Positions 1 to 64,000 of a stretch of DNA of 64,000 nt are shown here, one piece after another. Position 1 is the first letter of the stretch, and each line of letters begins with the position of its first letter. The position numbers and the translations under genes were made by a program. The stretch covers positions 1-64,000 of the forward strand of contig WGBG01000167.1 in NCBI GenBank assembly GCA_015494395.1, in the 5' to 3' direction. This DNA is from Deltaproteobacteria bacterium. Lineage in GTDB: Bacteria > Desulfobacterota > Dissulfuribacteria > Dissulfuribacterales > QOAL01. The notes below the pieces were generated by a model that was not told the origin of the DNA, searched no databases, and worked only from the letters and a program-made list of their open reading frames with translations.

Positions 1-18
1 GATGTGTATAAGAGACAG
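1..18. other. Sequencing-adapter remnant (Tn5/Nextera mosaic end) at contig edge
   Basis: Bases 1-18 GATGTGTATAAGAGACAG equal the 19-nt mosaic end AGATGTGTATAAGAGACAG minus its first A. CRISPR sequence follows immediately. Confidence 0.9.
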
Positions 19-21
19 ACT

Positions 22-355
22 GGAAACACCCCCACGGGCGTGGGGAAGAATTTCGGAGACAGAAAACAGAGCGGGATAAAGAGGAAACACCCCCACGGGC
101 GTGGGGAAGAATATAGCAGGCGGGTTATCTGGTAATGCGCAAATGAAACACCCCCACGGGCGTGGGGAAGAACGGTTCAGGTATCAACTCGGCCTTTTCT
201 TGTTAGAAACACCCCCACGGGCGTGGGGAAGAATTTGAGAGGAAAAAAAGTAACTGCCGCGACTTGGAAACACCCCCACGGGCGTGGGGAAGAATGTCTC
301 AAGATTTTATTCCGTACTGCAAGCAGGGAAACACCCCCACGGGCGTGGGGAAGAA
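22..355 (-). CRISPR. Type I-E CRISPR array, 6 repeats and 5 complete 32-nt spacers, truncated by the contig end
   Basis: The 28-nt core GAAACACCCCCACGGGCGTGGGGAAGAA (plus strand) starts at 23, 84, 145, 206, 267 and 328, an exact 61-bp period (29+32). On the minus strand it reads TTCTTCCCCACGCCCGTGGGGGTGTTTC(N) with a CCCCAC/GTGGGG stem, matching the E. coli I-E repeat layout. It lies directly downstream of cas2 on the same strand. Confidence 0.95.
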
Positions 356-400
356 AGCAACATCTTGTCAAAGAGCCAGGCAAGACCACTATATAAAGTA

Positions 401-691
401 TTATTTTTTAGCCAATTTTTTTTCTATAACAAGTTGAAGGCCGGAAATCGAGGTCAATTCTTTAGTTGGCGTTCCAATAATACGTATTTCATAACCTGGT
501 GGTTTGGGTAGTGACCTGAAAATAATGACTCCGGATTCTTCTGGACAATGTTGATAAAGATATTCAATAACTTTTGTGGCAACGGAATCCTTAATGCCAG
601 ACACAAAAATGTTTGCCTTTGCTTCCACAAACCATAACTTCATGCGGCCTCTAACCGCTGGGGGGAGATTATTTGCTATTACGACCAGCAC
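401..691 (-). CDS. cas2: CRISPR-associated endoribonuclease Cas2 (I-E type)
   Basis: 96 aa. MLVVIANNLPPAVRGRMKLWFVE parallels E. coli Cas2 [23 protein letters not shown]. Overlaps cas1 by 23 nt and is the last gene before the array. Confidence 0.9.
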   Translation of the reverse strand: MLVVIANNLPPAVRGRMKLWFVEAKANIFVSGIKDSVATKVIEYLYQHCPEESGVIIFRSLPKPPGYEIRIIGTPTKELTSISGLQLVIEKKLAKK

Positions 692-1544
692 TTTTTTGGC
701 CTAGCAGTTTATCAATGTCATTTGTTACACGGTCCAGAAGATTCATCGAAAGTACCCTTTCACGAAAGGCATTTGACACCACAGCACTCCGGTACACTCC
801 CGCCATCTCGCGTGTGAGGGAAAAAGCAAGATCTATGCAAAGGTGTTCCTTATACAGATCTGCAAGATCATACACAAACGGCAAAGGGCTGCCTGAATGG
901 ATAAAACCTATATGTGGAGAATATCCCATGCTGTGAATGGCCGAACATAGAATCCCGTAGAGTGCGGTATTGCATACAGTAAGTACTTGATTTGTGACAT
1001 CACTCAACTCAAACTTTCCAGGGGTAAATCTGCGCCCCTTCCAGCCCACACCATATTCTTCTGCCTTTTCCTTATAGAGAGCCCTGACCCTCTGTCCTTC
1101 CATGCCCATCATTTCTTTGAGAGTTTTCCCTTTCAGGTCTGCATCAGGGAATCGATAGGCGAACATCTTCCGGGCAACTTTCAATGCCTTTTCTTTGTCT
1201 GCTGCGAGACGCATTTGTTTCAGCATGTTGCGGGTTGTTGAAGTAGGCGTAAAGCCCGCTGCATAAAACAGCAGACTGTCTTCCCCAACCCAGCAAATAG
1301 AACAGTTAGCAGCCGTGGCAGTTTTAACAGCTTCATGAGTAATGGCAGTGCCAGGCCCAAGAAGCAATGTATTTATGGTAGCCACTGGAAGCCGTACCAC
1401 ATTACAGTCAGAATCTATCCATTTAAGGCTGCTGTCATCAATTTCAAGCCTTCCCCTCTCGAGGTATAAAAATGGATATTTGTCTTTAACCCTGGGTAAG
1501 GATTCACGAGTTATCTTGACAAAAAGGCGTTTTTTCTCTGACAT
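669..1544 (-). CDS. cas1: CRISPR-associated integrase Cas1 (I-E type)
   Basis: 291 aa. GMEGQRVRALYKEKAEEYGVGWKGRRF and GFIHSGSPLPFVYDLADLYK parallel E. coli Cas1 GIEGSRVRATYALLAKQYGVTWNGRRY and GFVHTGKPLSFVYDIADIIK. Confidence 0.93.
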   Translation of the reverse strand: MSEKKRLFVKITRESLPRVKDKYPFLYLERGRLEIDDSSLKWIDSDCNVVRLPVATINTLLLGPGTAITHEAVKTATAANCSICWVGEDSLLFYAAGFTPTSTTRNMLKQMRLAADKEKALKVARKMFAYRFPDADLKGKTLKEMMGMEGQRVRALYKEKAEEYGVGWKGRRFTPGKFELSDVTNQVLTVCNTALYGILCSAIHSMGYSPHIGFIHSGSPLPFVYDLADLYKEHLCIDLAFSLTREMAGVYRSAVVSNAFRERVLSMNLLDRVTNDIDKLLGQKSAGRNSK

Positions 1545-1548
1545 GGAA

Positions 1549-2268
1549 TTAAACTGGCCAGTCCTGTACTGTAATCATGCGATCGCGGTATCGCTTCATA
1601 GGCCCGAACTGCAAGGGAACATCGTTTACTGAATAGACTTCTCCTTCATGTTCACCCTGTAATACACTGAAAATTCCAGTTCTATGTTTCTGTTTTGCTA
1701 ACTCCTGGGCCCTTTGCATGGCTTGGTCAGCATCGCTGAATATTCCCTGAAAAATAAATTCAGTGGGCACACAGGTTTTGCGACCTAGATAAATATCCCA
1801 AACCGGATTACGTAAATAATAACATAACTCGTCAGAGCGTTTTTCAGGTATCTGAAGCATTACAGCAAACGCCATATCCTGTATATAAAAACGATATGTC
1901 AATTTTGTGCCGCCACCGACGGCTTTTTTACCCTGACTTGTTTTTGGAATCAGTAATGTCTGCCAGGGATCCTTGGCATCATAGCCGCTTCCTACCATGT
2001 GAAAATCACGTAGAAGAGGTAAATGTCTGGGCGCGCCCTTGATTTTGTCTTTACGTGCGTAAGCTGCAATCTGCATATCAAGTTCAGCAAATTCAGCCAG
2101 TAGTTTTCGCTGTTTTCCTCCAGCACCAAGGGCGCAACACAGCAGTCCAAGAACCCCTGACTTGGTGGGGAAAGGAAGAGTATCTCTTCGTCCGAATCTG
2201 GAATCATGCCCCCATGACTGTAATGGAGCTTCCAGCCACAACAGGATATAAGGATCAGGCATATGCAA
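1549..2268 (-). CDS. cas5: Cascade subunit Cas5e (CasD)
   Basis: 239 aa. The N-terminus LLWLEAPLQSWGHDSRFGRRDTLPFPTKSGVLGLLCCALG matches the CasD pattern (LRLAGPMQAWG...FPTRSGLLGLLGACLG). Overlaps the cas7 stop. Confidence 0.9.
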   Translation of the reverse strand: MHMPDPYILLWLEAPLQSWGHDSRFGRRDTLPFPTKSGVLGLLCCALGAGGKQRKLLAEFAELDMQIAAYARKDKIKGAPRHLPLLRDFHMVGSGYDAKDPWQTLLIPKTSQGKKAVGGGTKLTYRFYIQDMAFAVMLQIPEKRSDELCYYLRNPVWDIYLGRKTCVPTEFIFQGIFSDADQAMQRAQELAKQKHRTGIFSVLQGEHEGEVYSVNDVPLQFGPMKRYRDRMITVQDWPV

Positions 2269-3298
2269 GTTCCCTTACCTTTGTTTGAAGGTCCGTAACA
2301 AGGTTGTCGATGGAATAATTTTCTTTTTCACCCCATTCATACTCATCAATTTTGCCAAAAAGAGAGCCTGATAATTTTTCTTTTTTAGAAATGTATGATT
2401 TCAACTCTTCTATGCTGGAAGCAAGATAACCGCCGTCCTTTTGTTTTACAGGTGTTTCAAAAGGCACCTGGAGTCTCTGCCCTTTTCTTATAAGTACTTT
2501 GGCATATTCCCAGGGACTTGCTCCTGACTGGGTTGTTTGCCTTGCCGTTGGGATTGCTACATACAGGGCCTTGGTGAAAAGAGAGACTGCCTGCCCTATA
2601 TTTTCCAAGTCTAATGTTTGAGCAAGCTGTCCCAGGTCAAGACTGATATACCGGTAATATGTCGCAGAATTAAATTCAAGGCTTCCCATGTGAGCCGAGC
2701 CTGGTTCGTCCTGCATATCATCAAGGGCTGTAAAAAACTCCACCTCATTACTGACCCTGTGGGTGGAAATGGCATGTGCAAAGGAGCATGCAGCTTCAAT
2801 GTTCAGGTCAGCGGCTTTTGCCACCATGCGTCCAAACAGGGCGATGTCCAGTGCATTCAATGCCTTGTTAGATACTTTTTTTAATGCTTTGACCATTTCT
2901 TTGTCTTTTAATTTGTCAGGGGCAAATTCTTTGCCTGCTGCATATTTTGCAATGGCCTTAGCCTCGGTTTCACTCATAAAGAGTAGAGTGTCGTCACTTA
3001 TGAAACCGGCAAGTTTTTCAGCGCATTGCTTTGCAGCATTTTCTTCGGCACCAAGCTTGATACACTGATCTTCAATAAGTTGAGCGACCTTTTTGGTCCT
3101 GATTCCAAGTTTTACGCCAAAATCGGCCAGTGCAAGCCGTACCTGGCGCTTCCAGCACTGGGAACTTACCCTGGCCCTTGTAACCCCTCCTACCACTGCT
3201 GTTTTCGGAGCACCTACATCATCTCTGTTCAAACATGTCACAGGGAATGATTGCAGGATGTGGTATTCAATTCGTAAATTTTTAAGATTTTCAGACAT
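2255..3298 (-). CDS. cas7: Cascade backbone subunit Cas7e (CasC/Cse4)
   Basis: 347 aa with motifs CLNRDD, RARVSSQCWKR, DIALFGRM, AHAISTH and GSAHMGSLEFNSATYYRY, all shared with E. coli CasC. Confidence 0.92.
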   Translation of the reverse strand: MSENLKNLRIEYHILQSFPVTCLNRDDVGAPKTAVVGGVTRARVSSQCWKRQVRLALADFGVKLGIRTKKVAQLIEDQCIKLGAEENAAKQCAEKLAGFISDDTLLFMSETEAKAIAKYAAGKEFAPDKLKDKEMVKALKKVSNKALNALDIALFGRMVAKAADLNIEAACSFAHAISTHRVSNEVEFFTALDDMQDEPGSAHMGSLEFNSATYYRYISLDLGQLAQTLDLENIGQAVSLFTKALYVAIPTARQTTQSGASPWEYAKVLIRKGQRLQVPFETPVKQKDGGYLASSIEELKSYISKKEKLSGSLFGKIDEYEWGEKENYSIDNLVTDLQTKVRELAYA

Positions 3299-3391
3299 AA
3301 CTTTTTCCTCATCTATGGTGCTTTTTTATTGGGAAATCACCTTGAATAATTTAATGAGCTGTATTGTCCAAGAAGTACAGACAACAAAATA

Positions 3392-4027
3392 TCAGGGGAT
3401 AGGTACTATTTTCAGAAGACCGCACCCGAATGCCTTGCCTCTACCTATTCCGTGGGAGAAACTATTGTTGAACTGCCGTTTATCAGTTACCTCCAATGTT
3501 CCTTTGATGTTAGCCCTCTGAATTGTTATCTGACGTTTATTTTTGCCCCTGAAACGCATTACCTCAATAGCGCCAGTTTCCAGTTTATGGCGCTGAACCT
3601 TAAAGCCCCACACAGCCTCTGCACGGTCGCAGAACCAGTCTGCAATTGCAGAGCGGCCCTTAACCGGCACAAGCTTGCCTGTAGCATTGTTACGTATGCA
3701 GGGATTGACAACGGTTTCGAAACTGTATTTGGAGTGTTCCAGGAACAATTCAGGTATATCTTTACAGATAACCTCTCCATACATTCCGTTCACCGCAGAT
3801 TCAGGCAAACGGTCTGACAAGATCAGAATCTGCCTGAAGAAGAAGTCACCACCCTCGTCACGATATAATATTCCGCTGGATTTGCCTGAAATCTTGTCAT
3901 GCTCACTGCGAACATCTTCAAACAGACTGTAAACAACTCTGTGCAAGGCATAAGGGTCGGTTATCCTCAGGGCTTTCACAGCATGACGATCCAGCTTGAG
4001 CAGGCTTGCATATAAATTTTTGTTCAT
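3392..4027 (-). CDS. cas6e: Cas6e (CasE/Cse3) crRNA endoribonuclease
   Basis: Start chosen at MNKNLYASLLKLD (ATG 4027), which gives an ATGA overlap with the cse2 stop. DPYALHRVVYSLF and the C-terminal GIGRGKAFGCGLL are Cas6e hallmarks. Confidence 0.88.
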   Translation of the reverse strand: MNKNLYASLLKLDRHAVKALRITDPYALHRVVYSLFEDVRSEHDKISGKSSGILYRDEGGDFFFRQILILSDRLPESAVNGMYGEVICKDIPELFLEHSKYSFETVVNPCIRNNATGKLVPVKGRSAIADWFCDRAEAVWGFKVQRHKLETGAIEVMRFRGKNKRQITIQRANIKGTLEVTDKRQFNNSFSHGIGRGKAFGCGLLKIVPIP

Positions 4028-4557
4028 TTCTCCTCCCCAGCCGTGCCTCTGGAATAGAAATCCTGTGCCCATTGAACCTGAACCCGTTTTCTGTCCCAGT
4101 TAAATCTCAGTAATTGTTGAAGCAGCATAATATAATCTATAGGCTGCTCCGTCTTGCTGTGCACAAGAGATAAAATGGAACGAAGTACCCGGCACACTTC
4201 GGATAGTTCTTCGCAGGCAAGCAGTCTTCTTATCCTTGCACGCGCAGGACTGCTCTCGCTACCATCTTCGTAACATCTGGCAATTGCCATACCAATTTTA
4301 ACCTTGCCGTTTTGGGTTACCTTGGCTTTGGCTATGGCAGCACCAACTAAGGCAAAAGGCAGACGTTGATATTCCTTCTCTATGTCCACTCCATAATAGG
4401 CAAGTATCTCCCAGCTTTGATATTCAGTTGCTGGATTGTCTGCCCGTCTTAGGTGTGCAGCGAATCCCTTGTCGCCAGAACATTTTTCTATAACATCATT
4501 AACAAATCGTGTTGCCTTGTCATAAGATGAGTTGTTTTTTTCAGAAATCTGGCTCAT
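4024..4557 (-). CDS. cse2: Cascade small subunit Cse2 (CasB/Cas11e)
   Basis: 177 aa helical protein between cse1 and cas6e. Has a LRRADNP-type motif and a C-terminal WAQDFY. 4-nt overlaps on both sides. Confidence 0.85.
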   Translation of the reverse strand: MSQISEKNNSSYDKATRFVNDVIEKCSGDKGFAAHLRRADNPATEYQSWEILAYYGVDIEKEYQRLPFALVGAAIAKAKVTQNGKVKIGMAIARCYEDGSESSPARARIRRLLACEELSEVCRVLRSILSLVHSKTEQPIDYIMLLQQLLRFNWDRKRVQVQWAQDFYSRGTAGEEK

Positions 4558-6026
4558 GCACCCTCCTGAAAGAGATATTTCCCCAAATTGGGGCGGTTCA
4601 TTGCCCAGGCCTCAAGTTGCCTTGCCGTATCGGAAGGGCAGAACCTGTTGTACACGTCAAATCCCATACCCACAAATTGTGACCTTAATACTTGCAATTT
4701 TGCAGAGTCACCCGCAGTATTACATGCGTCCACCAGTGTTTGAAATAACGGTTCACATAACTGCCAGAATGTGCTGCTGGCCTGTGATGCAATGCCACTG
4801 CCTTCGGCTTTTTGGCTGGAATAGTAGCGCGTCACACATCCATAAATTATCCTGGCTATCCCCTCCAGAGCCTCCATCTCTTGCTGTAATTGATTCAACC
4901 AGACCTCTCCAACAGAACCAGCATCCATCCATACTTCTGACTCAACAAAATCATCATCACCAGCTACATACTGTTCTCCGGCATTGCTGCTGACTTTCAA
5001 TCCACCTGACCACACTCCGAAACAAGCTTCGGAAGTAATTGCTTTTGGAAGCGCTGTCCTGAGCTGAAAGCAGTCGAAAACTCCCCTGTCCTGTTTAATA
5101 AAACTAAGAAGGGCGGGCAGTTGACGCCACGGGCGTTTTTCAGGGTCAGCCCATAGTACCTTTGTTTTCTTTTTACTGGCATCTGCTGCAACTGTAGGGT
5201 CGTAAATTCCTTCGAGATAATTCAGGTGTTGAATTCCCTCTGAATAGTGAAAGCCATCCTGTTCAAAAAGCACAAATCGGCATACCGGCACCAGACGACC
5301 AATAAGTGACTGTTTCAGTTCTTCGGCTACAGGGCAACCCTCACCAAGCGGCATTTTCTCCCATGGCGGTGTTCCCACTCCCAATGACATCATGCCATAC
5401 TCCTGAAGCTCTTCGGTTGTGATAAGGTTGACCCAGACAGTTTTAACTATGGAGTCGCAGAGGACAAAACTATGAAGCAGCCCACGTGAAGCTACCGCAG
5501 GCCCGGGCTTTGCCGACTTTTTCTTACCTTTGTAACCAGGTGTCAAAACAATACTGTTGTCAACTTTTTTACCACCAAGTGCAAAAGCCATCAGACATAC
5601 AAGCAGTAATGCTTTTTCAGCATCATCAAGAGGCTGTTCCCTTTGCAAATCAAGAAGCAAGGTTGTATTTCCTGTGGCAACATCAGGTTTTACTGCGCCA
5701 TAACGCTGAAGAGCAGCCTTTTCAATCGCTGGCATCTGCAGAAACGGTTTTTCCCCATAAAGGAAAAAACTGTCATACCAATTTTCAAGATATTGTATGC
5801 ACTGATCTGCTAGGCCATCTGCTCCAAGTATCTTCCATTCATTCATATTGCTCACAGGAGCTGCAACCTGACCTATTGCCTGAAGTAATTTCATTACGGC
5901 TACTTTCTGCACGGGATTTCCACCCAGGGTTCTGTAACTGCCATTTTCAAAAACCTGCCTGAGGCTTGCAAGCCCTGCGTCAACTACAGGAATCCACGGA
6001 TTGTCAACAAGGTTAAAATTGGTCAT
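4554..6026 (-). CDS. cse1: Cascade large subunit Cse1 (CasA/Cas8e)
   Basis: 490 aa. The N-terminus NLVDNPWIPV matches the CasA NLLIDNWIPV motif. Position after cas3 and ATGA overlap with cas3. Confidence 0.88.
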   Translation of the reverse strand: MTNFNLVDNPWIPVVDAGLASLRQVFENGSYRTLGGNPVQKVAVMKLLQAIGQVAAPVSNMNEWKILGADGLADQCIQYLENWYDSFFLYGEKPFLQMPAIEKAALQRYGAVKPDVATGNTTLLLDLQREQPLDDAEKALLLVCLMAFALGGKKVDNSIVLTPGYKGKKKSAKPGPAVASRGLLHSFVLCDSIVKTVWVNLITTEELQEYGMMSLGVGTPPWEKMPLGEGCPVAEELKQSLIGRLVPVCRFVLFEQDGFHYSEGIQHLNYLEGIYDPTVAADASKKKTKVLWADPEKRPWRQLPALLSFIKQDRGVFDCFQLRTALPKAITSEACFGVWSGGLKVSSNAGEQYVAGDDDFVESEVWMDAGSVGEVWLNQLQQEMEALEGIARIIYGCVTRYYSSQKAEGSGIASQASSTFWQLCEPLFQTLVDACNTAGDSAKLQVLRSQFVGMGFDVYNRFCPSDTARQLEAWAMNRPNLGKYLFQEGA

Positions 6027-8647
6027 TTTTTCTGTTCCATCTTTACCGTTCTGTAACCAATATCATCGCGGTACATCAAACGGTAATGTTCATGTAACGG
6101 CGCATCCTGATAAGCCTTTATCATTCCATCTTTTTCCACAATGGCAAGCCGTAAAAGGGCTTCTTCCATTGCGGGGTTGCCCAGGTATAGGCAATTTTCC
6201 AGATGCAGTTTTCTCAAAACATCCATGGAAAGAGGTAAGGGTGCTTCGTGAGTTCTAACATTAACCACCTGGGCCATCAGTACAGCACTGATCTCTTTCC
6301 ATTGGGTCCTGTTAAGAACGGATTTATCCCAGGGGATTGTTACTTGTGAATGATTCAGGAGTGTTATTGAAGTCTCGCGGGTTTCTGGATTCATCCGGAT
6401 ATTGCTAACCATAAGAACTTCACAATGTGGTTCCTGGCCATATCGTGTCTGTGCCTTTGCTTCAGGCAACGTCTTGCCGCTTCTTGATAACGTAATTCTA
6501 GCCAGCTGCCTCAAGGCTCTGCGGCCAATACGATGAGAAGTGCCGTTTTCAAGTTCATAGAGCCACTGCTCCATCTTGCCCTTTTCTTTACGTTTTGCAT
6601 ATGTCCAATCCATAATCTGGCGTATTTCACTAGGAAGATTGATGTGTCTCAACTTACTCCACACTTCCAGACTACGGCACAATATGTATGGATCATAAAC
6701 AAAGGCGGTGGGACCAAATTCTTTAAGAGGCTTCTCCACTGCTCTGTCAAGTTCAGGCGCAAGGATCATTACAGACGGTTCAGCACTTTGCGCCCGTGGC
6801 GTATCAGCATGTCTCCATACACGCCCTATTCGTTGCAGCAACATATCTGAGGGGCAAAAACGGGTCACAAGAAAATCGGCGTCAATATCCAGTGATTGTT
6901 CAAGCACCTGAGTCCCTACCAAGATACGTCCCTGAATCCCACGCAGCTGCCATCCTTCACGGCCATAAAGCGAAACCCAATGCTGTTCGATGTTTCTGCG
7001 GTGTTCCATAATAAACCTGGAATGGAGAAGACCACATTCAATATTGAGTTCTGCACACCGGGCAGCAATATCAAGATATCTCTCCTGGGCTTCGGATACT
7101 GTATTTTCTATCCACAGTACCTGTTCACCCAGGCATGCACGGTCAAGCACCTCTGTTACTGCAGTTTGATCATTTTCTTCAATGGTTACGTAAAATTGTC
7201 GATGTGCATTTGTGGGTATAGCCGCGGGTATTTCAAGGGTTCGCCCATTCTTGTGTTGTGCGGTTATCAGCGGGAATGCATTTTGTTCAAGCTCTGCTGC
7301 TATTAAGTCAGTTCGACGTTCACGAGTAAGGGTGGCGCTAAGTATAAAAACAGTGGTATTTAATTTGGTGAGCAGTGCTATTAATGCGTCTATGATTATG
7401 CCGGTATACGCATCGTATGAATGTACTTCATCGAGGATTACCACCTTTCCTGCCAGGCCAAATGCCCGCACAAAGCCGTGTTTAACATTCATGGCTGCCA
7501 TAAGAGCCTGATCCAGGGTTCCAACAGCAAAAGGTGCGAGAAGGCCGCGTTTTCGAGTATTGAACCATGAACTACCAGGTCCGCCATCGGCACCAAGTTC
7601 GGTAGCCTTCAGCCATGCCCTGCCATGCAGTAGCAATATATTATTGCCAGGGCTGTCAGTCTCTAAAATGCGAGCCAGAAATTTTTTGAATCTGACATAT
7701 ATGCGGTTGGAAGTAAGCTGGGTAGGTAGAGCAAAATAGATACCGTGGGCAAAACCGTTGCTGATAAGCTGATATGCTGCGAAAAGCGCTGCCTCTGTCT
7801 TGCCCATTCCCATAGGTGCTTCAAGCACGTAAACACCCGGGGTGTTGGCAGCCTCTATGAACTGTTGCTGAACAGGATAGGGAACATATTCTTTCCCGAA
7901 TACGTCTGAAAAACTGAGGCCTTGCCTTACCCTGACAGGTAGAAAACCTGCCATGTCAACCGCCCTGGAGATAACATCCTTCCAGGGAGACTCCGGGTCG
8001 TCAAACAGCTCGCCAGAGCCTATCCAGTCTGCTACAGATGTCAGACCGGCAAGGAGTCTGGCATTTTCGGGACCGTCGACATCAGGCCAGTCAGAATTAA
8101 ATGTTGAGCGCAGCTCAGTCAGCAAACGGATTCTTTCCTTCTGCCAGGCAGGCCCTCCAAAGACTTCATGGTCTGCCCTGTAAAGCTGCACAGGTGGGCT
8201 GTAGCCATGATGTTGGCCCACTATTTCAGGAATAAATTTACCAGCTCCTGCTGCATCAAGGGTAAGCTGGCTGACACCGGCATGCCCACCCCAGTTCTTT
8301 TCAAGAGATGGATTGGCATCAACCAGCCACGGATAGTCAGCAGGTCGATAATCAGAGGTGTTGGCAAGGATTTTTTTCTGAAAGGTTGGACATATCTTGC
8401 CAGTATCATGTGCTGCTGCAACCAGTGCCGCTGATTCAGGGGGGTCCAGGCAGGAAAGGAGACATGGAATGCGTCTGATTAATTCGCGCGCCACCTCGCC
8501 TACAATTTGACAGTGGCTCAAAACGGTTCTTCCACATTCTGTTTTGTGATCTGCCTGGTATGTTTTGGCGTAGTAGGGACCACGGGGAATATGAGCTGCA
8601 CTATTCCCGTTAGTTGTCTGCCGTTTTGGGGTTTGAGGGCCTATCAT
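6023..8647 (-). CDS. cas3: Cas3 HD nuclease / SF2 helicase (I-E)
   Basis: 874 aa. N-terminal HD region (SHCQIVGEV...AAAHDTGK), Walker A LEAPMGMGKTEAAL, DEAH-like VILDEVH. First gene of the operon. Confidence 0.93.
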   Translation of the reverse strand: MIGPQTPKRQTTNGNSAAHIPRGPYYAKTYQADHKTECGRTVLSHCQIVGEVARELIRRIPCLLSCLDPPESAALVAAAHDTGKICPTFQKKILANTSDYRPADYPWLVDANPSLEKNWGGHAGVSQLTLDAAGAGKFIPEIVGQHHGYSPPVQLYRADHEVFGGPAWQKERIRLLTELRSTFNSDWPDVDGPENARLLAGLTSVADWIGSGELFDDPESPWKDVISRAVDMAGFLPVRVRQGLSFSDVFGKEYVPYPVQQQFIEAANTPGVYVLEAPMGMGKTEAALFAAYQLISNGFAHGIYFALPTQLTSNRIYVRFKKFLARILETDSPGNNILLLHGRAWLKATELGADGGPGSSWFNTRKRGLLAPFAVGTLDQALMAAMNVKHGFVRAFGLAGKVVILDEVHSYDAYTGIIIDALIALLTKLNTTVFILSATLTRERRTDLIAAELEQNAFPLITAQHKNGRTLEIPAAIPTNAHRQFYVTIEENDQTAVTEVLDRACLGEQVLWIENTVSEAQERYLDIAARCAELNIECGLLHSRFIMEHRRNIEQHWVSLYGREGWQLRGIQGRILVGTQVLEQSLDIDADFLVTRFCPSDMLLQRIGRVWRHADTPRAQSAEPSVMILAPELDRAVEKPLKEFGPTAFVYDPYILCRSLEVWSKLRHINLPSEIRQIMDWTYAKRKEKGKMEQWLYELENGTSHRIGRRALRQLARITLSRSGKTLPEAKAQTRYGQEPHCEVLMVSNIRMNPETRETSITLLNHSQVTIPWDKSVLNRTQWKEISAVLMAQVVNVRTHEAPLPLSMDVLRKLHLENCLYLGNPAMEEALLRLAIVEKDGMIKAYQDAPLHEHYRLMYRDDIGYRTVKMEQKK

Positions 8648-8947
8648 GCGAAAATTGAGACCTGTACCGGATAATATCAGTGATGCAACATGGGAGTCAG
8701 TGTTATTACAACTTACTGATGAAAAATGGTTTTGTACAGACCAAGCAGGTACAAGCTTGAGATAATATGAAAATCTTTGACAGGTATTATGAATGCAAAG
8801 CTTGGTTCTTAGATGTCTAATAGGTGCATGGCGACCATCTCAGATTATTATTCATTAGAGTATTAAGAGCTTGTTTTGACTTGATGCCTGCATGTTTGTT
8901 ATTGTAACAACGATGCTGGAGCAGGGCGTATGCCATTTCAGGAAATA

Positions 8948-8984
8948 CCATATAAGACGTGTATCTTTTTGCCATCTTATATGG
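8948..8984 (+). promoter_or_regulatory. 10-bp inverted repeat, candidate TA operator upstream of the antitoxin gene
   Basis: CCATATAAGA (8948-8957) and TCTTATATGG (8975-8984) are perfect reverse complements, 60 bp upstream of the ATG at 9044. Confidence 0.4.
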
Positions 8985-9043
8985 GAGTCGGCGGATTGTT
9001 TGATTTCACAAGCCATTCATAAACTGTCCTGCGGAGGAATATT

Positions 9044-9271
9044 ATGGAAAGGGTTCAGTTACCTTTATCAGAACTAAACTTTGAACAGAAACTTGATCTG
9101 CTGGAGCAACTCTGGGGAAATCTTATGAATGATGAAGAGAGGATCAAGGCTCAGGAATGGCATGAAAACGTTTTACGAGAGCGCGAGGCGGCCTTTAAGG
9201 CAGGCAGGATTAAGCCGTCTGACTGGGAAGAGGCCAAGAAACGTATTTATGAGAATGTTTCATGCAGGTAA
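9044..9271 (+). CDS. Addiction-module antitoxin component (TIGR02574-like 'putative addiction module component')
   Basis: 75 aa. LSELNFEQKLDLLEQLWGNL...WHENVLREREAAFKAGRIKPSDWEEAKKRI fits my recollection of this family pattern. GGAGG lies 8 nt upstream of the ATG. Confidence 0.7.
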   Translation: MERVQLPLSELNFEQKLDLLEQLWGNLMNDEERIKAQEWHENVLREREAAFKAGRIKPSDWEEAKKRIYENVSCR

Positions 9272-9341
9272 AAATCCTTTTCCTGCTGAAGACAGCTTGG
9301 AAACTGCCTATTTTTTAACTGAATCGATTGTTTGTAAATAA
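9262..9341 (+). pseudogene. Decayed RelE/ParE-type toxin remnant (frameshifted and truncated)
   Basis: An ATG at 9262 overlaps the antitoxin 3' end and reads MQVKILF... then stops at 9316. The adjacent frame continues PAEDSLETAYFLTES... and stops at 9339-9341. Together they mimic the ParE/RelE N-terminus (M.vk..F.p.A..dL.ea..y), but only about 27 codons remain. Confidence 0.45.
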
Positions 9342-9414
9342 AAATGTTGGTCGTACTAACATATTCTTCAACCTTTTGAACGCATAGAAAAAACTGCAAC
9401 CCCACTTTCCTGCC

Positions 9415-10227
9415 ATGCTGACATTCCTGGAAAATCTCGATCCTGACCTGAGCAAGGCGTTAATGGTTCAGATTCGCAATTTGTGGACCCATGCCTCAAC
9501 GGCCATAGAGGGAAACAGTCTTACCCTTGGGGAAACAGCCTTTGTACTTGAAGAGGGCTTGACGGTTGCGGGAAAACCCCTGCGGGATCATGAGGAGGTA
9601 GTGGGGTATGCAAGGGCCATTGATCTGATTTATCAGATTCTGCAGGAGGGGGGAAACCTGACAGAGGAAGCCCTCTTTGCCCTGCACAGGGCAGTGCAAA
9701 CCGAGGCTGTTTTTGATGTGTACAAGCCAATTGGTAAATGGAAAAATCAGCCCAATTCCACTGCTGCGGTGGTCAACGGCAGGCAGGTTATCTTTGAATA
9801 TGCCCTGCCCGTGGATGTCCCGGAACTGATGGGAAGGTGGTTTAACCTTTTTAATGAACTTGAAGATTCAATAAAACCGCAGGACTGGAACCAGGCACTT
9901 GAAGCTTACGTGTGCCTACATGTCTCTTTTGTCCGCATACACCCGTTTTTTGATGGTAATGGCAGGCTTGCAAGGCTTGTGGCAAATATTCCTGTTCTTA
10001 AGGCAGGGCTTCCTCCACTGATTATTCCAAGGGAACAGCGCCAGCAATATATTGAAGCCCTTTCACACTATCACTATGAAGTTGGGCAGGTGAAGGCAGG
10101 AGATGAACTTCTCCCGCAAAAGGAAAAACTGCTACACTTCACTGATTTCTGTAGGCAGGCATGGCACGCTACACGGGAACTGGTGGAAGCAGCCTATGAA
10201 AAACAAAGATTCAGGGAAAAACAGTGA
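9415..10227 (+). CDS. Fic-domain protein (AMPylase family) with intramolecular inhibitory motif
   Basis: 270 aa. Canonical Fic motif HPFFDGNGRLAR, plus an N-terminal STAIEGN that fits the (S/T)xxxE(G/N) inhibitory helix. Confidence 0.9.
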   Translation: MLTFLENLDPDLSKALMVQIRNLWTHASTAIEGNSLTLGETAFVLEEGLTVAGKPLRDHEEVVGYARAIDLIYQILQEGGNLTEEALFALHRAVQTEAVFDVYKPIGKWKNQPNSTAAVVNGRQVIFEYALPVDVPELMGRWFNLFNELEDSIKPQDWNQALEAYVCLHVSFVRIHPFFDGNGRLARLVANIPVLKAGLPPLIIPREQRQQYIEALSHYHYEVGQVKAGDELLPQKEKLLHFTDFCRQAWHATRELVEAAYEKQRFREKQ

Positions 10228-10297
10228 GCCAGGGTTGCAACATATAAACATTTAAATTGAGCGATTGTCAGATTTGCTGCATATCCGCGAAATAGGT

Positions 10298-10546
10298 TCA
10301 ATCTTTTTCACCAGTGAAATATGCCAGGATCTCGTCCGGCAGCGGTTCGTGGATATCATCAGGTATTTTGAAGTCGGGATTTTTTTTCATTAATCCCAGT
10401 GGACGTTTTTTTATGTTGCTGCCTGATAGGTTTTCTTTCAGCAATGGGCTTGTTGCGTCTGCATATAACCACGGTTTCGCCTTTTTCACCTGAGCGAGGA
10501 TGCCGGAAAGGTGGGTCTTAACTTCATTGATATTTAATTGCTGCAT
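10298..10546 (-). CDS. Phd/YefM-like antitoxin, apparently orphan
   Basis: 82 aa. The N-terminus MQQLNINEVKTHLSGILAQV and the C-terminal PDDIHEPLPDEILAYFTG resemble Phd/YefM-type antitoxins. No toxin ORF lies downstream. Confidence 0.55.
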   Translation of the reverse strand: MQQLNINEVKTHLSGILAQVKKAKPWLYADATSPLLKENLSGSNIKKRPLGLMKKNPDFKIPDDIHEPLPDEILAYFTGEKD

Positions 10547-10641
10547 GGTTCTCCTCTTGTTCTGTTTCTGGTTTATCTAAGTTCTCAATATGGTCAGATC
10601 AACAACCAACTTAAAAAATATGTACAGCGAAGACGATCCGC

Positions 10642-11046
10642 TCATGATTTAGGCCCTGCAACATTTCCCGTACTGTCCACTTCATTTACATTCCAGTTTT
10701 CATCCACCCACAGTCCTATTGTTTCGATTTCCGGGTACTGTTTCCGGATAAATTCAACAGCCTTTTTTATGTGTTCAATCTGCGTATCCTTTGGAGCCGG
10801 ATTTCCGGCGCAGTCATGGTGTCCTGTAATGGCTATCCCGGAAGAACAATGTTTTTCAATTGAAATCCTGAGTCGTGCCATAATGGATTGGAGCAGAGGG
10901 GTGTTGCCCTGTTCTGCCAGAATCAGATTTGGCCCAGGTTCAGTAATGGTGTCCACATATTGTGCACCGAATCTGTTTTTAAGGTATTCAATTACAGGTA
11001 ATTGAATTCGTCCATCCATGCAGTTGATAACTGTGCAAAATTTCAT
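10642..11046 (-). CDS. Small protein with beta-carbonic-anhydrase-type zinc motifs (function unknown)
   Basis: Start taken at MKFCTVINCMDGR (ATG 11046), giving an ATGA overlap with the upstream gene. Contains CMDGR (CxDxR) and HHDC (HxxC). Confidence 0.6.
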   Translation of the reverse strand: MKFCTVINCMDGRIQLPVIEYLKNRFGAQYVDTITEPGPNLILAEQGNTPLLQSIMARLRISIEKHCSSGIAITGHHDCAGNPAPKDTQIEHIKKAVEFIRKQYPEIETIGLWVDENWNVNEVDSTGNVAGPKS

Positions 11047-11642
11047 TTTATTTTCTCTTGTTTCCTCTTGTAGGTTGTGGGCTGAGAGCTCAGGCTGTCT
11101 AAATGACAAAGTCTTGCCGCTCCTCCAGGAGCCTTTATTGTCCTGGTCACAGCCGCAGGCACAAGGTGTTCCCAGGGCTTTCCGGCTATGATTAATTTTC
11201 GAATGTTTCCTGCACTGAGTCCTTTTTCTTCAAGCGGTCTTCGCCACATGACCTCTGTTTTCAGCCCGAGGGACTGAAAGATGTTAAGTTTTTTCTCTCC
11301 CCATGCGTCGTAAATTGTCAGAAAGAACGTGGCATCCATGGGGACATAGTTGGAGTAGAGTTCCGGGAAGTTGATGGGAAAGGGGACAATGGAGATCTCG
11401 TCAAGCCGTCCAATTTCGCAAAAACTTTCTCGTATCATGGAGTAGCGCTCATAAAAGGTGAATGGATTGGCATCCGGACTGCTCCTCTCAGGGTCTGCAG
11501 GGTCTTGTTGAGTAAGGGACGGGTCCGGGTTGGTAATGCCAATTACAAGGTGCTGGCAGCGCTCCTTTCCTGCCAGCAGGTATTTCATGTGGTCATTGTG
11601 AAGCAGTTGAAAACGTCCGTGTATCACACCGGTTTTTATCAT
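11043..11642 (-). CDS. NadM-type nucleotidyltransferase (NMN adenylyltransferase-like, cytidylyltransferase superfamily)
   Basis: 199 aa. GRFQLLHNDH corresponds to the GRFQPFHxGH (HxGH) motif, and NPFTFYERYSMI to the NadM NPFTxxER..MI motif. Confidence 0.7.
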   Translation of the reverse strand: MIKTGVIHGRFQLLHNDHMKYLLAGKERCQHLVIGITNPDPSLTQQDPADPERSSPDANPFTFYERYSMIRESFCEIGRLDEISIVPFPINFPELYSNYVPMDATFFLTIYDAWGEKKLNIFQSLGLKTEVMWRRPLEEKGLSAGNIRKLIIAGKPWEHLVPAAVTRTIKAPGGAARLCHLDSLSSQPTTYKRKQEKIK

Positions 11643-12961
11643 TTGTCACTCCTGTTAATAGTGAGATGTTTTCTTTTGCCTGGCCAGAATGGCTGATTAA
11701 CCCGGCAGTCCATAAGCCCCTGGAGCTTTGCCATATCAAGCCAGTTAAGCACCATGTACATCAGGTCCGGGCCGTAAAATGTCCCCAGCCCACCGGAAGC
11801 GCTGGAGATTTCATCAAAGGTGTTTACTCTGTCCTGTCTTATGCCTGGGCCGGTAACCATAAAAGGCACTGACTCTCCAGAGTGGATCAGGGTGCCAGAG
11901 CTTGGCGTTGAGTGGTCGGCCGTGACTGCCACTACAAGTTCGTTTGCAATAAGCCTGTTGATGACACTGCCCAGGCCACGGTCCAGGGATTCTATTACCC
12001 TGACCTTGTTTCCGGGATTCTTGCTGTGGGCGGCTGCATCCGGAGCTTTGGTGTGTACATGGATGAACTGATATTGATTTGAAAGCCTTATTACCTGGTC
12101 AAGTCTATCTGCCAGGTCCCTGCCCGGATCAGTGCTGTCTGTAACCTTCAGTGTATTCATTCCTAAAAACGATGACAGCCCCCAGTAAACCAGTCCGGAT
12201 GAGATTGAAAGTGCATGAAGCCCCCAGCGTTCCTGGAATTTTTCAATATCAAGAAACTTTCCTGCCCGCTGCGTAACAATGCCGTTGACAGGATGTTTTC
12301 CATCACGTTTCCGTTTGACATTCAGGTCATGTGCTGAAAGTATCCTGTAGCACCAGACAAGGTACGAGTTCAGAGCATTGGCTGTATTTATTGTTGCCCT
12401 GTCTTCAGAATATGAGCGCCAGGGTTCAACTTTTATTATAGAACTTTTGGGGATGAAAGGATCAGAGTCGGTCACTTGTCTGCTTACATTTCCTCTGAGC
12501 CTTATTATTCCGTTGGGGCCGTGGGTCTGGTGATAGGTGATATTTATCCCGTTCTGGGTGTATTCCGAGATGGCCCTTGAGAGCACGGCATACTCTTCCT
12601 CGCTTGCCTCCGGCCTGTGTTTTTCAAGGCGCAGGGTGTTATCATCCTGTTCCTTGAGTGCAGCAAAATGTGCAAGAATGGCTACGTCTTCCCGAAGAAG
12701 GGGGATGTCTGCTCCCAGTGCCTCAAGACAGCCGCGGCCAGGGAATTCCTCCTGGTTGTAACCAAACATGGCAAAATGGGCGTTTTCGCTGGGAAGACAA
12801 AGCCCCGGACGTATTGCATAAAAGAACCCATTACATCCCAGGGCTGAAAGCCGGTCAAGGTGAGGCGTGTTGGCTGCCTGCAGCGGAGTCCTGCCCTGCA
12901 GCTCTGGATGTGCCCTGTCACCGAGGCCGTCAAGAAGAATCAGTATAAAGCAGCGTGGCAT
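11639..12961 (-). CDS. Cofactor-independent phosphoglycerate mutase family protein (ApgM / 'proposed homoserine kinase' clade, alkaline-phosphatase superfamily)
   Basis: 440 aa. The N-terminus ILLDGLGDRAHPELQGRTPLQAANTPHLDRLSALG is typical of archaeal-type iPGM homologues. ADHSTP metal-site motif near the C-terminus. Confidence 0.75.
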   Translation of the reverse strand: MPRCFILILLDGLGDRAHPELQGRTPLQAANTPHLDRLSALGCNGFFYAIRPGLCLPSENAHFAMFGYNQEEFPGRGCLEALGADIPLLREDVAILAHFAALKEQDDNTLRLEKHRPEASEEEYAVLSRAISEYTQNGINITYHQTHGPNGIIRLRGNVSRQVTDSDPFIPKSSIIKVEPWRSYSEDRATINTANALNSYLVWCYRILSAHDLNVKRKRDGKHPVNGIVTQRAGKFLDIEKFQERWGLHALSISSGLVYWGLSSFLGMNTLKVTDSTDPGRDLADRLDQVIRLSNQYQFIHVHTKAPDAAAHSKNPGNKVRVIESLDRGLGSVINRLIANELVVAVTADHSTPSSGTLIHSGESVPFMVTGPGIRQDRVNTFDEISSASGGLGTFYGPDLMYMVLNWLDMAKLQGLMDCRVNQPFWPGKRKHLTINRSDK

Positions 12962-13075
12962 GGGAGCTTGTTTGTAATAAAAAATTTTGAAGTTATCGAA
13001 AAATACAATACGAAAGCTTATCTGTATACATATCGTCTATTGGACTTTAGTAAATGTGGGTTTTATAGTCCCGGC

Positions 13076-13675
13076 ATGAAATTTGATCTTCATGTCCATA
13101 CATCGATCTCACCGTGCAGCAGGCTGGGTTTGCAGGAACTCCTTGACAATGCTGGCCGAAGCGGACTTGATGGAGTCTGTATTACTGATCACAATACCAT
13201 GGCAATGCGTAATTACCTGCGGGAAGGCATTCAGGAAAACGGACTGTGCATTATTCTGGGCATGGAGTATAGCACGAGCAAGGGAGATTTCCTAATTTTC
13301 GGACCCTTTGAGGAGCTGAGGCCAGATCTTGGAGCAGAGGAGCTTCTTTCTCATGTAAATAGAACCGGCGGAGTGGCCATAGCAGCCCACCCGTTCCGAA
13401 GCGGAAGATCAACAGATGAGTCCGTTGTCAGGCACAGGCTGTGCACCATTGTCGAGGGTGTAAATGGCCGTAACAATAATTACGAGAATGGCCTTGTTAC
13501 CCGCTGGCAAAGCAGGTACGGCGTTAAAACCGTAGGGGGCTCTGATGCACACTCCCTTGAAGAACTGGGCAGGGTTACCACCTGTTTCAGAGAACCGGTC
13601 CGTGACAGGGCAACATTTGTGAACGCGCTGTTAAAGGGCAGATGGAGCATCGCTGCCCAACAGAATTACTCATGA
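13076..13675 (+). CDS. PHP-domain metal-dependent phosphoesterase
   Basis: Start at ATG 13076 (MKFDLHVHTSISPCS). DLHVHT and ITDHNT are PHP motifs. The upstream part of the listed ORF overlaps the convergent gene and is unlikely to be coding. Confidence 0.8.
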   Translation: MKFDLHVHTSISPCSRLGLQELLDNAGRSGLDGVCITDHNTMAMRNYLREGIQENGLCIILGMEYSTSKGDFLIFGPFEELRPDLGAEELLSHVNRTGGVAIAAHPFRSGRSTDESVVRHRLCTIVEGVNGRNNNYENGLVTRWQSRYGVKTVGGSDAHSLEELGRVTTCFREPVRDRATFVNALLKGRWSIAAQQNYS

Positions 13676-13693
13676 AACATAACGCCAGCAATA

Positions 13694-14617
13694 TTATTCC
13701 ATGCCGCTTGCTGAAACGCCGCACAGCCTCTCCATAATCTCCGCTGCCTCGGGATGTATCAAACCCGCCATTGCCGCAAGGGCTTTAACGAAAGTTACAG
13801 GAGACGGGCTGCAAATAATATCAGGGTTTACCGTATGAACCCTGCCTGCCTTTACTGCCTTCATCTGCCTGAAGCGCATCCATCGTTTACGTTCCCGGGC
13901 GGCAATCCCGGTTTCCGTACCCATAATTGCAATGATGATTACATCAGGGTCCATGGCAAGTACCTTCTCAAGGCTGGCATGACCGGTAAGCTGGTCTGCG
14001 ACTATGTTTTTTCCACCTCCAAGCCTTATGTAATCATCAGTAAATGAGTCATTCACAGAGGCAAAAAGCGGATTTGCCCCAACCTGAAGAAACACGCTCT
14101 GTCTGGAAAAACCGGAGCATGCATCGCTGATGCACTGGACCTTGCGTCTTACCTGTTTAACTATTGTCCGGGCCTCCTTGCCGCATCCCAGAAGCTCGCC
14201 CAGCCGTAACAGGTGGCTGCACAGGGCGTTAAATGAATCAGGTTTTTCAAACCTCACCACCCTTAAGCCCAGGCGCTTTAGTCCATACAGATCCCGTGGC
14301 TGTGTCAATCCGGTGGCAAGCACAATATCCGGCTTAAGCGCCACGATCTTCTCGAGGTTGATCTCCATGAGCGTACCCACCTTTTCCCGATTACGGGCCT
14401 CAGGGGGGCGCACGCAGTAAATGGTGTCCCCAACAAGCCGGCCTCCTGCGCCAAGGAGAAATACATTTTCCGTATTCAGTGGGCCAAGGGAAACAATGCG
14501 GTGCGGGTAGTCTGAAGAAGATGCGCTGGCCGGGACAGAGAGGAAAATGGCGGCAGCAATGAGGAAAACTGCCACCACTCCAGGGATGTTATGTACCACC
14601 CTGATCAGTAATCCCAC
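13694..14617 (-). CDS. Periplasmic substrate-binding protein, BtuF/FecB (cobalamin/siderophore) class
   Basis: 307 aa with a signal peptide (VVAVFLIAAAIFLSVPASA). RIVSLGPLNTENVFLLG...LKPDIVLA is typical of class III binding proteins. GTG start at 14617. Confidence 0.8.
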   Translation of the reverse strand: MGLLIRVVHNIPGVVAVFLIAAAIFLSVPASASSSDYPHRIVSLGPLNTENVFLLGAGGRLVGDTIYCVRPPEARNREKVGTLMEINLEKIVALKPDIVLATGLTQPRDLYGLKRLGLRVVRFEKPDSFNALCSHLLRLGELLGCGKEARTIVKQVRRKVQCISDACSGFSRQSVFLQVGANPLFASVNDSFTDDYIRLGGGKNIVADQLTGHASLEKVLAMDPDVIIIAIMGTETGIAARERKRWMRFRQMKAVKAGRVHTVNPDIICSPSPVTFVKALAAMAGLIHPEAAEIMERLCGVSASGME

Positions 14618-14730
14618 CGTAACCCCATGTAAAAGTTGATGCCCGGCATGGGATAACCCTTTACATAGGCATAGTTTTCGTCAAACAGGTTTCGTATCTC
14701 GGTCATCACCGATACGTCGCTATATGACCA
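14605..14730 (-). pseudogene. C-terminal stump of a TonB-dependent receptor
   Basis: The minus-strand frame reads WSYSDVSVMTEIRNLFDENYAYVKGYPMPGINFYMGLRWDY*. This aligns with the C-terminus of the intact receptor in this window (MLRVDNLFDKYYYEKKGFPKPGIAAYLSYRFEF*). An in-frame stop lies just upstream, at 14767-14769, and no receptor body precedes it. Confidence 0.7.
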
Positions 14731-14787
14731 TTTGTTAATCCTCATTGCCGTTAATGCGCTTAACAGTTAGCAAGTTTTTCTTGGAAC

Positions 14788-14895
14788 GTATCTGCTCAGG
14801 GGCGCTGCAGATGCAAGGCTGGTGTGGCTAAGTTGGAGTTTCAGTAATTCTGGCCTCGGACAATGAAGCAGATGCGGTACACCCTGAGCAGATAC
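14788..14895. repeat. 108-bp element bounded by 14-bp perfect inverted repeats, with termini related to MITE family 1
   Basis: GTATCTGCTCAGGG (14788-14801) and CCCTGAGCAGATAC (14882-14895). The termini resemble the GTATCTATTCAGCG end of the 225-bp family. Confidence 0.6.
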
Positions 14896-15146
14896 ACATC
14901 AACCTAAATTCTGCACTTCAAAAATGAAGAAAAAGTATTTATTTCGTCTAAACACACAATTATGGCTTTATCGCTCCGGTTAATCTGTTCACCTTGTGAG
15001 TAAGTTGATTTTTTCTTCATTTTCTTGCTCTTCGGGATTGGTAATTTTACCGAATCTGCTGCGTTATCAAGGACGTGATATAATAATACGTCTGCACCCT
15101 TGATACCTTGAATCTACGTAAAGCTTTCAAATTGCAGGATTTATGA

Positions 15147-16019
15147 TCAATAATATTTCATAAGCTCCAGTACGCGTTCCAGCCGTTCCGCAAACATGTC
15201 ACTGACCTCAGGATACCAGCAAAGGCCCCTGTAGCACTTCTTGACGTGGCACTCCTGGCCGTGATGCTCAACAACAGGTATGTCAACCTGGCCGAAACCC
15301 ATCTCTTCAAGCCTTTTCCTCCAGCTATCCTCCTCTCCCATAAGGTCATCCATCACATGCAGCCCGGCTGTAAACATCACAGGGATTATACGCACTCCGG
15401 CACCTGACTCGCCCTGATGCTTCCTTGAAAGCATGGCAAACAGCGCGTCTGCATCGGGCACGCCCTCAACAGAGGCGGCATAAACGTTAGGGTAGAGGCC
15501 ACGGACCATCTGTTCAAGCCCAAGGTAAAGGGTATTTACAGGTTCGGCAGCAAGCGGAGAGCCGTGAAGCGCAAGGATGTTTATTCCCTGCTGATCCGGG
15601 AGGAACTCCGGTTCAATTATGGTGAGTACCTGCTTTACGAACTGCCAGCGGTGCATGAGTGTTTCGCCGACTATAATCCTAAGGCCGGGGAAAGATGCGC
15701 AGGTCTCAACAAGCTGTGTGTACTCGGTGCCAGGGAATATATGAAGCGGCTGGACCACTGCCTTTCTGTATCCCCTGCTCTCGAGACTGGAGAGTATCTC
15801 CCTTAGCCCTGGAAGATTCATCTTCCTCCTGATTATATCAGAGGTGTATGCCAGGAAGAGCTCGTATTCACTGAACCGCTCCTGCAGGCGCTGGTTGAAT
15901 TTTTCAATGCCCGCACCTGCCCTGGTGCTGGTTCCAAAGGCTGCAATGACTATTGCCGGTCTTTCTTCAAGGCTGGGCAGCCGCATTTTTCGCCCAATGT
16001 ATCCGAACTTGTCTATCAT
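15147..16019 (-). CDS. cbiK: Sirohydrochlorin cobaltochelatase CbiK-type (class II anaerobic chelatase)
   Basis: 290 aa. PAIVIAAFGTS...IEKF, LHIFPGTEY and a second His-containing half (LALHGSP, IPVMFTAGLHV) fit the CbiK/CbiX fold pattern. No evident signal peptide. Confidence 0.8.
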   Translation of the reverse strand: MIDKFGYIGRKMRLPSLEERPAIVIAAFGTSTRAGAGIEKFNQRLQERFSEYELFLAYTSDIIRRKMNLPGLREILSSLESRGYRKAVVQPLHIFPGTEYTQLVETCASFPGLRIIVGETLMHRWQFVKQVLTIIEPEFLPDQQGINILALHGSPLAAEPVNTLYLGLEQMVRGLYPNVYAASVEGVPDADALFAMLSRKHQGESGAGVRIIPVMFTAGLHVMDDLMGEEDSWRKRLEEMGFGQVDIPVVEHHGQECHVKKCYRGLCWYPEVSDMFAERLERVLELMKYY

Positions 16020-16091
16020 GGTTGATTCACCAGAAAATTCCGTATCTATTTAGCATCCTAAATGGTCCTGTTCTGGAGTGACTCCGCCTCA

Positions 16092-19000
16092 CTACACCTT
16101 CCGTGACATGCCGTAACCCGCAGCGCACACAAGGAGAAGCACAAACAAACCCGCAAGCCAGTCAACACCGGATGATGACATCTTGGCGTCATCCTGCTGC
16201 TCCTGCTCTATCTTTTCCATGCGGTATCCTTCAACTTCTCTTGATTCAACAGCCTTTTTACTGCTGATATCCTGCTGTTTTGTACCCCTGCCCTGCGCCT
16301 TTGGCACATCAGCGGTCCTGGCAGCGTCCCGGCCAGGGGCCTTTGCACTCCGGGCGCTCTGCCTTCCGGCGCTGGAAAGCTCTTCAAGCAGTCTCTTCCT
16401 GTCAAGCACCTGGTCTTCAAGGCTCTTTTTTGCCGCCTGTTCAACAGCCACCCTGAATTTTTCCGCTATTTCCGGAGACAACACGCCCGGCAGGGATATA
16501 AGGGCAGCTACCATCTGGTTCAGCATGGGATTATTGCAGGTATGGTCACAGCACGCCACCCCGTTTTCAACCACGTTTACCGCATACTGTGCTGCCAGCC
16601 GTTGTTTTATCCTGTCGTCAGCCTTCCAGTATCCCTTGCGTATCGCCTCCAGCATTCGGGCCGTTATTGACTGATATGCCCAGGGACTGGCACGCCTGAA
16701 GAAGTCATCCGTCTTGAGCCCGTACTTATCCTCCACGTAAACCTGGTACGATTCGTTCCACTTTGCCTGGTCCACCTTGTCAGGCGTGGTCACCTGCCAT
16801 CCCCAGAGGTACTCAAAGTAGTGGGCCATCTCCCTTGCCCCTGCATAATCTTCCTCCTGCATCGCCTTTATCCACTGGGGATTGAGATACCTGCTCCTGA
16901 TCTCGCGGCCAAGGGTCTTGGCCATGTCTTCCACCTTTACCTGTCCGGGTTTCTGCTGCTGCGTGACAAGAGTTTCCGGCGTATACCCGCTTTCATACCT
17001 GATTGCCATTGCAAGGCCGCCCAGGTACTGAAACATGTCATCGTTATCCAGCAGGCCGTAAACATTGGAGGAGCGTGAATGGAGAGCCACCTCAACGCCT
17101 GCAAGGTTCTCCCGCAGAAGTCCCCTTGCAGGAACTCCCCACCTGCCCTGACCAAATGCGTACCCAACACGGTTTTCGTAAACACCCACCACCTTGGCCT
17201 CATCCTCCCAGAGGCCCGAAGCCCCGGTCATTTCAGAGACACCTGTGCCATAAGCCCCGGGTTTTTCCGAAAATATGCGAAGCCTGCTCAGGGCCTCGGC
17301 CTCTTTTTCATCCAACCCCTTCCGGATCAGGCTGGCCCTGATCCGCCGGGTATTTAGCGCAATGAGATTTTCAATGTCGGTCTGTTTCATGGCAAGTTGC
17401 AGGGCCTGGTCGAGATATTCCAGCTTGTCAGGAAAAAGGTCGCGGTAGAGTCCGGAGGCATTGATCATTACGTCTATTCTGGGCCTTCCAAGCCTTGCCC
17501 CTGGTATTACCTCAAGGCCATCCACCCTTCCGGACGGAGACCACCTTGGCCTGACACCCATCAGGCTCAGTATTGTACATTCATTAACCCCCTCATTTCT
17601 CATGGTCTCTGTTGCCCACAGCACCACTGCCACCTTTGCCGGGTACCTGCCATGCTTCTTCACATAATCATCCACCATCTGGTCCGCTGCCCTGGCGCCA
17701 AGTTTCCATGCGGCAGCAGTGGGTATCCTGGAGGGATTAAAGCCATAAAAGTTGCGGCCAGTGGGTATTGCTCCGGGATTTCTCACAGGATCGTTTCCCT
17801 GTCCAGGCTCCACATACAGGCCGTTGAACCCTGCCAGCAGGGAATTAATCTCCGCAGGGCCCGAGGCCATCAGGCCATCTGTAATCCGTTTCCTGCTCTC
17901 CCCCGGGTTCCTTTTTACTATTGCTCCCGCCATCTCACTGGCATCATCCAGATCAGGACTCTTCCCGAAGGTGTGCAGCCCATCCGGCCTGAGATTTTCA
18001 TTTATCTCCTCCAGGTAGTGGCCAAGCACCCTTACTGCCTCATCATCTGCATTACCCACGCCCCTGTCAGGAAGCTCAGAGGCAATATCCGCCAGTATGC
18101 CGGTTTTCGTGGCAAGTTCCATAAGTTCCCTGAATTTTTCAGGGGCGGTAATGCTGGCCCTGGCCCGTGCACGCTCATACTCATCAACCAGCTCTGCCAT
18201 GCGGGCATACTCCTGGTAAAGCTCCACATCCTTGAGCATGGGCGTGAGGTGGGAAACAATAACCGCCCTGCCGCGCCTCTTTGCCTGTATCCCTTCACCC
18301 ACATCATCCACAATGTATGGATAGATATTTGGTATGTCTCCAATAAGCACCTCAGGGGGACATGAAGGTGAAAGCCCGGCCTGTTTTCCAGGATTCCATT
18401 CGTATGTGGCATGGGTGCCCAGGTGAACCATGACATCGGCCCTGAACTCCTTCTGGAGCCACAGGTAGGCGGCCAGGTACTGGTGATGGGGATATATGGA
18501 CGGGTCGTGATAGAGCTTCATGGGATCGTCTAACCAGCCCCTTGAAGGTTCCGGAAGAAGTACGCAGTTACCGCATAAAACCGCAGGGACAATAATATCA
18601 TTGCCGTCCCTCATTATGAACTGCTCCTCAGGCTCTCCCCACTGTTTTACAACTTCTTTCCTGAATGCCCGGGGAAGGGTGGCAAACCACTTCCGGTATG
18701 TGGAGACTGGTATCCTCACCACGTCAGGAGAACGCATGAGTTTCTCAAGTTCGCCCGGCGCCCATGAACCCACGTTTCTTGCAGAACTCAGGATAAGCTC
18801 CTTTATCTTTTGCCCTGACGGCAGCATGCCAACGTCATATCCCTGCCTGGAAAGGGCCTGCATTATGCTGGCAAGGCTTTCAAACACGTTCAGGTAGCTT
18901 GCCCCCACGTTCTGCTTTCCCTGGCTGTGGTTGTAGAACATCAGGGCAACGCGCCGGTTTTCAGGCGGTTTTTTGCCAAGCGCTATCCATTTGTGAAGCC

Positions 19001-20060
19001 TGGGTATGAGGTGGTCGAGGTTTTCATCAATGGTGACATTCAGGAAATATTCGCTGCCGCTCCGGCTGTCTGTCACTTCCTTTTTCCCTGAAAGTGGCGT
19101 TGGCTCAACAAGACCTGATATCTCCGGAGTGGCAATTGCCCAGGCGACTTCGCTTCCTGCGATACCAACCGGGCTTTTTCTCCACTCATCAACCGTGCCG
19201 TTAAATATGCTTATGGCATTAATAACTGGCACTCCCAGAGCATTCAGTTTTTTGGAAAGCTCAGGGGGCAGGGCAGAGTAGAACTTGAAGGTAAAGGCAA
19301 GGACCAGATCAACCCCTGGCCTTCCGGCGCTGTCAATTAGAAATCTCTCCAGCGTCTCCCTGTCACGCCCGAAACAGGGAATCACGTTAAATCCCTCATC
19401 TTCAAGCCTCTTTACTATCTTTTCAAGGGGTGCATCCTGCCCCGGCGTCATGAAGGAGGAGAAGAAGAGAAGGCCCACAAAGGGAGAATCCCTGTTGAAG
19501 CCAGGCCTTGATTCCAGCCAGGCCATGTATCTGTTAATATCCTGAAATACCCGTCCGGCCGCAGGATGAAATATGCCGGTTTGCGGCATCTTTACCACCG
19601 GGTCGTACTTTATCCCCTTGTCAAAATGACGATGGGCAACCAGCCTTAGCATGTTCCGTATGTTTTTCCTGCCGAGATTCGCATAGTATTCCGAGACCTC
19701 AGGGTCAAACAGGAAGCCCAGCTGTTCAAGCCTCTGGTCATCGGTTGAGCCCCTCAGGGCGTAAACCGTCTTGTCCAACGGGTTTACCGTGTTTTCAACA
19801 AATTCCTCAAGGCTGCTGCCCATTACATCAACCACGATGACCCGTGCTTTTTTGATCGCCTTTGAACACTGGTCCCTGCGCCTTTTTATGTCATTTGCAG
19901 AAATTACCTGCACCGTCACGCCCTGCATATCAAGGCCCTGCACGCTCCCCTGGACAAGAAAGGAGTTGTTGTCAATGACCAGCAGGGCAATATCCGCTCC
20001 GAAGGCTGCGGAAAACAGGCAGGGGAACAGCACTGCAAGTATGGCAACGGTCCTTTTCAC
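16092..20060 (-). CDS. CobN/Mg-chelatase-H family protein with N-terminal signal peptide and C-terminal membrane anchor
   Basis: 1322 aa with CobN-family similarity throughout (e.g. YLNVFESL, GTHATYEWNPGK, VLWATETMRNEG, INASGLYRD). N-terminus MKRTVAILAVLFPCLFSAAFGAD. C-terminus WLAGLFVLLLVCAAGYGMSRKV after a charged low-complexity linker. Confidence 0.88.
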   Translation of the reverse strand: MKRTVAILAVLFPCLFSAAFGADIALLVIDNNSFLVQGSVQGLDMQGVTVQVISANDIKRRRDQCSKAIKKARVIVVDVMGSSLEEFVENTVNPLDKTVYALRGSTDDQRLEQLGFLFDPEVSEYYANLGRKNIRNMLRLVAHRHFDKGIKYDPVVKMPQTGIFHPAAGRVFQDINRYMAWLESRPGFNRDSPFVGLLFFSSFMTPGQDAPLEKIVKRLEDEGFNVIPCFGRDRETLERFLIDSAGRPGVDLVLAFTFKFYSALPPELSKKLNALGVPVINAISIFNGTVDEWRKSPVGIAGSEVAWAIATPEISGLVEPTPLSGKKEVTDSRSGSEYFLNVTIDENLDHLIPRLHKWIALGKKPPENRRVALMFYNHSQGKQNVGASYLNVFESLASIMQALSRQGYDVGMLPSGQKIKELILSSARNVGSWAPGELEKLMRSPDVVRIPVSTYRKWFATLPRAFRKEVVKQWGEPEEQFIMRDGNDIIVPAVLCGNCVLLPEPSRGWLDDPMKLYHDPSIYPHHQYLAAYLWLQKEFRADVMVHLGTHATYEWNPGKQAGLSPSCPPEVLIGDIPNIYPYIVDDVGEGIQAKRRGRAVIVSHLTPMLKDVELYQEYARMAELVDEYERARARASITAPEKFRELMELATKTGILADIASELPDRGVGNADDEAVRVLGHYLEEINENLRPDGLHTFGKSPDLDDASEMAGAIVKRNPGESRKRITDGLMASGPAEINSLLAGFNGLYVEPGQGNDPVRNPGAIPTGRNFYGFNPSRIPTAAAWKLGARAADQMVDDYVKKHGRYPAKVAVVLWATETMRNEGVNECTILSLMGVRPRWSPSGRVDGLEVIPGARLGRPRIDVMINASGLYRDLFPDKLEYLDQALQLAMKQTDIENLIALNTRRIRASLIRKGLDEKEAEALSRLRIFSEKPGAYGTGVSEMTGASGLWEDEAKVVGVYENRVGYAFGQGRWGVPARGLLRENLAGVEVALHSRSSNVYGLLDNDDMFQYLGGLAMAIRYESGYTPETLVTQQQKPGQVKVEDMAKTLGREIRSRYLNPQWIKAMQEEDYAGAREMAHYFEYLWGWQVTTPDKVDQAKWNESYQVYVEDKYGLKTDDFFRRASPWAYQSITARMLEAIRKGYWKADDRIKQRLAAQYAVNVVENGVACCDHTCNNPMLNQMVAALISLPGVLSPEIAEKFRVAVEQAAKKSLEDQVLDRKRLLEELSSAGRQSARSAKAPGRDAARTADVPKAQGRGTKQQDISSKKAVESREVEGYRMEKIEQEQQDDAKMSSSGVDWLAGLFVLLLVCAAGYGMSRKV

Positions 20061-22165
20061 TGCTGCTCTCCCTGCTTAACCGGACTGGTAATGGCTGACA
20101 CCGGGACTGTGTACCCCTTATGCTCCATCCGATACATTGCCCCTGCCATAATGGCAGAGAGACCAGAGGCCACAAGCGGTGGCAACCCGCTTAAAAAAGG
20201 GATATTCAAACTCCGGAAGCCGCTCCCCTTTCCGCTGGCGATACGCTTATATACCGCATGCGACCATGTACTCATTGAAGCAATGTCACATACAAGGCCG
20301 CGCTGGAACGCATCGCCTGCAGCCATCAGGGCTTCCAGGTACCCGGCATAGAACGGATCAAGGAGCAGGCTTTCAACCTCCTGGAAAAGCACTGTGCCCT
20401 CATCCCTGTCTCCTGCCGCCTCCATACAGGCCTGCCACAGGTCAATCTTCCGTTCCCGGAGACGCTGGAACACATTGCGGTTTCCGGTAAAACCGTTCTG
20501 CATGTGGACAGCCTCCTGAACTCCCTGATAAACCGCGCGGGCTATTAGGGTGCCAAGGCGGGAATGACCGCCGGACGAATCAACGCGCGGACCGCCCCCC
20601 TGAACCACAATAATATTATCTGTGCCGGTGCCTGTGGCCTGGTTTTCAAGCGGGGTGTAGCTTGAGCGTATGTCAAGGTCCTGCAAGGCTGCGCTCTTTG
20701 CCTCGGTTGCGGTTATAATGGCCCTGGTCATGGCCCTTTCGGTAAGTTTGAGGTTTGTAAGAATAAGTATGTTTATTGTGCCGGGCTTGCTGCCGGAATG
20801 CCCGGACTGTGATCCTGCCCCGGCAAGCTCATAGAATTTGCCAGTATCCGCTGACATTCGAACCGCATTGCTGGATACCCCTGCGGTAACCAGGGCCACC
20901 ACCTGCATTTCCTTGAATCTGCGGGTTGTTACAGCCAGATTATCCATGTTCGCGCCTGTAAACAGCAGGGAGGTTGAGGCAGGATCAAGCCCAAGCACGC
21001 GCATGGTATCGCGCCGCAGGGCGTCAAGACCCTGTCTGTGGCCAAGTCCCCAGGCAGGAGGGGGAAAGTAGTTGTTGCCTATGACACTTATGTTTTCACG
21101 CATCCCCTCCAGGGTTGAAACAACCTTCATGGGGCGGCTCAAGTGCACCACCACGGCCTTGTTCCTGAAATCCTTGATGTCAGCAGAGACCACCTCGGCC
21201 TTCTTTACGCACGGAAGCCCTGCAGACAACTCCTTTCTGCCAACAACCTGCTCTGGCAGTACAAAATTTTCAGGGTTTGAAAATTCATCCCTGTAGAGGC
21301 GCGAGGAGAGCCATGCCACGAAATAGCCGGTATGGGCAGCTGCCCTGCATGTAAGCTCGCAGGGAAAGAAATATATCCGGTTGTTTTTTACCGCATCCAC
21401 ATTCTTCCAGCCCGGCCTGTGCAGCAGCCTGAGGATGGCCCGGTCGCCCCCGCACCCATATAGCACCTGGGGATTGAACTCCTGCCACTCCTCAAGCGAC
21501 ACCGGCACCACAGCCCCCTTTTCGCCCAGGTCCGGAGCAATGCCACCGGCAGCCTCCACGTACTCTTTCTGGAAGGAATCATCCCCCGGCGTCATGACTT
21601 GCCCCCGTCCCATGAGTCTCATGACCCGCACCCTTTTTTCCCTGGGAATCAGCGCGGTTTTGCGTCTTATGAGGTCAAGGAGCCGCTTCTGTTCTGCAAC
21701 AACCTCACCTGCCCTTGCCTGGCATCCGAATATCCTTCCCAGCAGGTTGATGTGCCTGAAGCTGTCCCCTATTGACCGTGGAGAAAGATTAACCAGTACA
21801 CAGCGGCCCCTGAACTGGCTCACCACCTCTCTTTGCAGGTCGGTATAAAAGATAAGATCAGGGTTGATGCCCGCGATTTTCTCCGTATCAGGATAAAAAA
21901 ATCCGCCTGTAATCACCTTGTCTGCCGCCTGTGGAGGCAGAATCGAGTGGTATGTAATTCCGACCACGGCATCTCCGGCCCCTATTGTCAGAAGAATCTC
22001 GGTAACACCCGGAACCAGTGAGACCACCCGTCTTGGCTGGCGCTCAAGGCAGATGGTCTTTCCTGCCGAATCCGTGAATGTCAATGGAAATGCCCCAAGA
22101 GCAAAAGATGGGATAAACAAGAACAACAGCGATACCACTGCCACAAAATGATTTGTTTTTTTCAT
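20057..22165 (-). CDS. Fusion protein: BtuF-like periplasmic binding domain + CbiZ-like adenosylcobinamide amidohydrolase domain
   Basis: Start taken at MKKTNHFVAVVSLLFLFIPSFALGA (signal peptide). About aa 30-300 look like a class III binding protein (RRVVSLVPGVTEILL...INPDLIF). The C-terminal half has GTINILILTN...ITATEAKSAALQDLDI...ATGTGTDNIIVV, typical of CbiZ. ATGA overlap with the CobN-like gene. Confidence 0.75.
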   Translation of the reverse strand: MKKTNHFVAVVSLLFLFIPSFALGAFPLTFTDSAGKTICLERQPRRVVSLVPGVTEILLTIGAGDAVVGITYHSILPPQAADKVITGGFFYPDTEKIAGINPDLIFYTDLQREVVSQFRGRCVLVNLSPRSIGDSFRHINLLGRIFGCQARAGEVVAEQKRLLDLIRRKTALIPREKRVRVMRLMGRGQVMTPGDDSFQKEYVEAAGGIAPDLGEKGAVVPVSLEEWQEFNPQVLYGCGGDRAILRLLHRPGWKNVDAVKNNRIYFFPCELTCRAAAHTGYFVAWLSSRLYRDEFSNPENFVLPEQVVGRKELSAGLPCVKKAEVVSADIKDFRNKAVVVHLSRPMKVVSTLEGMRENISVIGNNYFPPPAWGLGHRQGLDALRRDTMRVLGLDPASTSLLFTGANMDNLAVTTRRFKEMQVVALVTAGVSSNAVRMSADTGKFYELAGAGSQSGHSGSKPGTINILILTNLKLTERAMTRAIITATEAKSAALQDLDIRSSYTPLENQATGTGTDNIIVVQGGGPRVDSSGGHSRLGTLIARAVYQGVQEAVHMQNGFTGNRNVFQRLRERKIDLWQACMEAAGDRDEGTVLFQEVESLLLDPFYAGYLEALMAAGDAFQRGLVCDIASMSTWSHAVYKRIASGKGSGFRSLNIPFLSGLPPLVASGLSAIMAGAMYRMEHKGYTVPVSAITSPVKQGEQQ

Positions 22166-22254
22166 ACCTAAGTTCCTAACTTCTCCTGGCTTCTCAATAA
22201 GCCCGCACAAAGATGCCTGTATCTGCTTACAGGAGGCCGCAGATACCTCAGGTC

Positions 22255-22590
22255 CTATTCCGGCACGTACACCATGGTGCCGTCTCCAAGGCGGTAGGCA
22301 GTTCCAAGCCTCTGGCCCCTGCCACTGGTTTTGGCCCTGGAGACACGCATGGCCTCTATCTTCCTGCCTTTTTTTACTATAATTTCCATGTCTCCTTCCC
22401 CTGTCTGCCTGGTAATTGTCACGGTGGAGTCCTCTTTTAAAAGGTCCTCCAGGTGATACGTGGCAAAGAGGACAAGGAGCAGCCCTACGATAAAGACAAG
22501 CCCGATATCAAAGAGATTGGCCAGGCCGGTCATGGGATCATTATCGGAAAATCCGGTGCCCCGGTCCTGTTTACGCCTGAGATATTTCAT
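22255..22590 (-). CDS. Small bitopic membrane protein (DUF2149-like by recollection; ExbD-like topology)
   Basis: 111 aa. DPMTGLANLFDIGLVFIVGLLLVLF is a single TM segment followed by a soluble domain. ATGA overlap with the upstream MotA/ExbB gene. Confidence 0.65.
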   Translation of the reverse strand: MKYLRRKQDRGTGFSDNDPMTGLANLFDIGLVFIVGLLLVLFATYHLEDLLKEDSTVTITRQTGEGDMEIIVKKGRKIEAMRVSRAKTSGRGQRLGTAYRLGDGTMVYVPE

Positions 22591-23180
22591 TCATCCTGCC
22601 TCCCGTGTCCATGCTCAATTATCTCAGCCACAAGCTCCATGTTCTTTATGTCCTCTTCAATCCATCTGCGCCGGACAGTGAAAAAACAGTAAGCTGCAAG
22701 GCCAAGCGCCATTCCGACCACAGTTGTGGTAAAAGCTATGACAAGGTCTCCGGAGAGCCTGCTTATGTCACCCTGGCCAAGAGAGGCCAGCCCTGTACCC
22801 ATGGGTATCAGCGTACCTATGAGACCCAGGCCCGGTCCTATACGGATCAGCATTTTAAGCCCGTCCAGGGACTTCCACATGCGGTGTTCCATCTCCCGCA
22901 ACAGGTTCAGTACCGCGATTTCCCTGTGGTCATCATGGGCGATAGCAAGGAGTTTGTCTGCAAAGGCCCGGACATCGGCGGGAAATGCCGAAAATCCCTT
23001 CTCGGATGCAGTGGCCAGCGGGTCTGGTTTGAGCCGCCGCCTCGAAAGCCACATGCTGAAAAAATGCCCGCTGTACACAACTGTCCATAACGTAAGCAGG
23101 CACAGCAGGAGCAGCACAGGAAAAAGTAGAGATGAAGAAACCAGGTAAATAAACGATTTAAGAAATGCCGTCAGTTCCAT
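22587..23180 (-). CDS. MotA/TolQ/ExbB-family proton-channel protein
   Basis: 197 aa. IGPGLGLIGTLIPMGTGLASLG...LVIAFTTTVVGMALGLAAYCFF matches the ExbB/TolQ signature region. Confidence 0.8.
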   Translation of the reverse strand: MELTAFLKSFIYLVSSSLLFPVLLLLCLLTLWTVVYSGHFFSMWLSRRRLKPDPLATASEKGFSAFPADVRAFADKLLAIAHDDHREIAVLNLLREMEHRMWKSLDGLKMLIRIGPGLGLIGTLIPMGTGLASLGQGDISRLSGDLVIAFTTTVVGMALGLAAYCFFTVRRRWIEEDIKNMELVAEIIEHGHGRQDE

Positions 23181-23938
23181 TCCACTTTCTCCCTTGCTCT
23201 GCGGTTCTGCCGCTCCATGATTATCCCGATGCCAAAGGCCGCCGCTGCCCCGGCAACCAGCCAGGCAAGCTGATCTGCCCCAGGGCCACTGACAACACCA
23301 CCCTTGCTCAACCTGTAAATCCTCTTTGCATCATCAAAATGGGGAACAATGGCAATGGTCAGAAGAAAGTAGAGAGACAGCATTATCATGACAGTGCCGA
23401 GGCGGCGTTCCGCCCCGGCCCCATTGTTGAAAAACGCAAAAAATGCAGCGGATGCCAGCCCCATCACCACGAAAAGCACTGAGAGCAGAGGGAAAAGCAG
23501 GGCTGGTCCGGGCGAAAGTTTATCCAGCAGTGCGCCTGATAAAAAGATCACCGCAAGGCAGCCCGGGCATGGCGCAACCAGCGCCATCCATGCCCTGGTT
23601 TTTCCTGCTCCACTGCCATCCTTACAACGGTTGGGGAAGAGCAGGGCAGCACCCCAGGCAAACAGGATGGCCACCATGATAAAATGGAAGGCCATTATTC
23701 CCCTGAAGATAGAATCCAGGCTTTCAAGCCATGCAAGGGGATTAAACTTCTTAATTCCAAGCCATGCCACTGCAAATACCAGCAGGTAGAGCACAGCCCA
23801 GGCCAACGCCACACCGGCCTTCTGCAGCACGGTTTTTCTGCTGGAGAGCAGGTACGAAAGCCCTGCTCCGCTCTTTGCCGCAAATACTCCAAATGAAAAC
23901 AGCAATCCCAGTATCAGTGTTTTTGTTTCCATGATCAA
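23171..23938 (-). CDS. Polytopic inner-membrane protein (DUF2162-like predicted transporter by recollection)
   Basis: 255 aa with about 7 hydrophobic segments and a PCPGC motif. Overlaps both neighbours (4 nt and 10 nt). Confidence 0.65.
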   Translation of the reverse strand: MIMETKTLILGLLFSFGVFAAKSGAGLSYLLSSRKTVLQKAGVALAWAVLYLLVFAVAWLGIKKFNPLAWLESLDSIFRGIMAFHFIMVAILFAWGAALLFPNRCKDGSGAGKTRAWMALVAPCPGCLAVIFLSGALLDKLSPGPALLFPLLSVLFVVMGLASAAFFAFFNNGAGAERRLGTVMIMLSLYFLLTIAIVPHFDDAKRIYRLSKGGVVSGPGADQLAWLVAGAAAAFGIGIIMERQNRRAREKVEWN

Positions 23939-26040
23939 AACTCGAAACGGTAACTGAGATATGCGGCTATGCCCGGTTTTGGAAAGCCCTTTTTCTCGTA
24001 ATAGTACTTATCAAACAGGTTATCCACCCGGAGCATTACCCGGTGGTGATCCAGGAATGTAGCCCCCATCACCAGGTCGGCCACTGTAAAGCACGGGTAA
24101 CAGATAACCGGGTATCCGACCGCATTCCAGTCATAATCCTTCATGGTGCCCTGGCTTCTGAAATGGAGCCTTGCGTCGAACATTCCATCGTCGTACATGA
24201 GACCGTAGTTCACGGTGTATGTCGCCACATTGTGTATGTCTTCCCAGTTATCCCTGCTGTTCTCCTCCTCGGCACGTATCATCCAGGTGGCATTTGTAAA
24301 AAGGCTTATTGACCGGTTCCAGTCCAGGTACTTCCCAAAGTCCCACTGCAGCTCCCACTCCATGCCATCCATCCTTGCGCTGAGGCTGTTCTCGTAGGTG
24401 GTGACATTTCCGTTTTTCAGCCTGGTTATCTTGTCATCAACCTCGGTGTGGAAATAGGTCATGTCGAAATTCAGGGCCAGAGCCGGATTTTCATACCCGA
24501 GGCCAAAATCAAATGTAAGTGAGGTTTCAGGGTCCAGATCAGGATTTCCCTTTGTGATCATGGTAACTCCGCCTACCACCCTTTCGGAGTAGCCGGCGAG
24601 CTGCGCTGCGGCAGGAGGGACAAAGGCCTGTCCCAGGGTAGTATGCACGCGCAAACCGTTATCGAACAGGTAATTTACGCCTCCCCTTGGGCTGAACTGG
24701 GAGAAATCGTCTGAACCAGGGATGAAATCCGTTTTGTACGGCGTCTTTCTGGTCTCAACATCAAAGGTGTCGTAGCGTCCGCCTGCAGTTACTGTCAGCC
24801 GCTCATCCATGAAGCGCCAGATGGTTTCTACATAGCCCGCCCAGTTTTCCCTGCTCTCATCGGGGGAATAGGGTGCCTTGCGGCTGCCGTCCAGATTATA
24901 GCTCCTGCTTGTCCGGTCAATATCCTGCCAGTCAAAACCCGCTACTATACGGTGTATCCCCCAGTCATACTGGTTCTTCACCTGAACCCCGGTCCAGTAG
25001 ATGTCATAGTCATAACTGCGGTACGGGCTTACCTCCACTGGAGAGGACCAGCCATAGTAGCGCTTGTAATATTCCGATGATTCTCCGGTGTGGTAGGCTG
25101 TGATATCCAGGCGGTAGTCACGGGTAACCTGGCCGCCAAGCCGGAAGTCAACCCCGTAACGGTCAATATCCTTGTATCCGCTCCTGGCATCTCCATCAAA
25201 GGTGTCGCCTGGCGTTTCAATGTCCCTGCCCTGGTAACCATCAACTGTCAGATCCGTGCGCCAGTGGCTTCCTATGTCCATTCCGAGATGGAAGGAACCG
25301 TCACGTGTAATAAAACCCGTGTGTTTCCTCTCTTCACCATTGCCCATCTCGATATCACCGGCCTGTTCGTACCGCCTTGCTGCAATATCAAGGTCCAGAT
25401 TTTTCCATATCCTTCCCCCAATACCTCCTTTCTGAAAGTTGGTGCGGAAAGATCCGAAACCTGCCTCGGCCCTTCCGGCAAGTGTGCCGGTATTCCTGCG
25501 GGTGATCACGTTGATCACGCCCCCCATTGCCTCGCCGCCGTAAAGTGATGAGGCAGGCCCTTTGAGCACTTCAATACGCTCAATATTGTCTGACGTTATG
25601 GTGGCAAGGTTGGTTGCGCCAGCAGGCCTGCCATTAATCAGGATCAGTGAATGTTTGGTGATCCCGGAAAATTCAGGTCTGAAGCCCCTTATTCCGATAC
25701 CTGCCAGGGCACCCGGGTATTCAATTACCCCGATTGATGAATTTTTCTTGAGCTGTTCGGTTATGGTCTCACCTGAGGTAAGCTCAATTTCCTGACGGTC
25801 AATTACCTCAACCTTGGCAGGAATTTCCCGAATTTCCTCAGGGCTCCTGGTGGCAGTGACAACCATCTCTTCCAGTTGCTCTACCTTGGCAGACTCAGAG
25901 GCAGATTCAGAATAGGGCCGACCATCTTCTGACGCAGACGCATGGACAGGATTCAGAATGAACAGTAAGGCAAAAACAGCAAGGCAGGTGCGGCTGCACC
26001 CGCGTTTCAGAAGGGAAAGACTGGATGGGTGATGTGACAT
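23935..26040 (-). CDS. TonB-dependent outer-membrane receptor (BtuB-like, riboswitch-controlled)
   Basis: 701 aa. Signal peptide, plug start EEMVVTATR, GGVINVITR, and the C-terminal barrel motif DNLFDKYYYEKKGFPKPG...YRFEF. AAGGAGG RBS. Confidence 0.9.
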   Translation of the reverse strand: MSHHPSSLSLLKRGCSRTCLAVFALLFILNPVHASASEDGRPYSESASESAKVEQLEEMVVTATRSPEEIREIPAKVEVIDRQEIELTSGETITEQLKKNSSIGVIEYPGALAGIGIRGFRPEFSGITKHSLILINGRPAGATNLATITSDNIERIEVLKGPASSLYGGEAMGGVINVITRRNTGTLAGRAEAGFGSFRTNFQKGGIGGRIWKNLDLDIAARRYEQAGDIEMGNGEERKHTGFITRDGSFHLGMDIGSHWRTDLTVDGYQGRDIETPGDTFDGDARSGYKDIDRYGVDFRLGGQVTRDYRLDITAYHTGESSEYYKRYYGWSSPVEVSPYRSYDYDIYWTGVQVKNQYDWGIHRIVAGFDWQDIDRTSRSYNLDGSRKAPYSPDESRENWAGYVETIWRFMDERLTVTAGGRYDTFDVETRKTPYKTDFIPGSDDFSQFSPRGGVNYLFDNGLRVHTTLGQAFVPPAAAQLAGYSERVVGGVTMITKGNPDLDPETSLTFDFGLGYENPALALNFDMTYFHTEVDDKITRLKNGNVTTYENSLSARMDGMEWELQWDFGKYLDWNRSISLFTNATWMIRAEEENSRDNWEDIHNVATYTVNYGLMYDDGMFDARLHFRSQGTMKDYDWNAVGYPVICYPCFTVADLVMGATFLDHHRVMLRVDNLFDKYYYEKKGFPKPGIAAYLSYRFEF

Positions 26041-26164
26041 TTAGGCATTCCTCCTTAGCTCCTCGTAATGGTTTCCACGGTACGGAGATAAGTGCGCACC
26101 GTCCCTGACAGAGGAAATAAAGTCGGAATACCGGAGCACGTTATCCCGATCCGCGGGGATATGC

Positions 26165-26345
26165 TCTTGCCTTCAGACAGGTCTTCTGACTTCCGGATCG
26201 TCCACAGTGGCTGCCGCCTTCCCACAGTTCACATAAAACTGCAGTGGCGTATTGGCAGCCCGTGTCCCCGGTTACAGCGGCGGGCCCGTCCCGGATTCTC
26301 ACCGGGTTCCCTTTAAGGAGCTGTCCCAAAAACAGGCTGGACAGC
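26165..26345 (-). promoter_or_regulatory. Cobalamin (B12) riboswitch
   Basis: The minus strand reads ...TTAAAGGGAACCCGGTGAGAATCCGGGACGGGCCCGCCGCTGTAACCGGGGAC...CGCCACTGCAG...CTGTGGGAAGGCGG...AAGTCAGAAGACCTGTCTG (B12 box at 26174-26191). These blocks match the conserved Cbl-riboswitch core (compare E. coli btuB AGGGAATCCAGTGCGAATCTGG...GCAGCGGTAAGG...CACTGCC...GGGAAG...GAAGACCTGCC). Confidence 0.88.
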
Positions 26346-26922
26346 CCTTAAGCTCATAATGAGCATCTGAAGACTTTTATATGTGCTGATTGTCGCGTCT
26401 CTTTAACATGCCTCCTTTTGGTTTTCAAGTCTGTTACAGAAATCGGGCATAAATGTTTCAGATACAGAATGTAAAAAGCTGTAATAACAAACTTGTTTTA
26501 ACCAAATTTGATCGATTGTAGGATTTGCTGCATCTCTTCGAAAAATAAATTCCCAATATAATCGTTTGGCTGAGAATTCTTCAAAACCATGGAAAGAGCC
26601 ACGCATATTGCATTGAGATTATTAGAAGCTCAAGAAGAGAAGCTTAAAAAGAAAGACTACAAGTATTGGTTGAGCAATTGTTGGTTTTGCTACTTTTCCT
26701 TTGTCAGTAGGCGCTGCTTGAGTTTGGAAATTTCGTATGAGTGTACGGTAATTTTCCTGCCCTGTATTTCATAATCAGCTCATGCCAATCGGAACAGAAC
26801 TTGATACCGCGCTCCCCTCCTTTTCCGGAATGGTGAGGGGCCCTGGTATCCTGGGATTTACATTGATAACAGGATAGTTGATAAGGCATGGAAAGGTTTT
26901 ATAGTGAGATTCGATTAGTGAC

Positions 26923-27915
26923 ATGGCCATGGACTTAGTGGAAGGTGTGCTCATTATGTATAGCTCCGGGAATTTAAGTGGTATAATTAGGATTGGCGTT
27001 ATGTTGTTTTTTTTCTTTCTCTGTGTGGAGAACGGTATTTGTGGCGATACAGGCTGGTGGCAGCCTAAGGCCTCAGCGCACCTAAGCTGGCAGTGGCAGT
27101 TAAATACCGGAGATGTCGATACCTCATTTGCAGTAGATGTGTATGATATAGACCTTTTTGATGCCCCCGAATCTTTAATCCATGAGCTTCATGCCTTTTC
27201 AAGGAGGGTTATCTGCTACTTTTCCGCAGGGACATGGGAAGAGTGGCGAGACGATGCTGAGCGGTTTCCGGCCTTGGTCAAGGGTAATGAACTGGATGAC
27301 TGGCCCGGGGAGAGATGGCTTGATATAAGGAGACTGGATGTGATAGGGCCTGTTATGAAGTCCAGGCTGGATCTTGCGGTGAGCAAGGGGTGTGACGGGG
27401 TGGAACCTGACAATGTGGATGCCTATGCCAATGATTCGGGATTTTCAATCAGTTACGAAGATCAGTTACACTACAACAGGTGGATTGCCCAGGAGGCACA
27501 TAGACGCGGACTCTCAGTGGGCCTTAAAAACGATATCGAGCAGGTGGGGGAGCTGGTTGGAGATTTTGACTGGGCAATTAACGAGCAATGTTTCCAGTAC
27601 ATGGAATGTGATCTCTATGAGGCGTTTGTACAAAGAGACAAGGCAGTCTTCGGTGTTGAGTACAGCGGGGACCCCATAGTGTTTTGTCCTGCTGCAAATA
27701 CAGCCGGGTATTCGTGGCTCAAGAAACACGTTGAACTTGATGAATGGCGCATTGGCTGTGAAGAGTATTTGCCAGACCTTCCGGGAGATGAAGATAAAGA
27801 TCATGATAACGACGGGATGGATCTTTATCTCTTCATTCAGGGAGGCAGGGTAGCAGGTATTGCAGGTTACGCACCTACGTATGGAAAAAGCGCATATGAC
27901 CTGCTTTCCAACTGA
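26923..27915 (+). CDS. GH114-family endo-alpha-1,4-polygalactosaminidase-like glycoside hydrolase, secreted
   Basis: 330 aa. WQWQL, VYDIDLFD, VICYFSAGTWEEWRDD, WPGERWLDIR, KGCDGVEPDNVDAY, GLKND and NEQCFQYMEC fit the GH114 pattern. Hydrophobic N-terminus, exact start uncertain. C-terminal DKDHDNDGMDLYLF calcium-loop-like motif. Confidence 0.8.
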   Translation: MAMDLVEGVLIMYSSGNLSGIIRIGVMLFFFFLCVENGICGDTGWWQPKASAHLSWQWQLNTGDVDTSFAVDVYDIDLFDAPESLIHELHAFSRRVICYFSAGTWEEWRDDAERFPALVKGNELDDWPGERWLDIRRLDVIGPVMKSRLDLAVSKGCDGVEPDNVDAYANDSGFSISYEDQLHYNRWIAQEAHRRGLSVGLKNDIEQVGELVGDFDWAINEQCFQYMECDLYEAFVQRDKAVFGVEYSGDPIVFCPAANTAGYSWLKKHVELDEWRIGCEEYLPDLPGDEDKDHDNDGMDLYLFIQGGRVAGIAGYAPTYGKSAYDLLSN

Positions 27916-28032
27916 TCGAGGTTTTTCAGGCTCACTGCCAAAAATCGGGCCCCCTATGCCCGAATAGATACACTTGGCTTTAAAGGCCTCATGGAGTGAC
28001 CCTTTCCCATACTGGGTGTTTCACTGCAGGCG

Positions 28033-28068
28033 CGGCTATCCCCGGCAATAGGGCCAGGGATAGCCTTT
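28033..28068 (+). terminator. Rho-independent terminator candidate downstream of the GH114 gene
   Basis: GGCTATCCC (28033-28041) pairs with GGGATAGCC (28056-28064) around a 14-nt loop, followed by TTTT. Confidence 0.5.
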
Positions 28069-28082
28069 TCAGGCAAGACTTT

Positions 28083-29900
28083 TTAGCCGCTGGTGTAAAC
28101 CACGGCTATCAGGTAAGCCTTTACACTCCTGCCATTATAATCCACTGTCTCTGTAACATTTTCCCAGTCAACCTTTTCAATGGCCTTGCCCAGTGTGTAG
28201 GAGTGAAGGATATCGTCATCCTGCCTTTGGCCATAACCAGGAATTGGAGAAGTGGTGATGTAGTCGCCGGGTTCAATTGGCCCGTTAACATCCGTAACCA
28301 GGACCCTCCCCTCGCCAAGGGCGTTTACCACTCCAAAGCGTTCACCTTCTTTTGCCTTGTACCAGTGCCCTTCAGGAAGCGGACCCTGGGATACCAGGAC
28401 ACCGAATACCGCCCTGTCCTGTGGGGTCCGGGCAAGTGTCACTGTGGGGAGGGTGGATGAAAGGGATATTTCTCCATTTTCTTTTCTTCTGATCAAGGTC
28501 TTGCCGGTAACAGAAACTATCAGGCCAGGACGGGTATTTTCTGGGAAGTCCCCTGCAAAACGTACCTCGTGGGCACCTGTGAAAGGGCCGTAGTTGGTGC
28601 CCGAACCGTTTGCATAAAAGTCCCAGTTGGCACCTTCACCCCAGATGCCGGTGCTGTTTGCGCGCACGGCCTTGCCGAAAATGCCGATGCTGTTTGTCTC
28701 CTGGGCCTCGGCATACACAGCACGACCGATGGAGTCTGAGGATATAAAATATCCTCCATATTTTGGAGCCAGTCCGGAGACCCCCTTTCCCTGGGAACCT
28801 GTGCTTATGCCATAGGCCCCTACTCCGTTTTGGCCTGCGGCCTCGAACCTTCCTCCATAGTGTACTGAATCTTGTGTGCTTGCAGCTTCCCCGTATACTC
28901 CAGTCCCACTTGAGCCACGGCTTACAAAATATCCGCCATAGATCTGGCCAAAGGCTCCATTGGAACCCTCACCATATACGCCAATGCCCCCAAAGGACGA
29001 GGAGCTAAAATATCCTCCAATATTCCAGGTTGAAAAGATGGATGAGTTGTTGTTAACAGCAGATATGACAGCAGCGTCGGGCCCGAATGTTATGTCGCCG
29101 GCCTGCCCGGTCAGGGAAAGGGGAACAGCCACATTAAGGGTTACCGGGCCGCTGCTCCCCCCTCCGGTAAGCCCAACGCCTGCATTTACTGCGGTAATGT
29201 CTCCCCCTGAATCGTTATCAATGCCGTCAGCAAAGCCGGAAGGAATTGAGCCTATCTCATCCCACGATACCCCATCCTTCAGGCTGTCCGGAACAGTGGG
29301 ATCGGTTTCCGTGGTGATGCCCAGGTCATCCCCGTCTGCGATGTCTGCGGGGATACCCGAGAGGTTACTCCAGGTGATCTCGGAGTCCCTTGCTATCTCC
29401 GGGGCTATGCGCTCTTCGGCAATGGTGCCGGTTGTGATGTCTTCACCGGCATGATGATGGTTAAGAGGGGCAAAATCGTCACTTTCATGGCCATTCAGGG
29501 TCATTGAGTTTTCTGCCTGAAACGCGAAGGCTGTACTTGTCAGTTTTTGCCTGGGGGATAGTGTTTCCCAGGTGGCGCTGTCAGTATTGTAAATTGATAC
29601 CTCGAGAAAGACCTCATCTTCTGAAAATACCGATGCATCCAGGGGCGTGGCGGCCCCCAGCTGGCAACTGTATATGCCGTCTGTAACTGTAACGCCCTGT
29701 TCCTCCTCCCAAAGCAGTGTTCCCCCAATGAGGGAGTTGAAAAGGGAGAAATGTACGGTGAATGTACCGTCCAGCGCCTCGCCTGCGTTGTTGGTGAGCC
29801 TTCCCTGGAAATTTATTGTGCCAGGCGCCCCAAGGGCAGCGTCACAAATGATCAAAGTGCATATTGTCAGTACTAAAAGAAAGAATTTTTTCAATATCAT
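28083..29900 (-). CDS. Secreted tail-fibre-like repeat protein
   Basis: 605 aa with a signal peptide. The N-terminal module INFQGRLTNNAGEALDGTFTVHFSLF...LLWEEEQGVTVTDGIYSCQLG is typical of 'tail fiber domain' proteins. Central iterated GGYF-S...G-GVYGE beta-helix-like repeats. C-terminal domain not recognised. Confidence 0.7.
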   Translation of the reverse strand: MILKKFFLLVLTICTLIICDAALGAPGTINFQGRLTNNAGEALDGTFTVHFSLFNSLIGGTLLWEEEQGVTVTDGIYSCQLGAATPLDASVFSEDEVFLEVSIYNTDSATWETLSPRQKLTSTAFAFQAENSMTLNGHESDDFAPLNHHHAGEDITTGTIAEERIAPEIARDSEITWSNLSGIPADIADGDDLGITTETDPTVPDSLKDGVSWDEIGSIPSGFADGIDNDSGGDITAVNAGVGLTGGGSSGPVTLNVAVPLSLTGQAGDITFGPDAAVISAVNNNSSIFSTWNIGGYFSSSSFGGIGVYGEGSNGAFGQIYGGYFVSRGSSGTGVYGEAASTQDSVHYGGRFEAAGQNGVGAYGISTGSQGKGVSGLAPKYGGYFISSDSIGRAVYAEAQETNSIGIFGKAVRANSTGIWGEGANWDFYANGSGTNYGPFTGAHEVRFAGDFPENTRPGLIVSVTGKTLIRRKENGEISLSSTLPTVTLARTPQDRAVFGVLVSQGPLPEGHWYKAKEGERFGVVNALGEGRVLVTDVNGPIEPGDYITTSPIPGYGQRQDDDILHSYTLGKAIEKVDWENVTETVDYNGRSVKAYLIAVVYTSG

Positions 29901-29958
29901 GATTCCCTCCTTTTAAGGTGTCATTCATGCCGGAGGCAGCTATAAGCTAAAGCATAGC

Positions 29959-30185
29959 GTAACTGTTCAGCGTATTGATGGTAATTGAGGTTAGTGAATG
30001 GCCTTGTTTTTCCGTTCCGGTGAACAATTTCTTGTTTTTCTAAGGCTCGCTACGCCAAAATCGCGAAACTCGCTCGTACCTTGCTCAGACAGACGCGATT
30101 TTTATGGCTGCGTTTCGCCAAGAAAAACTACGAAAGTCTTCATAGTCACTCCAAAACAAGACCATTTACTACGCTGAATAGATAC
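29959..30185 (+). mobile_element. MITE-like palindromic element, family 1, copy A
   Basis: 227 bp with termini GTAACTGTTCAGCG / CGCTGAATAGATAC. Aligns end to end with 61672-61899. Flanks AGCATAGC / AGATAGC(A) form a near-perfect duplication. Confidence 0.85.
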
Positions 30186-30384
30186 AGATAGCAAACTTTA
30201 TGCCAGTAAAATGTGTATTTTCCCCAAAGTGGTCTGGTTGTGTATGGAGGTTATTTGAAAATTCGGCAAAGGAGCGAACAAAAATTCCCTGATAGGAAAA
30301 GAATTTCTTTTCCTACGGCACAAGTCTAACTAAATCATGCATGAGTTTTTGGTTTAAATTGCAGGCTTTTCTGACAACATACGA

Positions 30385-30591
30385 CTAAAACGGCTTTTTA
30401 CAAGCAGCATAATCCACGATTCTGACGGGCTGAATCCTAATGAGGGATTCCTTGCCCGTCTTGGGGGGATACTTCAAAAGTAGTACACAGGCCATCTCCA
30501 TCGCAAAGTGCATAACCGTAACCTTTACTACAAGGCAGAGAGAAAGGGCCGGACTGTACAGTTTCCGGGCGATGAACTGGGAGGAAAACAT
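30385..30591 (-). CDS. Hypothetical small protein (third gene of the XRE operon?)
   Basis: 68-aa ORF whose ATG lies 1 nt after the TAA of the upstream gene (TAATATG). No recognisable motifs. Confidence 0.3.
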   Translation of the reverse strand: MFSSQFIARKLYSPALSLCLVVKVTVMHFAMEMACVLLLKYPPKTGKESLIRIQPVRIVDYAACKKPF

Positions 30592-30592
30592 A

Positions 30593-30895
30593 TTATCTGT
30601 CTTGTGTTACGACTTTAAGATGTACCTTCCTGCTTCTTGGAAATTCTCTTTTAATCAGTGTTTTTATGGCCTTTTTCAGTTGTTTTTCTTCAATTTCGAA
30701 CTCTCGCTGTTCAAATCCCCTCTCTTCTATTTGAAGCCTTGTGTCATCAATGCGCCTTATGCTCACATGTCTGTCCTTCTTATACGTGAGGATTTTTATG
30801 CCGGATCCAGGTTCACTTTTATTAATGCGCTGTACAGTGGTGATGATTACAGAAGAGATATCAATCACTTTCTTTTTCCTTTTCGCTATGTGCAT
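30593..30895 (-). CDS. Hypothetical basic protein
   Basis: Start taken at MHIAKRKKKVID. 100 aa, Lys/Arg/Glu-rich, no recognised domain. Overlaps the 3' end of the regulator gene. Confidence 0.45.
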   Translation of the reverse strand: MHIAKRKKKVIDISSVIITTVQRINKSEPGSGIKILTYKKDRHVSIRRIDDTRLQIEERGFEQREFEIEEKQLKKAIKTLIKREFPRSRKVHLKVVTQDR

Positions 30896-31286
30896 CCTGG
30901 TATTCAAGCAGTTCGGCAATGGGCCGAAATGCCTCGCACCCTCGGCAGATAGAGAGTTTTTCAACAGGTGAATCGGTTCTGCACTGGTTGCAGAATGTTC
31001 CACTTATAAACCAGCACATGTGTCCAAGGTCAAATTCCATGGCGGGGCATTTGGCCCTGATTTTTTCATTGCAATGTTTAACCTCCCAGCACGCCTTGAT
31101 TTTACTGGCAATATTTTTTCTGCGTGAAATCAGGAAGTATATTTGGCGTTCCACATAAATGGGAATATTACGGTATCCCTGTTCATAGCTGGATATGGTT
31201 TTTTTTGAAGTTCCAAGTAGTTCTGCCATCTGTTTCTGTGTTCTTTTTAAAATTTTTCTAGCAAATGTAAATTCTTTGTTCGTCAT
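30861..31286 (-). CDS. XRE-family HTH regulator fused to a Cys-rich domain with two CW dipeptides
   Basis: 141 aa. The N-terminus RKILKRTQKQMAELLGTSKKTISSYEQG is an XRE HTH. The C-terminus CWEVKHCNEKIRAKCPAMEFDLGHMCWFISGTFCNQCRTDSPVEKLSICRGC carries 8 Cys. Confidence 0.8.
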   Translation of the reverse strand: MTNKEFTFARKILKRTQKQMAELLGTSKKTISSYEQGYRNIPIYVERQIYFLISRRKNIASKIKACWEVKHCNEKIRAKCPAMEFDLGHMCWFISGTFCNQCRTDSPVEKLSICRGCEAFRPIAELLEYQDAHSEKEKESD

Positions 31287-31364
31287 GAGTAAAAAATTAA
31301 AAGTTGTGTCTCGAGATAATTAATGAATATTTGTTAAATAATTAAATGTTTGTATAAAAAATAG

Positions 31365-31393
31365 TTGACAGTGAATTTATCGTTATATATTAT
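31365..31393 (+). promoter_or_regulatory. Near-consensus sigma70-type promoter facing the OMP gene
   Basis: TTGACA (31365-31370), 17-nt spacer, TATTAT (31388-31393). On the opposite strand TATAAT (31394-31389) with GTGACT 16 nt upstream gives a face-to-face divergent promoter. Confidence 0.5.
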
Positions 31394-31408
31394 ACCACAT
31401 TGTGGTAT
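31392..31408. promoter_or_regulatory. Perfect 8+1+8 palindrome, candidate operator for the XRE regulator
   Basis: ATACCACA-T-TGTGGTAT abuts or overlaps both -10 hexamers. Confidence 0.45.
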
Positions 31409-31652
31409 TAAGTCACGAGTTCTTGTTCAAAAATCCATGCTGTTTTTCGGATTTTTTTAAGAAGGTATAAAGCCATGCCTTCGGTTTGACTATGAATGGG
31501 GGAAGTCAACCGCTTTGGTAGAATGATGCTCGGGCTGATGATGAGTCCGGGGTTGTACTGATGAGCAGGCAAGACCTTCAACTCTGGAAGAAATACCGTT
31601 GGGATGATTATGAAAGTTAATCAACGGGGCAACTTATCAAAGGGAGGAAGAT

Positions 31653-32540
31653 ATGAACAGGATGTATGTAACTTGGGTTACGATTGTTACGGCGGTGTTT
31701 TTAATGTCAATTTCTGCAGCACATGCAGGCCCGCCACTTACAAATGCCGAAGGTGTTGGAGGTGTTGCCCTTAATCCAATGGCATATGTGGCAAATCCTC
31801 TTAAAGAGGGTGATAAGGGGTTGTTCGGGGCCGGGATAGTCTCTAAACCCCAGTTCGCTGTATGGTACATTGGGCTCAATGAGAGCCATATTAACTGGTT
31901 CCCCATAGGTGCTAACATCTCTTTCTTTAATAGGCTCGAGCTTGGATACTCACATGAGTTTGTGGATATTGAAGATTTTGGTAACGGTGATGGCCAGAAT
32001 GTCAATAAGGACAACTTCAGTGTTAAGCTTAATCTTGTAAGGGAAAATGAGTTTGATCTTAAGTTTATGCCTGCCTTTTCTTTCGGTGCCATATACATGC
32101 ACACTGATGCCGATGATAGTCTGGAACTTAAGGATAATTCTGACTGGGATTTTTACTTTGTTGCCACAAAGATGATAAAGGAACTGCCGCTTCCAGTGAT
32201 CTTGAATGCTGGAACACGGGCAACCAAGGGGTTTGTGCGCGGTGTTTTAGGATTCGGCGATGACAGGCAGTGGACCTTTTTTGGTAATATTGATACGGTC
32301 CTTTTTGACAAGTTCATTGTTGGCTGGGAGTATCAGCAGGACATTGATGTGGGTGATGTTTTCAAGGGGGAAAGTGGAGCGGATCATTCCACCCATTCCA
32401 TGTGGGAGGCCCATATTGCCTTTATGTATGATGAACATCTTACACTGGTTGGCTCTTATGCATATACGGGAGATAAGGACAGTGTAAGTCAGGCATCCTT
32501 TGGAAATGCGCTGGTGCTCTCAATGCATTATGCATTCTAG
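31653..32540 (+). CDS. Outer-membrane beta-barrel protein (function unknown)
   Basis: 295 aa. Signal peptide ending AAHA-GP, alternating amphipathic strands, aromatic C-terminus ...LSMHYAF. Confidence 0.7.
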   Translation: MNRMYVTWVTIVTAVFLMSISAAHAGPPLTNAEGVGGVALNPMAYVANPLKEGDKGLFGAGIVSKPQFAVWYIGLNESHINWFPIGANISFFNRLELGYSHEFVDIEDFGNGDGQNVNKDNFSVKLNLVRENEFDLKFMPAFSFGAIYMHTDADDSLELKDNSDWDFYFVATKMIKELPLPVILNAGTRATKGFVRGVLGFGDDRQWTFFGNIDTVLFDKFIVGWEYQQDIDVGDVFKGESGADHSTHSMWEAHIAFMYDEHLTLVGSYAYTGDKDSVSQASFGNALVLSMHYAF

Positions 32541-32641
32541 GTTGTGAGCCTTGATTTCTGGTCAATTTGATGGCCAGGAAAGGCATTGGTAATTAAATCC
32601 GGTGCGGCTCATGCCCCGGTCGTACCCATATTAAGTCTAAA

Positions 32642-32665
32642 GGGCGGGTGATTCCCGCCCTTTTT
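32642..32665. terminator. Rho-independent terminator between convergent genes
   Basis: GGGCGGG (32642-32648), 5-nt loop, CCCGCCC (32654-32660), then TTTTT. An A-run precedes it, so it may work in both directions. Confidence 0.75.
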
Positions 32666-32695
32666 AGTGCATCAAACTGAGAGGACCATACCTTT

Positions 32696-35221
32696 TTACT
32701 CTACTCGTAGTCCCATGCGCGATATGGAAAGTATCATCCTGTAAAGATCAATACCGTCGGTATCATAATCATTGTCAAGGTCACTGGTAGATTGTTTCTG
32801 GAAGCCAAAAGATGTCCCAAAGTCCTCCATATCCTCACTGCCAAATGAGCCATTATGGTCAAGGTCGCACAGGAAGCCTGGAATGGAGAGGTTTATGTCA
32901 GTTATGTCAGTGCCATTAGATAGGTAGATATGGTCGGCGTCATTCAATTCTGTCTTGTTGTCATAGTATGAAAATTGCCATTCTCCGTTTATCTTGTAAT
33001 TGGTGAACATGACAATATATTCACCAGGTCTTAGACCACCTGCCTTGTAGTATCCTGACCCATCAGAGTAAACCCGGCTAACCCAGTAATAGGTATCCAC
33101 TGCATAAATATCAATACATACATTTGCTGCAGGCAGTCCATCAGAGTAAGTGGTGTAGCCAGATATTGAATCCCCCTGAGCTAGGTAGAAAACTATTCCA
33201 TTTATATCAGTACCTGGTGGAGCAGCTATTGTATCTGCGCTGGCAATGTCAGGTTTATTGTTGTAGTAAACTGGCATAAGGTCAGAGTCACATGGTCCCT
33301 GAGCCTGCATTTTTATCTGGTTTGAAGGGGCATTGTGAAAGTAGAAGTTATAATTGCCATACTCATCTGTTGTGCTCCCTCCAAGCTGTTCATTGCTGAC
33401 CGCATCATAAATGTAAACGCTGGCCAGCACCAATGGAGTGCCATCAGTGTCCATGACGCTCCCGCTGATATGAGATGCCCCTTGAAGTGTTATATTTATG
33501 TTTGCTGCCTTGCTGCCCTCTGCAAAAAAGGATTGGGCGTCGCCACAGTAGGATACTGGTCCAGAGCTTGTCCAGTATCCGTCTTCAAATCCTTGCCATA
33601 ATGCATGGATCTTTATTTTAATTTCCATACCGGCAGGGATATTATTTAGGGCAAATGTCCCGTCCTGGTTAGTAGTTGCCCAGATGTTAAGATAATTACA
33701 CCAATTGCCGTCCTGCTCTGGTATAATAGCATTCACATAAATTCCGGGTATTGGATTCCCCTGACTGTCTGAAACACGCCCTTTTATTCCGGTCATCTCT
33801 GTTTCAAGCACAATATCAACATTGTCATGGACACAATTTGCAGAGGTTACCTCAACAGGATTCTGTTCAGGCTCACCGTAAAGGTCTCCCGGGCTTAAAA
33901 TACCGTTGTTGTCCTCATCGCTCCATGCCCTTATATAAACAAAACTGCCTGTCTCATTTTGCAGGGTGTAAGGGCCAGGGGCTGAAATGGTCGTGCTGTC
34001 CCGTGGGTCATTGAAATATCCATTCCAGTAGTTACCAAAACTCTCTACGTGAATTGTACCAGTTGAAGGTAGCACAGTACTGACAGCACCCTGGACTGGA
34101 ATGAAAAGCCCCAGCAGTGCGTTCCAGTCATCATTGCTATAACCAACCACCGTGCCATTTATGGTAGGGTCAGTAAAAGAGCAGCTTACGATGTGATTGT
34201 CTTCATCAAATTCAGGGAGCAATGCCCTGATATCGATCTGGGCATCAAAAAACGGTTCCAGAAAAAGGGTGAATGGTGTGTCAGATTCAATGTTTCTGAT
34301 CACCGTGGGTTCAGATATGGAAGCCAGAAGATCAGAGATCAGGTCACTGTACTCCTGCTCTTCTTCCAGGCTGTCAGGATCAAAAGATATAAGGTCATCA
34401 TCCTGGGGGTCTGTCTCTGCCCTGATAAAGTCAGATGCCTGGAGGTAGGTATTCAGGCTGAGCTCAAGGCTGTTTCCTGCTGAAGCCAACTGGTTGGGTG
34501 TAAGTAGTTTCAGAAAGTCCGGATAGACAGCAAGTAGCTCATCATTTATGGAAAAATGATATCCGTTTAGGATGGGGGTAAATACTTCATCAACATCCAC
34601 GTCAAGGTCATAGGACTTCAAGATGCTGGTAATGGTCTGGATTGCATACAGGCTGTACTCGAACATCAGCACGTCACCGTAGTCCACTTCAACTTCATCA
34701 CTGGTATTCAGTTCCTCTGGTTGAAGGATTACTGAAATTGTGGACGAGAGCCTGGAAAGGTTTATTAAAGCTGCGTCAATCTCAGGTACAAGAGTGTTTG
34801 CGAGAAAGTTGATGTATTCTGTGGAACGGGGCGTGTCTTCAGGCATTATGACATCCCCGTCTGCATCTTCCGGCAGTGTGGCCTTCCAGTCATAAAGATT
34901 CCTGCCTTCAATGCTTACCCCTGTTCTGTCAAGGAGCTGGTTTGCCTCAGGGCTGTGGGCCACATTAAGAACCCTGGTGACACCGTAAAAGAGATTGGCA
35001 AGTTCATACGATGCGTCAGTCGGCTCTGCTGCTTCAGCCGCCTGACGGAATGCCTCTGTTGCCGAGGGTAGGTCGTGTTGTGCGAGAAATGCCCTGCCTT
35101 GTTCAATTTTTGCCTGGGCAATGGTTTCATCAGCACTACCTGTGCAAGGTAAAAAAAGGGCAAACAACAAAATTAATAAGCAGTGTTTCAGAAATATGCT
35201 CTTAAGAATGCGGCTCATCAT
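32696..35221 (-). CDS. Large secreted protein: helical N-terminal region, three carboxypeptidase-regulatory-like beta-sandwich repeats, C-terminal dockerin-like module
   Basis: 841 aa with a signal peptide. Repeats GRVSDSQGNPIPGIYVNAI, GSVMDTDGTPLVLASVYIYDA and GYTTYSDGLPAANVCIDIYAV. C-terminal DLDHNGSFGSEDMEDF...DLDNDYDTDGIDLYRMI. Confidence 0.75.
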   Translation of the reverse strand: MMSRILKSIFLKHCLLILLFALFLPCTGSADETIAQAKIEQGRAFLAQHDLPSATEAFRQAAEAAEPTDASYELANLFYGVTRVLNVAHSPEANQLLDRTGVSIEGRNLYDWKATLPEDADGDVIMPEDTPRSTEYINFLANTLVPEIDAALINLSRLSSTISVILQPEELNTSDEVEVDYGDVLMFEYSLYAIQTITSILKSYDLDVDVDEVFTPILNGYHFSINDELLAVYPDFLKLLTPNQLASAGNSLELSLNTYLQASDFIRAETDPQDDDLISFDPDSLEEEQEYSDLISDLLASISEPTVIRNIESDTPFTLFLEPFFDAQIDIRALLPEFDEDNHIVSCSFTDPTINGTVVGYSNDDWNALLGLFIPVQGAVSTVLPSTGTIHVESFGNYWNGYFNDPRDSTTISAPGPYTLQNETGSFVYIRAWSDEDNNGILSPGDLYGEPEQNPVEVTSANCVHDNVDIVLETEMTGIKGRVSDSQGNPIPGIYVNAIIPEQDGNWCNYLNIWATTNQDGTFALNNIPAGMEIKIKIHALWQGFEDGYWTSSGPVSYCGDAQSFFAEGSKAANINITLQGASHISGSVMDTDGTPLVLASVYIYDAVSNEQLGGSTTDEYGNYNFYFHNAPSNQIKMQAQGPCDSDLMPVYYNNKPDIASADTIAAPPGTDINGIVFYLAQGDSISGYTTYSDGLPAANVCIDIYAVDTYYWVSRVYSDGSGYYKAGGLRPGEYIVMFTNYKINGEWQFSYYDNKTELNDADHIYLSNGTDITDINLSIPGFLCDLDHNGSFGSEDMEDFGTSFGFQKQSTSDLDNDYDTDGIDLYRMILSISRMGLRVE

Positions 35222-35356
35222 GATAAAAGTATCCCCTTTGTCATCGCAATTTCCATATAAGTGACGGGTATGGAAATTTCCCGGTTGTGGATTTGCAGCA
35301 AATCCTGCAATGGTTCAATCCATGTGGGTGTAGGATCACGTATTACTGATAAATTT

Positions 35357-35580
35357 GTAACTATTCAGTGTGATAATTGGTCTTGTTTCGGAGTGACTCT
35401 GAAGAATTTCGTGGTTTTTCTTGGCGAAGCGCAGCCAGAAAATTGCGTCTGTTTGAGTGAGGCATGAGCGAGTTTCGCGATTTTGGCGTAGCGAGCCTTA
35501 GAAAAACAAGAAATTGTTCTCTGGAACGGAAAAACAAGACCAATCATCAACCTTATAACATCAATACACTGAACAGTTAC
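35357..35580 (-). mobile_element. MITE-like palindromic element, family 1, copy B
   Basis: 224 bp, reverse orientation relative to copy A. Perfect 8-bp direct repeat ATAAATTT at 35349-35356 and 35581-35588. Confidence 0.88.
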
Positions 35581-35815
35581 ATAAATTTTAACTAACTTGT
35601 CAAATTGGTAAGGTGAAAAAAACGGAAAGAGAAATTTTTTTCCTGGAAATCTTCTTTATAGATTGATTTTATTTGCTCCAAAAAGTAATTTAAAAGCAAT
35701 TTAATGGTCATGTTTGCGTCTTTTTGAAGAGATCAAGAGGGCATGGTGATTGCTTTTTTAGTTAATATCGAATGGGAATTAAGCTATCTGTTTCTGTAAT
35801 TGATTAACCGGCATG

Positions 35816-35993
35816 GTATCGATTCAGCATGAGTGAGTGGTCTTGTTTTGGAGTGACTCTGAAGAATTTCGTGGTTTTTCTTGGCGAAGCGCAGCCAAAA
35901 ACGCCTCTCTCTTAGCAAGGCACCAGCGAGTTTCGCGGTTTTGGCGAAGTAATCCTCAGAAAAACAAGAAAATATTCACTGCTGAACAGTTAC
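35816..35993 (-). mobile_element. MITE-like palindromic element, family 1, copy C (internally deleted)
   Basis: 178 bp in the same orientation as copy B. Lacks about 45 bp near one end. Ends 40 bp before the ATG at 36033. Confidence 0.8.
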
Positions 35994-36032
35994 TAGGCAG
36001 GGTTTATTCAAAAACATAGCGGGGAGCAACTT

Positions 36033-39000
36033 ATGAAGGAGGAGAGGAAGTTGCTGCTTGTTAAAGCAGTATTTTGTATTGCATTGGTTGTTATTGCAGC
36101 CATTCTACCAATATCCAATAATGGTGCTTCACGTGCTGAAGACCATCAAACAATTACTGCAAAGGGTCTGACCGGGCCGTGCCTCGGTGATCTTGATTTA
36201 GACCAGGACGTTGACGGCAGGGACCTTCAGCTCTTTCAGGATTACATACTGAATTTCCAAGCCCTTGCTGATATAAACAGCAGCGGGGCGTATGACCAGG
36301 AAGACGTTCAAGAGTTTGCCTTGGAGTTTGGAAGAACCGATTGTCCCGTCCTTGTCTTTGGCATAACTCCTGTTGCTATTCCATCTTCAGGCGCTGTGCC
36401 CCTTGAGGTAAGGTTTTCAGCAAATGTAGCAGGTGGCACACCTCCATACACTTTTTCATGGGACATCGATGGAGACGGGACCGCGGACGAGTCCCGTGAG
36501 ACCTTTTCTTATCTTTTCCTTGAGCCCGGGACATACAATATCCACGTTACCGCTTCTGACAGCGCGGATGGTAATGCCTCCGGCGACCTCACTGTCATAG
36601 CAATGCTCCCTCCTGAGGTCAGGGCATGGGCCTCTCCGCTTCGTGGCGCCTCTCCCCCCATGAATGTCTCCTTCTCCTGTTCCGCATCGGATCCCGACGG
36701 CGAAATCTCACTCTATGAATGGGATTTTGATGGAGACGGTGTGTTTGACTGGAGCAGTCACGAGACCTGCGAAGTGTCCCGTTCCTACAATACAAAGGGC
36801 GCCTTTGATGCAACAGTGAGGGTGACTGATGACCAGGGCCTATGGGTTACGGACACGGTTCACCTGTTCGTTGGCTCAAGGCCTTCCGTTTTTGCCTCGG
36901 CTGCCCCTATGTCCGGTTCAGCCCCCCTCAGGGTTGTTTTTTCAGCCAGGGCATCAGATGAGGATGGCGCTGTTACGCTCTATGAATGGGATTTTGATGG
37001 AGACGGTGTGTTTGACTGGAGCAGTAACCAGTCTGCTGATACTACCTATACTTTTGAGCAGGGTGGGGTGTTCAATGTCACGCTCCGGGTCACTGATGAT
37101 GACGGTATCACCTCGGAGGATACTGTTATAATATCCATTGCAGGGCCCCCTGTTCCCCTTCCATCTGCCTATCCCATTTCCGGTTCTGCCCCGTTACCAG
37201 TGACCTTTTTTGCAGATGGGGAGGATTATGACGGCAGCCCGAATACATTCCAGTGGGATTTTAATGGAGATGGTGTATTTGACTGGAGCAGTACAGATAC
37301 CTCCATTGCCACTTATACCTATGACCAGCCCGGAACATATTCTCCGGTGTTAAGGGTTACGGATAACCAGGGGGTTTTTGCCGACAAGGCCCTGGAGATA
37401 ACCGTTAATGCCCCAGGCCCGGAATCAGTGCTTACAGCCGTTCCTTTTGTCAGTCCTCCAAATGGCGCTGTTCCCCTGAGTGTGCATCTTATTGGCGGAG
37501 TAAACGCCCCTGATGGCCCGGTGTGTGAATATCAGTGGGACTTTCAGGGTGATGGCGTCTATGACTGGAGTGAAAATGTAAAATCTGCCGCCTCGCCTGG
37601 GCAGCCGACAATCAGAACAAGGGCTGCGGCAAGCCCGGTTTTTGCCGATCTTGACGGCGATGGTGATTATGACATGGTCCTGGGCGGGGATGATGGCAAG
37701 CTGAATCTTTATGAAAACCAGGGAACCAGATATGTCCCTGCTTTCCGCACAGCAGGCCAGGTGCGTGACTCTGAAGGCGACATAATAGATGTAGGCTTTC
37801 ACAGCCGACCAGCCTTTGGGGATATTGACGGTGATGGAGACCTTGATCTTGTCATTGGCAGTGAGGAGGGAACATTTATCCTCTACGAAAACAGGGGAGA
37901 TTCTGCACACGCATCCTGGGTGCTCTCCGGTCAGTTGATGAACTGCGTGAACGAACCGGTGGTAACAGATTATTACAGCTTCTCTGAGCTTGCTGATATT
38001 GATGCGGACGGTGACCTGGACCTTGTTTCAGGGGATTACTTTGGACAGGTGATCATCTTCCAAAACAGGGGGGATGCACATTCACCAAGATGGGCGTCTG
38101 GGGAGCCGGCTGTTGATGTCTGGGGCGATGTTATTGATGCCGGCTACTACAGTGCCCCAAGGCTTGTGGATATTGATGGAGATGGTGACCTGGACCTGCT
38201 CCTTGGTTGTGACAGTGGCAACATACGGCTTTACCTCAACCAGGGTGATTCCCACACGCCGGTCTGGGAGGAACAGGGTGAGCTTTCAGACATCCATGGT
38301 CAAACCATTGATGTTGGATATTACAGCAGGCCATTTTTTGTTGATATAGATGCAGACCGTGATCTTGACCTTTTTGGAGGCACAGGAGATGGTGGCATTG
38401 TTTACTTTGCCAACACAGGCAGCATGAGCCATGCGGTGTGGAGGCTTCTTTCCCTTCACTACAATGCAATAGGCACGGATTACAACTCTGCACCTTTTGC
38501 TGTTGATTTTGACCATGATGGTGATCTGGACCTCGTTACAGGGGATGAGGACGGCACCGTCTATTACTTTACCAATGAGGGAAACTCCACCGCTCCCGTC
38601 TGGGCGCCCCAGGGACGGATCATTGATGTTCAAGGGGATACTTTAAGTGTTGGTGGCAGAAGCCGTCCGGTGCTTGCAGACATTGATGGTGATGGTGATT
38701 ATGACCTCTTCGTTGGGTCTTCGTCAGGTGAGATCTTTTGGTCCAGAAATCTAGCAACAGGAGATGATGCGGCATGGCATGAGCCGGAACTGATGCATGA
38801 CAGTGCAAACAGTACGATTAATCCCGGTGCAAACAGCAAGCCCTTCCTGGCAGATATTGACTCTGACAATGACCTGGACCTCATTATCGGGACCCAGCAG
38901 GGCGCTGTCCTGCTTTACAGGAATGACGGGTCAGCCGCAGAACCATCGTTTGTAAATGCAGGAAGTATCTTGGACATCGACGGTCACGAGATAAACGTGG

Positions 39001-40595
39001 GCTCAGGCAGCAGCCCTTCCCTTTATGATATTGATTTTGATGGTGACCTTGATCTTTTCATCGGTGCAGATTCCGGCAAAATATTCCTGTTCAGAAATTC
39101 TGGAAGCCCGGAGGCTTACCTTTTTCAGCAGGAAGGCCAGTTCAGGGATTCTGCAGGCCAGCCTGTTTCTGTCAGTGGCAATGCTGTGCCAGCTATGGCA
39201 GACATGGACGGGGATGGTGATGGTGACCTGGTCACAGGGGACAGTTTTGGAAATATCACCCTGTTTGAAACGACCGGTACCATAACCCATGTGTACCTTC
39301 AGCCAGGTACATATCATCCCACCCTCAAGGTCAGGGAGTGTGGTGGCCGCACGGATTCTGATTCCATAACCGTTGAGGCAGGTCCTGATGGCGCGCCTTC
39401 TGCCATGTGTTCAGCAGAGCCTGAAAGCGGAACAGGCCCGCTTGATGTCAGTTTTACAGCCACTGCAACTGATACAGATGGAAACGTAACCCTGTTTGAA
39501 TGGGATTTTGATGGTGATGGCATCTATGACTGGAGCAGCAGTGAAACCGGTGACGTCATCCATACCTACAACAGGGTAGGGGTGTTTGAACCTGTCCTTC
39601 GTGTAACTGATAATGAAGGAAATTCCATTAAACAGGCGTTGAGCATAAGGGTAGAGCCAAGTATCACTGCCTCTGCAAGTGGTGCGGTGAACATTGCCCA
39701 CGGAGTTGCCGGGACCATTACCAGCAATCTTGGGGCCGGAGCCGTAGTGACCCTCCGCATAGTTGACCAGGCAGGAAATACAGTACGTACCATACTCCAT
39801 GACGTAGAGAGGGAGGCAGGGCAGTTTACAGATTCCTGGGACGGGCTTGATGACCAGGGCGCCCCTGTGCGTGACGGTGTGTATTTCTTCATACTTGAAG
39901 TCAATATAGATGGAAAGACCTGGACGTATGATAGGAGAATGGGTGCACCTTATCCTCGGGTAGTACCGAACAGGTCGTTTCCGTCAAGCTTCGCCCAGTA
40001 CGATGATCAATTTTTCCCAATAAGTTACAGCCTGTCACGTCCATCAGCAGTAAGCCTTTACATCAGGACAAACGGCACCAATGGGAATGCATTTGACCGG
40101 GTAAAGACCCTGCTCTCATGGGAGTACAGGTCAGCAGGCAGTCACGTGGAGATCTGGGATGGTACGGATGACAGAGGGGTTGCCGTGCCAGGCACCCTCC
40201 CTACTGGTGTTACCCTATGGGCATGGGAGCTTCCTGAAAGTGCCCTGGTGGTTACAGGGTCATCCCCCGAGATTACAGACCTGGGCGCTGATCCAAATTA
40301 CTTTAGCCCAGCGTATAATCCCTACGCAAGTGATCCAAACGACCATACTGCTGTATCCTTCACCATATCTGAGCCGTGTGATGTCCATGTCCATGTGAAG
40401 GATTCAGAGGGGCTTGTCATAAGACAGTTCACCCTTTCTTCCCTCCCTGAAGGCAGGGCAAATGTTGTGTGGGATGGCAGGAATGACGCAGGAAGCCTTG
40501 TCCCTGCAGGGCAGTACACCATTGGGATCACGGCAATAGACAGGGATGGAAATCGTTCGCCTACAAGGTACGCATCCGTAGTTCTGTTTTATTGA
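36033..40595 (+). CDS. Giant secreted protein: N-terminal dockerin-like module, PKD domains, about 12 FG-GAP/VCBS repeats, C-terminal FlgD-Ig-like domains
   Basis: 1520 aa with a signal/anchor sequence. DLDLDQDVDGRDLQLFQDYI...DINSSGAYDQEDVQEFALEFG. PKD signature (Y/F)EWDFDGDG(V/I)(F/Y)DWSS three times, plus divergent variants (FSWDIDGDGTADES, FQWDFNGDGVFDWSS, YQWDFQGDGVYDWSE). Iterated (A/G)D(L/I)DGDGD(Y/L)D(L/M)(V/L). C-terminal WDGxDDxGxxVxxGxY motifs. Confidence 0.85.
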   Translation: MKEERKLLLVKAVFCIALVVIAAILPISNNGASRAEDHQTITAKGLTGPCLGDLDLDQDVDGRDLQLFQDYILNFQALADINSSGAYDQEDVQEFALEFGRTDCPVLVFGITPVAIPSSGAVPLEVRFSANVAGGTPPYTFSWDIDGDGTADESRETFSYLFLEPGTYNIHVTASDSADGNASGDLTVIAMLPPEVRAWASPLRGASPPMNVSFSCSASDPDGEISLYEWDFDGDGVFDWSSHETCEVSRSYNTKGAFDATVRVTDDQGLWVTDTVHLFVGSRPSVFASAAPMSGSAPLRVVFSARASDEDGAVTLYEWDFDGDGVFDWSSNQSADTTYTFEQGGVFNVTLRVTDDDGITSEDTVIISIAGPPVPLPSAYPISGSAPLPVTFFADGEDYDGSPNTFQWDFNGDGVFDWSSTDTSIATYTYDQPGTYSPVLRVTDNQGVFADKALEITVNAPGPESVLTAVPFVSPPNGAVPLSVHLIGGVNAPDGPVCEYQWDFQGDGVYDWSENVKSAASPGQPTIRTRAAASPVFADLDGDGDYDMVLGGDDGKLNLYENQGTRYVPAFRTAGQVRDSEGDIIDVGFHSRPAFGDIDGDGDLDLVIGSEEGTFILYENRGDSAHASWVLSGQLMNCVNEPVVTDYYSFSELADIDADGDLDLVSGDYFGQVIIFQNRGDAHSPRWASGEPAVDVWGDVIDAGYYSAPRLVDIDGDGDLDLLLGCDSGNIRLYLNQGDSHTPVWEEQGELSDIHGQTIDVGYYSRPFFVDIDADRDLDLFGGTGDGGIVYFANTGSMSHAVWRLLSLHYNAIGTDYNSAPFAVDFDHDGDLDLVTGDEDGTVYYFTNEGNSTAPVWAPQGRIIDVQGDTLSVGGRSRPVLADIDGDGDYDLFVGSSSGEIFWSRNLATGDDAAWHEPELMHDSANSTINPGANSKPFLADIDSDNDLDLIIGTQQGAVLLYRNDGSAAEPSFVNAGSILDIDGHEINVGSGSSPSLYDIDFDGDLDLFIGADSGKIFLFRNSGSPEAYLFQQEGQFRDSAGQPVSVSGNAVPAMADMDGDGDGDLVTGDSFGNITLFETTGTITHVYLQPGTYHPTLKVRECGGRTDSDSITVEAGPDGAPSAMCSAEPESGTGPLDVSFTATATDTDGNVTLFEWDFDGDGIYDWSSSETGDVIHTYNRVGVFEPVLRVTDNEGNSIKQALSIRVEPSITASASGAVNIAHGVAGTITSNLGAGAVVTLRIVDQAGNTVRTILHDVEREAGQFTDSWDGLDDQGAPVRDGVYFFILEVNIDGKTWTYDRRMGAPYPRVVPNRSFPSSFAQYDDQFFPISYSLSRPSAVSLYIRTNGTNGNAFDRVKTLLSWEYRSAGSHVEIWDGTDDRGVAVPGTLPTGVTLWAWELPESALVVTGSSPEITDLGADPNYFSPAYNPYASDPNDHTAVSFTISEPCDVHVHVKDSEGLVIRQFTLSSLPEGRANVVWDGRNDAGSLVPAGQYTIGITAIDRDGNRSPTRYASVVLFY

Positions 40596-40650
40596 TGAAG
40601 GTATAAGTTTGAGAAATCAGGCTGTTTTATTGAGTAGCAGGAGGCATTAA

Positions 40651-43600
40651 GTGTCACGTTTTCCTTACAGACAGCAAGTTTCATTGATTGTTCTTGTAAC
40701 TTTCTGTTTCAGTATATTTACCACCGGTTTTGTTTTGCCGCACAGTGCAAGTGCTTATGATGTTTCAGGTGATCATGGCTCCACGACACCTAAGGGAAAT
40801 GATCCAAATAATCCTAATCCTGCCAATAAACCTGGACAAACTGGTGCTGCAGAGCCAGTTAATATAGCTAATGGTAATTTTTATTACGAACACAGGGATA
40901 CGTATATTGCTGGACGCATGCCGCTTGAAGTTACCAGAAAATACAATTCTCAGGATATGCGTGAGGGGCCTTTTGGGTATGGCTGGACATTTAATTATGA
41001 CTTTTTCCTCATGCCTTATTCGCATCAGGAGAGTGGGACAATTGCCACGGCTGAGGGATGGAAACTCTTTGGGCTGCAGCCAGGAGTCCGGCTGGATTTT
41101 AAGATATCCCCGGATCTACAAACTGTTATTCCACCCAAGGGCTACCATATAAGTTTGCAACCGTCATCAGATGGAGCAACTGTCAGGAAGAAAGACGGAA
41201 AGACCTACAGGTTTGACAATTCGGGCAGGCTGACGACAATTTCAGACAGGAACGGTAACAAGCTCTTATTTACTTATGACAATGCCGGGCGTCTCATCAC
41301 TGTTTCTGATGAATACGGTAGGCGCCTTAATTTCGAATATGGTGTCAATAACAAGATAACATCCATAACGGATCCAGCGGGCCGTGTATTCCGCTACCAT
41401 TACGATTCTAATAATAATCTTGTTACATATACTAATCCAGCCGGCTATAGCACCAGGTATTCATATGACCACCAGCACAGGCTGATCAGTATTACTAATG
41501 CCAAGGGTGTAACTTATCTGTCAAATACTTACGATTCCAAGAATAGGGTAACAGAACAGGTCTATAATGGTAACTCTTTCATATTTGAATATCACCCGGA
41601 TCAGAAATATACAAAAATGAGAGACCGAAGGGGTTTTTGGACAACTTATTACTACAATGATAATGGTAATGTTGAAAAAAAGATCGATCCATTAGGCAAT
41701 ACCACTCTTACTTCATGGGATGAAAATATCAATCCTGTCAGTGCTACGGATGCTAAGGGAAACGTCACCCAAAATGAATACGACAAAAATGGGAACCTGG
41801 TTTCTGTGACAGATCCTCTTGGCAATATAACCAGATTTACCTACGACTTACAGTATAACCATATAAAGACCATTACTGATGCTTTAGGTAATGTTACTAC
41901 CTATGATTATGATGAAATGGGAAATCTTGTTAAGATTACCGACGCATCAGGTAATATTACCACTTTTACCTATAATGAGAAGGGGGATTTACTTACCATA
42001 ACGGATACTCTTGGCAATACCACCTCCTTTTTATACGATGAATATGGAAGGTTGGTTTCAAAGACAGACCCGCTTGGTTATTCTGCTGCCTTTGAATACG
42101 ATGCTGTTGGCAACATAACATACTTTACAGACCAGGCCGGTCACGTAACACTCTTCTCTTATGATGTATCAGGCCATCAAACATCAGTTACCAATGCATT
42201 GGGAAATATTACAAGCTATGCCTATGACGAAAATGGAAACAGGATAGCATTAACTGACGCAGCTGGTCATGTAACAGAATTTCATTATGATGACTACAAT
42301 CAACTGGTTAAGAGAACAGACGCGCTTGGTAATAATGCAACCTTCACATACGATGAAAATGAAAACAGGATATCTGAAACTGATCCCCTAGGTAATGTAA
42401 CTACCTACCAATACGATGCCTTAGACAGGATAGTCCAGGTAACCGATGCCAGGGGGGTATCCACTCACTTTGAATATGATGAAAATGGTAATCTGATTAG
42501 CATAACAGACGGGAATGGCAATCAAACATCTTACCAATATGATGCCCTTAACAGAAAGATAAAGATAACTTATGCAAACGGTTCGACTGAAATATTTCGT
42601 TATGATGCTGTAGGAAATATCACGGAGAAAATTAATAGAAGGGCAGACAAGATTCGGTATCAATATGATTCCGTGCATCATCTAATCAAAAAAACATATC
42701 CTGATTCTACTGAGGTCACATTTTCCTATGATGCCCTTGGCAGATTAACCTCATTATCACAGCCTGGATGGAATATTTCATATACTTACGATGCCACAGG
42801 ACATGTAATTGATGAAAACCAGAATGGAAATGTTGTTTCCTATGAGTACGATGCCGTTGGTAACAGGATAAAGCTCATTTATCCTGACAATTCCTGGTTG
42901 ACCTATGCCTATGATGAACTTAACAGGCCGAACCAAATCAAGAATCAGACCGACATCGTGGTTGTGAGTTATGCCTATGATAGTCTGGGGAGAAGGACAG
43001 GGGTCGATTATCCCAATGGAACAGGTACGACCTACAGTTATGACGCTCTTAACAGGGTTACCTCTGTCAACAACAGCATCGTAAGCCCTGCATCTCTCAT
43101 ATCACGTTATACATACGGCTATAATTCGGCAGGCAACAGGAAATATGTTGTTTATGGTCATCGTGATAATCATGGTGATGTCTATACTTATGATTCCATT
43201 TATCAGTTGACAAATGTCAAGTATGACGTTGCTGACCCTGGTGCCGAATCACAGAGCCCCGGTTCGTCGAGTTTTGAGAGGCAAGTAACCTACAATTTTG
43301 ATAATGTATGGAATCGGACTTTCGTTACCCATGCAGACAATTCTACTGTTACCTACAGCTCAAATTCAGTGAACCAGTACACTGCTATTGATGGTTCAGT
43401 TCTTTCTTATGATTCCAGCGGAAACCTAGTTAGCGATGGCATTAATACCTATAAGTACGATTCTGAAAACAAGCTTATTCATGTCATCACCCCTGATAAT
43501 GACATAACCTACAAGTATGATCCTCTTGGAAGACGTGTTGAAAAGGATATCTCTGGCCATGTAGTCAGGTTTATTTATGACGGTCCCAGAGTAATCATGG

Positions 43601-44445
43601 AAACTGATCAGTCCGGTGAAGTGCAAGCCAAATATGTCTATGGAGCCGGTATTGATGAGGTAATTTCCATGACACGTACTTATCATGATTACTATTATCA
43701 TTTTGACGGCCTGGGCAGTGTCTCAGATATCACTGATGCAAATGGGACCACGGTCGAGTCGTACCAGTATGATGTTTACGGCAGGGCAACTATTCTTGAT
43801 GCGTATGGTCATCAGATAGTCGAAAGTTCTGTTGGCAATCCATATATGTTTACTGGCAGGAGGTACGATGCTGAAAGTGGCCTTTATAATTATCGTGCCC
43901 GTTATTATGATTCTGGATTTGGAAGATTCTTGCAGACAGATCCGATTGGGTATGTCGGGGGGCTTAATCTTTATACCTATGTTAAGAATAATCCGGTTAA
44001 TTGGGTGGATCCGTATGGATTGTGGACGATCCAAATCGGTGTTAGCGGTAGTGGAGGTGCTGGTGCTGGAGGGACTGCTGGTGGTGGTATAGTTTTTGGT
44101 TTTAGTTGGGAAAACGGTTTTCAGTTTGGAACCTATGAAGTCATTGGAGGAGGGGGGTATGGTGGAGTTGCTGCCTCTGGAACAATTGATATAACATTTT
44201 CAACTAATACTGACATTAATGATTTATCGGGAGGGGCGGGTACTGTTGGAGGCTCCGGAGGAGAAGGACTTTCCTTTGGTGGTGAGGTTAATATTCCGGA
44301 AGGTGACGCTGCTCCGTCATGGACTATTAGCGGTGGAATAGGCGCAGGCACTCCTATTGAGGAGCACGGTTTTTATACTTACACCTGGATTCAAGAGTGG
44401 ACTAACAAAAATAAAACAAAATCATGCAGCAACACTTCGAAATGA
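40651..44445 (+). CDS. Rhs/YD-repeat polymorphic toxin with Sec-type signal peptide and glycine-rich C-terminal domain
   Basis: 1264 aa. GTG start 6 nt after AGGAGG. N-terminus LIVLVTFCFSIFTTGFVLPHSASA. Dozens of YD repeats (YxYDxxGNL). Core-end motif YRARYYDSGFGRFLQTDPIGYVGGLNLYTYVKNNPVNWVDPYGL. The 140 aa from 44023 are 30% Gly. Confidence 0.92.
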   Translation: MSRFPYRQQVSLIVLVTFCFSIFTTGFVLPHSASAYDVSGDHGSTTPKGNDPNNPNPANKPGQTGAAEPVNIANGNFYYEHRDTYIAGRMPLEVTRKYNSQDMREGPFGYGWTFNYDFFLMPYSHQESGTIATAEGWKLFGLQPGVRLDFKISPDLQTVIPPKGYHISLQPSSDGATVRKKDGKTYRFDNSGRLTTISDRNGNKLLFTYDNAGRLITVSDEYGRRLNFEYGVNNKITSITDPAGRVFRYHYDSNNNLVTYTNPAGYSTRYSYDHQHRLISITNAKGVTYLSNTYDSKNRVTEQVYNGNSFIFEYHPDQKYTKMRDRRGFWTTYYYNDNGNVEKKIDPLGNTTLTSWDENINPVSATDAKGNVTQNEYDKNGNLVSVTDPLGNITRFTYDLQYNHIKTITDALGNVTTYDYDEMGNLVKITDASGNITTFTYNEKGDLLTITDTLGNTTSFLYDEYGRLVSKTDPLGYSAAFEYDAVGNITYFTDQAGHVTLFSYDVSGHQTSVTNALGNITSYAYDENGNRIALTDAAGHVTEFHYDDYNQLVKRTDALGNNATFTYDENENRISETDPLGNVTTYQYDALDRIVQVTDARGVSTHFEYDENGNLISITDGNGNQTSYQYDALNRKIKITYANGSTEIFRYDAVGNITEKINRRADKIRYQYDSVHHLIKKTYPDSTEVTFSYDALGRLTSLSQPGWNISYTYDATGHVIDENQNGNVVSYEYDAVGNRIKLIYPDNSWLTYAYDELNRPNQIKNQTDIVVVSYAYDSLGRRTGVDYPNGTGTTYSYDALNRVTSVNNSIVSPASLISRYTYGYNSAGNRKYVVYGHRDNHGDVYTYDSIYQLTNVKYDVADPGAESQSPGSSSFERQVTYNFDNVWNRTFVTHADNSTVTYSSNSVNQYTAIDGSVLSYDSSGNLVSDGINTYKYDSENKLIHVITPDNDITYKYDPLGRRVEKDISGHVVRFIYDGPRVIMETDQSGEVQAKYVYGAGIDEVISMTRTYHDYYYHFDGLGSVSDITDANGTTVESYQYDVYGRATILDAYGHQIVESSVGNPYMFTGRRYDAESGLYNYRARYYDSGFGRFLQTDPIGYVGGLNLYTYVKNNPVNWVDPYGLWTIQIGVSGSGGAGAGGTAGGGIVFGFSWENGFQFGTYEVIGGGGYGGVAASGTIDITFSTNTDINDLSGGAGTVGGSGGEGLSFGGEVNIPEGDAAPSWTISGGIGAGTPIEEHGFYTYTWIQEWTNKNKTKSCSNTSK

Positions 44446-44774
44446 TAATTAGTGTAATTGTACTTATTGTATCTTTATTTGTTGTCCTGGTAGGTATAGT
44501 TACTTTTGTTTATAATCTTAAGCTATATTTTTATCTCAAGAAAACTAACATAGAAAGATGGGAGGAGTTAACAACGATTGATAAATTTGGTCCAGGATTA
44601 TCGAATCCTTCTCGTTGGATTCCTTATTTATATAATGATGTTGATGAAAATGATCGCCAGATTCTTTTTTATAAAAAGACAATTCGTTTTTTGCTTTTCT
44701 GTTTTTTGGCAGGATTGTTATTTATTTTTATAATTCCGATTATACTATTTATGGTTACGAAATTAATTTTATAA
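44442..44774 (+). CDS. Candidate Rhs immunity protein (small membrane protein)
   Basis: The ATG at 44442 forms an ATGA overlap with the Rhs stop (alternative ATG at 44424). Two strongly hydrophobic segments (IISVIVLIVSLFVVLVGIVTFVY; FLLFCFLAGLLFIFIIPIILFMV). Very AT-rich. Confidence 0.6.
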   Translation: MIISVIVLIVSLFVVLVGIVTFVYNLKLYFYLKKTNIERWEELTTIDKFGPGLSNPSRWIPYLYNDVDENDRQILFYKKTIRFLLFCFLAGLLFIFIIPIILFMVTKLIL

Positions 44775-44885
44775 TCATTAATAAGTTGTATCTGCTATTT
44801 TTAGTAATTTATGGCTGGCTGCTAAATTTAGATAAATTGTTAATGATATAGAATAGCACAGATTAAGTAATATTAGAAAAATAAT

Positions 44886-45290
44886 ATGAAAGCTATGAAA
44901 TATATATTTATGTCTTGTGTTTTTCTTATGTCTTTTTTTGTTCAAATTTCTTCTGGTGATCAGTCGATAGTAAATAATTCTGGTAATATTACAATTAATG
45001 TCCATAATGGCTATGTTACCATTGGATATTTTCCCCCAGTTACTGAAATAGAATTAATAGAACGTTTAGCGCTTGATGCTGATTTCGGCCAAACCATCGT
45101 AGGGATTCCCCAGCTTTACGACGACGGAACCCATGGTGATAAAGTAGCTGATGACGGCACGTACTCCATAGAGATCAATATTCCGAAAGGGGCTAAACAG
45201 ATAAAGTTGCTGTTTTATGTACTCGATACTGATGGTAACGAAGTAGAAATTGGACCCGTGGTTAGAGAAATACCTTCTACTACTGAATAG
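44886..45290 (+). CDS. Small secreted protein of unknown function
   Basis: 134 aa. Signal peptide MKYIFMSCVFLMSFFVQISSG. DDGTHGDKVADDGTYS motif. Lies in the AT-rich islet. Confidence 0.55.
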   Translation: MKAMKYIFMSCVFLMSFFVQISSGDQSIVNNSGNITINVHNGYVTIGYFPPVTEIELIERLALDADFGQTIVGIPQLYDDGTHGDKVADDGTYSIEINIPKGAKQIKLLFYVLDTDGNEVEIGPVVREIPSTTE

Positions 45291-45459
45291 AGTATATCTA
45301 TATCTGCAGTAATAATTATCAAGAATAGATAATGAATATAAGTAACATATACTGAGATTTACATAAGATTAAGATGTATATCTTATGCAAATATATAATA
45401 GTTCCGTAAATAGATAACTTGTGCTTTTCTTTTGATTTTAAGAAGTTAGGAGAGGAGAG

Positions 45460-48400
45460 ATGAGAAGGGCTGTTTTATATTCTACTGTTTGTATTCTTGT
45501 TTCATTCATTTTGCCTTTAATGGTTAATGCCGCACCGTTTCCATTTGCAGACGACATGGAAGGCGGTGATTCCAACTGGGTGACAGACACCCCCTGGGCT
45601 GTTTCTGACACTGCGTCACACAGTGGTACCAGTGCGTTATGTGATAGCCCGGATGGATATTACCAAAATAATGCGGATGTTTCGGTTACCCTGAGTTCTC
45701 CTGTGGACCTCAGTGCCAGTGAAAACCCCATGCTCAAATTTTGGCACAGGTACCAGTTTGAAAATGACTATGACTTTGGCTACATGGAGGTCTCTGCGGA
45801 TAATGGCACTTCATGGACTACTGTTGCCACGTTTACAGGTACTTCCGGCGGAGGGACCCAGCCCGAATGGGTAATGGAGACCCTTCATCTCGATGCGTTC
45901 AAGAGTGAAACTGTATTAATCCGCTTCCGCCTCGTTTCGGACAAGACCGAAACCATGGACGGATGGTGCATTGATGATGTTGCCATTGCTGAGCAACCCC
46001 ATTCAGTAAGCCTTTCTGTTGACAATCCGTCTTCAACCTCCCTGGATTTAACATGGACCCGGAATCTTGATGATGCCACTACATTTGGGGCTTATAAAAT
46101 TTATCGCAGTGAAACCCCTCAGGTAGATTTTAACAGCACACTTGTGGCCAAGATAACAGATCAGGCAACCACCACGTTTACGGATACCACCCTGAAGCCG
46201 GAGCATACATATTTTTACAAGATTTATGTGGTAAATGCCTTTGAAATGTATCAGGCCAGCAAGGTTGCGTCTGGCACAACTGACACGGCTGATTATGAAC
46301 ATGGATATAAATGGGATTTTGAGAATGGTGCGTCCGGCTGGACATTCAGCGGAGACTGGTCTGTAACAGACGAAGATTCACATGGAGACTCAGGGAGCTG
46401 CATTACAGACAGTCCTTCAGGTGAGAGCTACAATAACAGCATTGATTATTCAGCCATTGTTACAGTTGATCTTGGGGCCTTTGTACGTCCACTCTTGTCA
46501 TTCTGGAATCGTTACAGTCTTGAGTCCTATCATGATTATGGCTGGGTGGAGGTATCCAGCGATGGTGGCAGTCACTGGAAAAGGCTCTTTTTCGTTACCG
46601 GTGCATCCTATGGTAGATGGCTCAAGGAGGAGATAGACCTTTCTGAATACGCCGGGTTTGAAATCTTGATCAGGTTCAGAATAACCTCTGATAATAATGG
46701 TGTTACCAACGATGGCTGGTATATAGATGATGTTGAGATAAGTGAGAATAACGCGGTAACTGCATATCCATTTTTTGATAACTTTGAGGAAGAAACTTCA
46801 AACTGGATATTTTCTTCATGGGGTCGGATAGCTAATGGTGGCAATACAGGACTGTGGTCAGTCACCGATAGTCCTTCTGGTTCCATTGGTTCGAGGGTAT
46901 ATTCTTCCATGACCCTTCGGGGGACTTTCGACCTTTTGGCTGCCTCAAATCCTAAGTTGAGTTTTTGGTACAAGTTTGACGCATATTCATCTGATTATTT
47001 GGGTGTGTATGTATCTATAAATTGGGGTCATACCTGGAATAAAATCTGGGAACGTGGTGGTGATACGAACAATTGGACCAATGTTACCTTGGACCTCTCT
47101 CCATATCGTTCGGCGCATGTACTTATCAGGTTTCAAGTTGATGATAGAGGAAATGGGAATGGTAACGGTGCATGGATAGATGATATTCTCATTGATGATG
47201 CGCCTTTGGACGTTTTGTTAAATGAACCTGACCACATAACGGAACACAGCATTACCCTGAGCTGGACAGAATCGCCTGATTCGGATTTTGAGGAGTACAG
47301 GCTTTACAGGAGTACCAGCACAGGAATAACAGGCAATCGCCCAGAGGATGTCTTAGTTGCTGAAATTGACTCTCTGAATCAAACGTCATTTACTGACAAC
47401 CTGGACTATCCTGATAGGACCTACTATTACCGGGTTTTCATAGGGGATATCCAGGGGTTAGTCAGTGCTGGCAGTAATGAAATCAGTGCAGCAACCCTGA
47501 GTGGTACAGAATTGGAAAGCTTTCCGTTTTCAGATGACATGGAAAGTGGAGACAGGTGGGGCAATGTGCTTCCCTGGGCTTTGACCGACGAAGATGCCCA
47601 CAGTGGCACTCATTCGTTTACTGACAGTCCTTACGGGAATTATGAAAATAATATAGACAAATCCATTGTTGCTCATATTGACCTTGGCAATTCAGTACGT
47701 CCTCTCTTGTCATTCTGGCATCGTTACAGCTTTGAATCTTACCATGATTTTGGCTGGCTGGAGGTATCTCGTGATGGTGGTAGTAATTGGAAAAGGGTCT
47801 TTTTTGTTACTGGTGCATCATATGCTGAATGGTTTAAGGACGAGGTAGATCTTTCCGAATATGCCGGCTCTGATATTTTGATCAGGTTCAGAATAACCTC
47901 TGATAATAATGGTGTTACCAACGATGGCTGGTACATAGATGACGTAGAAATAGTCGAAAATACAGAGGTGGCTCCGTATCCGTTTTTTGATGGATTTGAA
48001 GGAGATGGATCAAACTGGATTCTTTCTTCCTGGAAGTCTTATTCCTCAGATTCTTACCAGGGTATCTGGTCGGTTACCGACAGTCCTGTGGGGGTTATGG
48101 GGAGCTGGGTAAATTCAGCCATGACTCTCAGGGGATTGATCGATTTGATAGATGTGTCAAATCCCAAGTTGAGTTTCTGGTACAAGTTTGATGCAAACTC
48201 TGGGGATTATTTATGCGTGTATATCTCAACTAATAGAGGCAACACATGGACAAGAATATGGCAGTTTGGTAACACTTCTGATCGTACTGATTGGACCAAT
48301 GTCCAGTTGGATCTTTCGCCATACCGTTCCTCACGTGTAAGTATTAAGTTCCAGGTAGAGGATCGGGGTGGTGGAAATGGCGGGGGAGCATGGATAGACA

Positions 48401-51258
48401 ATGTTCTGATAGATGATGCCCCGGTAGATGTGTTGATGAATGTTCCAGAAAATATCGGGGAACATGGCATGACAGTAAGCTGGAGTGAGTTCCCTTATAC
48501 CGATTTTTTGATGTACAGATTATATAGAAGTACAAGTCCCGGAATTACTGGTCAACGTACTGAAGATGTGCTGATTGCCGAGATTACTAATCGTTCGCAG
48601 GTTACTTTTACCGATACTTTGGATGATCCAGGTACTACCTATTATTACAGGATTTTCGTTGATGATGCCCAGGGTTTTACAAGTAAAGGCAGTAATGAGG
48701 TAAGTGCTACCACACTTTTGGGGATTTCTGATCAAGGGTATCCCATGTCAGATGACATGGAAAGCGGTGACAACTGGGCCAACAGTTTCCCTTGGCAGTT
48801 GACTGCAGAAGATGCCCACAGTGGCACTCATGCATTTTCGGACAGTCCAGACGGCAATTATGAAAATAATATTGATAGGTCTTTGATGACTGTTGTTGAC
48901 CTTAGTAGAGCAAACCGTCCTCTTTTATCTTTCTGGCACCGTTACAGTTTTGAAACTTACCATGATTTTGGCTGGGTAGAGGTGTCCAGTGATGGCGGAA
49001 GTAATTGGACAAGGCTCTTTTTTGTGACCGGTGCATCATACGGTGAATGGCTGAAGGAGGAGATAGACCTTTCTGAATATGCCGGGTCTGAAATCCTGAT
49101 CAGGTTCAGAATAACCTCTGATAATAACGGTATTACCAACGATGGTTGGTACATAGATGATGTACAGGTTACAGAGAATACCGCTACAACAGTATTTCCA
49201 TTCGTGGAGAATTTTGAGCAGGGAGCCAGGGCAAACTGGATCCTGGCAAGTTGGCGTGATGAGTTGTCAGATAATGCGCATGAAGGTCGTTATGCCGTTA
49301 CAGACAGCGCTCTTGGTAATATGGGCGATGGGGTCCATAACCGTATTACTCTCAGAGGCTCAATTGACTTGTTGAATGCTGTAAATCCAAAGCTCAGTTT
49401 CTGGTATAAATTTAATGGTGGCAGGTATGACCATTTATTTGTTGATATATCTACTGATGGAGGGCATCACTGGACACAAATTTGGAATCTGGATGCGGGA
49501 TGGAATGGTCTGAACCGGCCTGACTGGTCCCGTGTAGAGCTGGACTTGTCCCCATATCGTTCCCGGAATGTAGTTATAAGGTTTAACGTATGTGACTGTG
49601 GAGACTGGGATGGTAATGGTGCCTGGCTTGACGACATTTCAATCTCAGGCGCTGAGGGCCTGTTTGAAAGCATCTCCATTGATCCAGGTGAGCAGAGTGT
49701 GCTTATAGGTGATACCATACAGTTTTCAGCAACAGGCATAGATCATGAGGGCAATTCTGCTCCGGTTGATCCGCGGCTCGTTACATGGGGAGTGCGCGGG
49801 GATATAGGCATAATCAACGAGGATGGTTTGTTTACCGCTGTAAATCCAGGCATAGGTGCAGTAACAGCCACATACGGTAATGGTATTTCAGACATAACCG
49901 GCATAATAGAGGTCGTACAGCCGGCCGGAGGAACCCCGCAGATAGAGGGCGGCAACGTGACCCTTTCTGACGCATCGGTTCCGGCAGACCGTAGCCTCTA
50001 TTTTAAGGCATATATCGCAGAGCGGCCTGATGAAATACTGAGCCAGTCCTCAGCGGGATGCGCTTATGGCAGTGGGCATTGGCAGGTGAACCTGGCCAAC
50101 TTCCCCACCGCATGGATTCCTGGTGAACACCTGCACCTGGATTTTATTGATTCGGTAAATGGAGAAACTGCCTCTCTTGAGTATGCGCTTACCTATGGAG
50201 GCCAGGCTCATGATGTTGTTCTTGCACCTGTGAGCTATCAGTTAATTACAACGCCTGTCACAGATCTTAATGCAATAACACTGTTTAAGGACAGCGGGGT
50301 CTCCAATGCCGAGGAGCTTGCGCAGGCAATCCCCAATGCCCTGGAGATATACTACTGGGATGCGGTGCACCAGGCGTATATTGGCCACAGCAAGGGCTCT
50401 CCCCTCATGAACTTCCAGGTAAAGCCAGGGTATCCGTACCTTGTTTCAGTAAGCGCTCCAGGCACCTGGACACCAACGGGCAGCATGCCTGTCCCGTGGC
50501 CTGAATTTGGTCTGATTACCACCGGGGCCACGGATGTAAACATGATAACCATTCCTCCAAGGATGCAGCGTATTACCAATGCAGAGGAGTTGGGAAACCT
50601 TGTTCCAGAGTGCACGGAGGTTACCGTATGGGATGCTGAGAACCAGGGATACGTGGGACACAGCTACGGAACGCCACTTTATAACTTTGACCTGGATATT
50701 CTCAGGCCTGTCTTCATTACTGTAACTGATGAGAGTACACTGCAGATGAAGGAGACTGTTTCCAAGGGCGCTGGCAGTGGTATTCCCCAGAACGAAGGTG
50801 GATATGTCTATGCAAGTGACGGCACAGTGCTCTCAACAGGTGATGTAACATTCCGTGCCTGGATTGTTGGAAGGGAAGATGATGTTCTCACCAATGATAG
50901 TGTAGGGTGCGGCTTCATGGATGGTTACTGGCAGATCAATGTCGGTAACTTTGCCACACCGTGGCGTGCCGGTGACCTGGTGCGTGTTGAATGCAGTGCC
51001 GGTGACCAGTCAGGCAGCCTTGAATTCTACCTGGACTGGAATGGCAGCACCCATCGGGATATTCACCTTGGTGAGAGTATAATGCCTGCCGGAGCCGACC
51101 TGGATGGTGATATTGATGGTGAAGATATTGCTATTCTCGCTAAGTCCTATGGCAGCAAGCCCGGTGATGCCTGTTACAACTCCTTCTGTGATGTGAACGG
51201 TAATGATGCTGTAGATGCCCAGGATCTGGAGGCATTCGCAGAAGGCTTTGGGAAGTAG
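45460..51258 (+). CDS. Giant secreted protein: iterated MAM/jelly-roll-like + FN3 modules, Big_2-like domain, paired unknown modules, C-terminal dockerin-like module
   Basis: 1932 aa with a signal peptide. Three tandem ~405-aa units, each with two jelly-roll-like domains (DDMESGD.W...SFWHRYSFE.YHDFGW.EVS.DGGSNW...IRFRITSDNNG.TNDGWYIDDV) and one FN3 (YRLYRSTS.GITG). Big_2-like IQFSATGIDHEGN. C-terminal DLDGDIDGEDIAILAKSYG...DVNGNDAVDAQDLEAFAEGFG. Confidence 0.88.
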   Translation: MRRAVLYSTVCILVSFILPLMVNAAPFPFADDMEGGDSNWVTDTPWAVSDTASHSGTSALCDSPDGYYQNNADVSVTLSSPVDLSASENPMLKFWHRYQFENDYDFGYMEVSADNGTSWTTVATFTGTSGGGTQPEWVMETLHLDAFKSETVLIRFRLVSDKTETMDGWCIDDVAIAEQPHSVSLSVDNPSSTSLDLTWTRNLDDATTFGAYKIYRSETPQVDFNSTLVAKITDQATTTFTDTTLKPEHTYFYKIYVVNAFEMYQASKVASGTTDTADYEHGYKWDFENGASGWTFSGDWSVTDEDSHGDSGSCITDSPSGESYNNSIDYSAIVTVDLGAFVRPLLSFWNRYSLESYHDYGWVEVSSDGGSHWKRLFFVTGASYGRWLKEEIDLSEYAGFEILIRFRITSDNNGVTNDGWYIDDVEISENNAVTAYPFFDNFEEETSNWIFSSWGRIANGGNTGLWSVTDSPSGSIGSRVYSSMTLRGTFDLLAASNPKLSFWYKFDAYSSDYLGVYVSINWGHTWNKIWERGGDTNNWTNVTLDLSPYRSAHVLIRFQVDDRGNGNGNGAWIDDILIDDAPLDVLLNEPDHITEHSITLSWTESPDSDFEEYRLYRSTSTGITGNRPEDVLVAEIDSLNQTSFTDNLDYPDRTYYYRVFIGDIQGLVSAGSNEISAATLSGTELESFPFSDDMESGDRWGNVLPWALTDEDAHSGTHSFTDSPYGNYENNIDKSIVAHIDLGNSVRPLLSFWHRYSFESYHDFGWLEVSRDGGSNWKRVFFVTGASYAEWFKDEVDLSEYAGSDILIRFRITSDNNGVTNDGWYIDDVEIVENTEVAPYPFFDGFEGDGSNWILSSWKSYSSDSYQGIWSVTDSPVGVMGSWVNSAMTLRGLIDLIDVSNPKLSFWYKFDANSGDYLCVYISTNRGNTWTRIWQFGNTSDRTDWTNVQLDLSPYRSSRVSIKFQVEDRGGGNGGGAWIDNVLIDDAPVDVLMNVPENIGEHGMTVSWSEFPYTDFLMYRLYRSTSPGITGQRTEDVLIAEITNRSQVTFTDTLDDPGTTYYYRIFVDDAQGFTSKGSNEVSATTLLGISDQGYPMSDDMESGDNWANSFPWQLTAEDAHSGTHAFSDSPDGNYENNIDRSLMTVVDLSRANRPLLSFWHRYSFETYHDFGWVEVSSDGGSNWTRLFFVTGASYGEWLKEEIDLSEYAGSEILIRFRITSDNNGITNDGWYIDDVQVTENTATTVFPFVENFEQGARANWILASWRDELSDNAHEGRYAVTDSALGNMGDGVHNRITLRGSIDLLNAVNPKLSFWYKFNGGRYDHLFVDISTDGGHHWTQIWNLDAGWNGLNRPDWSRVELDLSPYRSRNVVIRFNVCDCGDWDGNGAWLDDISISGAEGLFESISIDPGEQSVLIGDTIQFSATGIDHEGNSAPVDPRLVTWGVRGDIGIINEDGLFTAVNPGIGAVTATYGNGISDITGIIEVVQPAGGTPQIEGGNVTLSDASVPADRSLYFKAYIAERPDEILSQSSAGCAYGSGHWQVNLANFPTAWIPGEHLHLDFIDSVNGETASLEYALTYGGQAHDVVLAPVSYQLITTPVTDLNAITLFKDSGVSNAEELAQAIPNALEIYYWDAVHQAYIGHSKGSPLMNFQVKPGYPYLVSVSAPGTWTPTGSMPVPWPEFGLITTGATDVNMITIPPRMQRITNAEELGNLVPECTEVTVWDAENQGYVGHSYGTPLYNFDLDILRPVFITVTDESTLQMKETVSKGAGSGIPQNEGGYVYASDGTVLSTGDVTFRAWIVGREDDVLTNDSVGCGFMDGYWQINVGNFATPWRAGDLVRVECSAGDQSGSLEFYLDWNGSTHRDIHLGESIMPAGADLDGDIDGEDIAILAKSYGSKPGDACYNSFCDVNGNDAVDAQDLEAFAEGFGK

Positions 51259-51286
51259 GGGATAAGCTCAAAGCTCAAGGCTCAAA

Positions 51287-51495
51287 GTAACAACATGATC
51301 GTCTGTTTACCTTTGGGCCTTGGGTTAACCTTCATTGTTTTTCCCCATTGGTTGCCCAATTGGGGAAACATAATTCCCTTTGCGTCTTTAGCGTTTTGCG
51401 GTCCATGTCTAAAACCGCCTGCTTCGCCGATAAAAACAACGAAATTATTCAAAGTCACTCCAAAACAAGACCATTTACCGCGCTGAATAGATATC
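51287..51495 (+). mobile_element. MITE-like element, family 1, copy D (5' half diverged)
   Basis: 51419-51495 aligns clearly with the 3' third of copies A and E (...GTCACTCCAAAACAAGACCATTTACCGCGCTGAATAGATATC). The 5' boundary is uncertain. Ends 10 bp before the ATG at 51506. Confidence 0.65.
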
Positions 51496-51505
51496 AATTT
51501 ATAGC

Positions 51506-52450
51506 ATGCGCCAGTCATCATATCATACAATTTGGTGCTGTATGTTTTTTTTCATGGTGCATTTTTCTTCAATCGTCACAGCAGGGGATAATCATGATGC
51601 CCTAGCGGAGGTAATTGTCTTCAGCTCATACCAGGACGGCAACTGGGACGTCTGGCTGTTGAAACCGGATGACCAGCGGTTCTTCAGGTTGACAAGGGGG
51701 GGAGATGAAAAACACAGGCCTGCAATTTCTCCTGATCATGAAACCCTGGCATGGGCAACGAACCGGGGGGAAATCTGGCTATGGAAAGAGGGGCATTTAG
51801 AACGGCTTGAGGGACTGCCGGGGCATTGCAACTTTCCGGCGTGGAGCCCTGATGCAACAGAGGTTGCATGCGCCTGCTTTTCATTCAATCATGGTATTGA
51901 GGATAGTAACCTGTGGTTGGCTAATGTTGAAAGGGGAGCTGGCTCCGTATTTTTAATCCAGCCTGGAATCATCAAATACCCGGCTTTCAGTCCAGATGGT
52001 TCCTTCCTGTTCTACAGCCTTGCCATTGTGGGGAGTCGAACAGTTGTGCATGAAGACATCTGGCAGGTATCTTCTGATGGCAAGCACTCTAAATGCCTTA
52101 TAGCAAAGCAGGGGGACTGTATCCATCCGGTAATCTCTCATGATGGAAGGTGGCTGCTTTATGCGTCTGATATAAGTGGAAACATGGAGATATGGAAGGC
52201 CTCGAGGGATGGTCACAGGCGCTATCGCATCACCAGTAGTCCTGCCCTTGATACCTCGCCAAGATGGTCACCTGATGACAGGGAGGTAGTTTTTGTATCA
52301 ACCCGCAGTGGACGATATGATCTCTGGGTTATGGAGGCAGATGGTAATAGGCCAAGGAACCTGACTGGTGCCATGCAGGGTGATTGCGTGGATCCAGACT
52401 GGGGTTTCATGAAGACGGACGTTTTTATGCATGAAAAAAGAAGAGAGTAA
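51506..52450 (+). CDS. TolB-like beta-propeller (PD40 repeat) protein, secreted
   Basis: 314 aa with repeated P(A/V)(I/W/F)SPD(G/H/A)...(L/V)(A/F/L)(W/Y/F) blades (PAISPDHETLAW, PAWSPDATEVA, PAFSPDGSFLFY, PVISHDGRWLLY, PRWSPDDREVVF). Confidence 0.8.
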   Translation: MRQSSYHTIWCCMFFFMVHFSSIVTAGDNHDALAEVIVFSSYQDGNWDVWLLKPDDQRFFRLTRGGDEKHRPAISPDHETLAWATNRGEIWLWKEGHLERLEGLPGHCNFPAWSPDATEVACACFSFNHGIEDSNLWLANVERGAGSVFLIQPGIIKYPAFSPDGSFLFYSLAIVGSRTVVHEDIWQVSSDGKHSKCLIAKQGDCIHPVISHDGRWLLYASDISGNMEIWKASRDGHRRYRITSSPALDTSPRWSPDDREVVFVSTRSGRYDLWVMEADGNRPRNLTGAMQGDCVDPDWGFMKTDVFMHEKRRE

Positions 52451-52471
52451 GGTGTATGGTTCGCACCCTGT

Positions 52472-53662
52472 ATGATTATGCTGAGACTGTTAAAAAAATA
52501 TTTTTTCCTGCTGCTGGCAGTCTTTTTGGTACCTATTGATCAAGGGTACTCTGCTGCACAATCGACGCCGGGTTCTGAGGGTACCGTATCTCCAGAGGTA
52601 GGCCTAAAAATTTATGATGTCCAGGTTAGACCTGTTATTTTCAACCCTTCGGTAGGAGAGTCTGTAACAATATCTTACTCACTGACGCATCGCGCAAAAT
52701 CCAGGGTTCGCATAATGTCACCGGATATGTTTCCGGTGGCAGAGCTGATAAACAGGGATTATACAACTGAAACTGCTGTTTCCTTGAGTTGGGATGGCAG
52801 GGATTTTTCAGGGCGCGTGGTCCCGAACCAGGCCTGTATTATTCAGATTGAGGCTGAGGATTTACGTGGTGGCAAGGCTTTTTATAACCCTGTTGAAACC
52901 AACCGCTGGGAGATAAAGAGGCTGGGTATCAGCCGTGAGGGGCATGATGGCAGGATAACCTATGTTTTGCCCTGTAATGCCTGGGTGCAGATAAATACTG
53001 GTGTTGCCAACGGTGGCCCGCTTCTTGGGAGCATTACCCGGTGGCAGCCGTCACTTTGCGGGGAGCATTCCATTGACCTTGAAGAGCTGGACCCGTTTTC
53101 AGCCAGTGCAGTTATTTCAGGTGACAAGGATATAAGAATTATTGGGAGCTACCTGAAAATTCCTGATAACAGTCTTGTAACTACTGGTAACGGGGAACTC
53201 TCCTACCAGGAGTACAGTGCTGCTGTAGCCACCCAGGGTGTTCCAGGTATCAGGGTGAAGCACCTCCCCGATTTGTCAGGCAGAAATATAGATCGTAAAA
53301 TTCGTTTTGGATCCTTTGCACCCATTTTTAACATCTCTCTGCGCACAGTTGGCGCTGGGGATAAAAAGGAGCTGCCTGTGTTAAAGGGAATTGTACCGTT
53401 AAAAATATCCCTGGATAAAAGGGTGAGAAAGTACATAATTGGGCAACGTCTTGAGATGCTGGGCTTTGTTGATTTTAATTTTGCCGAAGAGAACGAGGAA
53501 GGATATTCACCTTTTACATGGATGCTTGATACCCGTAACTGGCCTGATGGTGAGCATGTCATTACCGTAAATGTTGTAACATTACGGGGAGAGATTGCGG
53601 CCAGGAGTATGAAAGTTATCTTCAGGAACCATGCGGGTAATGGGCCTGGCAGTCAGGAGTGA
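52472..53662 (+). CDS. Secreted protein with N-terminal FlgD-Ig-like domain
   Basis: 396 aa with a signal peptide. VRPVIFNPSVGESVTISYSL...SLSWDGRDFSGRVVPNQACIIQIEA resembles the FlgD-Ig fold also present at the C-terminus of the 1520-aa protein. Confidence 0.65.
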   Translation: MIMLRLLKKYFFLLLAVFLVPIDQGYSAAQSTPGSEGTVSPEVGLKIYDVQVRPVIFNPSVGESVTISYSLTHRAKSRVRIMSPDMFPVAELINRDYTTETAVSLSWDGRDFSGRVVPNQACIIQIEAEDLRGGKAFYNPVETNRWEIKRLGISREGHDGRITYVLPCNAWVQINTGVANGGPLLGSITRWQPSLCGEHSIDLEELDPFSASAVISGDKDIRIIGSYLKIPDNSLVTTGNGELSYQEYSAAVATQGVPGIRVKHLPDLSGRNIDRKIRFGSFAPIFNISLRTVGAGDKKELPVLKGIVPLKISLDKRVRKYIIGQRLEMLGFVDFNFAEENEEGYSPFTWMLDTRNWPDGEHVITVNVVTLRGEIAARSMKVIFRNHAGNGPGSQE

Positions 53663-53801
53663 TGCTCTCGTAAAAAGTCTTAGTTTTGAGCTGAGGTGCA
53701 AAATATACACAATATATGCTTCACATAATCGCGATAATATACTCTATATTGTATGAGTCATGTTCGGTTCTGACTTTTTACGGGTCCATCAGGAGTAAAC
53801 A

Positions 53802-54872
53802 GTGCGTTTTGGGGTATTGATGGAATTTGTATGGAAAACGTGCAGGAGGTTTCCGGTTTTTTTGTTTCCTGGGGCCATTCTTGCACTATTCTGGGGATGT
53901 AGCGATTCTGCCGGGCCTGAAGTCGTTGTTTATACCTCTGTGGACCAGGTATATTCAGAGCCCATCCTGAAGACCTTTGAAAAAAAATATGGTATCAGGG
54001 TAAGGGCTGTTTATGATGTAGAGGCATCCAAGACTACAGGGCTTATAAACCGACTGATTGCTGAACGTAACGCACCGCACTGTGATGTTTTCTGGAATTC
54101 TGAATTTGCAGGAACAGTACTGCTTAAGAATAAGGGAGTGCTTGCCCCATATTTCTCTCCGGCTGCCCGTGATATCCCTGCAAGATTCAGGGATAGTGAT
54201 GGATATTGGACAGGCTGTTCTGCCCGGGCCCATGTAATTATTTATAATACCAGCCTGGTAAAAAAGGATGATGTCCCTGAATCGATTTTTGACCTTGCGG
54301 CGCCTGAATGGAGAGGCCGTTTTGCAATGGCCTATCCACTATTTGGCACTACTGCCACCTTCATGGCAGTGCTTCACGTGGTGTTGGGCATGGAACAGGC
54401 CAGGGATTTTATAGTGTCCCTGCGTGATAATGGCGTGGTTATAGTAAATGGCAACGCTGTTTCCAGAGATTATGTTGTGGATGGGAAGGTGCCTGTGGCC
54501 CTGACTGACACAGATGATGTAAATGTTGCAAGGCTTTCCGGCAGACCCGTTGATATGGTTTATCCTGACCAGCACGGCATTGGGACCTTTTTAATACCAT
54601 CCACAGTAGCGCTTGTAAGAGGTGGTCCTAATGAAGCATATGGGAAAAAGCTCATGGATTACCTGCTTAGCCGGGATGTGGAGGAGAGGCTTGCGTTCTG
54701 TGAGGCAGGCCAGATGCCCCTGAGGCACCATGTCAAAAAACCTGATTATGTACCTGATTATACTTCCCTTAAAACCATTGATGTAGATTATTCCCGTGTA
54801 GCCCAGGTTATGCAGGAATCGGCACGTTTTTGCCAGGGGCTTTTTTCTAAGCCGCCATATGACCGGGAATGA
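53802..54872 (+). CDS. ABC transporter substrate-binding protein, Fe(III)/FbpA-AfuA class
   Basis: 356 aa. GTG start 7 nt after AGGAG. Lipobox-like LALFWGC. VVVYTSVDQVYSEPILKTFEKKYGIRV...DVFWNSEF is typical of ferric-type SBPs. Confidence 0.8.
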   Translation: MRFGVLMEFVWKTCRRFPVFLFPGAILALFWGCSDSAGPEVVVYTSVDQVYSEPILKTFEKKYGIRVRAVYDVEASKTTGLINRLIAERNAPHCDVFWNSEFAGTVLLKNKGVLAPYFSPAARDIPARFRDSDGYWTGCSARAHVIIYNTSLVKKDDVPESIFDLAAPEWRGRFAMAYPLFGTTATFMAVLHVVLGMEQARDFIVSLRDNGVVIVNGNAVSRDYVVDGKVPVALTDTDDVNVARLSGRPVDMVYPDQHGIGTFLIPSTVALVRGGPNEAYGKKLMDYLLSRDVEERLAFCEAGQMPLRHHVKKPDYVPDYTSLKTIDVDYSRVAQVMQESARFCQGLFSKPPYDRE

Positions 54873-54887
54873 TTTGGGCATTCCTCA

Positions 54888-56456
54888 ATGAATCTTTCCT
54901 TGCGATACGGGCCTGTAACGCTACTTGCCATGCTGGCAGCATCTGTGGTGCTGCTTCCCCCATTTGCATATATTCTTAAAATCCTGTTATTCTCTTCCGG
55001 TCCTGGGATGTATGAAGTTTTTTCACTCTTTGAACACAGGCAGGTGAACCTGCTAATTAACTCCCTTGCCGTTGGCCTTGGAAGTACCCTGTTCTGTCTT
55101 TTTATAGGTGTGCCTCTTGGTGTAGTGGTGAGCAAGACCGATTTGCCGTGCAGGAAGGCGTGGCAGTTCATGTTTTTACTCCCTGCCCTCATCCCCCCTG
55201 TGATTCAGGCAGTTACGTGGACAACCCTTTCCTCATGGTTAAAGAGTAGTTTCCATTTTGATATTTACACCATTCCCGGGTGCATAATTGTGTTGGGTAT
55301 CTGCTATTTCCCATTTACAGTGCTTTTGACCAGCAGTGGCCTCAGGTCTGTTGACAGTAGCCTGGAGGAGGCAGCCCTTCAGTTTGGAGGCAGTATTAAG
55401 GCCCTGTTTCGTGTTTCCCTTCCCTTGGCCATGCCCCATATTATGACAGGTGCAGCCCTTGTATTTATGTTGTGCACAATGAATTTTTGTGTCCCTGACA
55501 TGCTTAGAGTAAGGGTATATCCTGTGGAAATATTTGTTCAGTACAGCGCTTTTTACAATGAACACGGGGCCATTATCCTTGCCGTGCCCCTGTTTTTGAT
55601 ACTGATGCTGGTGCTGGTGGTTGTTCAGTATTTGATGAAGGGGAAATCGTTTGTGCAAATTGGTACCGGCAGGGGGGTAGGTTACAGGTACGTTCTGGGC
55701 ATGGCAAGATGGCCTGTGGCATGCCTTTGTGTTGTGGTGCTATCTATGGCACTGTTGCTTCCTGTCATGGTGCTGGCACAGGAGACCGGGTCAATACAGA
55801 ACTTTGTGAATGCAGTAAAGATGAGCCTCAACGAAACATTTTATACCCTTATCCTTGCCATTTTCAGTGGAGGATTGACTGCAATCGCCGTTATTCCAGC
55901 GTCATATCTGGCACAAAGAGTGCGAACCAATGGCCTGTCATTTTTGATTATTTTTTTTCATCTTCTACCTTTGGCAATTCCTGCCACGGCCTTTGGGCTT
56001 GCACTAATAGGCGCATGGAACAGGTCCTGGTTAAATAATAGTGTTTATGGTTCGTCCTTCATGGTAGTGCTGGCATATACAGGGAGGTTCCTGCCCTACG
56101 CATTTGCAGCGGTTGTTTCCGGAATGCATCATGTTGCAGAGGAGCTTGAGGACGTGGCAAGACTATGTACAGCATCTGAAATGAAAATAATCAGGCGCAT
56201 TGTGCTGCCCTTGCTGGTACCTTCCATAAGTGTTGGGTTCCTTATTACCTTTATACTGTCCCTGGGAGAGTTGGGGGCCACGCTGCTGGTACTGCCCGCT
56301 GGACGAGAAACACTTCTTCTGAAAATGTATAATCTTATGCATTACGGGGCCCATAAGCAGGTTGCAGCCCTCAGCCTCTTCTTAATGGCGGTGACTGGAT
56401 GTCTTTTTATCCTGGCAGTGTTTTTATTCCGGCCAGCCACATGGAGTTCCAATTGA
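54888..56456 (+). CDS. ABC transporter permease, duplicated (FbpB/AfuB-type)
   Basis: 522 aa with about 12 TM segments and two EAA-like loops (LEEAALQFGGS; LEDVARLCTAS). Confidence 0.85.
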   Translation: MNLSLRYGPVTLLAMLAASVVLLPPFAYILKILLFSSGPGMYEVFSLFEHRQVNLLINSLAVGLGSTLFCLFIGVPLGVVVSKTDLPCRKAWQFMFLLPALIPPVIQAVTWTTLSSWLKSSFHFDIYTIPGCIIVLGICYFPFTVLLTSSGLRSVDSSLEEAALQFGGSIKALFRVSLPLAMPHIMTGAALVFMLCTMNFCVPDMLRVRVYPVEIFVQYSAFYNEHGAIILAVPLFLILMLVLVVVQYLMKGKSFVQIGTGRGVGYRYVLGMARWPVACLCVVVLSMALLLPVMVLAQETGSIQNFVNAVKMSLNETFYTLILAIFSGGLTAIAVIPASYLAQRVRTNGLSFLIIFFHLLPLAIPATAFGLALIGAWNRSWLNNSVYGSSFMVVLAYTGRFLPYAFAAVVSGMHHVAEELEDVARLCTASEMKIIRRIVLPLLVPSISVGFLITFILSLGELGATLLVLPAGRETLLLKMYNLMHYGAHKQVAALSLFLMAVTGCLFILAVFLFRPATWSSN

Positions 56457-57145
56457 AAGGCCATTCCCAAATAGTTGTAAAAGATGTTTTTAAAGAAATG
56501 GGTGGTGTAGCCGTGCTGAATAGTATCTCCCTTAATGTAAGGCAGGGAGAGATTGTATCGCTCTGCGGCCCATCTGGAAGTGGTAAAACCACCCTGCTTC
56601 GTATTATTTCAGGCTTTGAGATGCCGGACAGGGGGCAGATTATAATTGATGGTGTGGAGGTAAGCAGCCCTGAGCGTGTGGTTCATCCAAGCACGCGTAA
56701 CTGTTCAATGATATTTCAGAACCTCGCCCTATGGCCACATATGACCGTAAGGCAGCACCTGGAGTTTGCAATAAAGAAAGATGGCACACAAGGGACTGGT
56801 GAGGCAAGGGCCGAAACAATAGATTGCTGGCTGGATATCGTGAAGATGAAGGGAATGGAAAGGCGCCTTCCTGGTGAACTTTCCGGTGGTGAGTGTCAGA
56901 GGCTTGCCCTAGCAAGGGCATTTATCAGTAAGCCTGCATATCTCCTTCTGGATGAGCCATTTTCAAATCTTGATCCGGGACTGCGGAAAGATATGTGGGA
57001 TATTGTCATGCAGTTACGGGGAGAGAGTACAGGCATTCTCCATGTAAGCCATAATCTGGAAGAATCCCAGCACTTTTCAGACAGGATGCTGTTTATGAAA
57101 AACGGGCAGGTCCGCCCTTTCCGGGATGGTTCAGGTGAGATATGA
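56441..57145 (+). CDS. ABC transporter ATP-binding protein
   Basis: Start taken at MEFQLKG. Walker A GPSGSGKTT, signature LSGGECQRLALARA, Walker B LLLDEP. Confidence 0.9.
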   Translation: MEFQLKGHSQIVVKDVFKEMGGVAVLNSISLNVRQGEIVSLCGPSGSGKTTLLRIISGFEMPDRGQIIIDGVEVSSPERVVHPSTRNCSMIFQNLALWPHMTVRQHLEFAIKKDGTQGTGEARAETIDCWLDIVKMKGMERRLPGELSGGECQRLALARAFISKPAYLLLDEPFSNLDPGLRKDMWDIVMQLRGESTGILHVSHNLEESQHFSDRMLFMKNGQVRPFRDGSGEI

Positions 57146-57687
57146 ATCCAGTGATTTTACTGAATATGTTCCGGTGCATTGCTGGAGCAGCATTATGTTT
57201 TTTTACTGTTTTCATGCACGAAGGTTACTGCCAGCAGGGAAATCAGGCCCAATCAGTGGAGTCGGGGACTGTATTTTCCACATGGGACAGGTTTGAGATT
57301 GATAAACTTGCCTCAATATGGCTTTTAAAGAGATTTGTGGTGGGAAAAGGTGTTCAGATTTATCTGTATCCACCGGGTACTGAAAAGATGAAGGGTACTC
57401 CATTTGATGTGCCATATGCCAAGTTGAGGCGTTATCAAAATGCTTCAACATTTGAGACAATTCTGAAGTATTACAATATTCATGACAGTCGGCTTGAATA
57501 TATTGGACAGATTATCCATGATATAGAGATCAACATCTGGCAGGAAAAACGGCTCCCGCAAACTCACACGGTGCAGCAGGCAGTAGCAGATATTATTGAG
57601 AAGGGAAAGAGTAACGATGAAATAATAGACAGGTCCTGTAAATATTTTGATGAACTTTATAAAGCGTCCATACAAATGCGTAGGTAG
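57142..57687 (+). CDS. ChrB C-terminal-domain-like ('chromate resistance exported') protein
   Basis: 181 aa. TWDRFEIDKLASIWLLKRFV...TPFDVPYA...STFETILKYYNIHDSRLEYIGQIIHDIE fits my recollection of the Chrome_Resist domain. ATGA overlap with the ATPase gene. Confidence 0.55.
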   Translation: MNPVILLNMFRCIAGAALCFFTVFMHEGYCQQGNQAQSVESGTVFSTWDRFEIDKLASIWLLKRFVVGKGVQIYLYPPGTEKMKGTPFDVPYAKLRRYQNASTFETILKYYNIHDSRLEYIGQIIHDIEINIWQEKRLPQTHTVQQAVADIIEKGKSNDEIIDRSCKYFDELYKASIQMRR

Positions 57688-57768
57688 AGCAATTTCCCTT
57701 TCTATAAATGTTATTGTGGCAACTTAAAGATTATTCGTTGGAACGCCAAAAAAATGAAAGGGGGCCTG

Positions 57769-58560
57769 TTATCCAGCAGCAACCACATTCAATTTTAGGT
57801 CAGTCGTTAAGCCTGTGCCGTGGCGTACGTTGCCATTTGCCTCTAAGGTGTACCTTCCTGGTATTTCAAGAATTCCTCTGGCCATATCCCAAATTGCTTT
57901 TTCTGCGTGGAGTGTTCGATTGTTGCAGATTGCCAGTACCTTGCCGTTTAGGATGAGCTTCTTACCACCCGAGGTTATTTCACCAAAATTTCCCTTTAAC
58001 ACAAACTCACTGCCCTGATTGTGGAAAACTTTAAGGGTAAAATTATGAAATTCAAGCCCTTGTACAGAAAGGCTCTGCCTTCCGGAAAGGGTTTCGATGC
58101 TTTTAATCAGGGATTTTGAAATAGGACGTGTTTCTCTGACGGTGTTATTGCCTCCAGACTCTGTGGAATTTGATGAAATGGCCTGAACAAAATCTTCTCC
58201 TGCAAGCATGCGTTCTGAGGCAGGAGGGTAGATGCTGATGGTTATATTGTCGCATCTCAGGATCTTTATGAAATTAAGTCTCAAAAAACCATTTTTCTTC
58301 CCGGTAAGTTGGACAGAATCAATATGAATAGATGCTATCCTGCCTTCACTACTAAAACTTGTAAAGTTAATCCCCTCCAAGAGCAATTTGTCCGGGTATT
58401 TTTTCTGAGGTGTTTGGGGTGAACCATTATATAATCCAGGTGATAAGCCTATAATGGCAATTATTAAAATCAGTAGCAGTCCTGCAATATGAAAGAGCCT
58501 GATGTTTTTAAAGATAGTCATGGTATGGAAAAACAATTTTACATATTTTGAAACGCTCAA
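57769..58560 (-). CDS. Membrane-anchored hypothetical protein (possible LptC/OstA-like fold)
   Basis: 263 aa. N-terminal TM segment LFHIAGLLLILIIAIIGL followed by a beta-rich region. The functional call is weak. Confidence 0.5.
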   Translation of the reverse strand: MSVSKYVKLFFHTMTIFKNIRLFHIAGLLLILIIAIIGLSPGLYNGSPQTPQKKYPDKLLLEGINFTSFSSEGRIASIHIDSVQLTGKKNGFLRLNFIKILRCDNITISIYPPASERMLAGEDFVQAISSNSTESGGNNTVRETRPISKSLIKSIETLSGRQSLSVQGLEFHNFTLKVFHNQGSEFVLKGNFGEITSGGKKLILNGKVLAICNNRTLHAEKAIWDMARGILEIPGRYTLEANGNVRHGTGLTTDLKLNVVAAG

Positions 58561-58625
58561 ACTGGGTTATATTTGGCTTCAGCAAATATTGCACGGTTCA
58601 AGGCAGGTGTTACATTGTAGCGGTC

Positions 58626-59774
58626 ATGAAAAGTACCCTGCTTTTTTTAACCTTCATCTTTTATCTTAACTTTCTCTCCCGGGTAATAGTAGGGCCTCTC
58701 CTGCCAAGCCTGGAACAGGGCATGGGACTTACACACTCACAGTCCTCATCCCTGTTCATGCTCCTTAGCACCGGGTATTTTATAGCCATTGTTGGCTCAG
58801 GCTTTGTGTCTTCCCTGATAGGTCACAGGAGTACAATTGCACTCTCTGCAGTATTGATAGCATGCGGCCTTTTCTTTACTTCCTTTGCCAGCACCCTTGG
58901 TCAGTTACAGATAGGCCTTCTTGGAATGGGCATGGCTGCAGGTCTTTATCTCCCGTCTGCCATTGCAGTCATTTCGTCCGAGTTTCATAAAGATGCATGG
59001 GGCAGGGCATTTTCTGTACATGAGCTTGCCCCAAACCTGGCCTTTGTCAGTGCACCTTTTGTTGTGGCACTTCTGCTTGAGAGCTATCCCTGGCAGTTAA
59101 TGTTCAGGATCCAGGCCCTTTTGTTGGGGACAGCAGGCTTCCTGTTTTTTATCTTCAGCAGGGGCCGACGGGAAAGGGGAACTGCCCCTGACCTTGTGTC
59201 ACTGGGAAAGGTGTTCAGGGCCAGGGGAATATTTATGCTGATATTCATGTTCAGCATGGGGATCCTGGGAACCCTTGGTATTTTTAATCTCCTTCCCCTG
59301 TTCCTGGTAAATGTTCATAACATGAGTGAGGCATCGGCAAATGCACTCACCGGTTTTTCAAGAATCGCAACTGTTGCAGCTGCCATTGCAGGGGGCTGGA
59401 TGGCAGACCGTCTGGGCCCGTTTCGGACCATGGGCCTGGTGCTTTTTTCAAGCGGTATGCTGGTAATCGGGATGGCATTTTCATCAGGTTTGGTGCTTAA
59501 AGTCTGCATCTTCCTGCAGCCGGTGATGGCAGTCTGTTTTTTCCCCGCTGCTTTCGCCGGGCTTTCCTCACTGGTTAAGGAGGAGCTTAGGAACCTTGTT
59601 ATATCCGTTGTGGTGCCCCTTGCCTATGTTGCTGGAGGGGGGGGCATTCCCTGGTTTATAGGCTTTATGGCAGATATGCACAGGTTTCGCCTTGGGGTTG
59701 CCATAGCCGGGGTCTTTATGGTGGCATCAAGTGTGCTCTCACTTCGGGTGAATGCCGTGTCTTCCAGGGGTTAG
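58626..59774 (+). CDS. MFS transporter
   Basis: Start taken at MKSTLLFLTFIF. About 12 TM segments. The upstream part of the ORF overlaps the divergent gene. Confidence 0.8.
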   Translation: MKSTLLFLTFIFYLNFLSRVIVGPLLPSLEQGMGLTHSQSSSLFMLLSTGYFIAIVGSGFVSSLIGHRSTIALSAVLIACGLFFTSFASTLGQLQIGLLGMGMAAGLYLPSAIAVISSEFHKDAWGRAFSVHELAPNLAFVSAPFVVALLLESYPWQLMFRIQALLLGTAGFLFFIFSRGRRERGTAPDLVSLGKVFRARGIFMLIFMFSMGILGTLGIFNLLPLFLVNVHNMSEASANALTGFSRIATVAAAIAGGWMADRLGPFRTMGLVLFSSGMLVIGMAFSSGLVLKVCIFLQPVMAVCFFPAAFAGLSSLVKEELRNLVISVVVPLAYVAGGGGIPWFIGFMADMHRFRLGVAIAGVFMVASSVLSLRVNAVSSRG

Positions 59775-61627
59775 CGGGGATATAGCGGCGGAAGTGGTGA
59801 GTTGCCATTTTTGTTGTTGGTGTTTTCAACCTCCGGGAGTTCTTTTAGCAGGGCAGAAAGCTCTCTTCCCCTTTGCCACGCGCCTTGCGTTTCTGAATAA
59901 AGCGCCCTGTTAAGCTCCATTATCTCTTTTGAGACGGCAGGATCAGGGATTCGGTGGGCAATGTCTGAAAGACCTGCTGGTGGAGAGTTGTGCCATTTTG
60001 CCTGGGCCCATTTCAAAAGTGCATTTTTGGCTGCCCTTGCACGGTTTTGTTCGCATGCCCTGTGAAACTCTTTCTTTAGCTCCCTTATCCGTCTTTTGTC
60101 CTGGAAATCTTTGCCTTTTTTGTCCTGATATCCGTCATTTTCAACGGTTTTCCGATGCCTTCTTTCCCTGATAAGTAATCCAAGGGTAATAAGCCACATG
60201 GCACTCATTGAAAGGGCAAGCCATTTCCAGGTTTCTGGCAATATCGTCGGATTATCTTCATGCTTTGGTATGCGGGATGCAGTAGCCTGATCAGATTTAA
60301 TCCCCTGTTTTTTAGGGGAAAACACAGGTTGTGTGGGTTCAATCCCCTGTTTGCTCTTACCGGCGTTTAGCCCCGCATCTTTTTTCGTTTTTCCATGCCC
60401 TGCCACATCTATTGTTCGTGAAGGCAGGGATGCGGTTTCAACCTTTTGGGTGACTGTATTGAACCATGGGAAGCGTATTGCAGGGATAGTAACCTTTCCT
60501 GATTTTTGAGGTATGTAAACAATTTTAATGATCTTTTTCCCAATAATGCCCTGTCTGTTTTCCTGGTTGTCCAATGATGGCCGGTCTGTGTAAATACTAA
60601 GCTCATCGCTGGATGCAGGGTCAAGGTCAGGCAGTTGTTCTGCCCGTAAGCCCCTGGCTGTAATGGTGATGGTGCGGGTTACAGGGTCTCCAACCGTGCA
60701 CTTTTCATTTTCTGGCTCCCACTGCTGAGAAATTTCAAGTGATTTTGCCGGAAGCCAGAATTTCCCGTTCCAGTTTGAGGGTACGGGTTTTACATGCAGC
60801 GTAACAGCCTCTCCTGCCTTTCTCACATGCCTTGTTGCGGTTCCTGCACCTGGAAGCAACTGGTTAAAGAAGGGATCTCCTGGAAAGATATTTGAGCCAT
60901 GCGGTATAAGTTTTCCCTTTCTTGGAACAGTAACTTCACCATCAAACACCGGGGCTGGCAATGCAAGTTCTCCGGATTTCTGCGGGAAAATGGCATAGCG
61001 CCTCACCAGGACGCTGTAGCGCCTGCTGTCTCTCCTGCGGCTAAGGTGTTCATCCTTGCCCAGGCGTTTAATTATCGCATCCGGTGATGAAGGCTCAGAG
61101 AGGCTTCCCTCTGTGATCTCATTGGCATGAAAAAGCCTTATTGTGCAGATTACCTCTTGCTGTATGAAGGGGTCCGGTGGTTCACACGAGGTTTCAAGAA
61201 ATATATCACCTGATGCATGTCCCTGCTGTATGCCTGAAGCCGCAACTACAAGGACAAGTTCAGGTGTGAGCTCATTACCTACTTTTATGGGATGGATCCT
61301 GAGCCTGCCCTCTTTTTTGGGAAGCAGGGTGTAGTGCCACAGGGTGGTTGTGGACATGCTTCCGTTTACTATGCTGACGTTGGTGCTGCTGGAAGTAGCC
61401 AGTATCTCAAAGTCTTTTTTGATGGGACTGATGTCAGGCTCTTTCCTTATTCCCCCTGGTGCCTTTATGGTAAGCTCAACACTTTCTCCAGGATTTACGC
61501 GGTTGATATCAAGCCATGCATCCACCGTTGAGCCCGCAGAGGCATACCCTGTGCTCATAAACAAAAAAAGTACAAGGCAGAATATGCCAGGGTTTATCAA
61601 CTGTTTGAAGTAAGTGTTCAAAGGCAT
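59771..61627 (-). CDS. BatD-like ('oxygen tolerance') protein
   Basis: 618 aa. Signal peptide, then VDAWLDINRVNPGESVELTI...FEILATSSSTNVSIVNGSMSTTTLWHYTLLPKKEGRLRIHPIKV, typical of BatD. One late TM segment (WKWLALSMSAMWLITLGLLI) and a basic cytoplasmic tail. Confidence 0.6.
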   Translation of the reverse strand: MPLNTYFKQLINPGIFCLVLFLFMSTGYASAGSTVDAWLDINRVNPGESVELTIKAPGGIRKEPDISPIKKDFEILATSSSTNVSIVNGSMSTTTLWHYTLLPKKEGRLRIHPIKVGNELTPELVLVVAASGIQQGHASGDIFLETSCEPPDPFIQQEVICTIRLFHANEITEGSLSEPSSPDAIIKRLGKDEHLSRRRDSRRYSVLVRRYAIFPQKSGELALPAPVFDGEVTVPRKGKLIPHGSNIFPGDPFFNQLLPGAGTATRHVRKAGEAVTLHVKPVPSNWNGKFWLPAKSLEISQQWEPENEKCTVGDPVTRTITITARGLRAEQLPDLDPASSDELSIYTDRPSLDNQENRQGIIGKKIIKIVYIPQKSGKVTIPAIRFPWFNTVTQKVETASLPSRTIDVAGHGKTKKDAGLNAGKSKQGIEPTQPVFSPKKQGIKSDQATASRIPKHEDNPTILPETWKWLALSMSAMWLITLGLLIRERRHRKTVENDGYQDKKGKDFQDKRRIRELKKEFHRACEQNRARAAKNALLKWAQAKWHNSPPAGLSDIAHRIPDPAVSKEIMELNRALYSETQGAWQRGRELSALLKELPEVENTNNKNGNSPLPPLYPR

Positions 61628-61671
61628 AAGGGTAATTGTTCATGGCGCGCAATGTGCACCCTACAATTTGT

Positions 61672-61899
61672 GTAACTGTTCAGCGTATTAATGATAATTG
61701 AGGTTAGTGAATGGCCTTGTTTTTCCGTTCCGATGAATAATTTCTTGTTTTTCTAAGGCTTGCTCCGCCAAAATCGCGAAACTCGCTCGTGCCTCGCTCA
61801 GACAGGCGCGATTTTTGTGGCTACGCTTCGCCAAGAAAAAACTACGAAATTCTTCAGAGCCACTCCAAAACAAGATCATTCACTACACTGAATAGATAC
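61672..61899 (+). mobile_element. MITE-like palindromic element, family 1, copy E
   Basis: 228 bp. Perfect 8-bp direct repeat CAATTTGT at 61664-61671 and 61900-61907. Lies 45 bp upstream of the BatD-like start. Confidence 0.9.
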
Positions 61900-61923
61900 C
61901 AATTTGTACCTATTCCCCATGGT

Positions 61924-62937
61924 TTATTCAAAAAGTGCGTTTACAAACTCCTCTGCATTGAAGCTGCGAAGGTCGGTCATCTTTTCTCCAATGCCTATAA
62001 AGTAGATGGGGATTTTCATTTCGTGGACAACTGCAGCAGCAATACCGCCCTTGGCTGTACCGTCAAGTTTGGTAAGAACAATGCCGGTTACATCAGTTGC
62101 CTCCATGAAGAGGCGTGCCTGACTGACGGCGTTTTGTCCTGTGGTTGCATCCAGAACCAGGATGGTTTCATGGGGTGCTTCAGACAGTTTGCGTCCCATC
62201 ACCCGCCTTATCTTCTTTAGCTCCTCCATGAGATTCTTCTGGGTGTGGAGCCTTCCAGCGGTATCCACTATGACAATATCCATCTTGCGGCTTCGGCCCG
62301 CCTCTATGGCGTCAAAGGCAACTGCCGACGGATCAGAGCCGGGCTGGTGGCTGATTACCGGTATGTCAAGCCGTTTTCCCCACTGCTGAAGCTGATCAAT
62401 GGCTGCTGCTCTGAAGGTGTCAGCAGCGGCGATAAGGACCTTTTTGCCCTGCTCCTTGAAGAGGTGGGCCATTTTCGCAATGGTAGTAGTTTTCCCAACA
62501 CCGTTCACCCCAACCACAAGGATTACAAATGGAGGCGATGCCGCACCTATCTTTTCTTCAAGAGAAACGGTGTCAGTAACCGTGAGCATGTCTTTTAAGT
62601 ATGATTTAATGCGCTGGCGCAGGGCCTGAGGGTCTTTAAGTTCGTTTCGTTTTACATCAGAGCGCAGCCGGTCAAACAGGTGCTGTACAGTGCCTACACC
62701 CATGTCCGCCATGACCATGGCCTCTTCAAGCTCATCAAGTAGATCAGGATCGATCTCCTTCCTGAAGGTCAGAAGGGAGTCCATGCGTGCGATAAAGCCG
62801 CTGCGTGATTTCTCAAGCCCTTCCCGGAGCTCCTTTTCTTCCCCATCTGCCGGTTGTTCTGTGCGGCTGTCTGCAATCTCCGCACTTTTATTCTCTTCCC
62901 TGTCTTTCTTTTTTCCAAACCAGTTTGTTAATTTCAT
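61924..62937 (-). CDS. ftsY: Signal-recognition-particle receptor FtsY
   Basis: 337 aa. Acidic N-terminal region, then the NG domain with VILVVGVNGVGKTTTIAK, AADTFRAAAIDQL, DTAGRL and TKLDGTAKGG. Confidence 0.93.
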   Translation of the reverse strand: MKLTNWFGKKKDREENKSAEIADSRTEQPADGEEKELREGLEKSRSGFIARMDSLLTFRKEIDPDLLDELEEAMVMADMGVGTVQHLFDRLRSDVKRNELKDPQALRQRIKSYLKDMLTVTDTVSLEEKIGAASPPFVILVVGVNGVGKTTTIAKMAHLFKEQGKKVLIAAADTFRAAAIDQLQQWGKRLDIPVISHQPGSDPSAVAFDAIEAGRSRKMDIVIVDTAGRLHTQKNLMEELKKIRRVMGRKLSEAPHETILVLDATTGQNAVSQARLFMEATDVTGIVLTKLDGTAKGGIAAAVVHEMKIPIYFIGIGEKMTDLRSFNAEEFVNALFE

Positions 62938-63186
62938 TTTTTATGGTGTTTAGTCTGTTTCCATCGCTCTTCCATGTCTTGTGGGGGTAGCCTTGATAAT
63001 AACATGAAAGATTTGGAAATAGGTCTTGTCAAAGTGTTATATTATCTGATAATTTAAATGTTCAATCTAGGTGAATATCTTATGCAAAATTTAGTTGAGT
63101 CATGTTTATGGCAGAAAACGCCGTGACCGTTACTGTAACCTAAAATAATGTCCGGTACCTGTTTGTAAATAATCAAGAGAGGAAAA

Positions 63187-63474
63187 ATGAACAAGTCTGA
63201 ACTTATTCTGGAGCTGGCCAAAACTGCCCCCCTGCATAAGCAGGTTGCTGAAACCGTGGTTAAAGAAATTTTTCAGGCCATGACAGAGGCACTGGTTAAT
63301 AATGAGGGAATTGAAATTCGAGGATTCGGGAGTTTTACAGTCAGGGAATATGAATCTTACGTTGGGCGGAACCCCAAAAGTGGAGAGGAGATCAAGGTTG
63401 CTCCCAAAAAGCTTCCCTTCTTCAAGGTGGGCAAGGAACTCAAGGAGCGGGTTATGAAGGGAGCCGCTCAGTAG
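63187..63474 (+). CDS. ihfB: Integration host factor beta-subunit-like (HU/IHF family)
   Basis: 95 aa. MNKSELILELA...IEIRGFGSFTVRE...GRNPKSGEEIKV...FFKVGKELKERV parallels E. coli IHF-beta (MTKSELIERLA...IEIRGFGSFSL...GRNPKTGDKVEL...HFKPGKELRDRA). Confidence 0.8.
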   Translation: MNKSELILELAKTAPLHKQVAETVVKEIFQAMTEALVNNEGIEIRGFGSFTVREYESYVGRNPKSGEEIKVAPKKLPFFKVGKELKERVMKGAAQ

Positions 63475-63614
63475 CAAGCAACTTCATCGGCAGTACCAAG
63501 GTTCTGTAACGAACCGCTATTAAACTGGTAACCAAATATTTGGGAACTGGAAACCGCCTGTTTTAGGTTATGAAAGTCTGGACATGAGCTTGCCTATATC
63601 TTTCAGACAATTTC

Positions 63615-63824
63615 ACCTAGATTGAGCGTTTCAAAATCTGGAAAAATGTTTTTTTAACGAAATTAAAAGGAGTTATATCGATTATAGCTTTCCAGCTTTG
63701 AAACCCTTCGGGATTGCCGTATTTACTGCATCTCCTTTGTCAGAGGAATCCCCATATAGCCGACTATTATGGGAATTCCTCTTTCGCGGATCTGTAGCAA
63801 ATCCGACAATCGCTCAATCTAGGT
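63615..63824. repeat. 210-bp element bounded by 14-bp perfect inverted repeats (repeat family 2)
   Basis: ACCTAGATTGAGCG (63615-63628) and CGCTCAATCTAGGT (63811-63824). Internal hairpin GAGGAATCCCCATATAG...CTATTATGGGAATTCCTC. One arm recurs at 10256-10296 and 26506-26564. Confidence 0.7.
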
Positions 63825-63831
63825 TTCAATA

Positions 63832-64000
63832 ATTTCAATGCCCATGAGCATAAGTTTTGCCGCTGCAACCCCGGTTATTGGTGTCAGCCCGCATGATGGG
63901 CTTTTTGCCTTCAGGTAGCATCTTCTTGCGTTAAACTGCGCTGCAATAAAAGCGCACTGTTCAGCCCCTCTCAAAAATTTCTGGGTCACTTCCCGAGTGC
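63832..64000 (-). CDS. 3' end of an unidentified ORF running off the window
   Basis: The minus-strand frame is open from the window edge to a TAG at 63834-63832 (...FIAAQFNARRCYLKAKSPSCGLTPITGVAAAKLMLMGIEIIET*). No family recognised. Confidence 0.3.

Follow-up and report, generated by a model that had tools for sequence, protein, structure and literature searches.

RESULTS

Genomic context and copies of the repeat in the window

The window, i.e., the whole 64,000-nt stretch that was analyzed (positions 1 to 64,000), starts with GATGTGTATAAGAGACAG, which corresponds to the Nextera/Tn5 mosaic-end adapter, so that the end of the contig retains a remnant of the library adapter. It is followed by a type I-E CRISPR-Cas locus with the genes cas1, cas5, cas7 (CT1975), cas6e, cse2, cse1, and cas3. 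In the accompanying array, truncated where the contig ends, a 29-nt repeat (GAAACACCCCCACGGGCGTGGGGAAGAAT) alternates with six 32-nt spacers, none of which matches either of the two MITE families described below or any locus examined. Further along the window lie a cobalamin riboswitch upstream of a gene for a TonB-dependent receptor, a gene for a secreted 605-aa protein, and a cluster of giant secreted-protein genes (Table 1). The products of this cluster include a 1520-aa PKD/FG-GAP/FlgD-Ig protein, a 1264-aa RHS-repeat protein, and a 1932-aa MAM/fn3 protein, the last of which is built from three tandem units of ~1.2 kb that are 77 to 82% identical.

Dispersed among these genes of an uncultured bacterium of the sulfate-reducer type are pieces of an element of ~225 bp, noted at positions 29959 to 30185 and referred to here as family-1, with copies labelled A to E. 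Three of the copies in the window are full length (A, B, and E), one is internally deleted (C), and two further pieces are right-end fragments; all of them are intergenic. An 18-mer from the best-conserved part of the element occurs six times in the window, against a chance expectation of 0.07. The initial annotation had listed five copies, of which A, B, C, and E were recovered where it had placed them, including the deletion in copy C, previously put at ~45 bp. Copy D, the 5' half of which was described there as diverged, is only a fragment: the stretch from 51287 to 51420 is unrelated DNA, and the 137 nt to the left of the fragment align to the family consensus with a score of 52, compared to 46 +/- 8 for shuffled sequence. 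A sixth piece, the right-end remnant on the minus strand, had been overlooked.

Copy A sits upstream of the gene for the secreted 605-aa protein, 59 bp from its start, copy C ends 40 bp upstream of the gene for the 1520-aa PKD/FG-GAP protein, and copy E occupies the interval from the ftsY stop to a batD-like start. Copies B, C, and D flank the giant gene cluster. Three 605-aa open reading frames (ORFs) adjoin copies but encode unrelated proteins, a coincidence of length. The 8-bp target-site duplications claimed for the copies are perfect for B and E; the flanks of copy A (AGCATAGC / AGATAGCA) form an imperfect duplication that agrees only when a 1-nt deletion is allowed, and those of copy C match at 5/8 positions.

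A 27-nt repeat rich in GCTCAAAG units is found in the window and at four further loci (L017:1077-1103, L045:2482-2508, L008:2941-2966, and L054:2358-2382). It directly adjoins a family-1 end in the window and in L017 and could represent either a further small repeat, the third here, or a sequence context preferred for insertion.

Table 1 Features of the 64,000-nt window and their positions
Feature	Position	Strand	Description
Adapter remnant	1-18		GATGTGTATAAGAGACAG
Type I-E CRISPR-Cas locus	23-388 and 669-8647	-	
Second MITE, fragment	near 10253-10296		
Family-1, right-end remnant	16042-16083	-	42 bp, 86% identical; between two genes
TonB-dependent receptor gene	23935-26040	-	
Cobalamin riboswitch	26159-26365	-	95 bits
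Second MITE, fragment	near 26500-26564		
Gene for secreted 605-aa protein	28083-29900	-	
Family-1, copy A	29959-30185	+	Full length, 227 bp; 94% identity to family consensus
Second MITE, fragment	near 35231-35320		
Duplication flanking copy B	35349-35356 and 35581-35588		ATAAATTT, perfect
Family-1, copy B	35357-35580	-	Full length, 224 bp; GATAATTGG/CCAATTATC subterminal-block subfamily
Family-1, copy C	35816-35993	-	Both termini kept; ~47 bp gone just inside left terminus
Giant secreted-protein gene cluster	36033-51258		
Tandem units of MAM/fn3 protein	46466, 47678, 48896		
27-nt repeat	51264-51290		Rich in GCTCAAAG units
Family-1, fragment D	51421-51495	+	Right end only, ~73 bp; 93% identity to consensus positions 152-224
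Second MITE, fragment	near 58529-58573		
Duplication flanking copy E	61664-61671 and 61900-61907		CAATTTGT, perfect
Family-1, copy E	61672-61899	+	Full length, 228 bp; perfect 8-bp duplication
Second MITE	63616-63823		Also at L060:2950-3158

Family-1 beyond the window and its target sites

A scan of a genome collection with a 20-mer of the element yielded at least 58 further loci in three MAGs. Among the loci listed, nearly all belong to "Deltaproteobacteria bacterium M17_metabat1_scaf2bin.112" (JALWJV01), another Desulfobacterota MAG, and a few come from WFRQ01 and JALVQQ01. When copy A was compared by BLAST to the loci listed, at least 40 additional full-length copies and many partial ones were retrieved. 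The resulting consensus measures 225 bp, and full copies share a mean pairwise identity of 88.7%. No match to family-1 was found in viral contigs, in the plasmid collection (blastn with the consensus), or in JGI metagenome contigs, a collection from which the host clade is absent and which was scanned twice, with a plain anchor pattern and with the anchor plus "not-MITE" filter positions chosen so as to favour a parent element.

Target duplications were counted over the 42 full copies for which both flanks could be read (40 in the listed loci and three in the window, with one lost at a contig edge). Perfect 8-bp duplications flank 26 of these copies, and five more have duplications that match at seven of eight positions. 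Every duplication sequence is different, showing that the 8-mers are target rather than element and excluding the possibility, raised in the initial annotation, that they belong to the repeat itself. The duplicated targets are AT-rich (71% AT, compared to 52% in the background), and T-A is preferred at the positions immediately flanking the duplication.

The FtsY sequence was used to find a sister lineage with 97 to 98% protein identity and ~94 to 95% nucleotide identity. Two family-1 sites are empty there (loci L076 and L070). At the site of copy E, which is present in identical context in three independent assemblies of the window's species, the sister lineage carries the target once, as ACACAATTG, compared to the duplicated ACAAATTG of the window. 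Similarly, a copy just beyond the window (L060:895-1117), flanked by a duplication of GTTTAATA, is missing from the sister lineage, in which GTTTAATA is found exactly once. These two exact empty sites, which the initial annotation had proposed to look for, together with the differing 8-bp duplications, support its reading of the repeats as products of transposition. Family-1 is small and non-coding, has terminal inverted repeats and fixed-length duplications that differ from copy to copy, exists in many dispersed copies, and is absent from corresponding sites in a relative, features that support its status as a bacterial MITE.

In a more distant relative (FtsY identity of 82%), the ftsY-batD spacer spans 656 bp (L072:11003-11658) and harbors two decayed family-1-like copies that are 72 to 76% identical. 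At least one of these is oriented opposite to copy E, pointing to independent, older insertions in the same spacer. Taken together, the decayed copies in the distant relative and the empty sites in the sister lineage indicate that the family is old in the clade and was recently active.

Apparent solo ends in the listed loci are mostly internally deleted miniature versions that have kept the left terminus; locus L047 has a right end only. One such miniature, in L021, is 98 bp long and is flanked by the duplication AATCAGGC. At the other extreme, a 437-bp composite, consisting of family-1 with a nested second MITE, resides at two loci, L012 and L040, with different 8-bp duplications (GAAAATAA and GATCTTTC), and hence the composite itself has transposed. 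As both the deleted miniatures and the composite carry duplications of their own, mobility depends on the ends only.

The nested element represents another MITE family, unrelated to family-1 and 208 bp long, whose termini read CCTAGATTGAGCG...CGCTCAATCTAGG and which generates 5-bp duplications (TTTCA, AGTAA, TACGA, AAGAA, and others). At least 12 full copies are present in the loci listed, some of them nested inside family-1 copies, and its insertions are polymorphic between the sister lineages in both directions.

Terminal repeats and the probable transposase

Family-1 is bounded by 14-bp terminal inverted repeats, GTAACTGTTCAGCG and GTATCTATTCAGCG, which match each other at 12/14 positions and are conserved in at least 90% of the 42 copies. 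On the left arm only, the terminal repeat is followed by an 18-nt spacer, after which both arms carry a perfect 19-bp subterminal repeat (TGGTAAATGGTCTTGTTTT); deeper inside the element, the arms resemble each other more loosely.

On the strength of its GTAA ends and 8-bp duplications, the element had been compared to the IS66 family. Classic, three-ORF IS66 elements, e.g., those of the ISPsk01 type, have a terminal repeat starting GTAAGCGTCCGG... (PMC12888890), which family-1 matches at only 8/12 positions. Agreement is closer with the single-ORF ISBst12 group. ISDge4, which belongs to this group, has GTGACTACTCAGCA / GTAACTGCTCAGCA as its terminal repeats and is accompanied by a direct repeat of 8 bp (PMC12898284); its ends match those of family-1 at 12/14 positions. 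Another member was read from the Geobacillus kaustophilus plasmid pHTA426. This element spans 1635 bp, with ends GTAACTATTCAGCCC / GTATCTATTCAGCCC and an 8-bp duplication (AACTCGTC), and encodes a 485-aa protein with the domains PF03050, PF13005, and PF20042. Compared over its terminal repeats, GTAACTATTCAGC / GTATCTATTCAGC, it matches the right terminus of family-1 (GTATCTATTCAGC) at 13/13 positions and the left one (GTAACTGTTCAGC) at 12/13, or at 13/13 in A-variant copies (GTAACTATTCAGC). Moreover, the two elements share the asymmetry of GTAAC on the left and GTATC on the right. Five more copies on plasmids (Bacillus, Clostridium, Nostoc, Leptolyngbya, and ISAva2) gave the consensus GTAACTRYTCAG, and 8-bp flanks were found in four of the five (three perfect, one 7/8). 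Six elements of the ISBst12 group, drawn from four phyla, contain the motif GTAACTRYTCAG. How far the terminal repeat lies from a conserved motif of the transposase differs among group members, as does the transposase motif itself. The proposed kinship to IS66 is thus supported by the termini and narrowed to the ISBst12 group.

The similarity between family-1 and the pHTA426 element stops at the terminal repeat, so the latter is not the parent. A tblastn search of ~390 kb of loci from MITE-rich genomes with the Geobacillus transposase as query revealed no IS66-family transposase, and an all-against-all blastn of the same ~390 kb returned no repeat longer than the composite MITE, at 445 bp. ORFs adjoining apparent solo ends were inspected as candidate parent transposases and proved to be housekeeping genes. 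Neither the element nor the host loci examined contain an ORF for a PF03050 transposase, which is why we regard family-1, with its ISBst12-type terminal repeat and 8-bp target duplication, as a derivative of the group and not as a member.

The most likely explanation, which we hold with a probability of roughly 80%, is that family-1 is a non-autonomous, non-coding MITE and that an ISBst12-group transposase (IS66 family) mobilizes it in trans. Because the host loci examined lack a transposase gene, we infer this partner in these genomes; similarity of terminal repeats alone does not prove which enzyme acts. In the proposed scheme, a single-ORF DDE transposase would recognize the GTAACTRTTCAGC termini, with the subterminal block as a candidate binding site, and would cut AT-rich targets with an 8-bp stagger. 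Repair of the staggered cut would then generate the 8-bp duplications, and amplification would probably proceed by copy-and-paste.

Alternatively, the element could be moved by a transposase of another family that makes 8-bp duplications, e.g., ISL3, IS1595, IS256, or IS6, its ISBst12-like ends being convergent. The failure to find a cognate transposase in any locus examined would fit this view, as would the short length, 13 to 14 bp, that family-1 and ISBst12-group elements have in common. Convergence would, however, have to reproduce near-complete identity to the pHTA426 element at both ends along with its left-right asymmetry, as well as a motif that recurs across four phyla in elements for which 8-bp duplications are typical. 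To our knowledge, the ends of the other families with 8-bp duplications begin with GG, unlike those of family-1. We therefore consider movement by another transposase family unlikely.

Hairpin structure, coding capacity, and internal signals

Each half of the element is an inverted copy of the other, so that a single strand can fold into a hairpin of ~100 bp, as had been predicted from the paired blocks. Both strands of copy A fold into a single long hairpin (-69.4 and -72.1 kcal/mol, with z scores of -4.1 and -4.5, respectively). Hardly any stem position varies among the 42 copies, and changes on both arms together are confined to four pairs in a 6-bp subterminal block. They amount to 23 double-change cells, compared to 5.2 in shuffles, and none of 500 shuffles reached 23. 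The block exists as three haplotypes (GGTAAATGG/CCATTTACC, GATAATTGG/CCAATTATC, and AGTGAATGG/CCATTCACT), all of which are found both in the window and in JALWJV01. Paired changes of this kind, stemming from few independent events, are equally expected for a symmetric protein-binding site and for base pairing, and we do not read them as evidence for a functional RNA.

The element has no consistent ORF, in agreement with the initial annotation. The start codon of the only ORF in the consensus (~60 aa) is missing from 12/42 copies, another 14 have a stop after 9 aa, and poly-T length variants that shift the frame are common among the copies. The 59-aa ORF of copy A has no record as a called gene. 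Promoter and terminator scans identified no promoter-like or terminator-like sites inside the copies, and a search against Rfam gave nothing at gathering score, the best match being to an unrelated model (E = 0.33).

These data bear on whether the fold has a role of its own. That the hairpin itself is under selection, its full length and the paired changes of the subterminal block being more than a by-product of how the element arose, appears quite improbable to us. It could act as a single-stranded DNA hairpin in ISBst12-type transposition, the mechanism of which is poorly known, or as a host RNA hairpin that punctuates operons, of which copy E, between ftsY and batD, might be an example. Another reading, in which the repeats are primarily functional structured RNA or DNA hairpins (a regulator, a terminator or processing site, or a REP-like element) retained and spread through the use that the host makes of the fold, with transposition incidental or past, strikes us as very improbable. 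It draws on the long stable fold on both strands, the co-changing subterminal pairs, and the intergenic position of all copies, none of the 42 being spanned by a long ORF. However, the covariation is limited to the one 6-bp block and its three inherited haplotypes, while the remainder of the stem barely varies, and neither internal signals nor an Rfam family support a regulatory role. In addition, insertions are polymorphic between close relatives, and miniatures without most of the stem still have duplications. The results refute the notion that the repeat arose by chance or through errors of assembly or binning: although the MAGs are fragmented and of low coverage, with many copies at contig ends and an adapter remnant at the start of the window, the context of copy E agrees between independent assemblies, divergence between copies is ~11%, each copy has flanks and duplications of its own, and the 18-mer is far more frequent than chance would allow.

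DISCUSSION

With this analysis, an uncultured clade of Desulfobacterota gains two unrelated MITE families, of which family-1 is well defined and recently active. Such repeats break up MAG assemblies and stay unannotated; the consensus can be used to mask or flag them, and the insertion polymorphisms can serve as strain markers. Through its ends, family-1 connects a MITE with the IS66 family, specifically its ISBst12 group, with the conserved 13-bp terminus and the 19-bp subterminal repeat as a candidate transposase recognition site. It does not change how MITEs are understood.

Among known systems, the ISBst12 group (ISBst12, ISDge4, and the pHTA426 element) is closest to family-1. The likeness consists of a terminal repeat following GTAACTRYTCAGC, the GTAAC/GTATC asymmetry, and the 8-bp duplications. 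In contrast to members of the group, which are 1.5 to 1.7 kb long, family-1 measures 225 bp and lacks a transposase gene. Its arms mirror each other as inverted copies for ~100 bp, whereas the ends of the Geobacillus element have only ~20 bp in common. Classic three-ORF IS66 elements also have ends beginning with GTAA and produce 8-bp duplications, as in family-1, which lacks their tnpA, tnpB, and tnpC genes.

REP/BIME sequences and the PATEs derived from IS200/IS605 are palindromic, intergenic, and abundant, like family-1. As far as we know, they have neither terminal inverted repeats nor target duplications. Family-1 has both and is therefore not assigned to the REP/RAYT or IS200/IS605 systems.

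Bacterial MITEs, including Chunjie of Geobacter uraniireducens (178 to 235 bp) and Correia of Neisseria, were reviewed in 2024 (PMC10969869), with no mention of a MITE related to IS66 or ISBst12. MITEs of the Chunjie and Correia type are likewise small, non-coding, intergenic, and present in multiple copies, with terminal repeats, duplications, and size variants that arise by internal deletion; the insertion of Chunjie between operon genes also resembles what is seen for family-1. They differ from it in sequence and host clade, and Chunjie is likened here by description only. Family-1 thus belongs to a kind of element that is already thoroughly known, and it is apparently a new MITE family and the first in the searched literature to be tied to the ISBst12 group.

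Follow-up and report, generated by a model that had tools for sequence, protein, structure and literature searches.

The Rhs bacteriocin Bcn-A of Xanthomonas perforans is found as an activity of over 100 kDa in the culture supernatant; a mutant defective in type II secretion (xpsD) lacks this activity. Its immunity protein, ORF5, is a predicted inner-membrane protein (PMC7259588). Another well-described Rhs protein is Tse5 of Pseudomonas aeruginosa, with the immunity protein Tsi5, whose pore-forming C-terminal toxin depolarises membranes; the Tse5 structure paper also assigned DUF6531 the role of a plug and defined the aspartyl-protease motif, DPxGx18-19DPxG (PMC10684867). Tse5 shows that membrane-active cargo exists among Rhs proteins. 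WapA of Bacillus subtilis and Streptococcus suis (named in PMC12704120 and PMC7259588) represents Sec-dependent YD-repeat toxins. Among proteins other than Rhs toxins, VapA of Rhodococcus equi permeabilises membranes and thereby collapses proton gradients (PMC10100859), and the Vap barrels expose a glycine-rich, 'bald' surface that binds lipids and detergents (PMC4118825). Tse4, TspA/EsxX and the Caulobacter CdzC/D proteins are described as glycine-rich, membrane-depolarising toxins with membrane-embedded immunity proteins.

We analysed a 64-kb stretch of DNA recorded as deltaproteobacterial (the window), which carries an Rhs gene and an overlapping small gene, both on the plus strand. The Rhs gene is complete and encodes 1264 residues from a GTG start (40651-44445), with a Shine-Dalgarno sequence, AGGAGG (40639-40644), read directly in the sequence 6 nt upstream. 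The protein begins with MSRFPYRQQ, an n-region with two arginines, followed by a 20-residue hydrophobic core and PHSASA|YD with alanine at -3 and -1. These n-, h- and c-regions and the -3/-1 rule fit a Sec signal peptide spanning residues 1-35 (40651-40755), predicted here by inspection rather than from a predictor score. A short Pro/Asn/Gly-rich linker (residues 36-67, 32 residues; 40756-40851) has no Pfam or NCBIfam match and holds no trafficking domain, PAAR or VgrG-related region recognised by either library. It leads into DUF6531 (residues 68-133; 40852-41049; PF20148, E 1.2e-19), which, by the precedent of Tse5, plugs the cage on its N-terminal side. The YD/RHS-repeat shell occupies residues 134-1049 (41050-43797), where RHS_repeat (PF05593, E 6.5e-138) matches in 21 stretches and TIGR01643 in 17, and the protein can be aligned to solved Rhs cages, for instance to 7q97 across residues 81-1137. 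The Rhs-associated core, the C-terminal plug (residues 1050-1124; 43798-44022; TIGR03696, E 3.6e-26), contains the protease motif as DPIGx19DPYG (residues 1097-1123; bases 43939-44019, located by regular expression) and ends with ...NPVNWVDPYGL at base 44022, which predicts a cut after L1124. The predicted toxin domain follows (residues 1125-1250; 44023-44400); it is rich in glycine, and AlphaFold2 models it as eight beta-strands and a single short helix. The gene closes with a lysine-rich, cysteine-containing disordered tail, TNKNKTKSCSNTSK, and a TGA stop codon (44401-44445; pLDDT about 51 in this last block). With its repeats, both plugs, the protease motif, a swapped tip and a candidate immunity gene downstream, the protein is, by its sequence features, a polymorphic toxin of the Rhs/YD-repeat type. 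The signal peptide and the end of the core thus lie where the original prediction had placed them.

The cage, the DUF6531 plug and the self-cleaving DPxGx19DPxG core are shared with Tse5. [quoted passage not shown] By sequence, a Tse5-type pore-forming tip was rejected, as a profile search with the tip against all PDB sequences, including 8cp6, returned nothing at E<=10. Delivery by a T6SS found no support in the protein or the window: Pfam and NCBIfam scans found no PAAR, VgrG-binding or prePAAR domain at the N-terminus, and none of about 45 open reading frames in the 64-kb window matched a T6SS family (vgrG, hcp, tss or chaperone genes), as had been proposed on both counts before these scans. 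The window also lacks gsp (type II secretion) genes. A TonB-dependent receptor, the 90% cluster of which bears the name Thiolapillus sp., ExbB and an LptC-like protein mark a host with two membranes. This host is taken to be a Thiolapillus-like gammaproteobacterium, a sulfur oxidiser from a vent. WapA proteins resemble the protein in the window in being YD-repeat polymorphic toxins with a Sec signal and an immunity gene downstream, but their hosts lack an outer membrane, and the proteins themselves have cell-wall-binding domains and, where characterised, nuclease tips. Because the host here has an outer membrane, an export step beyond that of WapA would be required. GC content falls to 0.36-0.45 across the Rhs gene and to 0.25 across the downstream gene, compared with about 0.51 upstream, suggesting that the pair was acquired horizontally. 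The Rhs gene is surrounded by genes for giant secreted adhesin-like proteins.

Glycine accounts for 36 of the 140 residues of the tip (residues 1125-1264; 25.7%); the proportion is 28.6% in the 126 residues that fold and 8.2% in the remainder of the protein. The tip is therefore glycine-rich and contains the glycine runs quoted originally, although the 30% first given was slightly high. It was also correctly described as unrecognised, because it matched nothing in Pfam, NCBIfam, PHROGs or the PDB sequences, and profile searches of Pfam, NCBIfam and the PDB assigned it to no known enzyme family. Homologues elsewhere reach E-values of 1e-39 for the tip and 1e-65 for the product of the downstream gene, so that neither is a chance open reading frame. 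The tip family comprises 298 representatives (clusters at 50% identity) at E<=1e-3, and in 96 of the 127 full-length domains a DPxG junction directly precedes the tip. Signal-like N-termini occur in all eight full-length relatives (8/8); five of the full-length relatives scanned against Pfam all had the RHS architecture, four with DUF6531, two with a transglutaminase-like domain and none with PAAR. Judged from these comparisons, the tip is a real polymorphic-toxin domain of an uncatalogued family, which is modular across Rhs backbones.

Most invariant positions of the family are glycines. Polar residues also stand out from the Gly/Ser/Thr background: E113, H115, S60, S78 and T121 are conserved in more than 90% of the members, and Q4, Q34, D56, N62 and E88 are nearly invariant. 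The ExH pair is missing from a few members (P0020, P0109 and P0132). The barrel in the window carries 12 acidic residues and almost no lysine or arginine, so that an uncharged or acidic barrel precedes a polybasic tail; such tails are common in the family, with lysine plus arginine at 14.7% in the tails against 3% in the barrels. Part of the variable face of the last strand carries charge, as might be expected if the protein were soluble.

In glycine-zipper toxins, the GxxxG motifs belong to hydrophobic helices or to aggregates. The tip differs from them, as AlphaFold2 modelled it with high scores (pLDDT 93.2, pTM 0.83) as an all-beta domain, and a relative with 42% identity gave the same strand pattern (pLDDT 85.2). 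In both models, the glycine runs form long beta-hairpins rather than hydrophobic helices; all 11 GxxxG spacings of the tip lie inside predicted strands, and no glycine-zipper Pfam family matched any of 68 family members at E<=1. These results do not support a glycine-zipper tip, nor, with it, this part of the original prediction. The best Foldseek matches of both models were VapB and VapG, at a probability of 0.92-0.99, and the Vap proteins (VapA, B, D and G; R_equi_Vir) were their only high-probability structural neighbours. The match is marginal by its other measures, with TM 0.41-0.53, E 0.025-0.07 and r.m.s.d. 5.6-7.5 Å. The resemblance lies in the eight strands, the helix between strands 4 and 5, the abundance of glycine and an aromatic residue at the end; the DSSP pattern of the two models has the eight-stranded closed barrel and the single helix after strand 4 typical of Vap proteins. 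By contrast, the first four strands of the tip are much longer, and the connections between strands 1-2, 2-3, 3-4, 5-6 and 7-8 are only 0-3 residues long. Such short connections suggest that the modelled domain might be a simple up-and-down meander rather than follow the Vap order 1-2-3-8-5-6-7-4, in which strands 4 and 8 are swapped. The Vap proteins also differ in being stand-alone secreted or surface proteins of an actinobacterium, which act on host endolysosomes without an immunity partner. At the level of sequence, the tip does not belong to the Vap family: the Vap Pfam family (R_equi_Vir) matched neither the tip nor 67 relatives, and hhalign of the tip against VapA/B/D/G gave a probability of 0.4%, that is, no sequence relationship.

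The downstream gene (44424-44774) encodes 110 residues from the ATG that overlaps the Rhs stop codon as ATGA (44442-44445), or 116 residues from a second in-frame ATG at 44424. Hydropathy divides the product into a first transmembrane helix (44442-44513), a loop (44514-44687) and a second transmembrane helix (44688-44756), with Kyte-Doolittle maxima over 19 residues of 3.4 and 3.1. No Pfam family matches it. In the family, the loop rather than the helices is conserved (YLKK..RW..LTTIG..GPG.SN), and lysines and arginines on both of its sides predict a cytoplasmic location. A two-helix homologue lies directly downstream of the tip in ten further loci (L001, L005, L006, L007, L010, L017, L020, L022, L023 and L024), thus in 11 loci including the window, with tips 44 to 74% identical to that in the window. 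Orphan tip-immunity cassettes follow a full Rhs gene in L007, an orphan copy of the immunity gene occurs in L003/L004, and the immunity gene is still intact beside decayed toxins. Because of this synteny, the orphan copy and the survival next to decayed toxins, there is strong sequence-level evidence that the two-helix protein is the cognate immunity protein, which upholds the early proposal of an overlapping gene for a membrane immunity protein of about 110 residues with two very hydrophobic helices. Two distant tip variants are followed by unrelated proteins, which are also membrane proteins.

A payload attacking membranes is still the preferred guess, though on grounds that differ from those first given: the immunity candidates are all embedded in the membrane, the Vap proteins are the only structural neighbours, and an uncharged or acidic barrel is joined to a polybasic tail. 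The chances of a membrane-acting payload nevertheless seem to us roughly balanced, because several observations speak against it. The barrel with its acidic residues is not obviously lipid-exposed, the most conserved polar residues could be catalytic, the conservation in the predicted cytoplasmic loop of the immunity protein also fits a toxin that reaches the cytoplasm, and the Vap match is marginal and without sequence homology. The catalytic option would make the beta domain an enzyme or a tight binder at the periplasmic face, acting on a lipid-linked cell-wall precursor or an integral membrane protein, with the two-helix protein occupying or shielding this target. Many polymorphic toxins are enzymes, and the soluble-looking, acidic barrel and the ten nearly invariant polar positions named above could accommodate such an activity; yet the tip matches no enzyme family in Pfam, NCBIfam or the PDB, the ExH pair is missing from three members and the invariant positions are mainly glycine, which leaves this explanation rather unlikely. 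A toxin acting in the cytoplasm, captured on the inner side of the membrane by the conserved loop of the immunity protein, would explain why the loop rather than the helices is conserved and why it is flanked by basic residues on both sides. We consider it clearly improbable: no subdomain for entry or translocation can be recognised in the tip of the window protein, whose barrel begins at the residue that follows the cleavage site, the unrelated partners of the distant variants are membrane proteins as well, and immunity proteins of cytoplasmic toxins are usually soluble.

Inserting the tip itself into the outer membrane of the target, as a miniature outer-membrane-type barrel forming a leak, might be suggested by the eight long amphipathic strands of the AlphaFold2 model and by an aromatic among the last three residues in 26 of the 42 relatives ending right after the barrel, resembling the beta-signal of outer-membrane proteins. 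Such insertion is very improbable, given Foldseek probabilities of 0.06 or less for barrels of the OmpX, OmpA and OprG types, only about three large hydrophobic residues per strand, a polar tail of 14 residues beyond the last strand of the window protein and an immunity protein that is alpha-helical and of the inner-membrane type. The adhesin-like neighbours and the action of Vap proteins on eukaryotic endolysosomes could also be taken to mean that the Rhs protein is an adhesin or an anti-eukaryote factor, followed by an unrelated small membrane protein. There is scarcely any chance of this in view of the tight synteny in 11 loci, the orphan arrays behind full Rhs genes and the orphan immunity copy, and the decayed toxins beside intact immunity genes, all of which are hallmarks of an interbacterial toxin-immunity module. 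That the pair forms a genuine module of this kind is, in our judgement, very probable, and its tip family and two-helix partner would most likely constitute a new membrane-attacking antibacterial weapon.

The computed results are the domain architecture of the Rhs protein and its cleavage motif, the tip family and its modularity, the all-beta prediction and the toxin-immunity synteny. The whole explanation that we prefer, a horizontally acquired, T6SS-independent and Sec-exported Rhs toxin with a membrane-acting tip and its immunity protein, may be right or wrong with about equal probability. The precursor would be exported via Sec, with the signal peptide removed after Ala35, and the YD shell would fold into a cage, with DUF6531 closing one end and the Rhs core the other. 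The aspartyl-protease motif of the core might then cut after L1124 and leave the tip, some 140 residues long, loose within the cage. Most likely, the loaded cage would be exported as a bacteriocin that diffuses away or stays exposed at the surface, for which type II secretion offers a precedent. By analogy, Bcn-A appears to be the best functional model for this delivery, being a large Rhs/YD protein of a gammaproteobacterium with no tie to a T6SS and with a membrane immunity protein like the pair in the window, and the dependence of its release on type II secretion gives a route across the outer membrane a published precedent. Bcn-A differs in requiring three accessory open reading frames, none of which was seen at the locus in the window, and a signal peptide, evident on inspection here, is not reported for it (PMC7259588). 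Export by Sec followed by a type II-like release is accordingly put forward only tentatively, with chances somewhat short of even. In a competitor, the tip might act on the cytoplasmic membrane and collapse ion or proton gradients. The producer and its kin would be protected by the two-helix protein of the inner membrane, which would be translated together with the toxin and whose predicted topology leaves both termini outside and turns the conserved loop towards the cytoplasm.

A few relatives of the tip follow other pre-toxin junctions, of the type GGKFxxGA...FN, and one of them has a weak DUF637 match.

Rhs toxins of two-membrane bacteria have been studied almost entirely as cargo of type VI secretion systems (T6SS), and enzymes make up most of the payloads known from them. 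The ORF at 40651–44445 on the plus strand encodes a complete Rhs protein of 1264 residues with a GTG start and the sequence AGGAGG located 6 nt upstream. Pfam identified 21 stretches of RHS-repeat (E 6.5e-138) and DUF6531 at residues 68–133, and NCBIfam assigned the Rhs-associated core to residues 1050–1124, in which the motif DPIGx19DPYG spans residues 1097–1123 and is followed by L1124. According to the cryo-EM paper on Tse5, an Rhs effector of Pseudomonas aeruginosa, the DPxG-type core motif is an aspartyl protease cutting the toxin free, and DUF6531 is the N-terminal plug of the Rhs cage (PMC10684867). Over its body, the protein can be aligned to solved Rhs cages such as 7q97 (residues 81–1137), and no solved protein aligns beyond approximately residue 1137. 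The N-terminus is composed of MSRFPYRQQ, a 20-residue hydrophobic run, and PHSASA-YD, which we read, by inspection only, as a Sec signal with a predicted cut after Ala35, and only a 32-residue Pro/Asn-rich linker connects it to the plug. Neither Pfam nor NCBIfam detected PAAR, a VgrG-binding domain, or any other trafficking domain in the Rhs protein, and T6SS families had no match among the approximately 45 ORFs across the window that were scanned for domain families. The original prediction of a Sec-type Rhs protein with neither PAAR nor VgrG linkage, in a window lacking T6SS genes, was thereby confirmed.

The C-terminal toxin domain with its tail (residues 1125–1264, bases 44023–44445; hereafter the tip, numbered from its own first residue) contains 25.7% glycine, compared with 8.2% in the rest of the protein, and its first 126 residues include 12 Asp/Glu and not a single Lys or Arg. 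The tip had been described as unrecognised, and this description held: it matched no family above threshold in Pfam, NCBIfam, or PHROGs, its profile found nothing at E≤10 among PDB sequences, and 68 members of the tip family matched no Pfam family at E≤0.01. Six relatives were found by single-sequence search; when a profile was run against 1.84 billion representatives, the number rose to 298 at E≤1e-3, of which 143 reached E≤1e-10. The domain starts directly after the DPxG(L) junction in 96 of 127 full-length matches, typically as DPxGL followed by WT(L/F/I)QIG; some relatives carry a spacer of 20–90 residues ahead of the domain, and a few have a GGKFxxGA....FN junction instead, one of which also gave a weak match to DUF637 (hemagglutinin, E 0.009). 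These junction motifs and the one weak match offer a lead that some relatives might be mounted on CdiA-like carriers. Signal-peptide-like N-termini were present in all eight full-length relatives, and among the five scanned against Pfam, RHS repeats were found in all, DUF6531 in four, a transglutaminase-like domain in two, and PAAR in none. Because the relatives share the signal-like N-termini and the Rhs architecture, the combination of the tip with a Sec-type Rhs carrier is characteristic of the family and not peculiar to this genome. Polybasic tails follow the barrel in 85 of 127 relatives (14.7% K+R, against 3% in the barrel family-wide). The tail of the window tip (44401–44442) reads TNKNKTKSCSNTSK, and in 18 relatives within the set P0001–P0155 a Cys occurs among the 10 C-terminal residues, with endings such as ...PCK, ...CGH, and ...KCKK. 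We regard the tip as a real toxin domain absent from all the curated libraries tried.

The ORF directly 3' of the Rhs gene (44424–44774, plus strand) could start at either ATG 44424 or ATG 44442, the latter overlapping the TGA stop codon of the Rhs gene as ATGA. It encodes two strongly hydrophobic helices on either side of a loop of ~58 residues. No family in Pfam, NCBIfam, or PHROGs matched above threshold; a sub-threshold match to CD20 was dismissed because it appeared in only one of eight family members and looks like hydrophobic bias. Close copies of the product have 97% and 80% identity. Some of the related loci were retrieved with a three-sequence alignment, which reaches close relatives only. 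In ten listed loci, homologues with 23–42% identity share the loop motif YLKK..RW..LTTIG..GPG.SN and lie directly downstream of the tip domain (L001, L005 on the Desulfobacter chromosome OY759748.1, L006 of Thiomargarita, L007 in an orphan array behind a complete Rhs gene, L010, L017, L020 with a decayed tip, L022, L023, and L024), and the tips across these loci are 44–74% identical to the window copy. At L007 (39–9768), the 1755-aa Rhs protein with a transglutaminase-like domain, DUF6531, and RHS is followed by orphan tip-immunity cassettes, one belonging to the tip family under study and others paired with HEAT_2 proteins. At L020 (480–1700), the toxin has decayed by a stop codon in place of Trp after the DPxGL/DPxEL junction and by frameshifts, and the two-helix gene is intact; at L023 (1–1010), the tip copy (P0001) contains a garbled, frameshift-like internal stretch directly upstream of an intact two-helix gene. 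The 80%-identical immunity copy of L003/L004 (e.g., L004 3–2477) stands alone without a toxin upstream and comes after an unrelated Rhs tip with its DUF8220 partner and an MNT/HepT toxin-antitoxin pair. In the distant tip variants L013 and L018, the downstream proteins are unrelated to the two-helix family, yet they are also membrane proteins. The synteny, the decayed toxins with an intact partner, the orphan copy, and the membrane partners in variants together constitute a classic toxin-immunity signature, in agreement with the earlier designation of the overlapping ORF as a membrane immunity candidate. In the window itself, a six-frame HMM scan found one copy each of the tip and the immunity gene and no further copies. 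In the immunity protein, Lys and Arg are concentrated at the two loop ends and missing from the N-terminus, so both termini are predicted by the positive-inside rule to face outward and the loop to be cytoplasmic. As read from sequence, we consider a complete gene for an Rhs cage predicted to cleave itself, a modular tip, and a co-inherited membrane partner to be established.

The AlphaFold2 model of the tip from a 68-sequence alignment (pLDDT 93.2, pTM 0.83) predicts strands at 2–28 and 32–60, each as one long hairpin, a one-turn helix at 65–68, strands at 70–79, 82–92, 99–109, and 112–125, and then a disordered Lys-rich tail. A 42%-identical tip, chosen as a divergent member for checking the reproducibility of the fold and of its structural match, was modelled independently and gave the same strand pattern (pLDDT 85). 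Since both models have this pattern, the glycine runs are predicted to lie in beta-strands and not in helices, and the glycine-zipper-like reading of the original prediction had to be abandoned. Conservation follows a pattern in which one face of each strand has exchangeable large hydrophobic residues and, on the opposite face, Gly is near-invariant and alternates with Thr, Ser, or Gln; D56, S60, N62, S78, E88, E113, H115, and T121 stand out as conserved polar residues. In the Foldseek comparison envisaged for the tip, nothing in the PDB matched at E≤1e-3; the virulence-associated proteins VapB and VapG of Rhodococcus equi were the only high-probability matches in both searches (probability 0.92–0.99, TM 0.41–0.53, rmsd 5.6–7.5 Å), and the match was reproduced with the second model. 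Vap proteins fold as closed barrels of eight strands and a single helix, with a C-terminal Trp and a detergent-binding surface that is rich in glycine and described as "bald" (PMC4118825), and VapA permeabilises membranes, thereby collapsing proton gradients (PMC10100859). Profile-profile comparison between the tip and Vap proteins indicated no relationship (hhalign probability 0.4%), and hhalign of the first half of the tip against the second found no internal duplication resembling the Vap pseudo-twofold symmetry. Vap proteins have an unusual strand order; the very short strand connections in the tip model argue for a plain meander. For these reasons, "Vap-like" is a fold-level lead, not family membership. 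That the tip is the founding member of a widespread toxin family, Vap-like beta-barrels with a glycine face that collapse the bacterial proton gradient without a classical pore, is a speculative and rather improbable proposal. If it were true, the enigmatic Vap virulence factors of R. equi would share structure and mechanism with an antibacterial polymorphic-toxin domain, and a Vap-related domain would be moved by Rhs (Sec/type II secretion) and CdiA-like carriers and neutralised inside the membrane by a two-helix protein.

Several observations point indirectly to a membrane as the target of the tip: all loci examined have immunity candidates embedded in the membrane, the Vap proteins as sole structural neighbours are membrane-permeabilising, the barrel has hardly any Lys or Arg whereas the tails are polybasic, and in the window tip the barrel follows the cleavage site with no entry subdomain in between. 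With its charges distributed in this way between barrel and tail, the tip would be well suited to bind anionic lipids of bacteria. The main alternative is an enzymatic or target-binding toxin, as might be expected from E113 and H115, which are more than 90% conserved; the conserved immunity loop, predicted to be cytoplasmic, suggests in turn that the tip could act in the cytoplasm. The terminal aromatic residues of many relatives are reminiscent of an outer-membrane-type barrel, which we disfavour because both the fold searches and the helical immunity protein speak against it. The orphan and decay patterns of the tip and immunity genes likewise disfavour a non-toxin role for the Rhs protein and its partner. 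A membrane-active payload would represent a non-helical means of depolarising bacteria and provide a genetically tractable toxicity/immunity system for how Vap-like barrels disturb membranes.

For a membrane-active tip, we envisage that the Rhs precursor would be exported by Sec and the cage would fold in the periplasm, that the loaded protein would be released from the producer cell, and that the freed beta domain would act on the cytoplasmic membrane of the target. The route across the outer membrane, called unknown in the original prediction, is not without precedent: the Rhs/YD protein Bcn-A of Xanthomonas perforans (1398 aa) is active in the supernatant at >100 kDa, a type II secretion mutant loses this activity, and the inner membrane is the predicted location of the Bcn-A immunity protein (PMC7259588). 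Bcn-A is the sole experimental precedent for an Rhs protein crossing the producer's outer membrane. In the module of the window, a Sec-type Rhs carrier is joined to a predicted toxin family of beta-barrel fold and to a two-helix immunity family, both of them new. Three features depart from the usual Rhs picture: an uncatalogued toxin domain that has ~300 distinct relatives and whose all-beta fold is predicted with confidence, the shared signal-like N-termini, which point to a neglected T6SS-independent deployment of Rhs cages, and a dedicated two-helix membrane immunity family.

The window matched contig JALUIT010000117.1 of the NCBI assembly GCA_027041665.1. It encodes a TonB-dependent receptor, ExbB, and an LptC-like protein, which show that the host has an outer membrane; the receptor belongs to a 90%-identity cluster named Thiolapillus sp. 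(a gammaproteobacterium) by NCBI, and the other ORFs scanned include an ABC transporter, BatD, and FtsY. The GC content falls from ~0.51 upstream to 0.36–0.45 over the Rhs gene and 0.25 over the immunity ORF, which suggests that both genes were acquired from elsewhere. It is 0.25–0.35 at 44500–45450, covering the immunity gene and the following intergenic/small-ORF stretch, with flanks of 0.45–0.52, consistent with an imported cassette. A promoter/terminator scan gave counts no different from those of shuffled sequence. Two giant secreted proteins flank the Rhs gene, at 36033–40595 and 45460–51258; one has 1520 aa with six PKD, ~10 FG-GAP, and two FlgD-Ig domains, and the other has 1932 aa with MAM/choice-of-anchor J repeats, fn3, Big_2, and dockerin. 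The stretch at 44886–45290 encodes a small protein that has a signal peptide and a choice-of-anchor X domain. Elsewhere in the window, a CRISPR array at 23–400 contains at least six repeats of GAAACACCCCCACGGGCGTGGGGAAGAA with a 61-nt period and adjoins a complete type I-E cas operon (669–8647, minus strand: cas1, cas5, cas7 (CT1975), cas6e, cse2, cse1, and cas3). A Fic/DOC-domain protein is encoded at 9415–10227, and a cobalamin/metal-chelatase uptake cluster at 13694–26040 comprises CbiK, CobN, ExbB, DUF2162, the TonB-dependent receptor, and two Peripla_BP_2 proteins, one of them fused to CbiZ.
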